64,000 nucleotides of DNA from Rebecca billardiae RCC1528. Its lineage: Eukaryota; Protista; Haptophyta. The notes beneath the pieces are model-generated. The model saw only the letters and a list, made by a program, of their open reading frames with translations. It was not told the origin of the DNA and did not search any database. A program made the position numbers and the translations under genes. Below, in pieces: positions 1-64,000 of the stretch. The DNA is taken from the NCBI GenBank assembly GCA_965240325.2, contig OZ251251.1:124001-188000 (forward strand). The letters are read 5' to 3'. The first letter of the stretch is position 1. The number at the start of each line of letters is the position of its first letter.

Positions 1-1
1 C

Positions 2-1375
2 GTGCGGCTGACCGACGTGCCGCCCGAGCTGATCGCGCGCATTCTCGCCCACCTCGATGACGTGCGCGACCTCGCCGCCGCCAACGCCGCCGCGCGCCTC
101 TTCCGCGGCGCGCCGCTCGAGCACGCGCTGCGCGAGCGCGCGCGCGCGCGCGGGCACGAGGCCGCGCTGCCGGCGGCCCTGCCCGCGGGCGTGTCCACGT
201 GGGCGGAGGAGCTCTTCGCGCGTGAGCGCATACTGAAGCTCGCGCACACGCACGCGCACGTCGCGTCCGCCAGCCCACACCCCTTGGAGAGATTGTCTGC
301 CTTTGTCGACGGTGCCGGCGGCGTGCACACATGCGGCGCGCGGCTGGGCCATCCCGAGCTCAGCATGGAGACGTACGTGCGCGTGCCTACGCGCGTGAGC
401 TCGCTGGCGGCGGTGCGCGTGCGAGCAGTGGCTGCCGGCAGCTTCCACCTGCTCGCGCTGAGCGAGGCGGGCGCCGTGTACGCGTGCGGCAGCAACGGCT
501 ACGGCCAGCTGGGCGTGGGCGACAAGGCTGAGCGACGGGCGTTCGTGCAGGTGGCGGCGCTGGGCGCGGCGCTCGTCGTCGGCATAAGCGCTGGCGGTGG
601 CCATAGCCTCGCGCTCTCGGCTGCCGGCGCGGCGTACAGCTGGGGCCGCAACTGCGATGGCCAGCTCGGCCACGGCGACACGGAGCACCGGCTGGAGCCG
701 ACGCGCATCGAGGCGCTGGACGGCGTGCGCGTGGGCGGCGTGGCCACGGGCGGCGACCACACGCTGCTCCTCTCGGCGTGCGGCGCCGTGTACTCGTGCG
801 GGGCTGCCATTGGTGGTCGCCTTGGCCACGGTGACGAGCAGCGGCAGCGCACGCCGACGCGCATCGAGGCGCTCGCGGGCGTGCGCGCCGTGCACGTGAG
901 CGCGGGCTCAGGGCACAGCCTGGTGGTGGACGCGGCGGGCGGCGTGCACTCCTTCGGATACAATTATTGTGGTGCGCTCGGCCACGGTGACGATGTGCAT
1001 GTTGTGGTGCCCACGCGCATCGAGGCACTGGGCGGCATGCGTGTCGTGCGCGCCAGCGCGGGCGTTTGCAACAGCGCGGTGGTGTGCGCGGACGGCAGCG
1101 TGCACGCGTTTGGGAGCAACCACTGTAACCTTCTGGGGCTGGGGGACCGAATGGATCGCGCGCTGCCCGAGCGGGTGGAGGGCCTCGCGCATGCGCGCGT
1201 GGTCGACTGCTCGCTTGGCCACGTGCACACCCTCTACGTCACAGCGGACGGCGGCGTGCACGCGTGCGGCACACGTTCGGCCGCGCTCGGCCTGGGCGTG
1301 GGCGACGATGGCGGAGTGCAGACGACGCTTCAGCGCGTGGTGCAGCTGCCGCCCCTGCGCTGTGGGCTGCGCTGA
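2..1375 (+). CDS. F-box + RCC1-repeat protein, cluster 1 copy 1 (5' end outside window)
   Basis: F-box-like LTDVPPELIARILAHLDDVRDL followed by RCC1 blades (AAGxxHxL...WGxNxxGQLGHGD...PTRIEAL); intronless; TGA at 1373-1375. Confidence 0.9.
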   Translation: MRLTDVPPELIARILAHLDDVRDLAAANAAARLFRGAPLEHALRERARARGHEAALPAALPAGVSTWAEELFARERILKLAHTHAHVASASPHPLERLSAFVDGAGGVHTCGARLGHPELSMETYVRVPTRVSSLAAVRVRAVAAGSFHLLALSEAGAVYACGSNGYGQLGVGDKAERRAFVQVAALGAALVVGISAGGGHSLALSAAGAAYSWGRNCDGQLGHGDTEHRLEPTRIEALDGVRVGGVATGGDHTLLLSACGAVYSCGAAIGGRLGHGDEQRQRTPTRIEALAGVRAVHVSAGSGHSLVVDAAGGVHSFGYNYCGALGHGDDVHVVVPTRIEALGGMRVVRASAGVCNSAVVCADGSVHAFGSNHCNLLGLGDRMDRALPERVEGLAHARVVDCSLGHVHTLYVTADGGVHACGTRSAALGLGVGDDGGVQTTLQRVVQLPPLRCGLR

Positions 1376-1900
1376 GCGGCCGGCTCGTGGTGGGTGCGGT
1401 GCTCATCTGCAGCCTTGTGAGTGCGGCGTGCACACGCGCCGCGCATGCAGCCTCGCGTGCCAGCACTGCGGTGCTGAGCAGCCCGGCGCTCGAGCTCGCG
1501 CTGCGCGTGCGTGGCGTGGTGATGCGCCGGCGATCGAATGGCCCAATCCGAAGGCGCGATGGCATTGTAGGGGGGCGGCACTCATCATCGAGAGTGAGAC
1601 GATTGAGCATCTGAGATCATCTGGATGCATGGATGCGCACAGTGCCATTGAGCAGCAGCTGCTCGCGTGGGTTCCGCGCGCACACCGTGCTGACGCACGA
1701 GCTATCTGTCGTACATTCTGCAAGTACGGCAATACGACTGTACACGTTGTACACTGAGGTCGTTCAGATACTGATGAGTCTGTAAGGCAGTCGTAAGCTA
1801 GTACTGTATGCCGATTGTATGGGGGTAATGTCGTCCTCCCAGTCGCCTGAGTTCGGGCCAACCGTCGTCGTCCAGCGACTCGGCCCGGCGTGGGCAACAG

Positions 1901-3310
1901 ATGGCACCGACGACGCGCTCGCGTACCAAGGCGCGCTCGGCAGCGGCGGCCGTCCGGCTGACCGACGTGCCGCCCGAGCTGATCGCGCGCATCCTCGTCC
2001 ACCTCGATGCCGTGCGCGACCTCGCCGCCGCCAACGCCGCCGCGCGCCTCTTCCGCGGCGCGCCGCTCGAGCACGCGCTGCGCGAGCGCGCGCGCGCGCG
2101 CGGGCACGAGGCCGCGTTGCCGGCAGCCCTGCCCGCGGGCGTGTCCACGTGGGTGGAGGAGCTGTTTGCGCGCGAGCGCGTGTTCGAGCTCGCGCGCGCG
2201 CACACGAACGCCGTCTCTGCCAGCCAATGTTCCGCCTTTGTCACCGCGGACGGTGGCGTGCTCACGTGCGGCGCGCCGCTGGGCCATCCTGAGCTCAGCA
2301 GGGAGGCGCCCGTGCGCGTGCCGACGCGCGTGAGCTCGCTGGGGGCGGTACGCGTGCGCGCCGTGGCAGCCGGTGGTAAGCACCTGCTCGCGCTGAGCGA
2401 GGCGGGCGCCGTGTACGCGTGCGGCAGCAACGACTACGGCCAGCTGGGCGTGGGCGACAAGGCTGAGCGACGGGCGTTCGTGCAGGTGGCGGCGCTGGGC
2501 TCGGAGCTCGTCGTCGGCTTCGCGGCTGGTTGGCACCATAGCCTCGCGCTCACGGCTGCCGACGTGGTGTACAGCTGGGGCGGCAACGGCCACGGCCAGC
2601 TCGGCCATGGTGACACAAAGAAGCGGCTGCAGCCGACGCGCATCGAGGCGCTGGACGGCGTGCGCGTGGGCGGCGTGGCCGCGGGCAGTGGGCACACGCT
2701 GCTGCTTTCGGCGTGCGGCGCCGTGTACTCGTGTGGCGACGGCATGCACGGCCGCCTTGGCCACGACGACTGGCAGGCGCAGCACACGCCACTGCGCATT
2801 GAGGCGCTGGACGGCGTGCGCGCCGTGCACGTGAGCGCGGGCTCAGGGCACAGCCTGGTGGTGGACGCAGCGGGCGGCGTGCACTCCTTTGGGTACGGTC
2901 CTCGTGGCGCGCTCGGCCGCGGTGGCGAGGCGCGTTGTCTGGTGCCCACGCGCATCGAAGCACTGGGTGGCATGCGTGCCGTGCGCGCCAGCGCGAGCTG
3001 TGACAACAGTGCGGTGGTGTGCGCGGACGGCAGCGTGCACACGTTCGGGTTCAACTACTACGGCCAGCTGGGGCTGGGGGACACATTGGATCGCACGCTG
3101 CCCGAGCGGGTGGAGGGCCTCGCGCACGCGCGCGTGCTCGGCTGCTCACTTGGCGGTCGCCACACCCTCTACGTCACAGCGGACGGCGGCGTGCACGCGT
3201 GCGGCGCACATGTGGGCGCGCTCGGCCTGGGCGTGGGCGACGATGGCGGAGAGCAGCCGACGCCGCAGCGCGTGGTGCAGCTGCCGCCCCTGCGCTCTGA
3301 GGCGTGCTGA
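1901..3310 (+). CDS. F-box + RCC1-repeat protein, cluster 1 copy 2
   Basis: 469-aa ORF starting MAPTTR; same architecture as copy 1. Confidence 0.92.
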   Translation: MAPTTRSRTKARSAAAAVRLTDVPPELIARILVHLDAVRDLAAANAAARLFRGAPLEHALRERARARGHEAALPAALPAGVSTWVEELFARERVFELARAHTNAVSASQCSAFVTADGGVLTCGAPLGHPELSREAPVRVPTRVSSLGAVRVRAVAAGGKHLLALSEAGAVYACGSNDYGQLGVGDKAERRAFVQVAALGSELVVGFAAGWHHSLALTAADVVYSWGGNGHGQLGHGDTKKRLQPTRIEALDGVRVGGVAAGSGHTLLLSACGAVYSCGDGMHGRLGHDDWQAQHTPLRIEALDGVRAVHVSAGSGHSLVVDAAGGVHSFGYGPRGALGRGGEARCLVPTRIEALGGMRAVRASASCDNSAVVCADGSVHTFGFNYYGQLGLGDTLDRTLPERVEGLAHARVLGCSLGGRHTLYVTADGGVHACGAHVGALGLGVGDDGGEQPTPQRVVQLPPLRSEAC

Positions 3311-3799
3311 GAGGCGGGCCCCGTGGCAGTTGTGGTGCTCACGCGCAGTGTTGCGAGTGCGGCGTGTACACGGGCCATTGATGCAGCCTCGGGTGGCAGC
3401 ACAGCGCGGTGCTGCTGGAGCAGGAGCAGCCGCTCGCGCTGGCGGCTGCGCGTGGCATGATGCGCCGGCGGATGGCGCGAGGGCATTGTGATTGTGGCAG
3501 GCGGGCACTCGTCATCGAGATTGAGAAGGAGATGATGCGCGCATCGCCATTGAGCATCAGCTGCGCGCGTGGGTTCCGCGCGCACACTGCCGTGCCGCTG
3601 ATGCACTGAATATGCATGCATTCTACTACAATAAGTAGTCAGACACGACTGTACACGTTCGTCAACAGAGTATTGCTGTACGACTGTCGTATGATGACTG
3701 ACTGTACTGTAATGTCCAGCTACTCCTCGCCGAGTTAGAGTGGGCAGTCGGGGAGCAACCGGAAACCTGCTGTCCTCATCGTCGGCGCGGGCCAACAGC

Positions 3800-5230
3800 A
3801 TGGCGCCGACGACACGCGCGCGTACCATGCGCAAGACGCTCTCAGCCGCGGCGGCCGCGCGGCTGACCGACGTGCCGCCCGAGCTGATCGCGCGCATTCT
3901 CGCCCACCTCGATGACGTGCGCGACCTCGTCGCCGCCAACGCCGCCGCTCGCCTCTTCCGCGGCGCGCCGCTCGAGCACGTGCTGCGCGAGCGCACGCGC
4001 GCGCGCGGGCACGAGGCCGCGCTGCCGGCGGCCCTACCCGCGGGCGTGTCCACGTGGGCGGAGGAGCTCTTCGCGCGTGAGCACATACTGGAACTCGCGC
4101 ACGCGCACACGTACGTCGCGTCCGCCAGCCCAACCTTCGGCATGGGCTTCTCCGCCTTTGTTGACGGTGCCGGCGGCGTGCACACGTGCGGCACACCGCT
4201 AGGCCATCCCGAGCTCAGCATGGAGACGGCCGTGCGCGTGCCGACGCGCGTGGGGTCGCTGGAGGCGTTGCGTGTCGCTGCGCTGGCGGCCGGCAGCTTC
4301 CACCTGCTCGCGCTGAGCGAGGCGGGCGCCGTGTACGCGTGCGGCTGCAACGACCGCTGCCAGCTGGGCGTGGGCGACAAGGCTGAGCGACGGGCGTTCG
4401 TGCAGGTGGCGGCGCTGGGCGCGGAGCTCGTCGTCAGCATAAGCGCTGGCGATGGCCACAGCCTCGCGCTCACGGCTGTCGGCGTGGCGTACAGCTGGGG
4501 TTACAACAGCAATGGCCAGCTCGGCCACGGCGACACAAAGCACCGGCTGCAGCCGACGCGCATCGAGGCGCTGGACGGCGTGCGCATCGGTGGCGTAGCC
4601 GCTGGCAGTGGGCATACGCTGCTGCTCTCGGCCCGCGGCGCCGTGTACTCGTGCGGCGACGGCTTGTACGGTCGCCTTGGCCACGGTAACGCGCAGCGGC
4701 AGCGCACGCCGAGGTGCATCGAGGCGCTTGCTGGCGTGCGCGCCGTGCACGTGAGCGCTGGTACGGCGCACAGCCTGGTGGTGGACGCAGCGGGCGGCGT
4801 GCACTCGTTCGGAGACGGCTCTCGTGGTGCGCTCGGCCACAGATACGCGGCGCATCGCTTGGTGCCCACGCGCATCGAGGCACTAGGCGGCACGCGTGCC
4901 GTGCGCGCCAGCGCAGGCGTTTTCAGCAGCGCTGTGGTGTGCGCTGACGGCAGCGTGCACACGTTTGGGTTCAACCGCAGTGGCCAGCTGGGGCTGGGGG
5001 ACACAGTGTATCGCATGCTGCCCGAGCGGGTGGAGGGCCTCGCGCACGCGCGCGTGCTCGGCTGCTCACTTGGCGGTCGTCACACCCTCTACGTCACAGC
5101 GGACGGCGGCGTGCACGCGTGCGGCGCACATGTGGGTGCGCTCGGCCTGGGCGTGGGCATCGATGGCGGAGAGCAGCCGACGCCGCAGCGCGTGGTGCAG
5201 CTGCCGCCCCTGCGCTCTGAGGCGTGCTGA
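3800..5230 (+). CDS. F-box + RCC1-repeat protein, cluster 1 copy 3
   Basis: ATG at 3800 (MAPTTR, homologous to the copy 2 start); 3' end and downstream sequence almost identical to copy 2. Confidence 0.92.
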   Translation: MAPTTRARTMRKTLSAAAAARLTDVPPELIARILAHLDDVRDLVAANAAARLFRGAPLEHVLRERTRARGHEAALPAALPAGVSTWAEELFAREHILELAHAHTYVASASPTFGMGFSAFVDGAGGVHTCGTPLGHPELSMETAVRVPTRVGSLEALRVAALAAGSFHLLALSEAGAVYACGCNDRCQLGVGDKAERRAFVQVAALGAELVVSISAGDGHSLALTAVGVAYSWGYNSNGQLGHGDTKHRLQPTRIEALDGVRIGGVAAGSGHTLLLSARGAVYSCGDGLYGRLGHGNAQRQRTPRCIEALAGVRAVHVSAGTAHSLVVDAAGGVHSFGDGSRGALGHRYAAHRLVPTRIEALGGTRAVRASAGVFSSAVVCADGSVHTFGFNRSGQLGLGDTVYRMLPERVEGLAHARVLGCSLGGRHTLYVTADGGVHACGAHVGALGLGVGIDGGEQPTPQRVVQLPPLRSEAC

Positions 5231-6289
5231 GAGGCGGGCCCCGTGGCAGTTGTGGTGCTCACGCGCAGTCGCGCGAGTGCGGCGTGTACACGGGCCATGG
5301 ATGCAGCCTCGGGTGGCAGCACAGCGCGGTGCTGCTGGAGCCGCAGGAGCAGCCGCTCGCTGCTGGCGGCTGCGCGTGGCATCACGGTGGCATGATGCGC
5401 CGGCGGATGGCGCGAGGGCATTCTTGTAGCAGGGGGGGCACTCGTCATCGATACGTAAGTAGAGTGAGAGAAGGAGATAATGATGCGCGCACGCATTATA
5501 TAATAAGTTGCCGCGCCATTGAGCAGCATCAGCTGCGCGCGGCGTCGGCCCGGGCGGTTCCGCGCGCGCACACGCGGCGCGCGCTGTGCTGTCGCCGACA
5601 ATACTACTGCTGCGCAATATATATACGGCTTATATAATAATATGATACGGATACCGCCAGCACGCGTCGACCATGAGGTGATGAGTCGCATGACGAGACG
5701 ACTGATGAGCGCAGTCATGAGCAGTACCGTAATAATCCGTAGCTAGTATGCGGCGCGCATCATTCACATCAACTCACAGTCACACAGCCACAGGTTTAAG
5801 GTTACTCACACGGTTCACGCCCGTTCGGTCAGCGCGGTGACGCCGAAGTCGGCGCTGGCCAGCACCGTACTGCTCCCGTACTACGTACGACGTTACGGTA
5901 TAGCAGTACTATTATACTCGACTGGACGTCGGAGCATCAGCGGCCCAGCGCGCGGGTGGCGCCACGCCTGCGAACCGCCTGCCGCGCCGGTGGGCACACG
6001 CGTCCAGCGCGCAAGTGCCCGAAGCGACGCCGTGCGTGCAGGCCCCCGTTCCCTCCCTGGCCCTTCACCCGCTCTTCCGCAGCCATCACCTTCGACCGGT
6101 GGTGCGGCGCGCTTGAGTGCACGCGCCGCGCCGACTCGGCGCCGCCGCCCGCGATGCGCGGGGGCCGGTGGCGGCGGCTCTCCGACGGCGCTGCATCCCC
6201 AGAGTCCGGGACATCCCCCGAGTCCAGGGGACGCAGCTGGGTTCTGGGGGCGTGGGGCTCGCGCGCGAGCCCCGCCGCACACCCACCCG

Positions 6290-6352
6290 TGCGTGCTGCG
6301 TGCGTGCGTGCGTGCGTGCGTGCGTGTTTGCTTGCTTGCTTGCTTGCTTGCT
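6290..6352. repeat. (GCGT)n/(GCTT)n compound microsatellite
   Basis: Directly visible, just downstream of the minus-strand phosphorylase gene. Confidence 0.9.
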
Positions 6353-6439
6353 TGGGTCGTCGTCCGGTACCAGTCCGGTGCCACCTTCGCCCGGGGCTCG
6401 GCCGTGCGCTGCGGTGCCCAGCGCCCGCGCCGGCGTCGC

Positions 6440-8129
6440 TCACGCGTGCTGCCCGGGCGGCGGCACGGCGGCGGCGGCGAGCATCTCGGCGATCGACTCG
6501 GGCGTGAGCTTGGCGTACGTCTCCTCCGCGTACGCCGTGAAGATCCCCGCCATCTCGAACCCGCCCAGCCGCTCGCCGTACGTCTTCCACGAGACTTCCG
6601 CCTGCACCTTGGTCCGGGCGAAGAGGAAGCAGAGGCCACTCGGGGAGAAGGCCACGTTGTACGGCGTGTCCGCGGCGTGGCAGCGGGCGATGGCGGCGAG
6701 CAGCGACGCGCGCCCGGCGGCGGAGCGGTACGAGAAGCCCACGTGCGCCGCGGGGTACCCCTTGAGCTGCACCGAGCCGCCCTGCGCGCAGCAGCAGCCG
6801 TGTCGGGCGGGCGGGGCGGGGCGGGGGAGCAGCGGTGAGCGCGGCCGGCCGGGCGGGCGGGCGGGCGCGGGCGGGCGGGCGGCGGTGGCGGCGGTGGCAA
6901 CGCGCGGCGGCGCGGCGCACCTCGAGCGTGTCCGCGTCGACCGGCGCGCCGTCCTCGCCCACCGCCTCGAACCGCTCCAGCGGCAGCGCCTCGTCGGTGA
7001 GGTGGATGTGGAGGTGGTTGATCGAAGCGGCGGCGCCCCACGAGTTGAACGAGGCGGAGAAGCCGTTACGCGCCCCGGACTCGCCGTTACGCCCGGACTC
7101 GGCGGGGCAGCTGGCGAGCAGCTCGGCGAGCGCTTCGAGCGCGGCGGGCGAGAGCCGCTGCGGCGCGAGCTGCGCGGAGACGAGCAGCATGTGCGTGTCC
7201 GCCACCGGGAACTTGTTGGGCAGCACGGAGTAGGGCGCCGCGCCGCAGCAGCAGCCCGCGTCCGCGCCCGCGCCGCCGTCCGCGTTGCCGCCGGCCGGCG
7301 CCGCGCCGCCGCCGCCGAGCTGCACGGTGGCGAGCACCTCGGCGGGGTTGACCTTGGTGAAGTTGAACTTGGCCGGGTCGGGCACGGCGTTCACCTCGAT
7401 CTCGCCGTTCGGGTCCACGCTCGGGTCCGCCGCGAGCGCCGCCGCCTGCGGGTTGGGCTTCTTGTGGCGCCGCGCGTCCAGCCGGACTTTGAACGGTCCG
7501 GCGCGTTTCGTCACGGGGCAGTCCGACGCGTCGTACGCGATGAGCTGGTCGGCGGAGCCGGGCGGCGCGGCGGCGGACGCGTGGAGGCAGCCGGCGAAGA
7601 GCTCGCGCAGCCACGCCGCGCTCGGCTGCGCCGTCGCCTCCTCAGCCGCCGCCGCCGCGGCCGCCTCTGCGCCGCCGGACGCGGAGGACTCGGCCGAGGA
7701 GGAGGAGGAGGAGGGCGCGCGGGAGATGGGCGGCGTGAGGACCTCGGCGACGCTGGGCTCCGTCGGCATCTTGGACGTCTTGGCCGGCGCGTCGAGCGAG
7801 AGCGGCGGCAGCGCCGACTCCGCCGCGCGGCTGAGGAGCACCGGACTTGCCCACGGCAGGACTGGCGACTCCTGCGGCGCGCGGCCGCCGCCGCCGCCGC
7901 CGCCGCGGAGCGCGGGCATGGACCAGCAGGCGGGGATGAGGCCGACGGGCGGCGGCGGCGCGGCGGCGGCGGCGAACGCCGACGCCTGCGCGCGCTCCGC
8001 CCTCGCCGCTGGCGCGAGGCCGAGCGACGACATCGTGAGCGAAGCCTTGATGGGCCGCGGCGGCGGCGGGCCGCGGAGGTGGTTCTTGTCCAGGGCCGGG
8101 GTCATCGCGGGCTGGCTGTAGAGCATCAT
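6440..8129 (-). CDS. GDP-D-glucose phosphorylase 1 / VTC2-family HIT nucleotide-sugar phosphorylase (exons 8129-6921, 6781-6440)
   Basis: Motifs FNFTKV, NKFPVADTHMLLV, SFNSWGAAASINHLHIH (HxHxH as in GDPGP1; plant VTC2 has HxHxQ), PYNV, GGFEMAG. Phase-0 GT-AG intron at 6782-6920 joins two ORFs. Confidence 0.85.
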
Positions 8130-8131
8130 GG

Positions 8132-8388
8132 TTAGCGCCTCTTACCGAGCTTCTTGACGTACCTGCGCGCGGCCGGCACGCGCGGCGCGGGGACGGTCAG
8201 TGCACGCGTGTCGCGCGCGCGCGCGCAGACGCGTAATTGTGCCGCGCGCCGCGCTCGCGCCGCCGCGTGCGCGCGCCGCGGCCGCGGGGCGCGGCGTGGG
8301 CGCGCGCGTGCACGCACCCGGTGAGAAGAGTCGGGTGCTGGTTGAGCCGCGTGGTGCTAGTCTTGTCCGCGAGCGAGCAGGTGGGCAC
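8132..8388 (-). promoter_or_regulatory. Candidate spliced upstream ORF in the leader of the phosphorylase gene
   Basis: GTGCGT donor at 8317 and GCGCAG acceptor at 8163 give (V)PTCSLADKTSTTRLNQHPTLLTG|YVKKLGKRR*. TAA ends 2 nt before the main ATG. No AUG start (GTG at 8388). Confidence 0.45.
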
Positions 8389-9293
8389 GCGCCTGCTTGC
8401 TCACTCTACGCCAGCCGGTGACGACGGGGCCCTGAGAATCCTCTGGACGACGCTGGGCCCTTTGGTGCAGCGACACGCTCCAAAGCCAACGCCCGTGGCT
8501 TTTCAGTTCGCCGACGGGCACACACGTGCACGGCCGCCCGGCGGACGTGCCTCTTCGAGAGGGTAAAACGGAAGGGCGTGGGAATCTTTCACTGTATGAT
8601 TTTGCCTGACGTGGCTCCGACTCAAAGTACTCAACTATCACGGTGTTCGCAGCTTCCTAGAAAGGGCGGGTACGTGCCGTACGTCGGCGACCTATCTCGA
8701 CGCCAATTTTCGAACGGAGCGGTGTGCTGAAGCGGCAGATCACCCAGATGCTGCTATGCATGCAGCGCATCCTCCTAGGCATAAGTGCAAGGCATGTTCC
8801 TTTGGGAACACTGATGATTGACTCTGATTCATCGCATCAATCGCATCTTATGACGTTTTATGGAGGGCGTTCGTTAAATCGTTGATCTCCAGATGATTCG
8901 AGATGATTGTCCGGTTCCCACTTGTCCGGTTCATAGATGCGTTCATCCGGACAGGTGCGCCGGCCGCCTTGCAAACCGTTGGGCCCGCCACGGCGGGCGG
9001 GGGGCGGCGGCGCCACGCCGCCCGGCACGTGCATGCACGGCCCCCGGCGCTTGCCCGCGTTCAGTGACACTGCGGCCCGCCTGCTCACACCCTGCCTGCC
9101 CCGTGACCGTCAGGCCGTGCCCGGCTGACCGGGGTGACGCCTCACGCCACTCGGCCAGCCGCGGCAGATCCGCCGGGCCTGACGAGTGACGGCGCCAGCT
9201 GCCCGCCCAGCGCCTGGTGTCCGGACTCTGGTCGGTCCGGCTGTCGTGTAGCACGCGGCGCGAAGGGCGGCGTGCGGCGGTTGGCGAGGCCGC

Positions 9294-10584
9294 TCACGCC
9301 GCGCCCGGCTTGGGCGGCGTGCCCTCCGCCTCCTTGCCCCCCGTCGCCTCGTCCGCGTCGATCTCGGCCGCAATCTCCTCGTCCGAGGGCAGCGACGAAT
9401 CTTCTCGAAGCTTCGCATCGGCGGCCCTCGCCGCCGCGACGGCGGCGGCCTCCTCCGCCGCGTCGAGCCGCTTGGCCTCGGCGAGCTCGTCCAGCTTGCC
9501 CAGCAGCGCCGTCGACTGCGCGTGCCCGCCCGGGGCCAGCTCGACGACCTGCGCCCACCGCCAAGCGGCGCGCGCGCGCGCGGAGGGTGGTGGCGGGGTG
9601 AGCGGCACGCGCGCGCGCGCACAGCCCACGCCCTACGCATCGCGTGCACGCCCCCGTACGTGCACACCCCTTCGTCCCACGCCCGCTCCGCGCCCGCGCC
9701 ACGCCCGCTCCGCGCCCGTTACACGCCCGTTACACGCCCGTTACACGCCCGTTACACGCCCGTTACACGCCCGTTACACGCACCTGTGCCAGCAGCTCGC
9801 GCGCGTCCTCGTGCATGCCCCACTGCAGCGCGAGCAGCGCGAGATGAAATCTCGCGCGCCAGTGGGTTTCGTCAAGGGCGAGGACGGCCTCGAACTCGTC
9901 GACGGCCTCCTGCTCGCGGTCCGAGCGCTGGTACACCACGCCGCGCAGGAAGTGCGCGTCCGCCGCGCGCGTCGCCGCGTCCTCCGCGCCCGCGGCCGCG
10001 GCCGCGCCGCCGGCCCCCTCCGGGTCAGCATGGCTGCCGGCTGCCCCGTCGCCGTCGCCGTCGGTTTCGTCAAGGACGGCGTCGAGGAGCGGCTCGGCCT
10101 CGAGCACGTCGCCCAGCCGGACGTGCGCGAACGCGAGCACCACCGACAGCCGGCGCACCTCCTCCGCCGCCGCCTGCACCGCCGCATCGCCGCCGCCGCC
10201 GGCGCCGCCGCCGCCCATCAGCAAGGCGCGCGCGTCCGCGAGCGCGCGGCTCAGGTCGAGGCGCGCCTGCTCGAGGTCCTCGCCGCGCTCGAGCGCGCGG
10301 ATCGCGTCCATATCGATTCGCTCGGCCGGCGTGCCGCCCGCGCGCGCGTCGCTCGCGCACGCGCGCGCGCCCTGTCGGCGGCGCGCGCCGCGCGCCGCGC
10401 CGCCCGCCGCCGCGCGCGCAACGATCGGCGGCGGCGCGGCATGCAGCGCGGCGAGCGGGTGCCGGGCGGCGAGGCCCGCGCCGAGGCCGAGGGGCAGGCG
10501 CGACGCCAGCGCGCGGTGGCCGCCTGCCAGCGCCGTCACCTGCAGCACCGCGAGCGACGTCGTCGCGCGCCGCGTCGTCATCAT
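9294..10584 (-). CDS. TPR-repeat protein with possible N-terminal targeting peptide (exons 10584-9784, 9548-9294)
   Basis: TPR-like AHFLRGVVYQ...EAVDEFEAVLALD...ARFHLALL...LLAQ|VVELAPG; phase-0 GT-AG intron at 9549-9783. Confidence 0.8.
9715..9780. repeat. 11-bp minisatellite (CCCGTTACACG)x6 next to the intron donor
   Basis: Six exact units in the TPR-gene intron. Confidence 0.95.
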
Positions 10585-10928
10585 CGCCGCGGCCGGCGCA
10601 GCTGTGGCGCTCTGCCGCGTGGCACTGTGGCAGCCCTCGCGGCCTTGAGCGGCGCCCCTCTGACGAGACAGAAATGATTTCGTCGCGCGATTCGCGCGTG
10701 ACCATTTAATAATGTCGAAACAAATCGCACCGCGATTTTCGGACGCACGATAGATGGTTGCGCGGCCGGACTTTCGAGATATCCGCGAGATATTCGGCCA
10801 GCGGCGGCTGAGCGGCCCGAGCCGGCTCCGGCAGTGCTCCGCCGCACCGACCGGTGAGGCGGCGAGCCAGCGCGCAAAGCCGTCTTTGAAGCCCACATCG
10901 CGCCCCACCCCACCCAGCCACCGCACGG

Positions 10929-12212
10929 ATGACGACGCTCGAGCGCCCCGCCGACAAGTACTCGCCAACCTACTTCCTCGCCTCGCTCGGCACGGGCGGC
11001 ATCGCCGTCACCTTCTTCATGTACCCGCTCTTCTGGGTGCCGCACCCCGGCCGCACCGTGCCGATCTTCGAGGACATCGTCGCGGCGTGGTCGAAGGGCG
11101 ACGCGAGCCTGCAAGCCTCCGTCGTGCTCGCGATGGCGGGCATCCTCACCTTCGCGTTCCTCAACGTGCACTCGCTCGTGTGGAACCTGCGCGCCCACGC
11201 CGCGTTCAAGCAGACGCCCGCGTACGAGCGGCTGCGCCAGTCGCACGCCGAGTCCACGCTGATGGCTCAGCCGCTCGCGCTCGCGATGACGGTCAACGTC
11301 GTGTTCATCGTCGGCCTCGTGTTCGTGCCGCGCCTCTGGACGATCGTCGAGTACCTCTTCCCCGTCGCGATGACCGCCTTCGGCCTCATCACCGCCCAGG
11401 CCTTCCGCCTCCTCGCGCACTTCCTCGGGCGCGTGCTGACGGAGGGCGACCCGGCGCCTCACAACTCGTTCGCGCAGGTCACGCCCGCGTTCGCGATCGC
11501 GATGATCGCCGTGGGCTTCGCCGCGCCGGCGGCGATGAGCTCGAACCCGTCGACCGTCGCCGCCTCGCTCGTCTTCTCCACCACGCTCGGCACCTTCGCC
11601 ATCGTGTACGCCGTGCTCGCGGCAAGCATCGCTCTCTCATCGATGCTCAAGCACGGTACGTCGCAGGAGTCGGCGCCGACGCTCATGATCATCATTCCGA
11701 TCTGCACGGTGCTCGGCATCATGTTCATGCGGCAGGACCACGGCCTCCACGCCGAGTACGACGCGCACGCCAACGCCGGCGAGACCCTCGTCTTCCTCGC
11801 GCGCATGCTCGCCATCCAGCTCGCCTTCTTCTTCGTCGGCGGCGTCGTGCTGCGCTCGCACCGCTACCTGCGCGAGTACGTGCTCGGTCCCAAGGCGTCG
11901 GCGGGCTCGTACGCGCTGGTGTGCCCGTTCGTCGCGCTCTCCGTGATGCTGCACTTCTTCGTGAACAAGGGCCTCGTCGCCGCCGGCGTGTTCGCCAAGT
12001 ACTCCGCCGCGTACTGGGCGATCACCTCGCTGGCACTGCTCTCACAGGCCGTCGCGATCGGCCTGGTGGCGCGGCTGCACGCGCAGCACTTTGTGCGGCG
12101 CACGCCCACGGGCGGCGCCAAGCCCGTGGACCACGCCGCCGAAGTGGCGCCGGCTGGTGGGGCGGAGTCGGTGGACGACGCCCTCGAGCTGGGGCAGGGT
12201 CTGTCTGGATGA
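10929..12212 (+). CDS. Polytopic membrane protein resembling the bacterial TsoY (seleno)protein family
   Basis: 427-aa intronless ORF with many hydrophobic segments. YSPTYFLASLGTGG..FFMY..FWVPHP...PIFED and GSYALVCP match my recollection of TsoY-family proteins; the family name is unverified. Confidence 0.7.
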   Translation: MTTLERPADKYSPTYFLASLGTGGIAVTFFMYPLFWVPHPGRTVPIFEDIVAAWSKGDASLQASVVLAMAGILTFAFLNVHSLVWNLRAHAAFKQTPAYERLRQSHAESTLMAQPLALAMTVNVVFIVGLVFVPRLWTIVEYLFPVAMTAFGLITAQAFRLLAHFLGRVLTEGDPAPHNSFAQVTPAFAIAMIAVGFAAPAAMSSNPSTVAASLVFSTTLGTFAIVYAVLAASIALSSMLKHGTSQESAPTLMIIIPICTVLGIMFMRQDHGLHAEYDAHANAGETLVFLARMLAIQLAFFFVGGVVLRSHRYLREYVLGPKASAGSYALVCPFVALSVMLHFFVNKGLVAAGVFAKYSAAYWAITSLALLSQAVAIGLVARLHAQHFVRRTPTGGAKPVDHAAEVAPAGGAESVDDALELGQGLSG

Positions 12213-12716
12213 GTCGTCGTGCGCCATCGGCCATGATCATCATTACCGCTGTGAGCACTGAGATCCGTCGGATCCGAGCGCCGCGCGTCGCGGGCCGCCC
12301 TGCCGGCACGTCGCCGCGTGTACGACGCTCCATCATGCCGTTCGCACGCACGGCAGGGCGGCATCGCGCTGCTGGCTGCCCTGCCCGCGACTGACTCCCG
12401 GCCCGCCCGGGGATGCCAGTCGCGCCGACGACGCGCGGGACCGCCGGACCGTCGGGCCCGCGCGGGCCGGTACTAGCTCGTCGGTCGTGCCGCGCCGTTA
12501 CTTCCGCGCCGCCCGGGATGCTCGTCGATCGGTCTGGCGACTACGGATGAGTTGCATCATACATCGCGGGCTGCAGAGTGCAGGCGGCTCGTCAGGCTGG
12601 CACCAGTCAGACCTGGCGCCGTCCGCGCTACCTCCGACAGTCACGCGCCCGCTTGGTCATCGCGGTGTCAAGTCCGGCCGCGCATGCAGCACCGGCGGCG
12701 GCGGCTGTGGAGTCAA

Positions 12717-13296
12717 TCAAGCGAACATGTCGAAGCCGCCGGCGTCGCGCGCGGCGGCGGCGGCGGCGAACGCCGCGGCGACGGTCGCGACGGCCGCGGA
12801 CTGGCGCTGCTGCGACGCCGCGTGCTCGAGCGCCGCGCGCGCGAGCACGCGCCGCCCGCGCGCGCGGCTCTGCCACGGAAAGTGCACCACCATGGCAGTT
12901 ACATTATCCTGGGACCCTGCGGCGTACGCGGCACCGGCGATGGCGCGCGCGCCCGCCTCGGCGTCGGGCCAGTGCGCCGCGGCGACGTCGACGACCTGCT
13001 GGTCGCTCAGCACGTCGGTCACGCCGTCGCACACGACCGTGACGAACAGGTCCTCCGGCTGTAACGGTAACGTAACCGTCAGCTCGGGCTGCGCGGAGCA
13101 GATGGCCCGCGGCCGCTTGAGCGCGATGTCGCCGAGGCAGCGCGACATCGCGAGGAACGGGCGCATGCGCCGGACGAACTGGGGGGCGCCGCCCCCGCCG
13201 CCGCCGCCGCCGCTCGCGCCCCCAACGCCCGGCGCACGCACCACACCACCAACCCCACCCGCGACCGCCGCCCCCGCCGCCCCCGCGCCACCGCAC

Positions 13297-13337
<41 letters not shown>

Positions 13338-14499
13338 CATCAGCGGCCCGAGCGGCGTGGTGACGCGCCAAACGCCCTGCAGCTGCACGACCTCGCCGCC
13401 CGACGCGCGCACGCGCGCGCGCTCGTCCGGGCGGTCCGGCTGTGGGCGGGCGGGGCGGGGGGGGCGGGAGGGGTGGTGAGGGCGGGGGCAGCCGGCGCGG
13501 CGCGGGGGCGGCGAGATTGCAATCTCGGCGCGGCGCGGGGGCGGCGAGATTGCAATCTCGGCGCGTCGCGCACCTTGTGGTCGTCCGTGAGCGTGACGCA
13601 CCGCCCCGCGCGGCAGAGCAGCGCGCGGCAGTCGCCCACGTGCGCGATCGCGAGCGCCGTCCGCGCCGCCGCCTCCGTCGCCTCCGCGTCGTCTGAAAAC
13701 TCGGCGGCGACGGCGTCGGCGGCGGCGCACGCGGCGGCGGCGGCAGCGGCGGCGGCGGGTGATGGTGACGATGGCTCGGCGGCGGCGGCGGCGCGCGGCG
13801 GCAGTGGCGGCCACGCCGAGCTGCCCTCTGCCGCCCCGCCGCCGCCCGCCGCGCCGCCGCTCCCCGCCGCGCCCGCCGCGCCGCCGCCGCCACCCGCAGC
13901 GCCCGCCGCCGCCGCCGGCAGCTGACAGATGATTAAGGCAAGCGCGGTGGTGCCGCCGCCGCCGTTGGGCGGCGGCGCGGCGCGGTGCGCGCCGCCGGGC
14001 CCCGCCTGCCACTGCTGCTGCGCCGCCGCGGCGCGCTCGAGGAAGTCCGCGTCCACCTTCGGGAACGCGTACCTCAGCGCGTCCTCAGCGCGTGACACCG
14101 CCGTCGCCAGCGCGGCGGCGGTGGCGGCGGCGGTGGCGGCGGCGGTGGCGGCGGCGGCGGCGCCGCCGCCGGGGGCGTGGGCGTGTGCGCCGCCGGCGGC
14201 GGCGGGCGCGGCGGAGGGCGGCTCCTCGGTGTGCATGCGGCACAGCCCAGCGCACCGCCCGCCCGCCGCCCCGGCGCCACCGCCACCGCCGCCCGGCGCG
14301 GCGGCGGCAGCAGCAGCCGCGCTTGGCGCCGCTGCCGCCGCCTCAGCTGCCTCCGGCGGCGCCGGCCCGGCGCGCGGCGGCGGCGGCGGGGCGCTGACTA
14401 CGCCCGGCGGCGCGCAAGTGGGCACCGGGCTCGGCAGCGGCGAGTCCCACGACGCTCGCGCCCCGGCGGCGGCGGCGGCGGCGGCGTCCGGCGGCGGGC

Positions 14500-14557
<58 letters not shown>

Positions 14558-14906
14558 TGCCGCCGCCGCGGCGTGCGCCTCGGCCGCCTGCGCGTCAAGG
14601 CGCTCCTGCACGCACGCGTGCAGCCGCGCGGCCACGTAGTCCGCGCACGCGGTGCCGCCGTGCCCGTCGTACAGCCCGAAGAACGCCATCTCCGGAGCCG
14701 GCCCGTCCGGACCCGGCCCGTCCGGACTCCGCACGTCCGGACTTTGCGCGGGCCCGGACTGTCCGGGCGGGGCGCCGGACTGCGCGGGCGGCGGCGCTGG
14801 GCTGTGCGCCGGCGGCGGCGGCGGCGGCGGTGGCGTCGTCGTCGTGCCGCCGGGGATGGCGCCGCGCGGCGGGCGCCCCGCGCGGCGCGCCGCCGCCGCC
14901 ACGCCG

Positions 14907-14938
<32 letters not shown>

Positions 14939-15793
14939 CGGCGGCGCGCGGCGCACCGGCGGGCAGCGTAACGGCATCGCCATCGTGTAACGGTCTTCGA
15001 GCGAGGCGCGGCGGCCTTGCCACGACTCGCCGCCGGCGAGCAGGCGCTCGGCGAGCGGCAGCGCGACGTCGGCCGGCGGCGGCGCGCGCGGCGCGGCCCA
15101 CGGCTGCGCCACCGCCGGCCGCGGCGCGGGCTGCGCGCGCGCAGCCGCCGGCCGCCACGCCGCGGCCGCCGGCGGCGGCGGCGACGGCGCCGCCGCGCGC
15201 GCGGCGTGCGGCGGCGCGCCGCCGCCGCCGCCCAGGGCTGGCACGGGCGGCTCGGACGCAAGCACGCCGAGCACGCCGGGCCCCGCCAGCGCCGCCGCCG
15301 GGTACCGGCGCGGCAGCGGCGCCGAGCACGTCGGCGCCACCGGCGCCTGGCGCCGTGGCAGCGGTTGAGTCAGCGGCTGCTGCAGCATCGGCGAGGGTGG
15401 CGCGACGGCCGCGGCGGCGGCGGCCGCGGCGCCGGCGCTGGCGGGCTGCGCGAGCAGCGGCTGGGGCAGGCTCGCGCGACACGCGCCGCCCTCCGCACCG
15501 CCGCCCTCGCCCAGCTCGGCGCGCGCGGCGCGCGGCGGCGGCGGGCGCGCCGCGCCGCCACCGCCGCCGCCGCCGTGTCTAGGCTGCCTGGGCGCAAGGG
15601 CCGGGGAGGCGAAGGCGAAGGCGTGGGCGCCGTTCGGCGGCGGCGGCGGCGCGCGCGCGTCGCGCGGCTCGGCGGCGTGCCGCGCCGCCGCGCCGGGCGC
15701 GGGCACCGCCGCCACGCCCGGACCAGCCGGACCGTCGCTGCCGCTCAGCGTCGGCGGGCGCGCATGCTGCAGTGGCGGCTGCAAGGCTTCGGA

Positions 15794-15826
<33 letters not shown>

Positions 15827-16597
15827 CGCGGCGCCGCCGCCGCCGCCGCCACCGTTGCCGAGCGCGCCGCCGCCGTTGGCGAGGAAGCGTGCGCCGGCGA
15901 GCGCGTGGGGCACGTCGGGCTCGTGCGCCTCGGCGGTGGCATCGCCGTCCCGCCGGGCTCCGCCGCCCACGCCGCCCACGCCGCCGCCGTCGGGTCCGCG
16001 CGTGCGTGCGAGCTTGCGCGCCCGCACCGCCACCGGCGTCGGCGGCTGCGTGCGCGCGGCGGCGGCGGCGGCGGCGGCGGCGGCACCTCGCCTGGCCCAG
16101 GTGGGGCTGGGCCCGAGGGCCTCCTCGCTCTCGTCGTCGTCCGCGTCGTCGTCCCCGTCCTCGCCCGTGTCGTCGCTCGCCGCGCCGCGGGCGCGCGGCG
16201 CGGGCGGCGCATACGCACCACGGCCGTGCGGGCCACAGTGCTCGGCGTCGTCGTCGCGCGTGCGGCGGCGGCCGGCGGCGGGGCGGTAGGTGCCAGCGTA
16301 CGGCTCGGGGCCGCGCTGCCACGCGCCATCGCGCCACGGCCCGCGCGGCACGCGCAGGTGCGCGTCGCGCGCGTCGCGCGTCTCGACGGCCAGCTGGCGG
16401 TCGAGCGCGCGCGCGCCGAGCGCGCCGAGCCCGCCGGCGGCGCGCGGCTCGCGCTCGGCGGAGCGCGAGTGTGTGGGCGAGTGGTCGCGGGAGTGGGGCG
16501 AGTCGCCCGCCGCCGAGCCGCCACGCCGGCCGCCCAGCCGCTCGGCCGCCGCGCGCTCGCGCACCGCGCGCAGCGGGGACGTCTGCCGCCTGCTCAT
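12717..16597 (-). CDS. Protein phosphatase 2C with long low-complexity N-terminus
   Basis: Motifs QGRRASLED, FFGLYDGHGG, GTTA, AHVGDCRA, LTDDHK|PDRPDE, LAMSRCLGD, CDGVTD, GSQDNVT. Intron at 13440-13573; possible in-frame intron at 14780-14956. Confidence 0.88.
13494..13559. repeat. 33-bp tandem duplication containing the palindrome GAGATTGCAATCTC (intronic)
   Basis: Two exact units in the PP2C intron. Confidence 0.9.
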
Positions 16598-16883
16598 CGC
16601 GAGAGCAGCGCGCACTGCGGGCGGCGGCGGCAGGTGGAGTTGCAAGGGACCGCGCGGTTGGTTATTGGTTACTTGGTTACTTGGTTGCACCAGGCGGGTG
16701 AACTACTGAACTATCATACGAACTACTAATTAGCATTAGGTAACTGGTTACCCCGTCGGTTGTGAACTTGCGATGTCTCGGACTTATCACTGAACTGGGC
16801 GAAAACTTTCAAGCATGCGTTGATTGGTTTAACCACGTGGCTCGCGACGATGACGATAGTGCCAGGTGGCGGGGACGCGGTAT

Positions 16884-17070
16884 TCAAATATTTGGTGGTA
16901 GCGGACCGTTTTCTTTTTGATAATCATATCATCCTCTTCATATGGGTTTTCCAAGTGATTATCATGGATGAGCGCTCAATCGAACAATATTGGAAAACCT
17001 CTCGATTCGACGCGATGACCAAGGCCTTTGAGTCCGGTTCGGCCCCTGCCCACGCCTGCACAAGTACTGG
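16884..17070 (+). repeat. 187-bp direct repeat, copy 1
   Basis: Appears identical to 19979-20165; AT-rich relative to its surroundings. Confidence 0.95.
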
Positions 17071-19718
17071 GCGCGCCCGGGTTCGTCGCGCTCCGACAGG
17101 TTGGTCTCCTCAGCGTACTCGGTGGTGCCCCCAAGGAGGTTGTTCAGCATGCCCGTGTGCTCCGGCGCGCGCGGGCGCGTGTTGGCCGCCGACGTGCTGG
17201 CGCGCTGCAGGGCGCGCTCGAGCCCAGACGATCCGTCGCCGCGCGGGAGGCTGATGACGACGAGATCGGCCTGCCGGTTGAAGAGATCGGCCGCCTCGGC
17301 GGTGCTGCCCGCGTCGAGCACGCTGGCGCCGAGCACCGACCCATCTCCGGACCTGTTGAGCGTGGCCAGCCTCACCTCGTGCACGGCGTCGGTGGCGGGG
17401 GTGTGCGGCTGAGCGGGCTCGCGCGCCTCGGCGCAGCACGGCGCGCCGTGAGCCGCGGTGGGGGGTTGCGCCCGGCAGCACTCGGCACGGCGGCAGCTGT
17501 CCCGCTGCGCCTCCACCGCGCGGTGGTAGCTTGCGCGCAGGTGGCGAGCCACGACCGTGCTGATCTCGCCCACAGTTGTGGCGGCGGCGACGTCCATGAG
17601 GTTGAACGCGTGCGCGCGCGGAGCCGCCTCTGACGCCTCCTCGAGCACACCCGCGCCCATGTGCACCATGCGCTCAGCCGGGATGCACAGGTGCCAGCTC
17701 GGCGGGATCCTCGCCCACGCGTCGGCGCCGCCGGCCCTGCCCGCTGCGCCACCGCTCACCTGCGCGCTGGGTGGCAGCGACCAGCTCGAGAGCAGCTCGG
17801 TAGGGAGCGGCAGGCGTTGCCACTCGTACGTGAGCGGCAGCGCCGGCCTCGACGCGTCGTGCTCCCGCCCAGGGAAGGGCGGCTCGGCGTCCTGCGCGCG
17901 CGCTCGCCTCACCGACCTGTGGCGGTGGTGATGGGGGGGCACTTCGCCGCAGCCGTGGTCGTGCGCGGCGGCAGCACTCAGATTCGCGGCGCGCACGCAG
18001 AGGAGCATGGGCACGTCCGCGATGCGCACAGCGTAGCGCGGCACGCTCGTGCCGGCTTGGTAGTGGTCCACGATGCCGGCGCAGCCGTTGAATTGCCGGC
18101 TCACCTGCAGCCCGCACAGCACGACCCGTGCGCCTGGCCGATGCGCGCGGCTGTGCTGCTCACGCTGCTCGCGCAGCATCGAGCGCGCCACCGCCGCCAC
18201 GGAGGACTCCTCGTCGTTGAAGAAGGTGTGCGTGGCCCACGTCGCCGCGCCGGGGAGCACGTCCAGAACGCCGCGCAGCTGCACCACGAGGAGCGGCACG
18301 GGCGGATCGGCGAACGCTCGCTTGAGCCGCTGCAGCTGCAGGCGGCAGGCGTTCTGCGACTTGGGGCCGAGCGTGAGCTTGGACAGCTGCCGCGTGCCCA
18401 CCGCGAGCCTGCGTGCGATGAGCAGCCGCACGCTCTGCTCAGGCGTCCAGCCCCGTTCCCCCCCCACAGAGTGCACACCGACGAGGGCGGCCACGCATCG
18501 CAGACGATCCTCGTCCCCAGCATCCGCGCGCGCCATGGTGGGGTCAGCCTCGCGCAGCCAGCTCACACTCGACTGCAGGATGTCCAGACCAGGGAGCTCG
18601 GTCGAGGTGGGGCAGCGCATGCTCAGCAGCGCGGAGGCGGCCGGTGGAGCGAGTGCGCAGGCCAGCCGCACGAGCAGCGGCATTGTCATCTCCGGGTTGT
18701 CCGTCGAGGCGCTCACTGGCGTGGGCACTGGGTTGTCGTTTGAGGCAGCCGTCGTGTTGTGCTGCTCCCTGCTCACGAAGGCGGCGCACGTGGCGCTCAC
18801 CGCCGCGCGCGCCGCGCTCGACACCGAGCGGGTGGGCTCGTCATCGGCCGCTGCAGTTTTCGGACGCTTCGCGTCGTACGCCGTGTCGTCGCGATCAGCG
18901 GGGAGCGCCTCGCAGCTCGTGGTCGCCTGGGACTCCGTGTGCGTGTGAGTTGGGGTGTTGTCTCTGCCTCCGGCGTTCACGCCGCAGGAGCCAGCATCAT
19001 GCTGCTGTGCGCTCGGCTGCGCGTGCAGGTACCGAACGTGCTCCTCTGCCGTGAGCTCGCGCTCCCCCGTGGTCGCCAGCTCGAATTGCGCGGCGCGCAA
19101 CTCGTGCTCGGAGCCGTCGTCCGCGCGCACCTCGTACCACGGGAGGGAGCACTGCTGTGCTCCAGCCACCGCCGCCGGATGCGCTCCTGTCACCACCCCG
19201 CGCATCTCGTGATTGGCGTCGCCGGCGTGGATGCGCACGGTGCACCCGGGCAGCACGAGGCCTTGCCGAGAGAGCTGCAGCGGCGAGCTCGCCAGCGAGA
19301 TCTGCCCGCACTCGGCGAGGACTGTGCTGCCGTCGGGTTTGAGCACCTTGTACGCAACGGCAGGAGACTGCTGTCGGTTGCTGTCCACTGCTCGCAGCAC
19401 GGTGCATGGCGCAAGGCTCGAGCGGCGCGTCTCGTCGCGCATGACGATCTGTGCGCCACTCACCGCTCCCGGCACCACGCCCCAGCACATGCCGTCGTGT
19501 GGGAGGCGCTGTGTGAAAGCGCTGCGCACCAGGAGGTTCTCGATGCATTCACGATCTGAGGCCGCCTCGGCGTCCACGAGCGATCGGACGTGCTGCGTGG
19601 CGCGAGCAGAGTCGTTATCGTGAGCGTCGGTGCGCGCGCGGCGCGGTCCGAGATCCGGAGCCATGGGCGCATGCGCCGGCACGGCGGCCACCGTCGCGAG
19701 CAGCAGCTGCGACGCCAT
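16962..19718 (-). CDS. Hypothetical protein (~918 aa); C-terminus runs into the 187-bp repeat
   Basis: Long ORF with complex sequence. Contains GARVVLCGL...FNGCAGIV...RYAVR...CVRAANL, a small beta-domain motif I recall from algal proteins. ATG at 19718. Confidence 0.6.
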   Translation of the reverse strand: MASQLLLATVAAVPAHAPMAPDLGPRRARTDAHDNDSARATQHVRSLVDAEAASDRECIENLLVRSAFTQRLPHDGMCWGVVPGAVSGAQIVMRDETRRSSLAPCTVLRAVDSNRQQSPAVAYKVLKPDGSTVLAECGQISLASSPLQLSRQGLVLPGCTVRIHAGDANHEMRGVVTGAHPAAVAGAQQCSLPWYEVRADDGSEHELRAAQFELATTGERELTAEEHVRYLHAQPSAQQHDAGSCGVNAGGRDNTPTHTHTESQATTSCEALPADRDDTAYDAKRPKTAAADDEPTRSVSSAARAAVSATCAAFVSREQHNTTAASNDNPVPTPVSASTDNPEMTMPLLVRLACALAPPAASALLSMRCPTSTELPGLDILQSSVSWLREADPTMARADAGDEDRLRCVAALVGVHSVGGERGWTPEQSVRLLIARRLAVGTRQLSKLTLGPKSQNACRLQLQRLKRAFADPPVPLLVVQLRGVLDVLPGAATWATHTFFNDEESSVAAVARSMLREQREQHSRAHRPGARVVLCGLQVSRQFNGCAGIVDHYQAGTSVPRYAVRIADVPMLLCVRAANLSAAAAHDHGCGEVPPHHHRHRSVRRARAQDAEPPFPGREHDASRPALPLTYEWQRLPLPTELLSSWSLPPSAQVSGGAAGRAGGADAWARIPPSWHLCIPAERMVHMGAGVLEEASEAAPRAHAFNLMDVAAATTVGEISTVVARHLRASYHRAVEAQRDSCRRAECCRAQPPTAAHGAPCCAEAREPAQPHTPATDAVHEVRLATLNRSGDGSVLGASVLDAGSTAEAADLFNRQADLVVISLPRGDGSSGLERALQRASTSAANTRPRAPEHTGMLNNLLGGTTEYAEETNLSERDEPGRAQYLCRRGQGPNRTQRPWSSRRIERFSNIVRLSAHP

Positions 19719-19978
19719 GGAGGAGCGGTCGCTGGGGCGAGCGTGTGGGTCGTTGTTCGTTCGCCGTGGTCGTTCAGTGGGTCGCTTTCGCGCCCGCCGG
19801 TCGTCGGTCCGGGCAAGGGCTCGCTCGCGGTCCGTTGTTCCCGAGACACTTGGCCCAACTCGATCGCAAGGGCACATCGCGCGGCGATGGTGCGGAATTT
19901 GTTATTTTATTCGATTTATCGTCTGCAGTCTGCTCGTTTTGGCCCTACTTTCAGAGGAAAAGGGTATTGGACAATTTG

Positions 19979-20165
19979 TCAAATATTTGGTGGTAGCGGA
20001 CCGTTTTCTTTTTGATAATCATATCATCCTCTTCATATGGGTTTTCCAAGTGATTATCATGGATGAGCGCTCAATCGAACAATATTGGAAAACCTCTCGA
20101 TTCGACGCGATGACCAAGGCCTTTGAGTCCGGTTCGGCCCCTGCCCACGCCTGCACAAGTACTGG
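19979..20165 (+). repeat. 187-bp direct repeat, copy 2
   Basis: Appears identical to 16884-17070; embedded in a longer AT-rich tract (~19890-20560). Confidence 0.95.
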
Positions 20166-20799
20166 TTCCTCAGCAGTGGTTATCGGCATCGTGGTTATCG
20201 GCATTATTGTCGGCACGAGATAATCAAGAGCCGGGGTTCAGTGTTTGAACCTCTTGGCTCTTGTACTCACACGCGTCAAACCACCAGGCTTTCTGGATAT
20301 GATCCGGCTTGTGAAACGTTGCAATACCAAGAGTCGAAAGCTCGAAGTTCGTTGATGTGGCTCTCCCGGTTCGCCTCCAATGACGGCGAACACTTCGCGA
20401 ACGGCAATCAACCGCTCGCGTCAATACCAACAAGTACCCCTTACGAGCTCAGAATTGCGTACGGCTCGCTGGGCGCTGGCGACTGTCCATCGGAAGCTTC
20501 GGCTCTGCATGGACCACTGCATCTACCTATGGGGGTAACGGAAGAAAAAAATAACGCGACAAGTTCCAAGTCCGGCACGAGCAGTGGCGCGCGCGCCCAT
20601 CCTTCGTGCGATCGCCCCATAACGGTGCGCCTATCCGGTGCGCCGCCTTCATCGAGCTCACGGCAGCCTGCCGCAGGGTCCGCGCCTCGCCGGAGCCCGC
20701 GAGTTCCGCCAGCCTGCGCCTCCGCCGGGCCGCCACGGGCGCGGCGCGGCGGCGCCGGCTCCGCCGAGCCACCGCGTCCGGCGGCGCCGGTGCGCGCGC

Positions 20800-23700
20800 T
20801 CACTTGGACGTGAGCTCGCGCACGCCCCTCCACGACTGCGGCGCCTTCAGCTCGCGCCGCTCGATGTACGCGAGCAGCGTCTCCGTCGGCCCGTCGGCCG
20901 GCTTGACCTGCAGCCCCTGCCGGAAGAGGCGCGCGGCGGTCTTCCAGTCGCCGAGCAGATACGCGTCGAGCGCGCGCGCGTACAGCCCCTCAAACTCGGG
21001 CGTCGTCGTGCGCCTCAGCCGGAAGACCGCCTCCACCGCTGCGCCGGGCGCCGCGTACGCGCGGGCGCGGGCGCGCGCGCAGGCGGCGCGCGTGAGCACG
21101 GCAGCCGCGCGCGGCGTCGCGGCGGCGCAGCGGCGCGGCGCCGCCCGGGCGGCGCGCGCCGCGCACCCGCGTCGACGCGGTCGAGGTACTTGAGCCGGTG
21201 GTCGACGTTCTCGTCCATCACCGTGTCGGCGTCGTCGCCGCCGGGCGGCTTGCCCGTCTTCCAGTGCTTCTGCGTGTCGATCCAGCGCGAGGTCAGCTCG
21301 GTCGCCGCGTCCAGGTTCGCCTCGTCCTCGGCCACGTCAAAGGTGTACAGCGTCATCGGCTTGGCCGAGCCCTTCACCGTCACCACGTCGAGCTTGCGGC
21401 AGAGCATCGCGCGCGCGGGCGAGAGGATGTCGTAGATCTGCGCGCGCGGCGGGCCGGCGCGGCGCGGGCACGGTCAGCGCCGCGCGCGCGGGCGCCGCCC
21501 GCGCGCCCGCGCGCCCGCGCCGCGTGCACCTCCTGCGAGAAGAGCACGTTGACGTGGTACTGCTTAGACGCGGCCTCGAGCCGCGACGCGAGGTTCACGT
21601 TGGGCGAGAGGTAGGACGCGTCGATCTTGAGGTCGGAGCCGATCGCGCCCTCGATGGCCCAGCCCTTGTGCAGGCCGTAGCCCATGTTGACGCGGTAGTT
21701 GGGGATGGCGCGCTGCACCGCCTGGTGCTGCTCGAGCTGGTTGAGGTGGTGGTTCCGCCGCACCAGCAGCGGCGAGAGGATGAAGGCCGAGAGCGCGCAG
21801 TCGGCGATCGTGTGCCCGCGCCCGTGCGTCAGCTCCTCGATCTCGCCGCCGCGGCAGATGAACTCGCCGTAGTCGTTCTCGGACTTGAGCGGCCAGACGA
21901 CGAGCCACGCCTCGCCGATGTTCTTGTTGCAGCTGCCCCGGTGCCCGTGCACGCACTTGTGCACCACACCCGCGATGTGGTTGACGAAGAGCATGATTGT
22001 CTCCTGCGGGCGGCGGCGGCGCGCAGCGCGCGGCGCGTGGCGCGCGGCGCGCGGCGTGCGCGCGGCGGGCCCGCGCGCGTGAGCAGGGCGCGGCGGTCGG
22101 TCGGCGCGGGCGAGCCGCGGGCGCCACGGCGACCGACGCGCGCGCGCGCGCGTGGGCCGCGCGCACCTTGAGGCACTCGGTCAGCGTGCCAAACTCGAAC
22201 ACGACGACGAAGCCGAAGATGGCGTGCATGCGCTTGCCCGGCACCTGCACGTCCAGGTCGCCGCCGCGCGAGTTGAGGTTCTCGCCGATGATGCGCCCGC
22301 CGGCCTCGCCGAAGCCGATGCGGAGGAGGTCGCCGATCTTCGAGATCGACTCCTTCAGCTGCGACGTCTCCGCCTCCGCCTCCTCGTCCTCGTCCGACAC
22401 CATCTTGGCGAGGGGGTTCTTCGAGAACTCGCGCATCATGTCCATGATCGACTCGATCGGCTGGATGCAGTACCGGTTGGCGGTCGAGGAGAACATGTAG
22501 GTCATCAGCCCGAGGAGCACGATGAGCACGCACGTGAGCGCGATGTTGAGCGCGGCCGCCTGGCTCGTGTCGCCCGACACGTCGAACACCGCCTCGATCA
22601 GCAGCCCCGCCGCCGTCGTGTAGCCGAGCGAGACGAGCTCGTCGCCCGGCCGCAGCACCTCGTACGCGGCGACGTCGGTCGCAAACGTGACGGGCGAGCC
22701 GGGGATGTGCAGCTCGATGCAGTGGTGGAAGTTGCGCAGCTCGTCGTACATCACGTGCAGCGCGCCGGGCCCCGCGCCCGCCGCCACCGCCAGCTCGACG
22801 GCGCGCAGCGACTCGAGCCTGAAGTCGTCGCCCGTGAACTGCTGGTCGCGGTAGATGAGCGAGAAGCCAATCATGAACGCGAGACAGCCGATGATGGTGT
22901 ACTGCGTGAGCTTGTCCGAGAGGATCTTGCCGGTCTGCGACGGCGTGTGCTCCGACGCCGCGTGCGAGCCGCCCTTCCCCTCCTTCTCCGCCGCCGCGCT
23001 CTTCGAGCCGAGGATCTTCTTCATCAGCTGCGCGAGCCGCGCGAGCCGCACGACGCGCACGATCCGGCCCGCGCGCGCTCCCGCGCGCGCGGCGCGGCCG
23101 GCGCGCGCGGCGGTGGTCTGCCCGCCGGCGGCCTCGGCCTCGTCGCCCGAGCCTGACGCGAGCGAGAGGATCAGCGGCTCCATGATGAAGGGCATGTCGA
23201 AGATCAGCGAGTACGTCGCGAGCGCGTCGAGCCAGAAGAAGAAGGACCAGAGAAACCCAGGCTTCGCCCACGACTGCGAGACGAGCTCCGCCTTGAAGAT
23301 GACGAAGGCGATGATGGTGAGGACGAGGAAGACGATGTCCGCGTCGACGCGGAAGAACGCGAACTTGAAGTCCGGGCCGAACAGCGCGAAGATCGTCGTC
23401 GCCGTCGTGATCGTCTGCACGGCCGACGACTCGACCATCTTGACGATCCACGCCTTCCGCCGCTCGGTCGCGGTGAGGCCGGCGAGGCGCTCGTTCTCGC
23501 GCGCCTCCTGCTTGCGCTTGCGCGTGTTGACTGACTCGCGCCGCGGCGCGGAGCCATCCTCGTCGGCGCGGCCCAGCCCGCCCTCGCCGTCCTCGACCTC
23601 CTTGAGCCTCTCGTCCGCGCCGCCCTCGGCGTCCTCCTTGGCCGAGGCGGCGCGCTGCGCGGCGAGCTCGTTCGCGCTGAGGGTCACCGAGCGCGCGATC

Positions 23701-23912
23701 TTTGCGCCCGGCCCGGGGGCCCTGCGCGCCGGCGAGTGCGGAATCGACGCCACCGCCGAGCGGTGCTCGGACGCGTCGTCGTGCAGCGACGGCCCGCTCG
23801 TGCCGGGCTGCGACAGCTGCCCGTCAGCCGGCCACGGCGTCGGCAGCCGCTGCTCGGAGCTCGCGCGCGGGAGGTTGGAGCGCTTGGGCGGCGTGTTGGG
23901 CTGCGACGACAT
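20800..23912 (-). CDS. Ion-channel(voltage-sensor)/class III adenylyl cyclase fusion with C-terminal TPR-like tail; catalytically degenerate
   Basis: TM region with S4-like RAGRAARAGARAGRIVRVVRLARL; cyclase motif WAIEGAIGSDLKIDASYLSPNVNLASRLE; tail DGPT...WRGVRELTSK as in Paramecium/Plasmodium ACalpha-type enzymes. Exons 23912-22167, 22003-21530, 21437-21167, 21038-20800. Start codon uncertain. Confidence 0.88.
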
Positions 23913-24759
23913 GGCGACCGGTCGCTCGGCCGTCGGGCGTGCGCTGTCCAGGGGGGGCAGCTGCTGCCCGTGCCGGTTCGAGCCGGCTGATGCTGTGCCC
24001 GCGGGGTGGAACGACGACACCTCGTCGTCGTCCGCCGCCGAATGTCCAGAGAGGCGCCGAGCGGCCGCCTCCGAGGGCGCGAGTGGGGCCGCCGTGGGGG
24101 GCGTGCGGCGTGAGGCTCGCGGCCAGGAGCCCTTCGCCGGCGCGCGGCGTAGGCACCCTGGGCGCGTCGCCGGTTTGGACGATGACGATGAGGGAGCTCC
24201 CCCACGGCCCACGCCCGCTGTTGCGAGCAGTTCTGCCGCACCCGCAGGAGCCCCCGATCAAGGGCCCCCGATCGAAGAACGGCTATGAGCTGCCTGGCCG
24301 CTGCTACTATCGATGACGAATTACCCCCATAGCAGTGCGCCCACAAACGCTGCGCGGGCGAGGCCGTAACCGACGGCGGCCGCCGGCGTAATACATCAGC
24401 AATACTAATTCTGGTGAACACAGCTTTAAACAATTTTAATTCGTGAGAAAGCCCTGGGAGACCCAGCTCCGACCCCCTTTAATTGGGTGTGACGTACTGC
24501 TGTCCCAAGTAATACCGGAGTAGGAATACGAACAATGGGGCCTCAAACGTTTTTTGATTAGGCACGCCTCGGGAATCGAGAACGCACTTGGTTAATTTTT
24601 GCGCCAATTAAAGGCACGCCTCGGGAATCGAAGCGCATGTGGTTAATTCTGCGCGCGCCGCATAGAGATGTGGTTGCGATTCCCACAAATCTGGCGGCGA
24701 TGGTCCCCGGTCGGGAGGGGCACATCGTGAGTCGTGACTTTGGCCGCCGTCGGCCCGAC

Positions 24760-25639
24760 ATGGCCACGTCGGCTGACGATGTCGTGCACGAGCTGGATAG
24801 ATTCGTTCGTGGTCTACGCGGCGTGTGGCGTGCAGATGCGGAGGCGGAGCGCGGCGGCGTGCGCGCAATTCGCCAACGACGCGCTGTCCAAACACGTCGC
24901 GCGCTGGGACGCGCGCGTCGCCGGGCTGCGTGCGCTGGAACTGCGCGACGAGCCGTTTGTGGGGAGGCGGAGCGCGGCGGCGTGCGCGCAATTCGCCAAC
25001 GACGCGCTGTCCAAACACGTCGCGCGCTGGGACGCGCGCGTCGCCGGGCTGCGTGCGCTGGAACTGCGCGACGAGCCGTTTGTGGACCTGGCGCGCCTCG
25101 CCGTGCACCCGCACGAGGCCACGCGCCCCGGCGCGCGCGCGCCCGCGGCCTCGCACCCAAACTGCGAGACGCCGGCAGCGCTCGACGCGTGCCTCGCGCA
25201 GCTGCGCGCGCGGCTGGCGAGCACGCTGAACGGCGTGGACGAGGCGCGCAACGCGGAGCGCCGCGAGGGTCACGCCGCGCGTCGAGCCGCCCCGCGCGCG
25301 GCGCGCGAGGCCGCCGCGACCGACGCGGTCGCGCGCCATCTGGGCGTCCGGCGGCAGCAGCGCGCACGACGTGCGGAAAACCCCACGGAGCTGCAGTTAC
25401 TGCACGACTACCACGCGTCGATGGCCGGCGCGCGCACGCACGGCGTGATCGGTGCGTGCCGTTGCCGTGCCGCCGTGCCCGAGCGGCCGTGCGCAGCGAC
25501 GACTGCATCGACGCGCGCCTCACTCGCCGGCGCGCCTCGCTGGCGCCTCGGTGGGCCTTGCAGAAGAGTGCCGCGCTGCCGCGCCTGGCTAATGGCTAAA
25601 TCGCACGCGCGACGCGCGAAGGCGCGGCAGCCCGGATGA
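24760..25639 (+). pseudogene. Probably frameshifted hypothetical gene with internal 123-bp duplication
   Basis: Protein-like sequence starts in one frame (MATSADDVVHELDRF) and continues in another (CAQFANDALSKHV...); no recognisable domain. Confidence 0.3.
24840..25085. repeat. 123-bp exact tandem duplication
   Basis: 24840-24962 repeated at 24963-25085. Confidence 0.9.
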
Positions 25640-26066
25640 TACCGTTAGTCAGCGCTGAACGGCCAACTCGTCCCATCGTCGTCGGGTCTGCCGGCCCTGG
25701 CAAGCTTCTCCGTCGCGTCCTAGACGCGCTGTGTTCGACCAGCCCCACCGGGAAAAGGCCGCTAGGCCCCCGCTGTTTAATACGATTAGTCGTCCCCTTG
25801 GCCCTGGCGGCTCTGCCGGCTAGTGCCGCGTGGTGGCGCTGCGGCGCAGGGTGCGAGTGCTCGCCGAGCGTCCTACAGCCGGACGCCCCGGCCCTCGCAG
25901 CTGGTGAGCCATCGAACCCTCCTGGCAACAGAACCCTGCCGCCTGCTTTGAGGCCGACACGCCACTTACTGGGGCACATATTATCACCTGAGGGCCATAA
26001 GGCCTTCTGTGAATTCTCGATAAGCTAGCTACCCCAGTCTGGCAGTCATGCCGCTTGATACACGTA

Positions 26067-27845
26067 GGGGGTCCAGGCCCTCAGCCTAGCGGTTGGGGAT
26101 ATTCGACAGGCCTGCCATGTAGGTGTCTGTCGAGGCTGCCGCCTGTTGAAGTGCCCTCTAGTATGCCCCCCAGCCCAGCCCAGCCGTCAGAAGCACTCAA
26201 AACCGACTCCGCGTGCCGTCGCGCCGTCGTGCGGGCGCGCTGCCGGCCACTTAGTGTCACATAGAGATTCAGCGAAGTGGTACCCACCCGTTATGGCAGC
26301 TAGATGACGGAATGCGGTCGGTAGTACTTATTGACAACCGTTGCCACTCAGTCGAAGGAATTTATGATGCAGCGACTGAATATTTGGCGCACCATGCTGG
26401 GCGCGTAGAAATTCAGGAAAAACAGCAGCATTAGATCGAGCATGTTACCCATTTAAATACAGGTAGGTACCCGTAAATATGAGCATATGTGTACCCGTAC
26501 ATACTAACGGTCGATGCGAGTCCATATGTATTCAAATCAATGTCTATATATGCGGGTACATTCGAATACGGGCGCCGGAGATGAATATGGCTATCGGCGG
26601 GCTGTCAGCAGCACTCCTCAGCCGGCACCGGCGCCGCGTCGCCAGTCGTCCTACCCCAGCCCATGAGCCCATGCGAGGCCACCACCGGTCTACGATTACC
26701 TCGGCTGCAGCGCCCAGCCATCGAGGCGGCCTCCGGCTCGGCGAGCTGCTCGGCTGCGATCTTCGCGCTCTCTGACTCTGCTGCCACGCCCGCCGTGCTC
26801 ACCGCCTTGACCATTGTGCGGTCCGCGCGCTGCTCCGCTGTGATCGCCGCCAGATCCTCACGCCGCGCCTGGGCCTCGGATGTGCCTGCGCGGCTGTTGG
26901 CGGCCGTGATGGCGCCAGTGGGCTCGGTGTCGCGCGCCTGCTCCGCGGTGAGCGTGACGTCCGTGCGCGCTCTTCGCTTCCGCACATCTGCTGCAGCCCC
27001 ACTATCCAGGTGTGCGCCTCGGCCGTGCACAGAGAACAGGCAGGGCCAATGAACCGGCCACTCGAGGCGGAACGCGAGAGATTCAAACCAGTAGTGCACC
27101 ACCTTCTTCTTCAACAGGCCATCCTTGCCGAGCTGGGTCCATCCTCAGCGCCGTGGCCTTCTCGTGTGCCTTGAGTTGTGAAGAGCGCGCGGACGTCGCC
27201 CAGCGAGAGGTCGATGCGCTCGCGCACCCGGCACCGGTAAGAAACTAGCGGCAGGCATCGTGATGATTACCTTCAGCGTCTCGGCGTCGGAGAGAGGCGG
27301 CACACGCGACGGTGCGCGCTCCCCAACGGCTGCATGAGTGAATGCGGCGGTGGAAAGCATGCGCGCGGGAGTACCGCGGGGCCATCAGGGGGGCAGGTAC
27401 GTACGCGGGAACGCTACAGATGGAAGGTACATGTGTTTGGGACCGCGTCTGTGCACCGTCTGCGTGCGCGGAGCCTGCGCATCATCTGCAAGGGGAGCAC
27501 CCTCCTCCATCTCGAGCGCATGAGCCAGCTTGAACGCGCTGGCACGCGTGCAACCTCGCGGTTTCAATGTCCGACGCCGGCGACCGATATGTCCGGGGAC
27601 ATCATGGTGGTCACGCAGACTCGCTCGATCGGGCGTTCTCGACGCTCGTACGCGCTCTGTCGCGCCGAGGCGACGGTGGTGATGACCGTCCAGTCGTGCA
27701 TCTCCGTCGCCGCCAGCCACTGAACAGCCCGACCCGGCCGCTCGGCGCGCGCGCTCGCGGCGCTCGAATTTATGGCGAAACTCGCGCTCCACTTGAAAAC
27801 CCGTCGAGGCATTTTTTCGATTTTATTTTGGTGTGCTGGACCCCC
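26067..27845. mobile_element. Possible decayed DNA transposon with 10-bp TIR GGGGGTCCAG and TA flanks
   Basis: TA|GGGGGTCCAG at 26065-26076 and CTGGACCCCC|TA at 27836-27847 enclose broken minus-strand ORFs. TIR is short and may be chance. Confidence 0.3.
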
Positions 27846-29218
27846 TAATACACGCCTTCCCCAACCGACAGTGGGGCTCCACGTTCCATACTACTACAAT
27901 CCTGTCGGCGTGCTGTTGCTAATCGGCGCCCGGTCGGCGAGTTCGGACGACGGCGTTTTGTGGACGACGGTGGGGCGAGGACGACGGGCGCTGGCGCGCA
28001 GCGAGGCGGCCGCAGCCCTCATCCAGGCCTCGCAGGCGGACGGCTGAACGAATTTTCCGGCGGCGCAGCCATCGGCGACGGCTTCATGGGCGGTGACAGT
28101 TGGCGGGCGTCGATCTCGCCTGCCAGTGAGCCTGAGCTGTGTGCGTCTCTTATTCGCGTCTTAGTAAACTGTAGCGATCGATTTGCGTCGGGGCGTTCCG
28201 CGTCAGGCCGGGCTAACGCTGGATGGGTTGGGGCCAACGACGTAGGGGATTCTCGACATCAAACCAGCCCGCTGATGTCTCTCCGCTCCGGCTCGTCGCC
28301 CTTGTGGGTGTGGCGACAGCGCGCGCAACCACTTCAGCATAAGCGGCTCATCGACCAACCGCGCCAGTATATTTGTGCTGATTAGATGATGACGATATGA
28401 GTGCGCGGAGCGGTCATCGTCACTTCGTCAGCCCTGCCTGCCGACTCCACATATGTGGGTGCGGTAAGCAAGCTCGGCGACCCAGTGTACGTGCGGGGCC
28501 GCTTACCCCCGCAGTCAGCCCACAGTTGTACCGCCAGCCAACTCCTCCAGCTGGCGGCGCCCCGCAGCGGCTTGTTTATTGTTGTGCCACTTGGCAATGG
28601 CATGCGCCGCTTGGCTGCCGCAGCATGCACGATGCAGCTGCAGAGCTGCGCTGAGGCGAAGCGCGTGCACCTGCTTCTTACGAACTACAATAAGCTTGCT
28701 GCCGCCGGAGCATAGCAGACGACGATTAGACGGCGACGCGCGCCGCCAAGCTCTCAGGTGCGCGGCTTACGGCTCAGCCAGCAAGTCTGCACACTCCGTG
28801 TCGTAGTGACTTGGCGTCTCGGGACGTGAGTGCCTGCGCGACTGTTGGCGCGGCCGAATTTATTGTAATAATATATTGATATCGGACGCGACGATGACCG
28901 TTCGTCGGACGGCAGCGCGCGGACTGACTGCTACATGATGATGATGACTATATATACGATTCTGATGATGCAGAGAGCGCATAAATACGCGCTCGCCCAC
29001 CGAGCAGCTCATCGCCGAGTCAGAGGACGGAGTCGTCACCTGGAGCAGCCTCGACTGCACGATTGCAGCGCTGTCAGCCGCACAGTGCAGTGGTGCGGGC
29101 CAGTGGCAGCCCGGCCTCGCGTGGGTCCGGTTGGCGCCATTGTTATTGATGCTGATGGCTATTTGGGGCGCTGCGCCGGAGAGTGCCGGGAGTACGACGA
29201 GGCCGCGGGCCGGACCGC

Positions 29219-31494
29219 CACAGTGAACAGATGGACCTCAAAATGTCTACTTTAGAAGCCCCCCTCGAGCGGCCACAAAGGGCAAGATGGCGGATTGCGG
29301 CGGCCCGCCGCCATCCCTCAGTGCCCGCCCATCAGGTGTCCATGACCGACGTCACACTCGATCTCGAGAGAGCAGACCAAGACGGCGAGGCGGGTGACAC
29401 GACCCATTGCATCCCCGAACTCGGTCGAGAAGACGAAGCGGCGCTACAACGCGCGTGGCAGCAAGCTGCGGACGGTGCCCGCGGTGTGCGGCTGTCATGC
29501 CACCTCGCGCGCGCACATGCGCGGCGTCCCGAAAACCTTCGGTCGATGTCTCGCGAAACGGGCCAAATGGGAGGGAGACACATGCGCGCACCCTCCCTTG
29601 AATTTGCAACCGGCATTGACCGGCCAATCTCGCGCGATGTCCCCTGCTGCGCAACCTCTCCGGCGCGCTCGCGCAGAGGTGAGATGGTGCAGTCGCCGCA
29701 ACTCAAGCTGAAGCACCAGCAGGAGGTGCCAAAGGCCGCGGCGGGTGACAGAGCACTGCCGGAGCAGTACCAGGTGCGATACGAGGCCGCGCCGTTCGCT
29801 CGGCAGTGCAGCTCTCTCTTCTCTTTCGTTGCGCGCCGGATCAATCTGAGGGCGGGCGCGTGGTGAGCAGCGCAGCTCGACACTGGCCAGTGCTCGCAGA
29901 GCACCAGATCCCGAGGATGGACAGCGGCGTGGCGGCGAAGCTGATGGCAGCGATCAGCGCCCCACCGGGCTACATCGTACCGCCGGGGTGAGCGTCGGGA
30001 GTGATGCGCTCTCTGATGTGGGCGATCGCGAGCGCGCATTCTGATGTGCGCTCGTGGATGCAGCTCGAGGCGGGGAGGGCCATCAGCTGGTGTGACCCTC
30101 AGCCGTGCCCTGCTGCGACAGGGGCGGGAGCTGATGGAGGATCCTGTCGCCGACGCAGTAAGCGCGCCGTTGAGCACCTCGGCCTGCAGGAGTCCGTGCT
30201 TCGTTCGGCATCATGGCGAGCAGCGCGCGGAATCTGGGCGCGACGAGCAGCGTGATCGGATGCGCGCGTCCGGACGAGCCGATCATGTCTTTGACTGTTT
30301 CAGCCCTCCGCGGGCTCCCGTGCGCTTCGGGCAGGAGCCCTCATCATCAGTCGTCTGATGCCCTGCATGACGCTGCCATACTACTACGACACACGTACGC
30401 GTGAGTCACTGTGAGTCATATCGATGCGATCGTCGCACAGCAGTGGCGCTGCACGGCCGCGGAGCCCAGGGCTGACGATCAGTGTGGACCGAGCCGTCGG
30501 CAGACGCAGAGTGGACACGACGAGGTCGTAGTGCGCGCCGCGCGCGGCCAGGTACCGCCAGGGCCAGGGCCACGCCGGTGACGGCGGGCAGCAGAGGATG
30601 CAGCACGCGCGTGACGCCAACGTGCCGTGCGAGGGCTACGCCAACGCTGCTCAGGCACCGCAGCAGCCGCAGCTCACGCGTGAGGACTTCTGCCGACTGT
30701 GGTTGGCGGCGGTGCGCGAACTCGTCGGCGGCGGCCGACGACCGCCGCGGAGGTGAAGGTGATGGTGCTTGCTGCGCTCAACGCCAGGTGCGCGTATGCG
30801 CGCGAGCTCAATCGGTGGACGAGCACGGTCGCGTGCTACCCGCACGTGGTCGTCACCATCGCCCCTCGCGCCATCGTGCGACTCGGCGGCGCGCTGCACC
30901 GCGCGAGCACACAAGCGTCGGAGCACGACGGCAAGATCATCGGCAACACGTTCCGCGACCGCACGTGCCGGGCGGGCGGGCTGAGCTCAAACAGACGCGG
31001 CACGAGCATGCCGCGAGCTGGCCGCGTCGAGCAGGCCGCCAAGCAGGTGATCGTGGGCAAGATCATGAAGAAGCGCACCAACACCGTCGACAAGAACGGC
31101 CGGCTGCGACTGCTTGCAGCAAAGACGGTGCAGCCGGGCGCATCCAGTGGCAGCGGGCCTGCGCGCGAGGTGCGTCTGCGCGAGATCGTCCATGCGCGTC
31201 GCACCGCATCTCCACCTCCGCCATCTGACGCCTGCGCACCGCATGCGCGCGCGGCCGCCCGGTCGCGCGACGCACTGGCGATTGAGATGACATTCACGCG
31301 CGCGTGTCGCGGGCAGTAACAGACGAAAAGACGAGGTGGCAGGGGCTGGTGAGCGGTGTCTGAAGCATGTATTGGGTGGTTGCGCACCTGCCAGTGCCCG
31401 TCCGCGCCGGCTCAGGGTTCTTACTAGGCCGCCGGCCCGCGTCGCGCCGGCGGCACCCTAAAGTGGACATTTGGCCGCCATTCTGTTCACCGTG
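29219..31494 (+). mobile_element. DNA transposon E1 with RSS-heptamer-like TIRs and decayed RAG1/Transib-like transposase
   Basis: 37-bp TIRs at 29219-29255 (CACAGTG...) and 31458-31494 (rc CACGGTG...), 29/37 identical ungapped; GC dinucleotide on both flanks. Confidence 0.8.
29341..31319 (+). pseudogene. Transposase relic, RAG1/Transib/Chapaev-like DDE
   Basis: Fragments in the expected order, with stops and frameshifts: QVRYEAAPFAR..SLFSF; SDVRSW..WCD..PC; YPHVVVTIAPRAIVRLGGALHRASTQASEHDGK (30837-30935), resembling RAG1 [32 protein letters not shown]. Confidence 0.62.
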
Positions 31495-31516
31495 GCCGAG
31501 TCATATATGCGTAGCA

Positions 31517-31517
<1 letters not shown>

Positions 31518-31600
<83 letters not shown>
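31518..31600. repeat. (TA)n microsatellite
   Basis: Directly visible. Confidence 0.97.
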
Positions 31601-31603
<3 letters not shown>

Positions 31604-31870
31604 TGCGAGCTGATAGCCTGATGCGCACGCCAGCCTCGATCGACGGCGCGGAGAGGACGACTCATCGTCACAAATCATCAGTGATGGATGGACTGCTCGG
31701 GCGTGGACCCCCTGTAGATGTAGAACCTGCCGGGCCGGAGCTGCTCGGAGCTGCGACCCCGGGGATAGCGGGCATCACTGGCGGCTGCACGTAACTCCCG
31801 GTGGGCGCCTCGGGGCGGGAGACGACACTGCCGCCTGCCACGAGCGAAGCGTGCGCCAGCATCAGCACCG

Positions 31871-34552
31871 TCAGCTATGACTGGCACCGTGCTCCCTGTC
31901 GAAGGCTTCGTACCGCGCGACCGCTGCGGCGCTCACCGTGGGCTGCGTCTCTGCCAGCGCAGCGTCGAGGTCGGCCGCAGTGACGGGCAGCGCAGCGAGC
32001 TCGCCCGCGGCGTCCATGGCGAGGATCGCGCGCGCGCCCTTCCCCTCGATCGCGCGGCGCATCGGCCGCATCGACGCCTCGCGGCAGAGCACGCCAATGT
32101 CCGCCGCGGAGAGGCCCGCCGTGCGCTCCGCCAGCCCGTCCAAGTCGACGCCCTTGTCCAGCCGCACGCCGCCGCTTCGCGCCGCCGGTCTGGGAGTGCT
32201 GGTGTCACCGGACGGCGGGCTGCCGCTGCCCAGCCGCATGCGCAGCAGCGCCAGCCGCGCCGAGTGGTCCGGGAGCGGCACGTACACCCGCTTCTCAAGC
32301 CGCCGCAGCATGGCGTCGTCGATGTCCCACGGGTGGTTGGTCGCGCCGACGACGAGTACGCGCGGGGGCGGCGCGGGCGCGTGCGCCGCCGAGCCCGGCC
32401 CCGTGCCCGCCACCGGCGCCGAGGCCGCCATGCTGAACAGCCCGTCCATCTGCGCCAGCAGCTCCGACTTGAGCCGGCGCGACGCCTCGTGCTCATTGGC
32501 CGCGCCACGCGTCGCCGTGAGAGCGTCAATCTGTCCGGTGCATGCGCGCGCGCGCGGCCGATGCGGTGCGCGCGCGTGGCGTGGGCGCCAGTGTGATGAG
32601 ACAGCCTGATGGGACCAGGGACACGCATGTAAATCTCCGGAAAGTCCGGGCGCCGGGGCTCTGCCAGCATGTGCATCTAGCTTCGGCTTGGTGGCCCGCG
32701 TGCGCTGGCGGGCATGCATGCGCGTGCGCTGTGACGAACGTGCGCGCGCGCCCGCCGACACCCGCCGCGTGCATGCGCGCGAACGCGAATGCCCGCGCAT
32801 GCGCGCGCGCGCGCGCGCGCGCGCGCGGCCGCACCTCGTCGATGAAGACGATGGCGGGCGCGTAGTGCCGCGCCATCGCGAAGAGCGTGCGCGCGAGCTT
32901 CTCCGACTCGCCGTGCATCTTGGAGACGAGGCTCGACGCCGAGAGCGAGAAGAACGCCACCGGAGTGTCTGGCGCGGCGGCGCCTGCCGCCGAGGCGCGC
33001 TGCGAAGGCGGGTGCAGAGGAGCAGCTGCTAGGCTCGGGGCAGCAGCGGCGGCCGGCCGTCCATGCTGGGTGAGGAGCGGTTTGCCACGGCTGGGGCTAC
33101 TCACGGGAGTAGCCGCAGCGCTCGCGCTCGCGCACGAGGGCGGGGCAGTGGCTGCGTCGTCCACCGGAGCACTGCGCGCGCCGTCACCCGCCGCGTCATC
33201 GCCTCGCGCCGCCGCGCCACCGCCCTCACCCGAGGCCACCACGGCCAGCGCCTTGGCAAGCAGCGTCTGTGTGCGCACGCGCGCGCGCAGCCGCAGCATC
33301 AGCGGCAGCAGTCAGCACGTCCATCACTGCGATGCAGTCTGCTGTATGCGGGCAAAGGTGCCGCCTGCTGTCCTCATCACGCGGGGTCCATCAAGCACCA
33401 CAGTGGCGGCACCGGCGAGCGCGCGCGCGCGCGCACGCGCTGCACGGTGAGTGTACGCACCTTGCCCGTGCCGGGCGGCCCGTGCAGCAGCACTCCGCGC
33501 CACGGCGCGCGCGCGCCCACGAAGAAGTGCGGCAGCAGCAGCGGCAGGATGGCGGCCTCCATCAGCACGCGCTTCGCAGGCTTGCACCCGATCACCTGCG
33601 CCAGCGCGCGCGCGCACACCCGCGCGGCGCGAGACGACGCGAGGCGGGGCGGCCAGCCGCCAGCGGACGGGCGCACGCGCCGGTTATCCAGCGGTCGCGT
33701 CTCGCGCGCGCGCGCACGCCCGTGCGCGCGATGACGCGAGGCGCGGCGGCCAGCCGCCAGCGGACGGGCGCACGCGCCGGTCATCCAGCCCCTGGCCCGC
33801 GCGCGGCTTAGGCTGGCTCGTCTGGCGCGGCGCATGCGGGACGGCACGCACGGGGTGCGCGCCGCACGGAGGGCACGCGCCTGCTCAAAGCCGCCGCTCA
33901 GCCCGAGCGCTCTCGGATCGAGCACCAGGCACTCCTCCAGCGCCGCCACGAGCCGAGGGTCGTGGCTCGCCGACGATTCAAAGCGCGGCCGCGGCGCGCG
34001 CTCGGTGCGCGCGGCCGCGGCGACGGCGACGGCCGCCTCGATCGAGTCGTCGGCGTGCGCGCCGGCCGGCGCACGCGCTCGGTTCACAATCGCGCTGCAC
34101 TCGGTGTCGTTGCTCGTGCCGTCGGCGTCCGTGCCGTCGGCGCCGTCGGCGTCGTCGGAGCCGGCGGCTGGCCGCCGTGTGCCGCGAGCGCAGCTGGGCG
34201 CGGTAGCATCGCCGCGCCGCGCGCCCGCGGCGACGGCGTGCTGCCCACGCTCGAGCGGGACGTGCGCGACGATGCCTTCGCGCGCGAGCGCTCCGCGCCG
34301 CGCGGGCACTGCGCCGGCCACACCGCCGGACGGCTCCTCGCGCGCGCGCGGCCGCTGGCGGCTGTTGCGGCCCGCCGGAACGGACGAGGCGCGTGGCCGC
34401 GCGCGGGGCGCGTCCGCGGGCCTGCGCGGCTGCGCGGCGCGGAGCGCTGGGCGGAACGGCTCGATCGCGCGCGCGGGGCGCGCGGGGAGCCGCTGCTCCG
34501 CGCGCGCCGACTGCAGGCTCGCGTAGATCGCCTGCTGCAGCGCGCGGTCCAT
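31871..34552 (-). CDS. Katanin p60-like AAA ATPase (exons 34552-33881, 33595-33461, 33266-32835, 32530-31871)
   Basis: [15 protein letters not shown]|TLLAKA; [13 protein letters not shown]; IVFIDE|IDAL; [12 protein letters not shown]; [19 protein letters not shown]. First intron is GC-AG. Confidence 0.88.
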
Positions 34553-34872
34553 GGCGCGGTGGTCGAGACGCGCCGGTGCAACAAAGGCGGAGAGGGTGGT
34601 CGGTGCGCTGGTCAGCACCCACCGGCTTGCCGGCCGGCTGCGGCGAAGCGGGTCGCCGCGAAGAAACCGACCAGCCGCGACGAAAACGCACACAGCAAAA
34701 GAAATTGCCGACTGGCGCGCGGGCCCCGCCCGCCGCCGCCGGCCGGAGCGGCGACGCCGGAAGTGAAACACGCCCCGATTTCAGACTGAGGCCACGCCGC
34801 CGCTCCGCCGCTGGCGAGCGGCGCCATCGCGTGCGGCCCCCCGACGCGCCGGCCGGCGACCGCCGCGGCGCG

Positions 34873-37800
34873 ATGGCGACGCGCTGGGCGCACGTGCCGC
34901 GCGGGCGCACCTTCGTCCTCGGCGCGTACGACGCGCACGCCGGCCGCTGGTTCGACGTGCAGTACACCACGCCGCACGACCAGATTTCAAAATACGTCTG
35001 GCTCTCGGCCGTCGGCGACAGCTTCTGCGCCGCGCCGCACAGCGAGGCGGTGCTCGCGCAGGCGCACCGCGCGTACCTGACGGACGCGAGCACGAATGGC
35101 TGGCCCAGGGTCGAGCTCGCCGAGCTCGGCTCCTGGCTGCGCGAGTGGCGCGAGAGGCCGCGCGAGCGCGGCGCGGCCGCGCCGCCGCCTTCGCAGCCGC
35201 AGCCGCCGCCGCCGCCGCGGCCGCCGGGCGGCCTGCCGGCCGCGCCGCCGGCGCCGGCGCCGGGCGCGGGCGCGACGGGCGCGTGGCCGAGCCCGCGCCC
35301 GCCCGGCGCGCCGCACCCGCCGCACGCGCGCGCCGGAGGCGCCATGGCTTCGCACCCGCAGCATCACCCGCACCTTCACAGTGCCGGCGCGCCGCAGCCG
35401 GCGGCCGCTCCGGGCGGCGGCGGCTGGGCGCAGCCTCCGGCCAGCGGTGGCGCGCACAGCGCGGGCGTGCCGCCGCGCGGCCAGCCCGCCGCGTGCGCGT
35501 ACGCCCACGGCGCAGCGGCCGGCGCCCATGGCTGGTTCGCGCAGCCGCCGCCGGCGCGCGCGCCGCCCGCGGGCGCGGCCGGCGGCGGCGGCAGTGACGC
35601 CGCCGCCGCCGCCACCGCTGCGGCGCAGGGCGCGGCGACGGCGAGGGCGGGCGCGCCCGGCCCGACGCCCATCCCACTCGTCTACTCGAGCGGCCCGGCC
35701 GCGCCGCCGACGAGCCGCACACCGCCACCCGGACCGACCGCCAGGACAGCCAGTCTGTGGCCGGGCGCCGCGCCGGCCGCGCCGGCCGCGCCGGCCGCGC
35801 CGCAGCCTCGGGCGGCGCCCGGCGGCGCGCCGAGCGCGCCGGGCGCGCCGCCGGGCGCGCGCGCCGCGCCCGTGGGCGTTGGCGGCGGCGGCGGCGCGAG
35901 CGCGCGCGCGGCTGGCGGCGGCGCGGTGCGCGCGCCCGCGGGCTGGGACGCGCCCGCCGCGCCGACCGGTTCGGCCGGATGGGTCGCGCGCGGCTGGGGC
36001 GTTGTCGCGCCGCCGCCCGGCGCGGCCGGCGGCGCGGGCGCGCCTCCGCCGCCGAGGCCGCCGCAGCAGCCGCCGCCGCCGCAGCCGCCGCCGCGCGCGC
36101 GCGGGTGGGACGCGCCGCCGCCCCGGCAGCCCCTGCCGAGGGCGTTCGGATGGAACGCGCCGCTCTCCTCCGCGTGGAGCGGTAACCCTAACCCTAACCC
36201 TAACCCTAACCCTAACCCTAACCCTAACCCTGGATGGGACGCGCCGGTGTCCTCCGCGACGCGCGTGCCGGCGTGGAGCGGTTGGGGCGGCGGCGCGGCG
36301 GCCGGCGGCGGCGCGGCGGCCGGCGGCGGCGGCGGCGCGGCCGGCGGCGGCGGCGCGGCTGGCGGCGGCGGCGTGGCCGTTGGCGGCGGTGCGGTGGCCG
36401 TTGGCGGCGGCGCGGCGGCCGTTGGCGGCGGCGCGCGGCTGGCGGCGCATCCGAGCCAGCAGCCGGCGCCGTCGGCGCCGTCGCCCGCGCCGACGCCGAC
36501 ACTGACAACGCGACCGGCCGCGAGCGCGGCGGCGCAGCCCGCTGCGCCGCAGCACGCCGCGGCGCAGCCCGCGCGCTCCGGCGCGCTCGGCGCGCCACCG
36601 CCCGCGCCGGCGCGTGGCGGCGGCGGCGGCGGCGGCGCGCGGCCAGCGGCGCCGCAGCGGCCGGCGCCGCCCGCCGTGTCCACCACCGCCACCGCTTGCG
36701 CCTCCATCGCGCTGACAGTTGAGGAGCTCCCCGGCGGGTGGCCCGCCGCCGCGCGCTCGGCCGCGCGCTCGCCCTCGCCGCCCGCCGCCCGGACCGCCGA
36801 GCACCGGACTTCTGGCGAGCACCGGACTTCTGGCGAGCACCGGACTTCTGGCGAGCACCCGATCTGGGGCCCCCGGCGGCTGCCGGAAGAACGGCGGCAG
36901 CCGCCGCCGCCGACGCCGCCGACGGCCGCGGCAGAGTCGGCGGGTGCGGGCGGGAGCGGCGCGGGCGCGGCGGTGGGCGCGGACGGCGGTGCTTGCGGCG
37001 CGGCGCGCGGCGCGGGCGCGCAGCCCTCGCCGCGCCACGCCGCCGCGCCGCCGCAGCGCTCGCCGACGGGCTGGGGCTTTGGCGGCGGCGGCGGCTTGCA
37101 AGGTCCGGGTGCACCGCCGCCGCCGCGCTCGCCGGCGGCAGGCGCGGGCGGCGCGCAGCACCTCGCGGCGTCCCGCCGGGGGGGGCGCGAGCCCGCGCCG
37201 CCGCCGCAGCCGCCGCAGCCGCAGCCGCAGCCGCAGCCGCAGCAGGCGTGCCCGCACGCCACGCCCGCGGCCGAGCCGCAGATGCAGCCGTCGAAGCGCA
37301 AGCGATGGCGGCTGATGAGCGGCGCGGCGGGCGGCGGCGGCGCGGCGGCGCCCGCGGCGGCCGCGGGCGTGGCGGCGCCGGATGCGCGCGCGCTGCCGCC
37401 CGCCGCGGCCGCGCGCGGTGGCTCGTGCGGCGGCGCGGACGGCGGCGCGGACGGCGCGGACGCCGACGCGCGCGCGGGCGCTGAGGGCAGCGCGGCGCCC
37501 AAGCGGCGCCGCGCCTCTGCGCTCGAGGCGGCGCAGCGGCTAACGAAACAGAGCGAATCCGACGCCGCGCTCGCCGAAGCCATCAGCGCGCACGAGCGCG
37601 CGCGCTGGGCGGGTAACCCGGCGGGCGGCGCGGACGGCGCGGGCGGCGGCGGCGGCGCGGGTGCCAAGGCGGGCAGCGGCGGCAGTGCCGGCGCCGCCGC
37701 CGGCGCGAGCGCAAAGCACGCCGCCGGGGCCCCGGCCGAGCCGCCGAGAGCGTGCCAAGTCTCGGGAGGTGCGCTGGTGGAATTGGAGGAGGCGGCACGG

Positions 37801-40800
37801 CGCGCGCAGGAGGTCGAGGACGCGCAGCTCGCGCGCCGGCTGCAGGAGCAGGAGGAGGAGGCGGCGGCCCAGGCGCGGCGGGCTCCGCCCCGCCTCGCGC
37901 GCGGCGCATCGGGCGCCGACGCGGCAGGCGGCGGCGGCGGATGCGCCGCCGCGGGTGGCGGCGGCGCCGGCCCGGCGGGCGCGGGCGCGAGGCGCGAGCA
38001 CGTGCGGCGCACGCTGCACGCGGCGAGCGTCGAGGGCTGGGTGGTGCCCTACCGCCACGTGGAGCGAAGGGCGGCGCAGGCGCAGGCCCACGTGGCGGCG
38101 GGGGCGGCGCCGGGGCGCGAGCGCGCGGCGGCAGCGGCCGACGCCGATGGCGGCGCGGACGCCGCTGCGCAGGAGGGCAGCGGCGGCGGCGCGGACGCCG
38201 CCGCCGGTGTTGCGGCGCCGCCGCCGCGCGCCTACGAGTTCTGGGCGCGGGTCGTCCTGGACGTGGCGCCCCCGGACTTTTTCCTCCGGAGTCCGGAGCC
38301 GCAGGTCGCGTCGCACGCGGAGACGTCCGCCACCGCCACCGGCGAGGACGGCAGCAACCCTAACCCTAACCCTAACCCTAATCTCACCCGCACCGGCGAG
38401 GACGGCGGCAGCGACGCGCGCGGCGGCGGCGCCGCCGAGCAGGGCGGCGGCGGCGCGGGGCCCACCGCTGCGCTCGACAGCCGAATCGCCGAGGCCGGCC
38501 CATACCGGACGGCGGAGGAGGCGGCGGCAGCGGCCGACCTGTTACTTGTCGGGCTGCCGCCGCCGCCGCCGAGCGCGGCGGGCGCGGCGGGCGCGGCGGG
38601 CGCGGCGGCGGAGGCGGGCAGCGGCGGCGGCGGCGGCGCGGCCGACGTGGCTGCGGCCGAGTGCGCAGCCGGCGGCGGCGCGCTCCTCTCGCCGCGCGGC
38701 CGCGGCCGAGGCCGGGGCCGCGGCCGCGGCCGCGGCCGCGGCCGCGGCGCGCGCGGCGGCGCGGCCGCCGACAGCGAATCGTCAGCCGGCACGGCGGTGA
38801 CGGCGTCGGCGCCCACCGGCACCGCGCCGACGGCGCAGCAGCCGCAGCCGCAGCCGCTGCGCTCGCTGCTCGACCCCGATTCGTTCCTCAACTGCCCGGT
38901 GGCGACGCTCGGCGCGGTCCTGTGCTCGCTGCAGGTTGAGCTCGCGCGGCGCTGCGCGGCCGAGGCGGGCGGCGGCGCGCTGCCGGCGCCGTCGGAAACG
39001 TATCGAGGCGTCGTGTGTCTCCGCCCCACGCCCGACGGCGGCGGCGGCGGCGGCGCGCGGTACGCGCTCACGGCCGCGTCGGGCGCGCGCGAGCTCACCG
39101 ACCGCCCGGTGCAGGCGCAGCTCCTCTACCACGGGCGGAAATTGCTTTGGCAGACCTACGGGTCTGAGGCGGAGGCCGGGTGCGCGTGGGATGCGGCGGT
39201 GCTCGAGGCGTTCGGCGCGCCCGCGCTCGAGCACCTCAATCAGCCGCGGCTGCTCGCGCTGCTGCGGAGGTGCGCGCGCTGCGTGTGCGTGTGTGTACTG
39301 TGTGCGCGTGTGTGCGCATGTGTGTGTGCGTGCGCTCGCGCGTGTGTGCGTGTGCGTGTATGTGTGTGTGTGTGTGTGTGTGGGCGTGTGTGCGTGTGTG
39401 TGTGTGTGTGCGTGCGTGCGCGTGTGCGAGAGAGAGAGCGGCGCCGCTGCGAGCTTGCTGCCGCCGCCGCGGCTGCTGCATGCTGCGCGCCGCCGAGCCC
39501 AGACCCCCCGAATGCCCAGCCCGCGCGCACGCCCCTTGCGGTTGCTTACGCCCCGCCCCGCACCCGCCCTGCGCGCACGCACGCACGCACGCGTGCGCGC
39601 ACGCACGCACGCGCGCGCGCACGCACGCACGCACGCACGCATGCGTGCGTCCGCCCGCGGCAGGGACAACGAGCGCAAGGTGAACCCGAAGGACCTCTCC
39701 GTGCTGTACGCCGAGCGGCCGCCACCCGGGGTCGCCTCCGCAGCGGCAGCGGGCGGCGGCGGCGGCGGCGCGGCGGCGGCGGCAGCGGGCGGCGGCGGCG
39801 GCGCGGCGGCGGGCGCCGGCGGCGCCGCCGCGCCGCCCGCGCCGCCGCCGCACCGCGAGCGGCTGCCGCTGCACGCGTTCAACGCGATCGACCCGCCCGC
39901 CGCGCCCGAGCCCTTCGTGTACGAGCGCGGCGTGGCGGCGTGCGCACGCTCAGGCCAGGAGGCCGCGACGCCGTCCGCGCGCGCCGTCGCCGACGGCCTC
40001 GGGCTGCGCGCGCCCGCTCGGTATCGCTGTCCCTGCTACGCTCGGCAGCCGCGCGAGGCGGTGGTGGGCGCGTCGAGGGTGGGCGCGGCGAGCGCGGGCT
40101 GGGAGTGGGGCCTGCAGGCGAGCGCGGGCCCGGTCCTCTGCGCGCTCGCCGACGCCGAGCCGTGGCGCGTCCACCACTACAACGCGCTGGGGCGGTTACG
40201 CGTTCCCGCCAAGTCGCCCCAGGGGCTGTACGAGTGTAACGGTATTTGCGGCTGCCCGGACTCGTGCCCCAACCGGATCGTGCAGCGCGGGCCGTTCCTC
40301 CCGCTGCAGCTCTTCCGCCGCTCGTTCGCGGGGCTGCTCGAGGCGCGCGAGGCGGCGGAGCACGCCGGCGGCAGCGGCGGCGCGGCGGGCGCGGACGGCG
40401 GCGGCGGCGCGCGCGCGCAGGGTGGCTGCGCGCCGCGCGGCGCCGACGCGCACAGCGACGGCGCGGGCGCGGGCGGCGGGCAGCAGTCGTCCACGTCGGG
40501 CGCGCAGCCGGCGGGCGCGCGGCGCGGCGGCGGCGCCGCCGACACCGCCGCCACCGGCACCGCCTCCGCCCCCAACCCCGCCACCGGCGCCGCGCCGTCG
40601 CCTGCCGTCTCCGAAGACGCGCAGTGGGCCGTGCGCTGCGCCATTGACATTCCGGCCGGCACGTTTGTGTGCGAGTACACCGGACTGGTGCGCGCGTCCG
40701 GTGTGCGGGTACACCGGACTGGTGCGCGCGGCTGTGGCCGCGGCGGCGGCTGCTGCTGGCTGCGGCGGCGGCTGCGCGGGTGCGCCCGGCGCCTCCCAGG

Positions 40801-41709
40801 CTGGGCGCGCGCACCGCACCGCACCGCGCCGCTGCTGCGCTGCGCGCGCGCGCCGCGCGCGCCGCGCCGCCGCAGCCCTGGCCCCGGCGCAGCCCACCGC
40901 GCGCACCCGCGCACGCGCACCCACGCACGCCCACCCGCGCACGCCGCGCGCAGGTGATCACCGACGCGGAGGCGGAGGCGTGCGTGAACAGCTCCGCGCA
41001 CGGCGACCGTTATCTCTTCGAGCTCGACGGCGAGGCGCAGGCGTGCGGCGACGAGGGGCGCGAGATTGAATCTCCGCTCTGCGTGAACGCGGTGCGCGCG
41101 CGCAGCCGGAGCGCGCGAGATTGAATCTCCGCTCCGCGCGCGCAGCCAGCCCGCGGCGCACCGGGCGCGCACACCGCCGTGTGCGCGCACAGCCGCTGAC
41201 GACCGCGCGCCGGCGGCGCGCGGCGCTCCGCATACGCGCGCGCGCGCTTGCTCGCGCGGCTGTGCGGCCGGCGGCGCGCAGGCGGAGCGCGGCAACGTCG
41301 CGCGCTTCGTCAACCACTCGTGCGAGCCCAACCTCTTCGTGCAGAACGTGCACGTGCACCGGCACGACCTTCGGTGCGAGCGCGCGCGCGCGCGCCGGCG
41401 CTCGGGCGCGCGCGCGGTCGTGGCGCGCCGGAGGCCGACCGTTCGTTCCCGCGCGCGCGCGCGCGCGCGTTGCTGCGCAGCTGGCCCGTGCTCTGCCTGT
41501 TCGCGCTCACGCACATCCGCGCGGGCGAGGAGCTCACGTACGACTACAACTACGTCAACGAGCGCGCCGCGCTCGACCCCGGCGCCGAGGAGCCCGAGCT
41601 GGCGCTGATGGCGGACGAGCGCGAGCGCACGCGCTGCACGTGCGGCGCGCGCAGCTGCCGGAAGTGGCTGTTCGGCGCGGGGCCGCGCTCGCGGGCGGAG
41701 CCGATGTAG
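34873..41709 (+). CDS. Pre-SET/SET/post-SET (SUV39-type) histone lysine methyltransferase with AP2-like domains
   Basis: [21 protein letters not shown]; [12 protein letters not shown]; [14 protein letters not shown]; GEELTYDY; [12 protein letters not shown]. Exons 34873-39269, 39664-40687, 40954-41091, 41282-41373, 41481-41709, all GT-AG and frame-consistent. Exon 1 may hide further in-frame introns. Confidence 0.85.
36183..36231. repeat. Interstitial telomeric repeat (TAACCC)x8
   Basis: Exact units; reads (NP)8 in the SET-gene ORF. Confidence 0.95.
38356..38381. repeat. Interstitial telomeric repeat (AACCCT)x4
   Basis: Flanked by the 16-bp direct repeat CACCGGCGAGGACGGC. Confidence 0.92.
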
Positions 41710-41998
41710 CGCTGCCGAGCTCGCTCCGCCGCTCAGCGGGCGCGCGGCGATATTCCCGCGGGGCCCGGCCCGGAGACGCACGCCGCGTCAACCGGGGGGA
41801 GCGACGCATGCTCCGGGAAGCCATCGTAAACGTATTCGTGTTCACGATCGGACCAACGGCCATTCCGTCCGGATCGCGCCCGATCGCCACTGATTCGACA
41901 GGACTTCCCAGCCCGATGCCGATCGAGAAGGCCGCGAAGCCGCCGGCCGAAGCTGCGGAACCTCCCGCTCACGGACGTGCTGTGCGCATCGGCACGGG

Positions 41999-43108
41999 AT
42001 GCTCGCTGGCGCATCGGCGCTTCGCACACTCCTCGCCGCGCGGCCGCCCGCCGCCGCCCTCCCGCGCGCGTCGGCTCTGCTCCGCCGCGCGCCGCGCCGA
42101 GGCATGTCGCACGCCCCGTACGGCCGCATCGCCGTCGTCAACGCCGAGCGCGTCGACTTTGACGGCGCGCTCGACTGGGGCGCGCTCGAGCGCGGGCCGT
42201 CCGACGACGATCCGAGCTTTGTCGTCGAGCGGCACGCGTCGAGCAGCGCGGAGGAGATCGTGGCGCGGGCGGCGGGCTGCGTGGCGGTGGTGACGAAGGA
42301 GATCGCGCTCTCCGCGCACACCATCGCCGCGCTCCCGGACTCCGTCCGCCTCATCTGCGAGGCGGGCACCGGGTACAACAACATTGCGCTGGACGCCGCC
42401 GCGGCGCGCGGCATCACGGTGTGTAACGTTCCGCAGTACTCGACGGACGCGGTGGCGCAGCTGGTGATCACGTTCGTGCTCGCGCTCTCGTGCGGCCTCG
42501 TGCAGCAGCAGCGCATGCTCCTCCGCGGCGACCGCTCCAACTTCACGCACCGGCTGCAGGTGCCGCACTTTGAATTAGCCGGAAAAACAATTGGGCTGGT
42601 CGGCGGCAGCGGGCTGATTGGGCAGAGAGTGGCTGAGCTCGCGCGCGCGCTCGGCATGCGCGTGCTCGTGTCCTCGCGCCGCGCGGGCGCGCCCGGCGCG
42701 CCGCCCGGCGCCGTCACCCTCGACGAGCTCCTCGCCGCCTCCGACTTCGTCTCAGTGCACTGCCCGCTCACTGACGAAACGCGTGGCCTGCTCGGCGCGG
42801 CCGCGTTCCGGCGCATGAAGCGCGGCGCGTACCTGGTCAACACGGCGCGCGGCGCAGTCGTGTGCGAGGAGGCGCTGCTCGGCGCGCTGCGCGCGGGTGA
42901 GCTCGGCGGCGCGGCGCTCGACGTGCAGGAGTGCGAGCCGCCGCCGCCGGACTCGCCGCTCTACTCGGAGCCCGGACTCATCCTCACGCCGCACATCGGC
43001 TGGCGGCGGCTGGAGACGCGGCAGCGGCTGCTCGGCGCGGTCGGCGAGAACGCGCGCGCGTTCGCGCGCGGCGCGCCGATCAACGTCGTGTCGGCCGGCG
43101 CGGCCTGA
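41999..43108 (+). CDS. D-isomer-specific 2-hydroxyacid dehydrogenase (glycerate dehydrogenase-like), possible mitochondrial presequence
   Basis: GTGYNNI, VCNVPQYSTDAVA, ELAGKTIGLVGGSGLIG, SDFVSVHCPLT, LVNTARG, LDVQECEP, LTPHIGW; Arg/Ala-rich N-terminus. Confidence 0.93.
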   Translation: MLAGASALRTLLAARPPAAALPRASALLRRAPRRGMSHAPYGRIAVVNAERVDFDGALDWGALERGPSDDDPSFVVERHASSSAEEIVARAAGCVAVVTKEIALSAHTIAALPDSVRLICEAGTGYNNIALDAAAARGITVCNVPQYSTDAVAQLVITFVLALSCGLVQQQRMLLRGDRSNFTHRLQVPHFELAGKTIGLVGGSGLIGQRVAELARALGMRVLVSSRRAGAPGAPPGAVTLDELLAASDFVSVHCPLTDETRGLLGAAAFRRMKRGAYLVNTARGAVVCEEALLGALRAGELGGAALDVQECEPPPPDSPLYSEPGLILTPHIGWRRLETRQRLLGAVGENARAFARGAPINVVSAGAA

Positions 43109-43335
43109 GCGGGCGTGCACGCCCGGGGCGCGGTTCGGGGCCCCGCTTCACTCTGCGAGTGCTGAATCTGTGTCAGCACTGAGCTGTCTGAGGCGTCATC
43201 ATCGATTAACGTTAACTACCGGAATGGTACTTGGGTCACCGGACAGTCCTCCGGGACCGGTGGCAAAGGCCAAACGGAAAGGGGGGCAGATCGACGGATG
43301 GCGCTTGGGCCGAGTGCCGCCGCCAGCCACGAGCG

Positions 43336-43792
43336 ATGGCCAGCACGGCACAGGCGCACGCGCGTCGCCTCGCGCTCGACGACCTGCCTCCCGAGGTGCT
43401 CGGCCGCATCATCTCGCCCCTTCCCGGCCGCCGCGCCACCTCGCCAGCCTGAACGCCACAGCGCGCCTCTTGGCCGCGCCGCGCCGCCCGGCGGGTGCTC
43501 GGCGGTCGAGCGCGCGCTGCGCGAGCGCGCGCGCGCGCGCGGGCACGAGCGCGCGCTGCCAGCGTCACTACCCGCCGGAGTCTACACGTGGGCGGAGGAG
43601 CTGTTCGTGCGCGAGCGCGTGCTCGATATCGCGCGCGCGCACGCGTCCCCCGCTGCGGCTTGTGAGGGCTTCAGCGCGTTTGTGGACGCGGATGGCGGGC
43701 TGCACACGTGCGGCGAGGAGGCGGTGCGGGATGAGCACTGGCGGCTGACAGGTGAGTACCGGACGCACGCGGCCATCGGGCACGCGGAAAGC
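43336..43792 (+). pseudogene. Truncated, frameshifted F-box-RCC1 copy A (cluster 2)
   Basis: MASTAQAH start; indels near 43425-43490; breaks off after blade 1 into sequence matching the upstream region of copy D (47451+). Confidence 0.8.
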
Positions 43793-43987
43793 AGCGCCCA
43801 CCCACGGCGAGCGGGTGTGGGGTGGCCGGTGGGCACGCCGCTCCGCGACCACCCTTGGCTCCGCCGCTTGCGCTGCCACTGGCTCCGGACGGCCGTTCCG
43901 GCTGCTCCGAAGACGGTTGGCGCTTTACCAAGTGTGTACAATAGCCCGTGCGGGGCGGAGGCGCACCCCGAGCGCGAGCCGCGAGCG

Positions 43988-45478
43988 ATGGCCAGCACGG
44001 CACAGGCGCACGCGCGTCGCCTCGCGCTCGACGACCTGCCTCCCGAGGTGCTCAGCCGCATCATCTCGCCCCTTCCGCCGCGCGACCTCGCCAGCCTGAA
44101 CGCCACAGCGCGCCTCTTCCGCGCCGCGCCGCCCGGCGGGTGCTCGGCGGTCGAGCGCGCGCTGCGCGAGCGCGCGCGCGCGCGCGGGCACGAGCGCGCG
44201 CTGCCAGCGTCACTGCCCTCCGGAGTCTACACGTGGACGGAGGAGCTCTTCGTGCGCGAGCGCGTGCTCGCGCTCGCGCGCGCGCACGCATCTCCCGCTG
44301 CGGCCGGCAACGGCTTCAGCGCGTTTGTGGACGCGGAGGGCGGGCTGCACACGTGCGGCGAGGAGGAGGAGTGGGACGAGCGCTGGCGTCCGACAGGTGA
44401 GTACCGGCCGCACGTGGCCATCGGGCACGCGGAATGCCCCGAAGTGCGCGTGCCGACGCGCGTGCCCTCGCTCTCAGCGGTGCGCGTGCGTGCCGTTGCT
44501 GCGGGTGGGCTCCACCTGCTCGCGCTGAGCGAGGCGGGCGCCGTGTACGGCTGCGGCCGCAACGGATACGGCCAGCTGGGGCTCGGGGACACGGAGGAGC
44601 GGCGTTCGTTTGCTCCCGTCATGGCTCTGCACGATGCAGTCGTCGTGGGCGTCATGGCCGGTGGGCACCACAGTCTCGCGCTCACAGCCGCTGGGTGCGC
44701 GTACAGCTGGGGCGACAACGAGTGGGGCCAGCTCGGCCACGGCGACACGGAGGACCTGCTGGAGCCGACACGCATCGAGGCACTTGACGGCGTGCGTATC
44801 GGTGGCGTAGCCGCCGGGGCTTTGCACTCGCTGTTTGTATCTGCTGGCGGCACCGTCTACTCATGCGGCTATGGCTCCGAAGGCCGGCTCGGCCACGGTG
44901 ACGAGCAGCATCAGCACACGCCGAGGCGCACCGAGGCGCTCGCTGGCGTGCGCGCCGTGCACGTGAGCGCGGGCTTCACGCACAGCCTGGTGGTGGACGC
45001 AGCGGGTAGCGTGCACTCCTTCGGAGAAGGGTCTTTTGGCTGTCTTGGGCACGGCGATTGCGCTCGATGGTTCGCGCCGGCGCGCATTGAGGCCCTGGTT
45101 GGCGTCACGGCCGTGCGTGCGTGCGCTGGTGATTGCGGCAGCGCTGTGCTGGGTGCGGACGGCAGCGTGCACACGTTCGGGGACAACAGCAACAGTCAGC
45201 TGGGGCACGAGGGTGCGGACACCTTTGTTGAGCCGCCCGAGCGTGTGCACGCGCTTGCGCACGCGCATGTCACTCGCTGTTCGCTCACCAGTGACCACGC
45301 GCTGTACGTCACTGCGGACGGCAGCGTGCTCTCGTGCGGCCGGCGGTCGGCCGCGCTCGGCCACGGTGTGAGGCTGAGCGAGGCAGACTACGCGTTTGCG
45401 GAGGTGAACGAGGGATGGTGGGCGCCCACGCGCATCAAGCGGCTGCCGCGTTTGCACGGGGCGGCCGGCTTGGCGTGA
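43988..45478 (+). CDS. F-box + RCC1-repeat protein, cluster 2 copy B
   Basis: F-box-like LDDLPPEVLSRIISPLPPRDLASL followed by RCC1 blades. Confidence 0.9.
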   Translation: MASTAQAHARRLALDDLPPEVLSRIISPLPPRDLASLNATARLFRAAPPGGCSAVERALRERARARGHERALPASLPSGVYTWTEELFVRERVLALARAHASPAAAGNGFSAFVDAEGGLHTCGEEEEWDERWRPTGEYRPHVAIGHAECPEVRVPTRVPSLSAVRVRAVAAGGLHLLALSEAGAVYGCGRNGYGQLGLGDTEERRSFAPVMALHDAVVVGVMAGGHHSLALTAAGCAYSWGDNEWGQLGHGDTEDLLEPTRIEALDGVRIGGVAAGALHSLFVSAGGTVYSCGYGSEGRLGHGDEQHQHTPRRTEALAGVRAVHVSAGFTHSLVVDAAGSVHSFGEGSFGCLGHGDCARWFAPARIEALVGVTAVRACAGDCGSAVLGADGSVHTFGDNSNSQLGHEGADTFVEPPERVHALAHAHVTRCSLTSDHALYVTADGSVLSCGRRSAALGHGVRLSEADYAFAEVNEGWWAPTRIKRLPRLHGAAGLA

Positions 45479-45769
45479 GCGCTGCATGTGCGACGCGTCG
45501 GCTGCTGCGGCTCTGCGTGAGAAGCTGTTATACACCGACAGAACTCCGTACAATAGTTAAGTAGAAGTCCGAGGCTGAGAGTGAGTGCTGAGGCCCGCCT
45601 GAACCGCCCGCCCACGGCGTGCGTGCGGCCGGTACCGTGCCGCTCCCCTCCGCCGCTTGCTGGCTCCGGACCCTTCCCTTCCGCTTCCGGCTCCGGTCTC
45701 CGGAAGACGGTTGGCGCTTGCGGGGGGGGCGGAGCCGCGGAGGCGCACCGCGCTACTGGTACGAGCGCG

Positions 45770-47281
45770 ATGGCCAGCACGGCACAGGCGCACGCGCGTC
45801 GCCTCGCGCTCGACGACCTGCCTCCCGAGGTGCTCGGCCGCATCATCTCGCCCCTTCCGCCGCGCGACCTTGCCAGCCTGAACGCCACAGCGCGCCTCTT
45901 CCGCGCCGCGCCGCCCGGCGGGTGCTCGGCGGTCGAGCGCGCGCTGCGCGAGCGCGCGCGCGCGCGCGGGCACGAGCGCGCGCTGCCGGCGTCACGACCC
46001 GCCGGAGTCTACGCGTGGGCGGAGGAGCTGTTCGTGCGCGAGCGCGTGCTCGAGCTCGCGCGCGCGCACGCATCTCCCGCTGCGGCCGGCAACGACTTCA
46101 GCGCGTTTGTGGACTCGGATGGCGGGCTGCACACGTGCGGCGAGGAGGAGGAGTGGGACGAGCACGGGCGGCGGACGGGTGAGTACCGGACGCACGCGGC
46201 CATCGGGCACGTGGAAAGCCCCGAAGTGTGCGTGCCCACGCACGTCACCTCGCTGGGTGCTCTGCGCGTTGCTGCGGTGGCCGCTGGCTACGTCCACCTG
46301 CTCGCGCTGAGCGAGGCGGGCGCAGTGTACGGCTGCGGCGGCAACGGCTACGGCCAGCTGGGGCTCGGGGACAAGGAGGAGCGGCGTTCGTTTGCTCTCG
46401 TCAGGGCTCTGAACGATGCAGTCGTCGTGGGCGTTGTGGCCGGTGGGTACCACAGCCTCGCGCTCACCGCCGCTGGGTGCGCGTACAGCTGGGGCCCCAA
46501 CGGCTATGGCCAGCTCGGCCACGGCGACGCGAAGGACCGGCTGGAGCCGACGCGCATCGAGGCGCTGGATGGCGTGCGCATCGGTGGCGTAGCCGCTGGG
46601 GATACGCACCTGCTGTTTGTATCTGCTGACGGCACTGCCTACTCGTGCGGGCGTGGCTCCGAAGGCCGGCTTGGCCACGGCGACGAGCAGGATCAGCACA
46701 CGCCAAGGCGCGTCGAGGCGCTCACGGGTGTGCGCGCCGTGCACGTGAGCGCGGGCGACGCGCACAGCCTGGTGGTGGACGCGGCGGGTGGCGTGCACTC
46801 CTTCGGAGATGGGTCTTTTGGCTGTCTTGGGCACGGCGATTATTATTGCGCACGATGGTTCGCGCCGGCGCGCATTGAGGCCCTGGTTGGCGTCACGGCC
46901 GTGTGTGCGTGCGCTGGTCGTTACGGCAGCGCTGTGCTGGGTGCGGACGGCAGCGTGCACACGTTCGGGGACAACGAATATCGCCAGCTGGGGCTCGATG
47001 GCTTTGCCGCCTTTGATCTGCCCGAGCGTGTGCACGCGCTTGCGCACGCGCACGTCACGCGCTGTTCGCTCAGCACTGACCACGCGCTGTACGTCACGGC
47101 GGATGGCCGCGTGCTCTCGTGCGGCCCGCGGTCAGCAGCGCTCGGCCACGGCGTGAGCGTGGCAGACACTGTGGAGTTTGCCGGGGCGGGCTTGGATTAC
47201 GCGCTGAGGGCCGCGCCCGTGCGCATCCGGTGCATCGAGCGGCTGCCGCGTCTGCACGGGGCGGCCGGCTGCTCGGCGTGA
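45770..47281 (+). CDS. F-box + RCC1-repeat protein, cluster 2 copy C
   Basis: Same start context and architecture as copy B. Confidence 0.9.
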   Translation: MASTAQAHARRLALDDLPPEVLGRIISPLPPRDLASLNATARLFRAAPPGGCSAVERALRERARARGHERALPASRPAGVYAWAEELFVRERVLELARAHASPAAAGNDFSAFVDSDGGLHTCGEEEEWDEHGRRTGEYRTHAAIGHVESPEVCVPTHVTSLGALRVAAVAAGYVHLLALSEAGAVYGCGGNGYGQLGLGDKEERRSFALVRALNDAVVVGVVAGGYHSLALTAAGCAYSWGPNGYGQLGHGDAKDRLEPTRIEALDGVRIGGVAAGDTHLLFVSADGTAYSCGRGSEGRLGHGDEQDQHTPRRVEALTGVRAVHVSAGDAHSLVVDAAGGVHSFGDGSFGCLGHGDYYCARWFAPARIEALVGVTAVCACAGRYGSAVLGADGSVHTFGDNEYRQLGLDGFAAFDLPERVHALAHAHVTRCSLSTDHALYVTADGRVLSCGPRSAALGHGVSVADTVEFAGAGLDYALRAAPVRIRCIERLPRLHGAAGCSA

Positions 47282-47642
47282 CGCGCCATGTGCGTCAGCT
47301 GCTGACGATTCGCTGTGATGTGCCGCAGTGTTGAACCAACAGGCGGCAACAGAACGCCGTGCACTAGCTAGATCTGCTACAGTAGATGCCTGAGGTGAGG
47401 CTGACAGTGAACATACTGACGAGGTCCGCCTGCCGTCGCGACCACCCTCGCGCCCACCCACGGCGAGCGGGTGCGGGGTGGCCGGTGGGCGGGAGTCGTG
47501 GGCACGCCGCTCCGCCGCGTGCGCTGCTTCCGGCCTGACTCGTCCGGAACACGGTTGGCGGCTTGGCGCTCGTCTGCCCGTGTTCAGTGTGATGGGGCGG
47601 AGGCGCACCCCCAGCGCGCACCCCGAGCGCGAGCCGCGAGCG

Positions 47643-49143
47643 ATGGCCAGCACGGCACAGGCGCACGCGCGTCGCCTCACGCTCGACGACCTGCCTCCCG
47701 AGGTGCTCGGCCGCATCATTTCACTCCTACACCCGCGCGACCTCGCCAGCCTGAACGCCACAGCGCGCCTCTTCCGCGCCGCGCCGCCCGGCGGGTGCTC
47801 GGCGGTCGAGCGCGCGCTGCGCGAGCGCGCGCGCGCGCGCGGGCACGAGCGCGCGCTGCCGGCGTCACTACCCGCCGGCGTCTACACGTGGGTGGAGGAG
47901 CTGTTCGTGCGTGAGCGCGTGCTCGAGCTCGCGCGTGCGCACGCATCTCCCGCTGCGGCCGGCAACGGCTTCAGCGCGTTTGTGGACGCGGATGGCGGGC
48001 TGCACACGTGCGGCGAGGAGGCGGTGCGGGATGAGCACTGGCAGCCGACAGGTGAGTACCGGGCGCGCGCGGCCATCGGGCACGCGGAAAGCACCGAAAT
48101 GCGCGTGCCTACGCGTGTCACCTCGCTGGGTGCTCTGCGCGTTGCTGCGGTGGCGGCCGGATGGGCCCGCCTGCTCGCGCTGAGCGAGGCGGGCGCCGTG
48201 TACGCGTGCGGCACCAACAACTACGCCCAGCTGGGGCTGGGCGACACGGAGGAGCGGCGTTCGTTTGCTCCCGTCAGGGCTCTGCACGATGCAGTCGTCG
48301 TGGGCGTTGTAGCCGGTGGGCACCACAGTCTCGCGCTCACCGCCGACGGCCGTGTGTACAGCTGGGGCCGCAACTGGTCCGGCCAGCTCGGCCACGGCGA
48401 CACTGAGCACCGGCTGGAGCCGACACGCATCGAGGCGCTTGACGGCGTGCGTATCGGTGGCGTAGCCGCCGGGTTTCTGCACTCGCTGTTTGTATCTGCT
48501 GGCGGCACTGTCTACGCGTGCGGCTGGGGCTCTTCTGGCCAGCTCGGCCACGGCGACGAGCAGGAGCAGCACACGCCGAGGCGCATCGAGGCGCTCACTG
48601 GCGTGCGCATTGTGCACGTAAGCGCGGGCTACCACCACAGCCTGGTGGTGGACGCAGCGAGCAGCGTGCATTCCTTCGTCCTTCGGAGAAGGGCATTCTG
48701 GACATCTTGGGCACGGCGATCGCTCTCGACTGTTGGTGCCCGCGCGCATCGAGGCCCTGGCTGGTGTCACGGCTGTGCGTGCGTGCGCTGGCTCAGGCTG
48801 CAGCGCGGTGCTGGGCGCGGACGGCAGCGTACACACGTTCGGGGACAACAGCGGCGGCCAGCTGGGGCACGAGGGCGCTGACACCTTTGTGCTGCCCACG
48901 CGTGTGCACGCGCTTGCGCACGCGCACGTCACGCGCTGTTCGCTCAGCACTGACCACGCGCTGTACGTCACGGCGGACGGCTGCGTGCTCTCGTGCGGCC
49001 AGCGGTCAGCAGCGCTCGGCCACGGCGTGAGCGAGGCAGACACCGTGGAACCTGCCGGGGCGGGCGGGGAACTCGCGCTGAGGGCCGCGCCTGTGCGCAT
49101 CCGGTGCATCGAGCGGCTGCCGCACTGTGCACGGGGCGGCTGA
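47643..49143 (+). pseudogene. F-box-RCC1 copy D, frameshifted by a 7-bp duplication
   Basis: TCCTTCG duplicated at 48672-48685; removing one copy restores a continuous ORF to 49143. Confidence 0.85.
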
Positions 49144-49452
49144 CTCGGCGTGAGCGCTGCTGCTGCTGTGCGCATTCAGCTGCTAGACGCGGCCGTCGGT
49201 GGACCGTGCGGCGCTGCCGTGTTTCCCAAGAGGCAAGAGGCACGCAAGATCGAAGGCGAAGCGCTGACGACGATGCGTGCGCATGATCAGCAGATAGCGC
49301 CGCCTTGCATGATGCTGACTGATGAGCAGATGATCGAATGCCATGATGAGCTGCCCGTCGCCCCACGCACCGTTTGGCGCGAGTGAATCTCCATCACGGG
49401 ATCGGAGTCTGGCAGTTACTCACTATTCACTAACAACAGCAGTTATATAGCA

Positions 49453-49453
<1 letters not shown>

Positions 49454-49485
<32 letters not shown>
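49454..49485. repeat. (TA)n microsatellite
   Basis: Directly visible. Confidence 0.95.
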
Positions 49486-49488
<3 letters not shown>

Positions 49489-49708
49489 ACTATAGTCGCT
49501 CATCACGACTGCTCGCGCTCTAATTAAATTAATTATATTTTTAAAAGGAATCAAGCTATAACTCTAATAATATAAGGTCAACTAATCTTCCTAGCAGACT
49601 ACTACTACTACGGCTGTACCGCCCCATACTCATGATGCACGTACCCATCACTTCTTACTGGTACCCCAAACCGAGGCAGAAGTACCGCGTACAGTTTACT
49701 ATGTTTTA

Positions 49709-52700
49709 CACAGTGCAGGATTGGAATTTTCCGTGACGCTTCGGACGGTCCGCAGCTCGAGTCAGCGAATCCGGTCTCGGCCGGACAGTGGAACTCGGGT
49801 GGAAGCCGCGACTTCGCGGCGGACGGAGCAAAGGAATCAAGGGGGTAGGACGGAAACGAGACTCCCGGACTCCCCCAGCCGCTGGGGGGCCGTGTTTCGA
49901 TCCGGTGCTGAGGTTGGAGCGCCCGGCGTCTCGAAGGCGCCCACCTGGCGCCCCTCCCCGAACCGACCCCCGCCGCCCGGCGGCGTCCTGCTGGGCGCAC
50001 GAGCGCGCGCTGGCCGCTGGCGTGAAGCCGAGGTGGAGCCAACTCGTCCTTCAGCTCGCAGGCGGCCCGGCTCCTGCGACCGACCGCCCTGCGCGCGCAT
50101 CCGCCTGCCTGCTTTGGTGCGGAGGCAAACCCGCACGACCCAGCCCGCCGCCGCCACGCGGCAGCCAGTCGGGGTGTCGTGTCGCGATTTGCGGGTGCGC
50201 ACCCCGCGGGGCAGGTGGCACTGCCCCGCCCGGTCGCTTCCGATCAACGAAATTCCCTCGCAAGCGCCCGCGAACGTGGATCCTCGCCGCGGGCTCGCCA
50301 GGGCCCATGTGCGCGCCCGGGTGCCCCGGTCGAGCCAGTCTGGTGCGAGCACCGAACGATGGTGCGGGCCGGAAGGCGTGGTGCGCGACGTCACCGAGGC
50401 TGCGGGCCAGCTAGGCACCGCTTGCGCGCCTACCAGTAGCCTGTGGGCCGACCACGCGTTCAACCGTGCACCCGATGGCAGTCACGGTGCTCTGCGGCTG
50501 GAGCGCGCTGTGCGCTCAGGCGCGAGCGGCCGCCAAGTTGCCGGGTAGACGCGGTGCGCACGCTATGGCAGCTGCGGATCAGCGTCGCGCGAAGCTCTGC
50601 TGCCCCCACCTGAATGCTCGCAGCACCCACCACACGGCCAGCCGGCCGCGCGCGCCGCGCGGCCACCTCATTCGCGCACAGGATCAGCTTCATTCAGAGG
50701 CGTCACAGCCGGCCGTACAACCGACAACACGTAGCCTTCTAGCGCGCGGTAGATCATCATCGACTTGAGCTTGTTCGTCCGTTCCCTCTCCGGTCTCCCG
50801 GACGTGGTGTGGCTATGAAAAAGAGCTCGAGAGTGCGCAGATGTTACGGCGCTTTCTCGCGCCGTGACTTCGAGTCTCACGTTGAGCACACAGTACAATA
50901 TCCCAAGGCTCGCAGTCGTCGGGTGAGGTGGCCGCGCGGCGCGCGCGGCCGGCTGGCCGTGTGGTGGGTGCTGCGAGCATTCAGGTGGGGGCAGCAGAGC
51001 TTCGCGCGACGCTGATCCGCAGCTGCCATAGCGTGCGCACCGCGTCTACCCGGCAACTTGGCGGCCGCTCGCGCCTGAGCGCACAGCGCGCTCCAGCCGC
51101 AGAGCACCGTGACTGCCATCGGGTGCACGGTTGAACGCGTGGTCGGCCCACAGGCTACTGGTAGGCGCGCAAGCGGTGCCTAGCTGGCCCGCAGCCTCGG
51201 TGACGCCGCGCACCACGCCTTCCGGCCCGCACCATCGTTCGGTGCTCGCACCAGACTGGCTCGACCGGGGCACCCGGGCGCGCACATGGGCCCTGGCGAG
51301 CCCGCGGCGAGGATCCACGTTCGCGGGCGCTTGCGAGGGAATTTCGTTGATCGGAAGCGACCGGGCGGGGCAGTGCCACCTGCCCCGCGGGGTGCGCACC
51401 CGCAAATCGCGACACGACACCCCGACTGGCTGCCGCGTGGCGGCGGCGGGCTGGGTCGTGCGGGTTTGCCTCCGCACCAAAGCAGGCAGGCGGATGCGCG
51501 CGCAGGGCGGTCGGTCGCAGGAGCCGGGCCGCCTGCGAGCTGAAGGACGAGTTGGCTCCACCTCGGCTTCACGCCAGCGGCCAGCTCGCGCTCGTGCGCC
51601 CAGCAGGACGCCGCCGGGCGGCGGGGGTCGGTTCGGGGAGGGGCGCCAGGTGGGCGCCTTCGAGACGCCGGGCGCTCCAACCTCAGCACCGGATCGAAAC
51701 ACGGCCCCCCAGCGGCTGGGGGAGTCCGGGAGTCTCGTTTCCGTCCTACCCCCTTGATTCCTTTGGACGGAGCCTCAAACGAGCGGTGCCTCGGCTCGCG
51801 GCGCGATCTACTCGGCGAAGACCGACGAGGCTGCTCGCGGGCCCGACTATGCGTCGACGCGGGCTGGGGTCGTCTTCCGCGTGGCGCTGGGCAAGTTCCT
51901 CGCCGCCCTGACGGGTGCTCTCCTTTCGCCCTCACGGCGCGCGCGGTGCGTTTCGCGAGCTTCTTGCATGCACCGCCCGCGGTTGCGCCCGAGCCTGATG
52001 CTTCAGTCGACACGGCAGGTGGCTCGCGCAGGGTGGGATTGTGTGCGGGTGCCGCTGGCGGTGCGTCTCACCCTCCTGAAATTGTGTGGGAGGCTGTGAC
52101 ATTGCACGCGTACACCCCGCCACGCCCGCGGCCCGCCCGCGCAAACGCCGCGCCGCGCAGTTGTCTTTGACCTCGAGCGAGCCTGAGGCGTGGAGGCGAC
52201 CGACGGCGGGGTGCGACTTGCCCACCGACCCGAGCCGCATCACCCAGCGCAGCCTCGCCCGCGACGACGCTTCGCCTGGCTGCCACTGCTCAGCCGCGTG
52301 CAAGGCGGGCTGGGCGACGTCTTTGCCCGAGCGCGGCTGCAGCGCAGCACGCGAGAGGCTGGAGCGCCATGACGCGGATGGCGGAGCGGGCTTTGGGCTG
52401 GCTGGCATGAGCCGCCAGGCTGTACCGTCCGCGCAGATCGCGCTCGGCCCGGCCGCAGCCCTCCTGAGCGCGCGCCTCAGAGCTGAGACTGATCACGTGC
52501 ACGCGCACAAGCCACACTGCCGTGGCTGTGTCGAGCAGCTGCGTGTGCTCGAGGCGCGGCGCTCGCACGGGCCACGCGGGCGCAGCGGGTGCGCGTAGCT
52601 GGCGCACGCAGTGCCACGTCCTGCCGCGCCAGTTTGGCGGCCGTCCGCCCCCCCGAGCTCGAGTTCTGCGCGCTTTGCGACGGCGCGGCCGGCCGCGCCC

Positions 52701-54286
52701 ATCTTCATGCTTGGGCACGCCAGCATGGCCGCCGCCGGGCCTGCTGCGCGCGCCGAAGCTGGAGGGCGGAGGAGGGCGCTGGGCTGCTCCTACGGCGTGC
52801 TGCAGCCCGGGCAGGCTTTTCCGCGGCGCGGCGAGGCCGTCGCGCCTGCTCGCCGCCGTCGAGTCGCCCGTGCTGAGTGACCGTCGGCCGCATGTGCTCG
52901 GCGGCACCGCAGGCAGGCGTCCCATACCAGTGTGCTCGAGCCGCTGCGCGCACCCAAGGCGAGCTGCTCGAGCGGGCTAGGTGGGCCCACGGAGTGCGCG
53001 CAGCTGGCGCACGCAGCCCCGCGTCATGGGGTGTCGGTTTGACGGTCGCCAGCCCCCGTGGGCTCGAGCTCTGTGCGCTTCACCACAGAGGTGCCGACGG
53101 CGCCCCGCGGCGCGCAACGGCGTGGCAGCATGGCCGCCGCCGGCGCCGCCGCACATGCCGCCGCTTACGGGCAGTCGAGAGCTTGGGGCAGCACCTACGG
53201 CATGCTGCAGCTCGGGCGGGCTCTGCCAGCCTGCTGTGGCGTGATCGCGCATTTTCCAGACCGTCGACTCGCCCGCGCTGCATATTTGTTTGCTGCGCGT
53301 GCTCGACGGCGCCGCTGCTGCCGCTACGGCCGCGCGTTGCTGCGTCGCGAGCGAGCCCGATGCGAGCTGAACGGCGGCGTGCTCATCGCTGCTGGCGCAG
53401 ATGGGCGCGTCATGGTGGCCACGCACGATGCTGAGTGCTCGCGCGTGCCAGACGAGGCGCGTGCTCGCGCTGTGGCTCAATGTCCGGCAGTGCGCGTGGC
53501 AGGCCGCAGCTGCTCGACAACAGAACCAGCGGGCAGTGATCGGGCTGCGCGCGCGCAGCTGATGGCGGCGAACGAGCGAGCCCGCACCGCCGCGCAAGGG
53601 CTGGGCGACTGGCGCCGAGGTGGCGCGCACGTCGTCCGCTGCCGTTGGCATCGCGGCGGACGCTTCAAGCTCGTTCGGCCGGCGTGTTTTCTCCGACGCC
53701 CACCTGCGAGCGCTGCCGGCACCGTGCTCGGGCGTCAGTATCGGTGGGCTCGAGCACGCGTGGTGAGGCGCTCGGAGCGGTCGACGGCCATGATCGGGCA
53801 GCGCACGGTGGGCGCAGGCCACGCGCACGCCAGCGCCCCGCGTGGCGTGGCTTCACGGGGCGCAGCCACCAGGAGACTGTGCTGCGACGAGCTCGGGCGC
53901 GCTCGGGCGCCGCTGCTCTGCATTTTCCCGAAAAATCGGTTTTCGTGCCCTCGACCGGCGGTATGCCGCCGGGGTGGCCGCAGCTGCGCTCGGAGCAGCG
54001 CGCACGGGCACCGCCGTGTGCGCCCGCCCGCTTTCGCCGCCGCCGAGCTCGAGCACAGCGCTGCGCGGGGCTGCGTAATGCCAGCGGCGCATGATTTTTT
54101 GCCCGCGCCGAGCGCGCGTCGGCGCGCGCAGCGCGCTCAGGTGTGGCCTGCTACCAAGGTCTGTGCCACGATTCGACGCGCCTATGGTGCGCCGAATTTA
54201 GGCGCACCGCTTCAGAATTGTCCGATGATTCGACTAGTGGTGCGGACAACTTAAAACGTCACCCTGAGCAGTTTTCCGGCACTGTG
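49709..54286. mobile_element. Non-autonomous DNA transposon E2 with perfect CACAGTG termini and TA TSD
   Basis: Left TA|CACAGTGCAGGA-N12-GTGACGCTT; right (rc) TA|CACAGTGCCGGA-N12-GTGACGTTT. A paralogous empty site lies at 55742-55793. Confidence 0.8.
49829..51765. mobile_element. Foldback element with 842-bp TIRs, nested in E2
   Basis: Arms 49829-50670 and 50924-51765 (I found two substitutions); 253-bp spacer; direct repeat GACGGAG on both flanks. Confidence 0.92.
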
Positions 54287-54591
54287 TAACGTGCACACTT
54301 GGTTAAGGCGTAGTGATTGACGCCATCCAACACGTACTGCACAAAGACACCAGGTTAAAATTCCCCTTTATAACTGGCTCCGGGTGACACGACAGACCGG
54401 GTGATCAGGCTGGCGGCCGAAGCCTCCAGCCCTACCCTGGCCAGCCCCCAACCAACCACCACCCTCACCCAACCTCAAACCACTGACCGAGACACCCGTA
54501 GTGTCTTGACACCACTCCACTATGGACAGCCCGCCCGCCACAAAACAGACCGGCGCAACAGTACTGGCCAGTCAATACGGTTTGGCGCTTT

Positions 54592-54779
54592 TCGGCCAAC
54601 TCAACAGAAGGATGTTCTGTTGAGTTGGCCGATCGGCGAGGGGGGGGGGTGGGCTCGACAACAGGGCCCAGGCTCTGTTGAGTTGAGCTTGGAGGCCAGC
54701 TGGACTCGACAGAAGAATGCTCTGTTGAGTCGGTCGGACGTTGGCGGCCTCTCGACAGAGCCCTGGTCTGTTGAGTTGA
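54592..54779. repeat. Array of four related hairpins
   Basis: Perfect 18-bp stem at 54592-54632; CTGTTGAGT recurs at 54617, 54675, 54722 and 54768, each preceded by an approximate complement. Confidence 0.75.
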
Positions 54780-56559
54780 TCGTTGGTGGACACCGGTGAT
54801 GGGGGTGCCTTGGGGCGCACCGACGGCGTAAAGGCGCTGCGGGCGCTGCGGTGCGCGCGACGGCGGCGCGCCCGGTGGCGCTGCTGTTGGAAGCTACTGC
54901 GCCCCTCTCCACCTCGCGCGCTTCGCTCGTCGTCGCCGTCTCCGCACCTGCTACCGGCATGCACGCGTGCGCAGCGCCTCGGACGCCCGTTGACGGCGCG
55001 CGCCCCGGCAACCGCCCATCACCGGCGGCGGCGAGTGCTGTTGCGGTTGGATGGAATCGGATGGTCTGCTGATAGTTGGACCAACCAACCAACGCCCTCG
55101 GTGGGCTTGGGCTTTGGTGTACGGAGCGTTCGGTGGAACTTGAGCCTCGGCACATTTCCCAGCGAAGTGGCCCACCTCGACGTGGCTGGCACGCTCGTCA
55201 CGCGCTCCCGAGCGCTCGTTTCGCGGTGCCGCAGGCCTTGGGCAGACCAGTCAGACATGGCGCGACCGCATTACCGGGCCATGTGCGCACCACATCCGCG
55301 CTACGTGGCCTGCGCTCTGGACGACTGGGAGTCAATGCCCGGACCCACTGCATTCCACTGCCCCGCATGCACCCCGAGTCACCGTCAGAAGGCGTCGACG
55401 AGCGCAGAGCGGGTGCGCGGGAGTTCAACCAACTCGTGTACCTTCTTGCAAGCACCAGTGGCGAGGTCGCACGCCCAATCGTGACCAGCCGTGGAACTTG
55501 AGCCGGTCGGCAGCAAAACCACCGTGTGGCGGCCGAGATGAAGTAGCAGCGTGCAACTGCAAGGAGGAGGCGCGGTGCGTGTCCGCGGCTGGCGAGAGGC
55601 GTCCGGACCGTGATGTTCTCGGCCGCGTCCGCGCGCTTCCCGCCGCCGCAGGCCCCGTGTACGCCCGTCGTCGCCCTCGCCGCGTGGGGCGTGGGCGCCC
55701 ACCGAGCTCAAGTTCCATGGCAAGGAAGTACTGTACTGATCTACAGTTTACTATGATACAGTACGTAGTAAGATTTAACGTGCACACTTGGTTCAACAGT
55801 ACGTAGTGATCTTGACAATGTGGCCGTGCACGCGGCAACAGGGCTCAGGCGGCCCAGTTGTCGAGTGCAGGCGTGTGTGGCTTGCGATGGCAGCCAGCCG
55901 TCAGCCGGGGCGCCACGCCCACGGTTCGCTGGTGGGCTGGCCCGATGGCGTCGCAGAGCTCACGCGTACGGGGGAGGAGGGCATCGACGAGGAGACGACC
56001 AAGGGCGAGAAGCAGCCGGGGGCACGCAGCACGGGGCTCGGAGCATGCCGCCAGCACGCGTGCCTCCACACCGTCGCACGTCACCCTTGCTCGTAGCTGT
56101 GCGCTGTGCTGCACTCATCTCACCATCGCCCATGCTACGGGCGCGGCCGGGTGGTGGACATCTACCTGTCGGCGCAGCACTGGCATCGGTGGTCGCCAGA
56201 CACTTCTCGACTTGCTCTGCGCGTGACAGCAAGGAGACGGCAGCGCCACAGCTGTGTGAGCAGATGTCAGGTGCTGCTCTGCTCAGTGAGGCTGATAGAC
56301 TGAGCACGCATGGCGGGCGCTGGCATTCCCCCGCATCCATGAGCCCAACAGGTGCATAGCCGTGCCCAGGAGCGCAGGACCAACCGCCCGGTGCTGCTTC
56401 AAACACCTGCGCCCCACGCTGCAGGCAGGATGAGGGGCGCTCGACTCTACGCCGCACGCGGCGGCAGCAGCTGGGCCGCTGGGATGGTCCTGCGCGGATG
56501 ACGGCGGTCGCCGCGGCTGACAGCTTGGTGTCACTGGTTCGACGGGCCTGGACGACGGA

Positions 56560-58010
56560 CGCGCCGAGCACGGTGACGCTGTTCGATGCGCCCACGGCAC
56601 TGCCCAGCGCGCTGGAGGCGTCGCCATCTGGTGCTGCTGTGCCTGCGCCCAGCTTGGGCAGCAGCAGCTGCGCTCAACTCCCCGCCGCGGGCAGCGGCAG
56701 GGATGGTGCCACGGCGGGCGGCGGCGGTCGACGTAGCTGTCAGCTCGGCGGTGCACGCCCGAGGGGCGTGGGCGCTGGACGCACCGAGCGCGGTGACGCT
56801 GCTCGCCTCGACCATCGCGCTGGAGCCGCTGCCATCCGGTGCTGCTGCGCCCGCGCCCAGCCGGGGCATCAGCAGCTGCGCTCAACTCCGCGCCGTGTGC
56901 GGCAGCAGCAGCAGGGATGGTGCCACGGCGGGCGGCGGCGGTCCACGGAGCTGTCAGCTCGGCGGTGCACGCCCGAGGGGCGTGGGCGGTGGGCGCATCG
57001 AGCGCCGTGACGCTGCTCGCCTCGCCCATCGCGCTGGAGCCGCTGCCATCCGGTGCTGCTGCGCCCGCGCGGGCAGCAGCAGCAGCGCTCGACTCCGCGC
57101 CGCGTGCGGCGGCAGCAGCAGGGATGGTGCCACGGCGGGCGGCGGCGGTCGACGGAGCTGTCAGCTCGGCGGTGCACGCCCGAGGGGCGTGGGCGGTGGG
57201 CGTACCGAGCGCTGTGGCGCTGCTCGCCTCGCCCATGGCGCTGGAGCCGCTGCCATCCGACGCTGCTGCGCCCGCGCGGGCAGCAGCAGCAGCGCTCGAC
57301 TCCGCGCCGCGTGCGGCGGCAGCAGCAGGGATGGTGCCACGGCGGGCGGCGGCGGTCGACGGAGCTGTCAGCTCGGCGGTGCACGCCCGAGGGGCGTGGG
57401 CGCTGGACGCACCGAGCGCCGTGACGCTGCTCGCCTCGCCCATCGCGCTGGAGCCGCTACCATCCGGTGCTGCTGCGCCCGCGCCCAGCCGTGGCAGCAG
57501 CAGCAGCGCTCGACTCCGCGCCGCGTGCGGCAGCAGCAGCAGGGATGGTGCCACGGCGGGCGGCGGCGGTCGACGGAGCTGGAAGCTCGGCGGTGCACGC
57601 CCGAGGGGCGTGGGCGGTGGGCGCACCGAGCGCGGTGCCGCTGCTCGCCTCGCCCATGGCGCTCGAGCCGCTGCCATCCGACGCTGCTGCGCCCGCGCCC
57701 AGCTTGGGCAGCAGCGGCTGCGCTCGACTCCGCGCCGCGTGCGGCGGCAGCAGCAGGGATCGTGCTACGGTGGGCGACGGTGGTCTCTAGAGCTGAAAGC
57801 TCGGCGGTGTGCGCCTGAGGGCCCTGGGCGGCGGGCGCATTGAGCGCGCTGACGCCTCTCGCCTCGCCTGGCGCGCTGGAGACGCTCCCATCCGATGCTG
57901 CTGCGCCTGCGCCCTGGCGCGCTGAGTGCGGCTGCAGCATCAGGGATGGCGCCACGGCGGGCGGGCGGCGGTGGATGCAGCTATCAGCTCGGTGCTGCAC
58001 GCGCGAGGGG
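56560..58010 (+). repeat. 214/207-bp satellite array (left)
   Basis: GGGATGGTGCC at 56700, 56914, 57121, 57328, 57542 and a variant at 57756; edges degenerate and approximate. Confidence 0.9.
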
Positions 58011-58570
58011 CCTGGGCGGAAGGCGCGCGCAATGCAGTGACGCTGATACACGCAAGCCCGGCGGCGCAGACCCGAGTCGTAGCCCGGCAGGTAGGCGGCA
58101 CAGTAGTAGCGTAGTTTTCGTCAGCATCGATGAGTCAATCGATCAGCATCGATCACGCGCATCATCACTGGCTACGACATCAGCGCATCCCGGCCTACAC
58201 GGGACGGAGGCGGAGTGGCGTATATATATATATATATCGCGTCGATCAGACTGTGACGCAGTCCGCGCGCAACTGAGCATCAGCAGGCAGTCCGACCGGG
58301 CCGTCTCCCGATCCGCGGCCACCGTTCGTCCGACGAAGTCACATCACCACATGACCACACCGTCACAGCGCAGATATATATATATATCCGGAGCATACAT
58401 ATACGCAGTCGTGATGCCTGATGGCGCCACGGTTGTGCTGGCGGCTCACAGTCACACTCGATCAGTCGTCGCGTCCGGGTATAATAATAAGTGCGATGAA
58501 GCAGTACTTAGTATGAGTATAGTCTGCTGCGCTGATGGCTTAGCAGTCGTCGATCTGCTTATTACGACTA

Positions 58571-61500
58571 CACAGCAACGACTTCTTTTTTAAAGCGGCC
58601 GTTAGCGTGTCCAGCGGCCAGATTAATTTTCGAAAAATTACTATGCGCTGCGCGCGCGCCCCTAGGGGGCGGCGCGCGCGCGCGGCTGGTCCCCCCTGCA
58701 TGCCCGCACCGTCAGCTGCCTGATTGCCGCTACCCAGCCCCGCTACCGTCGCGCGCGACATCCGCGTCGTAAATCACCGTCACCGAGCGGTCCGGCGAGC
58801 GCGCCGCCATCAATTTGCTCCTGAGTGCCGAAAACTCCTTCTCCGGAAGCCCAGCCTCCTCGCGCAGGAGCTTGCGCGCCGTCATGCACTCCGCGATCAG
58901 GTCGATCGCGTCGGTCTCCGCCCTGCGCTGCCATTCGCGCTGCCGCTTGGCGTACTTCTTCAGCCAGAGCCGCCGCACCTTGTCGCCGAACTCCTCTGCC
59001 CACGTCGCAAGCGACACGCGGCGCACGAGCTGCGCGACCGTCGAGATGTGCGGCTCCGCCGTCGACTTCTTCCCCTCGGCGTACTCGCGGACGAATGAGT
59101 CGAGTGACTTGCGCGCGTGCACGAGCGGCATCGCACGCTTGGTCACCTGCACGAAATGCCCCTGCACCTGCTCGTCCGCGAGCTGCACGAGGCGCCCCCG
59201 CCGCCTGAGGCGAGACGCCGTCTGCGCCCGCCTCCGTGACCGCCCAGACGTTGAAGCGGAGCGGTGGGACGTTGTGCGAGCCCTGGCCGGCGAGGCTGGC
59301 GAGGCTGACGTAAGCGCCGGTGCACGCCACGATGGCCTTCTGCTCCTCCGCGTAGTCGGCCGCCTCGGCGCCGCCGCCAAAACCGCCGCCGGCCGCGCTG
59401 CCGCCTGCCGAGGCAGTGCTGCCACCGAGGCCGCGCTGCTGCGCGCCGCCGCCGGCCGCGCCGCCGCCGGCCGCGCCGCCACCAGCCGCACCACCAGCCG
59501 CACTGTCAGCCGCGCGGCTGGCCGCGCCACATGCCGCGCCACCGGCCACGCGGACGCCAGCACCGGCTGTGCCGCTAGCCACGCCGCTGCCACTGCCGGC
59601 CGCGCCGCCCACGCCGCCGCCCGCGCCCGCGCCCGCGCCCACGTTGCCAGCCGCGCCCCCGGCCGCGCCCCCGGCCGCGCGGACGCCAGCGCCAGCGGTG
59701 CCGCCAGCCACGCAGCTGCCGCTGCTGCTGCCACCAGTGCTGCTGCTGCCGCCCGCACCGGCCGCGCCGCCGCCGGCCGCGCCACCGCCGGCCGCGCCGC
59801 CGCCGGCCGCGCCGCCGCCGGCCGCGCCGCCGCCGGCCGCGCGATCGCGAGCGCTGTCAGCCGCGCCGCTGTCCGCGCCGCCGGCCGCACCTCCGGCCGC
59901 GCCTCCAGCCGCGCGGACGCCAACGCCAGCTGTGCCGCCAGCCACGCCACTGCAGCTGCCGCCCGCGCCGCCCGCGCCGCCGCCAGCACCCGCGCCCGCG
60001 TTGCCAGCCGCGCCGCCGGCCGCGTCCGGCCGCGTCGCCGGGCGCACCGCCGCCTGGCGCGCAGTTGTCGGGCGTGCCGCCGTCGGGCGCGCCGCCACCG
60101 GGCCCGCCATCGCCCGCGCTGTCAGCCGCGCCGCCGGCCGCGCCGCAGGCCGCGCCACCGGCCGCGCGGACGCCAACGCCGGCTGTGTCGCCAGTCACGC
60201 CGCTGTCGCTGCAGCTGCCGCCGCTGCTGCCGGCCGCGCCGGCCGCGCGCGGCCGCGCCGCCGGCCGCGCCGCCGCCGGCAGTGCCGCCGCCGGCCGCGC
60301 CACCGCCCGCGCTGTCAGCCGCGCCGCTGGCCGCGCCGCCGGCCGCGCCACCGGCCGCACGGACGCCAGCGCCGACTGTGCCGCCAGCCACGCCGCTGCC
60401 GCTGTCGCTCGCGCCGGCCGCGCCGCCGCCCGTGCCCGCGGACGCGCCCGCGTTGCCAGCCGCGCCGCCCGCCGCGCCGCCGGCCGCGCCGCCGACCGCG
60501 CAACCGGCCGCGCGGACTCCAGCGCCGGCGGCACCGCCAGCTACGCCGCTACCGCTGCCGCTGCCGCCGCTGCCGCCGGCCGCGCCGCCGGCCGCGTCGC
60601 CGGCCGCGCCGCCTGCAGCGCCGCCAGCCGCGCCGCCCTGCCGCGCTGGCCACGTGCAGCGGCGGCAGCTGGCGGCGCCGGTCGCGGTGGGAGCCGGCCG
60701 CTCCGGATCACGTCATTGATCCCGTCGGCGTCCGCGCTCCATAGCTCGGGCATGTCCGAGTCCGGCCGCTCCGAGATGGCGATCGCCTCCGACGACGCGA
60801 GCGCAACACCCTCATAGTTGCGCACGATGGCGATCGTGGCCGCGCGCGAGTGCGCTGCGTTTGGCCCGTGTCCGCCGAGAGGAGGAGGACATGCGGCTGC
60901 CCGCGCGGGCGCGCGGACTTGCCGTAGTGCTCCAAGCGATCCAGCACGGCGCCCACGGCCTGCGGCCACGGCCGCGCCGCCGACTCGCTGCCGATCATCA
61001 TCACGCCCGCGCCCGCGTGCTCGCGATTGCGCAGCGCGCTCTCACGTGAGCCAGCCACCGGCGGCGGGATCGGGTGGCGCATGCCCAGGTTGAGCCACGT
61101 CGAGAACTCTCGGGCTGGCGCGAGCCCACGATGCTCAGTGTGCGGTCCTTCTCGCGCGCCTAGTGCACGACGCCCTCGTCGTCGAGCGAGGTGAAGGCAT
61201 GCAAGACGAGCGCGTCTCACGAGAAGAGCCGCAGCTTGGCTACACGCAGCAGGTTGTTCTTCTTCCGCTGGGCCTTGATGGCGACGAGGCTGTTGACGCT
61301 GCGCTTGACCTCCGCCAGGTAGTTCTCGTTCGGCATGATCGAGTGGTCCACCTCGCTCGCGGCCTCGCGCGCGCGCAGCTTGAGCATCTCGTGCGGCTGA
61401 GCGCCGCGGCCATGCGCAGCCATGCAGATGCGGCAGAGACGTGGCGCCCGATGCGTTAGGCACCTTTGCGATGCAGCTTGGGCTTCCTAGGCTTCGCGCA

Positions 61501-62099
61501 GGAACGCTTGCCCTTGCCCACGGTGAGCACAGCCGTCGCCATTGCTGCGCGCGGCGAGCGCGGTCCCGCGCGGCCGTCACGGGCGCAGCCGCAGCAAGTT
61601 AGTCTGATGCAAATTCCCGGTCACCCATGCAAAAGTAAGCGTTCCCGCTGCGCATGTGCGTGCATCACGAGTAACCCGCCGCCTGAATAACAACTCCGCG
61701 CCCCTCCATACACTTCCTGCATCCCCGCGCGCAGCGGCGTGCGGGCGGGCGCGAATTCGCACCGTGTTACGAACAGACCTAGCAAAGTAGATCGGTGTGG
61801 CGCGTCGGGACGCGGAGCGGGTGCGGGGCAGGCGGGGGATAGGTTGGGGAACACCCGCGATTAGAGCACCGGTGGCGCAGCGGCGACGTGGACGCCGCCA
61901 CACGCGCACGCACGGCGCGCGCTCGCACCGCGAGTCGAACGTCCGCTCGCCAAGCCCTGCGACGGCGTCCGTGCGACGCCGAGCGACGAACGCTCTCGGG
62001 ATTTGGCCCGGACCACCAGATTCAGCCGTTAACGGCCGAAAACTCATTTGTTGGAGTTTCCTTAACGGCCGCTTTAAATAAAAAGAAATCGTTGCTGTG
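58571..62099 (-). mobile_element. DNA transposon E3 with CACAGCAACG TIRs and TA TSD
   Basis: TIRs at 58571-58604 and 62063-62099 (CACAGCAACGA..T-tract..AAAGCGGCCGTTA; 3-nt spacer difference); TA at 58569-70 and 62100-01. Confidence 0.88.
58730..61423 (-). pseudogene. Broken ORF inside E3 with expanded Gly/Ala low-complexity repeat; no catalytic core seen
   Basis: Protein-like fragments across frames (e.g. LWLKKYAKRQREW...KEFSALRSKL), separated by stops, frameshifts and a repeat at ~59380-60650. Confidence 0.5.
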
Positions 62100-62399
62100 T
62101 ACTGCTGTTCTTAGTCTTACGGGACTATACGGCTCAATAAACTCAATGCATGATGTAGCAGCGCGCAGTAGTCGACATCACTCATCAGAGTAATAAGCTC
62201 AGTGACTAAGCTGACGACGATGATGAGGCGACTACGTGACGCGCGCGGTACTAGATCCGCGCCGACCGTCAGCCGTTATAGGCGTCATATTCATCCGGGC
62301 ACCGTGCTACACTCCGGCGCGACACGGTCAGCTGGTCAGCAGCTAGTAGAGTCGTAGTTTATAACGACCGGTCGTCGGCGTGCCAAGCAGTACTCAGCA

Positions 62400-64000
62400 C
62401 CGCCCGACCACCGCCGCCGGCCTGGCTGTGGCACCTCCCTGCTGCTACCACCGCATGCGGCGCGAAGCCTCCTGAGCGCAGCTGCTGCCAGCTGCAGCCG
62501 TGCAGCGGCGCCGTGGCGCGGGCGCAGCGGCATCGAATGGCAGAGGCTCGAGCGCGCTACGGAACGAGGCGAGCGGCGACACCACGCTCGGTGCGTCCAG
62601 CGCCCACGCCTCTCGGGTGGGCACTGCCAAGCTTTCAGCTGCTGCGGCCGCCCGCCGTGGCACCATCCCTGCTGCTGCCGCCGCACGCGGCGCGGAGTCG
62701 AGCGCTGCCGCTGCTGCCCAAGCTGGGCGCCGGCGCAGCAGCGTCGGATGGCAGCGGCTCCAGTGCCATGGGCGAGGCGAGCAGCGGCACCGCGTTCGGT
62801 GCGCCCACCGCCCACGCCCCTCGGGCGTGCACCGTCGAGCTGACAGCTGCGTCGACAGCCGCCGCCCGCCATGGCACCATCCCTGCTGCTGCTGCCGCAC
62901 GCGGCGCGGAGTCGAGCGCTGCTACTGCTGCCACGGCTGGGCGCGGGCGCAGCAGCACCGGATGGCAGCGGCTCCAGCGCCATGGGCGAGGCGAGCAGCG
63001 TCACCGCGTTCGGTGCCTCCAGCGCCCACGCCCCTCGGGCGTGCACCGCCGAGCTGACAGCTGCGTCGACAGCCGCCGCCCGCCATGGCACCATCCCTGC
63101 TGCTGCCGCCGCACGCGGCGCGGAGTCGAGCGCTGCCGCTGCTGCCCAAGCTGGGCGCCGGCACAGCAGCGTCGGATGGCAGCGGCTCCAGTGCCATGGG
63201 CGAGGCGAGCAGCGTCACCGCGTTCGGTGCCTCCAGCGCCCACGCCCCTCGGGCGTGCACCGCCGAGCTGACAGCTCCGTCGACCGCCGCCGCCCGCCGT
63301 GGCACCATCCCTGCTGCTGCCGCCGCACGCGGCGCGGGGTCGAGCGCTGCTGCTGCTGCCACGGCTGGGCGCGGGCGCAGTAGCACCGGATGGCAGCGGC
63401 TCCAGCGCGATGGTCGAGGAGAGCAGCGTCACCGCGTTCGGTGCCTCCAGCGCCCACGCCCCTCGGGCGTGCACCGCCGAGCTGACAGCTCCGTCGACCG
63501 CCGCCGCCCGCCATGGCACCATCCCTGCTGCTGCTGCCGCACGCGGCGCGGAGTTGAGCGCTGCCGCTGCTGCCCTGGCTGGGCGCGGGCGCAGCAGCGT
63601 CGGATGGCAGCGGCTCCAGCGCCATGGGCGAGGCGAGCAGCGTCACGGCGCTCGGTGCGCCCACCGCCCACGCCCCTCGGGCGTGCACCGCCGAGCTGAC
63701 AGCTCCGTCGACCGCCGCCGCCCGCCGTGGCACCATCCCTGCTGCTGCCGCCGCACGCGGCGCGGAGTCGAGCGCTGCTGCTGCTGCCACGGCTGGGCGC
63801 GGGCGCAGCAGCACCGGATGGCAGCGGCTCCAGCGCCATGGGCGAGGCGAGCAGCGTCACGGCGCTCGGTGCGCCCACCGCCCACGCCCCTCGGGCGTGC
63901 ACCGCCGAGCTTCCAGCTCCGTCGACCGCCGCCGCCCGCCGTGGCACCATCCCTGCTGCTGCCGCCGCACGCGGCGCGGAGTCGAGCGCTGCCGCTGCTG
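62400..64000 (-). repeat. 214-bp satellite array (right, inverted relative to left; runs off the window)
   Basis: GGCACCATCCC at 62659, 62873, 63087, 63301, 63515, 63729 and 63943. Confidence 0.93.

Follow-up and report, generated by a model that had tools for sequence, protein, structure and literature searches.

An F-box-like/RCC1 propeller family with a periodic hypervariable face, probably a diversified repertoire of SCF adaptors

A family of tandemly arrayed genes was identified in the window (the whole stretch of DNA analyzed, 64,000 nt) whose products vary at the same few positions of each blade of a predicted RCC1-like propeller. Diversifying selection acts on the loop face of this domain and purifying selection on the propeller framework. 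The family probably constitutes a diversified repertoire of SCF adaptors, each made of an F-box-like region, a conserved linker and a variable-face RCC1 propeller.

Three tandem, intact, intronless genes occupy positions 2-5230 and share 79-81% protein identity. Three further copies were located at 43988-49143, one of which is frameshifted. The sequence-only reading had placed six near-complete copies within 2-5230; six exist, three inside that interval and three in the second cluster, with the sixth carrying the frameshift. Coordinates are counted from the first letter of the window and residues are numbered according to copy 2.

2-1375, plus strand: F-box-like/RCC1 copy 1 (ORF and translation; tblastn 79% identity to copy 2; Pfam RCC1 3e-62, RLD 2.9e-68), 5' end cut by the window edge, gene start 50 nt upstream; full length G000:C35:123951-125375 including the stop codon, equal to L020:1501-2922, 474 aa
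1376-1900, plus strand: spacer separating copy 1 from copy 2 (62% GC), which aligns well with the spacers at 3311-3799 and 5231-5760 over only the ~230 nt directly past the stop codon
1901-3310, plus strand: F-box-like/RCC1 copy 2, 469 aa, intact, no intron needed (ORF, Pfam, AF2 model)
1955-2098, plus strand: F-box-like region of copy 2, residues 19-66 (PF12937 match and AF2 helices)
2099-2212, plus strand: conserved linker of copy 2, residues 67-104 (N-terminal alignment; helix 84-100 from AF2)
2213-3271, plus strand: predicted seven-bladed RCC1-like propeller of copy 2, residues 105-457 (Pfam, AF2 strands, Foldseek)
2375-3208, plus strand: span of 28 hypervariable codons of copy 2 (entropy, periodicity, dN/dS)
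3800-5230, plus strand: F-box-like/RCC1 copy 3, 476 aa from the conserved MAPTTR start, which was taken in place of the GTG at 3740 from which the program listed the ORF (ORF, Pfam)
43988-45478, plus strand: copy 4, divergent subfamily, 58% identical to copy 2; F-box-like match above the Pfam cut-off, 30.1 bits
45770-47281, plus strand: copy 5, divergent subfamily; F-box-like match above the Pfam cut-off, 28.3 bits
47643-49143, plus strand: copy 6, frameshifted, with a 7-bp tandem duplication (TCCTTCG x2) at 48672-48685

The motif strings reported in the sequence-only reading, in which variation falls at the same sites of each blade on a near-constant scaffold, were all recovered in the six window copies. 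A motif search matched AAG[SF/GK/SF/GL/YV], WG[R/G/Y/D/P/R]N[CD/GH/SN/EW/GY/WS]GQLG, CG[AAIG/DGMH/DGLY/YGSE/RGSE/WGSS]G, SAG[SG/SG/TA/FT/DA/YH]HS and FG[YNYC/YGPR/DGSR/EGSF/DGSF]G; for the sixth copy, the translations themselves showed AAG-WA, with R instead of H as the next residue, and FG-EGHS, which lies in the second reading frame. The analysis covered 29 intact core paralogs from the same genome, plus the window copies. Five positions vary per 52-residue blade, in the motifs G-xx-H and G-x-N-xx-G, with an additional, weaker cluster at G-D-xxx; in the last blade just 1 of the three G-x-x-xx-G positions varies. The hypervariable residues of copy 2 are 159, 160, 176, 178 and 179, then +52 per blade up to 419, 420 and 436, with codons starting at 2375, 2378, 2426, 2432, 2435, 2531, 2534, 2582, 2588, 2591, 2687, 2690, 2738, 2744, 2747, 2843, 2846, 2894, 2900, 2903, 2999, 3002, 3050, 3056, 3059, 3155, 3158 and 3206. 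Alignment at the loops was unambiguous because they contain no indels.

Across the 29 intact paralogs the mean entropy was 2.55 bits at the 30 motif positions versus 0.44 bits in the remaining propeller, and 25 of these 30 positions ranked in the top 30 of all sites by variability. Across the family, variability peaks at the residue pair lying between G and H[ST] (mean 2.6-2.9 bits), which in copy 2, for instance, reads GK, WH, SG, SG and GR. Entropy autocorrelation was r = 0.74 at lag 52 and 0.68 at lag 104, values reached by 0/10,000 permutations; the observed pattern is confirmed as real and far beyond chance. Copies 4 and 5 share 11/30 variable-site residues versus 275/318 in the propeller scaffold. 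Tyr, Phe, Asp and Ser abound in the variable loops. Compared both with the scaffold and with a neutral expectation from spacer base composition, the variable sites were enriched in Tyr (7-9x), Phe (3-4x) and Asp (2-3x) and depleted in Pro (0.1-0.2x) and Val (0.2-0.4x).

Matches to Pfam PF00415 (RCC1) covered 5-6 stretches per protein (E about 1e-62 to 1e-68), and PF25390 (RLD) scored 231-243 bits against a 150-bit cut-off. The AF2 model of copy 2 (pLDDT 89.7, pTM 0.87) contains at least 28 strands in 4-strand blades. Foldseek aligned this model to UVR8, HERC2 and RCC1 with a probability of 1.00, to UVR8 with a TM score (target) of 0.89-0.93, and to UVR8 and the HERC2 RLDs with E-values of 1e-33 to 1e-39. 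The profile matches and the model identify the propeller as genuinely RCC1-like, with seven blades. The single variable face expected in the sequence-only reading was borne out in the model, judged from strand topology and alignment to UVR8: both variable loop types come after strands two apart, and the variable positions align with UVR8 W94, D96, F97, D107, W233 and W285/R286. The UVR8 residues aligned to variable positions make cross-dimer contacts (PMC5091643). The predicted face of about 30-50 residues, different in every copy, resembles a protein-binding paratope. A UVR8-type UV-B photoreceptor was rejected, as the GWRHT triad (W233, W285, W337) and adjacent arginines are not conserved. 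The Ran-GEF RCC1 reading was also set aside; the RCC1 match (E 9e-31) was weaker than those to UVR8 and HERC2, and with a face that changes from copy to copy a single conserved partner such as Ran is unlikely.

The sequence-only reading had called for dN/dS over the paralogs, and pooled loop sites were found to evolve faster than silent sites. Over 14 phylogenetically independent pairs, the ratio of dN at hypervariable sites to scaffold dS was 4.2 and exceeded 1 in 14/14, with a scaffold omega of 0.49. For an out-of-sample test, the window copies alone served to choose the sites, which were then scored in other paralogs forming 11 independent pairs; dN at the hypervariable sites was 3.0x the dS measured at all other sites (bootstrap 2.2-4.1), and 11/11 pairs lay above 2. 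A maximum-likelihood GY94 codon model gave omega 1.75 at hypervariable codons versus 0.29 in the scaffold, and omega = 1 fixed at the hypervariable codons was rejected with a loss of 7.5 lnL units (2dlnL = 15). NG86 pS within variable codons was not used as the denominator because it is inflated by multi-hit path averaging. The pattern defining a diversifying repertoire was thus observed, with dN/dS above 1 concentrated on the surface of the binding domain and a scaffold under purifying selection. These results describe pooled site classes; per-site binomial tests over the 14 pairs were under-powered, with lowest uncorrected p values of 0.027 and 0.039, none of which would survive correction. 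Synonymous divergence was also raised at or beside variable codons (pS 0.187 vs 0.119, p = 8.5e-6) and the hypervariable partition had a tree length 11x that of the scaffold, with low kappa; the signal may therefore partly reflect micro-conversion, older coalescence or saturation. Paralog trees were star-like and at least one pair was mosaic, which weakens the fixed-tree estimates.

The N-terminus, named an F-box in the sequence-only reading, is better described as F-box-like. PF12937 scored above its 24.3-bit cut-off in copies 4 and 5 (30.1 and 28.3 bits) and below it in the three copies of 2-5230 (14.3-18 bits), whose N-termini are 67-68% identical to those of the copies at 43988-47281. The profile matched 16/16 aligned N-termini (E <= 1; best 4e-07), with the alignment covering profile positions 1-33 of 47 only and leaving the third F-box helix unmatched; in copy 2 the match covered positions 2-32 of 47 (E 0.018-0.034, below cut-off). 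The F-box-like sequence of copy 2 reads L-T-D-V-P-P-E-L-I-A-R-I-L ... R-D-L ... A-R-L-F-R, and helices were predicted in its full-length AF2 model at 25-32, 38-51 and 56-66 (pLDDT 67-79). Taken by itself, the N-terminus was modelled poorly (pLDDT 58.5) and had no Foldseek match, and a PDB search with the N-terminal profile returned no significant F-box protein (FBXO31 E = 1.5). Across subfamilies, conservation of the protein is highest in its first 85 residues, and many columns of the linker, R-G-H-E-x-A-L-P ... G-x-x-T-W-x-E-E-L, are invariant even between the two subfamilies. The same N-terminal architecture was present in the outside homologs P0001, P0003, P0004, P0007 and P0018. A single Skp1 gene (PF01466, 101 bits, G000:C5:834227-834370) and at least three cullin loci (PF00888; 685 and 506 bits on C29 and C15, with a weaker match on C5) were located in the genome. 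The present proteins would dock on Skp1 and act in ubiquitylation.

An N-terminal query returned 542 first-look candidates. All 150 that were scored matched at E < 1e-24; the family comprises at least 150 genes and perhaps about 500. Copies were found on >25 contigs, all intronless, and the best outside homolog among the records searched was 49% identical (Logan run ERR14847148). Atlas neighbours pointed to Haptophyta, as a lead only. Elsewhere in the window, a glycerate dehydrogenase at 41999-43108 had a 100% Logan match and, apart from it, matches of 50-63% to mixed algae. Array spacing is regular (~1.9 kb, head-to-tail) and the spacers are diverged, which argues for unequal crossing-over rather than transposition. 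The birth-and-death turnover proposed earlier was recovered in part: birth and retention are abundant, but decay is slight, with stops in 3/92 matches and 1/150 scored candidates. In the mosaic pair L018/L011, zero differences over codons 128-307 are followed by 50 differing codons over 342-459. In the young pair L004/L014, otherwise ~2% diverged, seven nucleotide changes are packed into four codons; a donor copy for these changes was looked for and not found.

The preferred explanation is of a very large, recently expanded, tandemly arrayed intronless gene family whose N-terminal F-box-like three-helix region would dock on Skp1 within an SCF (Skp1-cullin-F-box) ubiquitin ligase. This region would be joined to the seven-bladed propeller by a helical linker, rigid and highly conserved. 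In each blade the G-xx-H turn and the G-x-N-xx-G loop, both short, would build the binding face together with the weaker G-D-xxx cluster. Since the face differs per copy, each copy would show its own binding surface and pass its own target to the ubiquitin system. New specificities would arise from block duplication in arrays, fast loop change and segment exchange between paralogs. The diversifying ubiquitin-ligase receptor repertoire put forward from the sequence is partly supported: for the propeller, the faster loop change and the single face, and for the F-box part as far as the profile scores reach. Of the three outcomes named there as refuting it, two were checked and did not occur, dN/dS of at most 1 at the variable sites and a scatter of the variable residues. 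A germline-encoded, antibody-like repertoire of several hundred SCF receptors, providing degradation-based immunity against giant viruses or mobile elements and perhaps fed by loop-focused diversification, is a possible but doubtful extension. The donorless changes of L004/L014 and the raised silent change beside loops are hints toward such loop-focused diversification.

A diversifying face would suit any binding role just as well, and the proteins could be diversified binders outside SCF, with degenerate or re-used F-box-like helices, acting as stoichiometric binders or inhibitors, adaptors, or self/non-self (mating, allorecognition) determinants. The sub-threshold F-box scores of the core clade, the unmatched third helix and the PDB search all fit this alternative. 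It is nevertheless considered unlikely: the N-terminus is the most conserved part across subfamilies and passes the Pfam cut-off in two paralogs, and Skp1 and cullins are encoded in the genome. A shared docking partner such as Skp1 would predict just such a conserved N-terminus beside a hypervariable domain.

The contrast between loops and scaffold might instead be a by-product of concerted evolution, with unconstrained or hypermutable loops, a scaffold homogenised by gene conversion and no selection for diversity, as could be read from the mosaic L018/L011 pair, the silent divergence beside loops, the long, low-kappa tree of the hypervariable partition and the donorless L004/L014 changes. This is rendered very improbable by the rejection of omega = 1 within the hypervariable codons themselves, by hypervariable-site dN 3-4x scaffold dS in independent pairs, and by residue usage that departs strongly from what neutral change would give (Tyr 7x, Pro 0.1x); the scaffold omega of 0.29-0.49 indicates ordinary purifying selection, not homogenisation alone. 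Least credible is a selfish or mobile-element family, whether spread by transposons, derived from giant viruses or comparable to the Caenorhabditis toxin-antidote/hybrid-incompatibility F-box genes. The scatter of intronless copies over many contigs and a giant-virus RCC1 cluster among the Atlas neighbours (score 0.77, a lead only) would suit such an origin, but the array spacing points to unequal crossing-over, the base composition of the copies is that of the very GC-rich host genome, and neither transposase nor terminal repeats were seen in the 2-5230 units.

The SCF adaptor reading may be compared with several known systems. Expanded, positively selected F-box families were reportedly described by Thomas in 2006. 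Such substrate-receptor families occur in nematodes and plants, for example the C. elegans F-box genes (PMC8120010). Like these, the present family has hundreds of clustered lineage-specific paralogs and joins a conserved F-box-like region to a fast-evolving target-binding domain, which in nematodes and plants has been proposed to recognize foreign or changing proteins. It differs in carrying an RCC1 propeller rather than FBA, FTH, Kelch or LRR domains, in confining variability to ~5 fixed positions per blade with an exact 52-residue period, and in its host, a GC-rich alga-like protist. The animal F-box/RCC1-repeat protein FBXO24, with the same two-domain architecture, was among the Atlas neighbours found with the N-terminal region (score 0.75, a lead only). 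In contrast to the present family, FBXO24 exists as one copy, is conserved among chordates and has neither a repertoire nor hypervariable loops. UVR8 is the closest solved structure by sequence (E 6e-70) as well as by fold, but is single-copy, lacks an F-box and has the GWRHT tryptophans that are not conserved here. Constant repeat scaffolds with exposed hypervariable positions at the same place in each repeat are found in lamprey VLRs and plant NLR LRRs. The variable residues are likewise Tyr- and Asp-rich, but the scaffold is a propeller and not a solenoid, the presumed output is degradation and not signalling, and somatic assembly is without evidence here. The RLDs of HERC2 and HERC1 employ the propeller as a peptide/substrate-binding module inside an E3 ligase (PDB 7q41 title); these are HECT rather than SCF ligases, encoded by conserved single genes without hypervariability.

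Literature searches found no published description of the present family; "RCC1" in algal and virus papers proved to denote Roscoff Culture Collection strain numbers and not the domain. In nematodes and plants, the leading candidates for innate recognition through ubiquitin are expanded F-box families that evolve fast, although their binding sites have been defined only poorly. In the present family the sequence itself reveals the "paratope", since there are few variable positions, they follow a strict period and they share one face of a propeller that is predicted well. If Skp1 docking is true, the genes would form a large recognition-and-degradation repertoire in a marine-alga-like protist, and the scaffold might serve engineered binders or degraders.

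Six gene copies of one family were located in the window, which corresponds to G000:C35:124001-188000 of the 72 Mb genome assembly (41 contigs, ∼70% G+C):

2-1375 (+): ORF, copy 1, truncated at its 5′ end by the window edge; its start lies 50 nt upstream, and the complete gene is L020
1901-3310 (+): ORF, copy 2, head-to-tail with copies 1 and 3
3800-5230 (+): ORF, copy 3, head-to-tail with copies 1 and 2
43988-45478 (+): copy 4, ∼60% identical to copies 1-3
45770-47281 (+): copy 5, ∼60% identical to copies 1-3
47643-49143 (+): copy 6, ∼60% identical to copies 1-3, frameshifted

Copies 1-3 share 79-81% protein identity. A 7-bp tandem duplication (TCCTTCG twice, at 48672-48685) shifts the frame of copy 6; the parts on either side are otherwise intact, and the copy is either a pseudogene of very recent origin or an artefact of assembly. 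The family has an F-box-like/RCC1 domain architecture, periodic hypervariability on a single face and dN > dS at the variable sites, and is probably best read as a set of F-box-type receptors that form a diversifying repertoire. We infer that this repertoire has targets and may play an immune role.

The RCC1-like domain was matched strongly in each protein (PF00415, E 3e-62 to 2e-68; PF25390, 231-243 bits). Copy 2 was modelled with AlphaFold2 from an alignment of 39 relatives, giving a mean pLDDT of 89.7 and a pTM of 0.87. The model has four N-terminal helices (residues 25-32, 38-51, 56-66 and 84-100) followed by a regular propeller with four-stranded blades. Its Foldseek neighbours were UVR8 (TM normalised to target 0.89-0.93), the HERC2 and HERC1 RLDs, RPGR and RCC1; UVR8 was also the closest solved protein by sequence (E 6e-70).

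The N-terminal region (L-T-D-V-P-P-E-L-I-A-R-I-L-x-H-L-D-D-V-R-D-L-A-A-A-N-A-A-A-R-L-F-R) scored 14-18 bits against Pfam F-box-like in copies 1-3, under the 24.3-bit cut-off. In copies 4 and 5 the corresponding region, 67-68% identical to that of copy 2, scored 30.1 and 28.3 bits, over the cut-off, and the profile was matched by all 16 N-termini tested. Homologs from outside this genome, drawn from metagenomes and Logan assemblies and 37-49% identical, had the same domain layout. In the protein atlas the N-terminal part lay nearest to F-box clusters (scores 0.75-0.80), among them two haptophyte clusters with F-box and RCC1 and another that is FBXO24; these are leads only. A profile search of the PDB with the N-terminal region gave no significant match to an F-box protein, and neither folding the N-terminus alone nor Foldseek on that model gave support. 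The Pfam matches and the layout of the homologs led us to call the region F-box-like by homology. Thus the RCC1 half of the F-box plus RCC1 assignment made in the sequence-only reading held, and the N-terminal half became an F-box-like region over cut-off only in window copies 4 and 5. One Skp1 gene and at least three cullin loci are present in the genome; family proteins may dock to Skp1 and direct ubiquitylation.

Variation was mapped on an alignment that joined two divergent window copies to 29 intact core-clade paralogs. The consensus had no majority residue at the x positions of AAG-xx-H, CG-x-N-xx-GQLG and like motifs, nor at scattered positions in the N-terminal tail, in the stretch ahead of the first strand and downstream of each G-x-L-G-x-G-D. 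When the six full 52-residue repeats were stacked, blade positions 8, 9, 25, 27 and 28 had mean entropies of 2.6, 2.9, 2.6, 2.5 and 2.2 bits, a weaker cluster at positions 36-40 had 1.0-1.7 bits and almost all remaining positions fell below 0.7 bits. Autocorrelation of the entropy profile was r = 0.74 at lag 52 and 0.68 at lag 104, matched by 0 of 10,000 shuffles. The residue combination at the variable sites was unique to each copy, and the divergent window pair was identical at 11/30 variable sites vs 275/318 propeller scaffold positions. The motif strings quoted in the sequence-only reading were present in translations of the window copies, and its observation of variable loops on a constant scaffold was confirmed by entropy across the aligned paralogs. 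An indel-rich variable stretch also lies just before the first propeller strand (copy-2 residues ∼107-118, e.g. window 2219-2254).

In the copy-2 model the G-xx-H pair sits in the turn that leads from strand two to strand three of each repeat (e.g. 159-160, amid strands 152-157 and 161-166), and the G-x-N-xx-G residues open the loop past the fourth strand (e.g. 176-179, after strand 171-175), the same long loop that holds the weaker G-D-xxx cluster. Because two antiparallel strands separate them, both variable loop types are predicted to face the same side of the propeller disc; the single face expected earlier was thus borne out by strand topology and by alignment to UVR8. Positions were paired by phmmer with UVR8 chain 6xzm_A, a D96N D107N W285A mutant:

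copy-2 D280, M282, H283: UVR8 W94, D96 (N in 6xzm), F97
copy-2 A293: UVR8 D107 (N in 6xzm)
copy-2 S263, G264: UVR8 W285 (A in 6xzm), R286
copy-2 G419, R420: UVR8 W and R of a GWRHT motif

UVR8 R286 adjoins the chromophore W285 and is linked across the dimer to D96 and D107 by salt bridges (PMC5091643). From this alignment and these contacts, the protein-protein interface positions of the related UVR8 propeller are the positions variable in the F-box-like/RCC1 family. One position of the weaker cluster (blade positions 36-40) aligns with UVR8 D107.

Selection was measured on 14 phylogenetically independent pairs from a maximum-likelihood tree (star-like, with weak internal support). By Nei-Gojobori the 30 motif sites had a pN of 0.40, and the scaffold a pS of 0.126 and a pN of 0.064. 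This gave dN(variable)/dS(scaffold) = 4.2, above 1 in 14/14 pairs (range 1.55-8.7), and a scaffold omega of 0.49. As a guard against circularity, sites were picked from the five alignable window copies only (37 columns with at least 4 different residues) and measured in 11 pairs without any window copy; the ratio was 3.0 (bootstrap 2.2-4.1) and exceeded 2 in 11/11 pairs. With GY94+F3X4 on a fixed topology, 28 variable codons had omega = 1.75 (kappa = 1.14) and the remaining codons omega = 0.29 (kappa = 3.8). Fixing omega at 1, with kappa grid-optimised, lowered the log-likelihood by 7.5 units (2ΔlnL = 15, one degree of freedom). Relaxed constraint alone at the loops was therefore rejected by the pair ratios, the out-of-sample ratio and the codon model, and the dN/dS above 1 anticipated for a diversifying repertoire was found at the variable sites (omega 1.75; ratios 3.0-4.2) against 0.29-0.49 in the scaffold. 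The choice of residues agrees with this: Tyr accounts for 13% at the 28 variable sites (12% across the 30 motif positions), which is 9 times its share of the scaffold and 7 times the share predicted from the base composition of the spacers. Enrichment extends to Phe, Asp, His, Asn and Ser, and Pro, Val, Leu and Ala are depleted.

Block duplication, exchange of segments and rapid change of the loops each add to this diversity. Even pairs of very recent origin, with a scaffold pS of 0.02-0.03, differed at 7-8 of 30 variable sites. Copies L004 (G000:C35:67333-67392) and L014 (G000:C35:56254-56313), at ∼2% silent divergence, differed in one loop (codons 384-387) by seven nucleotide changes in four codons, FNYK vs DNEW, with the rest of codons 342-396 unchanged. 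A 60-nt genome search with the derived loop gave 177 candidates, and in the best 40 no other copy exceeded 93% identity, so no donor was seen; the other version had near-matches at 95-96%. Copies L018 (G000:C35:72712-74121) and L011 (G000:C35:94378-95787) were identical over codons 128-307 and differed at 50 codons over 342-459, by silent and replacement changes alike. This pair, whose members lie 20 kb apart, is a clear mosaic with a sharp breakpoint of recombination or gene conversion. Silent divergence within two codons of variable sites was moderately raised (0.187 vs 0.119, p = 8.5e-6, 14 pairs), T-ending codons were commoner in variable codons than in the scaffold and the variable-partition tree was 11 times longer than the scaffold tree.

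A whole-protein search of the genome, with 91 of 730 first-look candidates scored, gave 92 matching places, 3 with one internal stop each; one of the three, L022 (G000:C16:632292-633713), carries a single in-frame TAG. A second search used the family-specific N-terminal 85 residues as query; of 542 candidates, 150 were scored and every one of these matched (E < 1e-24), a stop being present in one, so the family has at least 150 members and perhaps ∼500. Its genes are spread over more than 25 contigs in all, with arrays of ∼1.9-kb gene spacing on C35, C20, C33, C31 and others. For the proposed birth-and-death turnover, birth was upheld by plentiful recent duplicates and death was not, visibly broken copies being only ∼1-3% of those scored. 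Spacers 1376-1900, 3311-3799 and 5231-5760 are 62% G+C vs ∼71% in the genes and only 64-77% identical, below the coding scaffold. They align well only over the first ∼230 nt past each stop codon, which may be a shared 3′ UTR.

An F-box plus RCC1 architecture is already known from FBXO24. Literature searches found no description of the present family, whose new features are a hypervariable scaffold formed by the RCC1 propeller, strictly periodic variable sites and the family size in a protist. Among known systems it comes closest to those F-box families of nematodes and plants that are expanded and positively selected (PMC8120010).

Elsewhere in the window, nine long ORFs (5937-24212 and 53058-60719) matched nothing in Pfam at E ≤ 1e-4; many of them could be spurious reading frames in GC-rich sequence. 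A glycerate/2-hydroxyacid dehydrogenase gene without introns (PF02826, PF00389) lies at 41999-43108 (+). An identical 334-aa protein was found only in a Logan assembly (P0121), and the next matches, at 50-63%, were from mixed algae and bacteria.

Follow-up and report, generated by a model that had tools for sequence, protein, structure and literature searches.

Does a transposon whose ends open with the heptamer of the V(D)J recombination signal sequence (RSS), lying in the genome of the haptophyte Rebecca billardiae RCC1528, belong to the lineage of RAG1 and Transib, as a preliminary description of this DNA had proposed, or to another group of cut-and-paste elements? The window analysed here is a stretch of 64,000 nucleotides (contig OZ251251.1, positions 124,001 to 188,000), and positions given without a contig label count from its first letter. 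We conclude that 29219-31494 is an internally deleted, non-autonomous copy of a cut-and-paste DNA transposon that has recently been mobile. The assignment we favour, with a probability of roughly 0.7, is to the CMCT clade, as a non-autonomous, internally deleted derivative of one of its members and not as a Transib. The CMCT clade comprises EnSpm/CACTA, Mirage, Chapaev, Transib/RAG1, Plavaka, ESTA and Lanisha, and is defined by C(2)C and H(3-4)H motifs, 5'-CA..TG-3' termini and target-site duplications (TSDs) of 2-5 bp (Kojima 2025, PMC12730594). The element is organized as follows.

29217-29218, no strand: left copy of the TSD (GC), read from the sequence; 9 of 12 copies have an exact 2-bp TSD.
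29219-31494, plus strand: whole non-autonomous element, 2276 bp, with boundaries identical across 11 full-length copies.
29219-29255, plus strand: left terminal inverted repeat (TIR), starting CACAGTGAACAGA, from a repeat search (37 nt, 78% complementary); position 4 is A in every copy.
30643-30740, plus strand: upstream piece of the transposase relic (NAAQAPQQPQLTREDFCRLWLAAVRELVGGG), one frame off from the main piece; its T-x-x-D-F-x-x-x-W is common to the proteins P0003 and P0001.
30738-31100, plus strand: main piece of the relic, with the C-terminal helices, YPH at 30838-30846 and the candidate catalytic Glu in SEHDGK at 30919-30936.
31458-31494, minus strand: right TIR, its reverse complement starting CACGGTGAACAGAATGGCGG; position 4 is G in every copy.
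31495-31496, no strand: right copy of the TSD (GC), read from the sequence.

The element is far beyond chance: 11 occurrences of this 2.27-kb unit share both ends, and its 2-bp duplication carries P = 2.7e-9. Our search for the family covered the window's own assembly (72 Mb in 41 contigs) and gave 36 matches; the 11 full-length copies, whose two ends are exactly identical, are 96.2-99.6% identical to one another, some above 99%, and the nearest relative of the window copy stands at 99.6%. An internal deletion has reduced one additional copy to 1616 bp. At least 14 additional copies hold the right 1.4 kb only and lie inside another element of 2.5 kb, with TIRs TTACCGATTTTGGGCAACTG and TA duplications, which evidently captured one family copy and then amplified. 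We regard the family as young and probably still mobilisable. One run of public reads yielded short interior contigs only, with neither the flanks nor an empty site.

Several neighbours of the family were recorded along the way. The 2.5-kb host (loci L012-L025, for example L013:685-3175, which is G000 C5:2880177-2882667) is itself a non-autonomous element with TIRs of about 45 bp starting TTACCGATTTTGGGCAACTGAAAACATG and TA duplications; its copies, at least 14 in number and 93-99% alike, include as a passenger the right-hand 1.4 kb of the CACGGTG family, with an invariant junction (a slash marks the boundary) reading ...CACCGTG/TGTTTTCGAGCG. A 1.9-kb sister family, represented by L030 (G000 C5:1723753-1725691), has the ends CACAGTGAACAAAAACGGG... 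and ...ATTTTGTTCACCGTG; its relic region is about 93-95% common with that of the window family, and its subterminal sequence is different. The window also holds a second element at 49709-54286, 4578 bp long and unrelated in sequence, with CACAGTG...CACTGTG ends inside a TA duplication (ttTA/CACAGTG ... CACTGTG/TAac) and an internal inverted duplication of about 630 bp (49837-50463 versus 51131-51757). No transposase was detected in this second element, and a weak tblastx match between it and P0003 (E = 0.003) was unconvincing after translation.

The duplicated target is short. An exact 2-bp TSD flanks nine of the 12 copies (GC, TG, TA, CG, TA, AT, TA, TA and TC), against an expectation of 1/16 per copy (binomial P = 2.7e-9), and TA is the commonest target, accounting for four of the nine. 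Among the same 12 copies an exact duplication of 5 bp occurs once, one of 3 bp once and one of 4 bp never. For the window copy the preliminary description had reported 5-bp flanks of ACCGC and GCCGA in which only GC is exact; we find the same limited duplication there, and comparison of boundaries across the collected copies, 11 of them with identical ends, likewise shows no standard 5-bp TSD. The different target-site geometry that it proposed therefore holds in that the stagger is 2 bp rather than 5, and loses its novelty in that TSDs of 2-5 bp are already known for the CMCT clade. GC content in the 20 bp that surround insertions is 40%, versus 63-70% locally and about 70% genome-wide (the window ranges over 62-86%, with the element and its surroundings at about 63-65%), and AT-rich sites are therefore preferred, opposite to the GC-rich target preference of Transib and RAG (PMC1131882). 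At 31517-31600, 22 bp beyond the right end of the element, lies a (TA)n microsatellite about 84 bp long, which is consistent with this AT-rich preference. The alternative that stays nearest to the original proposal is a true early-branching RAG1/Transib-like lineage, whose heptamer would be homologous to that of the RSS and whose stagger would have passed secondarily from 5 to 2 bp; against it stands the missing 5-bp TSD, which is a defining feature of Transib (PMC1131882).

The ends themselves also bear on this alternative. Read from 29219, the left terminus is CACAGTGAACAGATGG, which parses as CACAGTG + AACAGATGGACC + TCAAAATGT; the reverse complement of the right terminus, read from 31494, is CACGGTGAACAGAATGG, which parses as CACGGTG + AACAGAATGGCG + GCCAAATGT. 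As letters, then, the heptamer followed by 12 nt that had been described at each end is correct, as is the count of six out of eight TIR mismatches within positions 14-22 of the window copy (the eight are 4, 14, 15, 17, 19, 20, 22 and 30). The interpretation of these letters as a bipartite RSS, with heptamer, 12-nt spacer and nonamer, fares worse. Among the older copies, left and right ends disagree at just five of the 37 positions (4, 17, 19, 20 and 22), and positions 8-16, the first nine bases of a putative spacer at 8-19, are identical between both ends and conserved among copies too; this conservation of the "spacer" from one end to the other leaves the heptamer/12-spacer/nonamer reading unsupported. 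The variable patch of the TIR spans 6 bp only, positions 17-22, which read ACCTCA versus GCGGCC at the two ends in all copies and, with A on the left and G on the right at position 4, make the arms fixed and asymmetric. The inner block is AAATGTnnACTTTAG and not an A-rich nonamer, and two copies carry insertions of 5-11 bp in this stretch. In related families the second conserved block is placed elsewhere: in a metagenomic relative described below (CACGGTATGCTAAAAATGGCGG), in the 1.9-kb sister family of the same genome (CACAGTGAACAAAAAC...) and in the second element of the window (CACAGTGCAGG...). The 38-bp TIR of Transib consists of a CACAATG-like heptamer, a variable spacer of 23 bp (or 12 bp) and an A-rich nonamer (PMC1131882); the ends studied here have the heptamer-like start, and the left one is exactly CACAGTG in all copies, as an early-branching RAG1/Transib-like lineage would have it, but neither the variable 12- or 23-bp spacer nor the A-rich nonamer follows. 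Most of the likeness to the antibody-gene signal is a trait of the CMCT clade as a whole.

What the element encodes is a remnant. It has no coding function, and its sole coding trace is the frameshifted C-terminal portion, some 150 residues, of a transposase. The long open reading frames in all six frames are a GC artefact without meaning; a Pfam scan of all long ORFs of the element gave nothing relevant, and an Rfam scan gave no RNA family. The peptide YPHVVVTIAPRAIVRLGGALHRASTQASEHDGK, encoded at 30838-30936 and singled out in the preliminary description for its YPH...EH.GK pattern, is nonetheless a real transposase relic. A phmmer search with the ORF at 30699-31319 against 1.84 billion representatives matched five proteins, four of them relevant: P0001 (E = 4e-13), P0002 (E = 1e-11), P0003 (957 aa, matched at residues 830-932; E = 2e-8) and P0004 (E = 7e-4). 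Conservation follows the pattern T-x-x-D-F-x-x-x-W ... L-x-x-W ... Y-x-H ... P-R ... L ... E-H-D-G-K. The two relic pieces stand in one uninterrupted frame in a diverged fragment on contig 16 (C16:1486218-1486593). Among 27 relic copies, variable sites at codon positions 1, 2 and 3 number 12, 12 and 16, many copies are frameshifted and the length of most is not a multiple of three; this spread over codon positions and these lengths lead us to see the relic as free of coding constraint and drifting neutrally. Because the relic represents the last ~150 residues of the enzyme, the two Asp regions are absent rather than "altered", and the earlier picture of a decayed copy with a changed second His and first Asp gives way to that of a young non-autonomous family in which both Asp regions are missing. 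Language-model features of the relic ORF in the ESM Atlas scored 0.75-0.77 and gave no lead. A further relic of the C-terminal domain lies outside the known copies at G000 C33:101108-101320 (E = 4e-13, and 3e-11 with a second profile).

The sole full-length relative that we found is P0003, on a 4-kb contig from a salt-marsh metagenome. The relic domain corresponds to its C-terminus, which lies about 80 bp before the contig end, and the element that bears it has CACGGTA ends. Seven more contigs come from sister samples, and five of these carry a 2.6-kb deletion derivative of the P0003 element (L072), in which the 5' 1.2 kb is joined to the last 0.7 kb; its 34-bp TIRs start CACGGTATGCTAAAAATGGCGG, its flanks differ from contig to contig, and the window element is a derivative of this kind too. 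The element of P0002 (L075), which ends ...GCACTGTG, also has a deletion layout of an upstream ORF plus a C-terminal piece. Read by eye, P0003 proceeds from ITFLYGAD360 over 88 residues to FCIIGD448NP, then through C467-A-W-C470, a helical region with S-I-D...D-V-L-H and a Gly/Arg-rich linker to YPH860 and ALE886HDGK, which gives as candidate residues D360 after a strand, D448, C467 and C470 at +19 and +22 from the second Asp, H860 and E886. By alignment, H-x4-H is complete in P0002 only, the second His being missing from both the window relic and P0003.

An upstream ORF1 is conserved between the relatives (L066:52-846, 264 aa, and L075:218-880, 220 aa; 27% identity, E = 4e-12). In L066, the contig of P0003, it shares the frame of the transposase ORF, with two stop codons between them, and it may be an N-terminal exon split off by an intron or a second gene. 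Neither a kelch nor any other Pfam family matches ORF1 of the relatives, and it does not match the window elements.

The retention of one and the same domain invites another explanation, that this C-terminal domain is not part of a transposase at all, P0003 being an accessory or captured protein mobilised by an unrelated enzyme. The domain is kept in three independent deletion derivatives (the window family, L072 and L075), and neither profile nor structure confirms a catalytic domain; deletion derivatives, however, commonly retain TIR-adjacent sequence simply by proximity. The domain moreover ends a 957-aa ORF that has a D..D..CxxC..H..E layout and is the only large gene of its element, and in the window family it is frameshifted and drifts neutrally. 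We regard this explanation as extremely improbable.

To which named group P0003 belongs is harder to say from conventional searches. P0003 has no Pfam match at E up to 10, PF12940 (RAG1) and PF02992 (Transposase_21) included, and the PDB, searched by sequence (phmmer) and by profile at E up to 10, returned low-complexity or chance matches only; the PDB set presumably includes the chains of RAG1, HzTransib and amphioxus RAGL. Word-index protein searches with P0003 recovered P0003 itself alone and no homologue of its core, and a search of viral contigs found nothing. AlphaFold models reached a pLDDT of 35 for the P0003 core from the single sequence and of 54 for the C-terminal domain with eight alignment rows; the Foldseek matches of the latter model, at that pLDDT, were BAR-domain helices and are meaningless. 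The one search to point to named relatives was the ESM Atlas feature search with P0003:300-700. Its top match is an unnamed cnidarian cluster, and the nearest named matches are several RAG1 clusters at 0.96-0.95 with 177-190 shared features, 0.95 being a score that roughly one shuffled protein in 100 attains, by a calibration that does not extend to protein parts; Transposase_21 clusters follow at 0.92 with about 150 shared features. We take the similarity of the P0003 core to RAG1 clusters, as predicted by the language model, to be a good lead and not a test.

This language-model result is what an early-branching RAG1/Transib-like lineage would predict, and the motif spacings may agree with it. 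Mouse RAG1 has D708/C727/C730 and H937/H942/E962, and its spacings would be equalled by the step from the second Asp to C-x2-C in P0003 (+19/+22) and by H-x4-H-x19-E in P0002. Spacings like those of RAG1 are, however, common to CACTA transposases too. Nor does P0003 show sequence or profile similarity to PF12940 or to PDB chains, unlike Transib and RAG1, which are mutually detectable from sequence (PMC1131882). A RAG2-like kelch-propeller gene beside a RAG1-like gene, the arrangement of RAGL elements, was not seen either: the window element has no second gene, and ORF1 of the relatives is without kelch or other Pfam match. Taken with the ends and the TSD, these points make a true RAG1/Transib-like lineage unlikely. 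What stands of the RAG1-like lineage claimed in the preliminary description is that RAG1 clusters are the nearest named ones in language-model features; a link by profile or sequence search does not.

The same matches can be turned the other way, to an ordinary CMC element of Mirage or EnSpm type in which the RAG1 signal would reflect no more than a common zinc-binding C2/H2 module and RNase-H core. In P0003 the second Asp is followed by a D-x-P reminiscent of the "D-F-P" motif of CACTA transposases, and the Transposase_21 clusters are present among the feature matches. CAC...GTG ends with a 2-bp TSD also lie inside the known CMC range (PMC12730594). The RAG1 clusters, however, rank above those of Transposase_21 and share more features, the termini are CACAG/CACGG and not CACTA, and PF02992 matches neither P0003 nor, in a search without a positive control, the genome. 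We therefore judge an ordinary CMC element very unlikely.

A non-autonomous family that is probably still mobilisable calls for a source of transposase. A TIR pattern with up to two mismatches retrieved the known copies and scattered single ends, with no pair 3-15 kb apart, and the P0003 core, run against the genome as a protein and as a two-row profile, gave no candidates; neither of these searches, both without a positive control, found an autonomous partner or the intact copies that the preliminary description suggested looking for. Profiles PF02992 and PF12940 had no match in the genome, again in searches without a positive control. Two fragments considered as a partner, at C16:1486218 and C14:1495907, are pieces of 380-580 bp only. 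Two ORFs of 1320 and 1321 aa (C16:661745-662071 and C17:10123-10449) matched one C-terminal profile (A3) at E = 0.03 and 0.27, and both matches were gone with another (A5).

Placement within the CMCT clade, as a derivative other than Transib, accommodates these results best. The lost transposase would belong to a rare family with one full-length known member, P0003, which reads as a DDE enzyme, and its order D, D, C(2)C, H, E would correspond to the motif pattern of the clade. A transposase acting in trans would move the copies: it would bind their outermost ~16 bp as well as the AAATGT block, cut at the CAC termini and integrate them with an offset of 2 bp. The family would form a separate lineage within CMCT, an orphan by sequence, and we see in it a new family within an already recognised clade. 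CA..TG termini are found in all copies (CACAGTG...CACCGTG), in L072 (CACGGTA...TACCGTG) and in L075 (...GCACTGTG), and the 2-bp TSD of the window family lies within the 2-5 bp of the clade; a candidate DDE layout, with C-x2-C after the second Asp and a His motif before the Glu, can be read in P0003 and P0002. The window family nevertheless departs from the described members in having no detectable sequence or profile similarity to them, in that most members lack the second His, and in its host, a GC-rich alga-like protist and not an animal, plant or fungus.

Comparison with the individual groups sharpens this placement. The window family resembles Transib and RAG1 in its heptamer-like CACAGTG/CACGGTG ends, in a TIR of 37 bp versus 38 bp (PMC1131882) and in that language-model features put RAG1 clusters closest, among named ones, to the P0003 core, yet every Transib feature that we tested, namely the 5-bp TSD, the spacer/nonamer TIR and sequence similarity, was absent; its targets are AT-rich rather than GC-rich, and its transposases would be about 960-1280 aa long versus about 700 aa in Transib. 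The Mirage element of C. elegans and EnSpm/CACTA likewise have CAC-type ends, and Mirage has 2-bp TSDs (Repbase). EnSpm/CACTA elements differ in their CACTA termini, where those here are CACAG or CACGG, in a TSD of 3 bp rather than 2, and in Transposase_21, which had no match here (in the genome, by a search without a positive control). ESTA, an EnSpm-like group of rust fungi with TA TSDs, has an HHpred match to RAG1 (PMC12730594). Compared by description, ESTA is similar in its 2-bp duplication, TA being the commonest one here, and in a transposase tied to RAG1 by remote methods only; it differs in that TSDs here are also GC, TG, CG, AT and TC, in its TET/JBP gene, which has no counterpart here, and in its host. 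From the one language-model result, the lineage may lie nearer to the RAG1/Transib side of the clade than to the CACTA side.

The window copy is itself a dead passenger, and its value lies in marking a transposase lineage that is invisible to Pfam, PDB and word-index searches, and that is known from only a handful of marine metagenome contigs among 1.8 billion protein representatives. That P0003-type transposases are a deep algal sister lineage of Transib and RAG1, with a CACAGTG heptamer and a 2-bp stagger, seems to us doubtful; if true, it would place RAG-type end recognition well before animals and would make the target stagger a property that can evolve within a lineage. A lineage beside RAG1 and Transib would, if real, likewise widen the known host range and target-site behaviour of the group that gave rise to the V(D)J recombinase.
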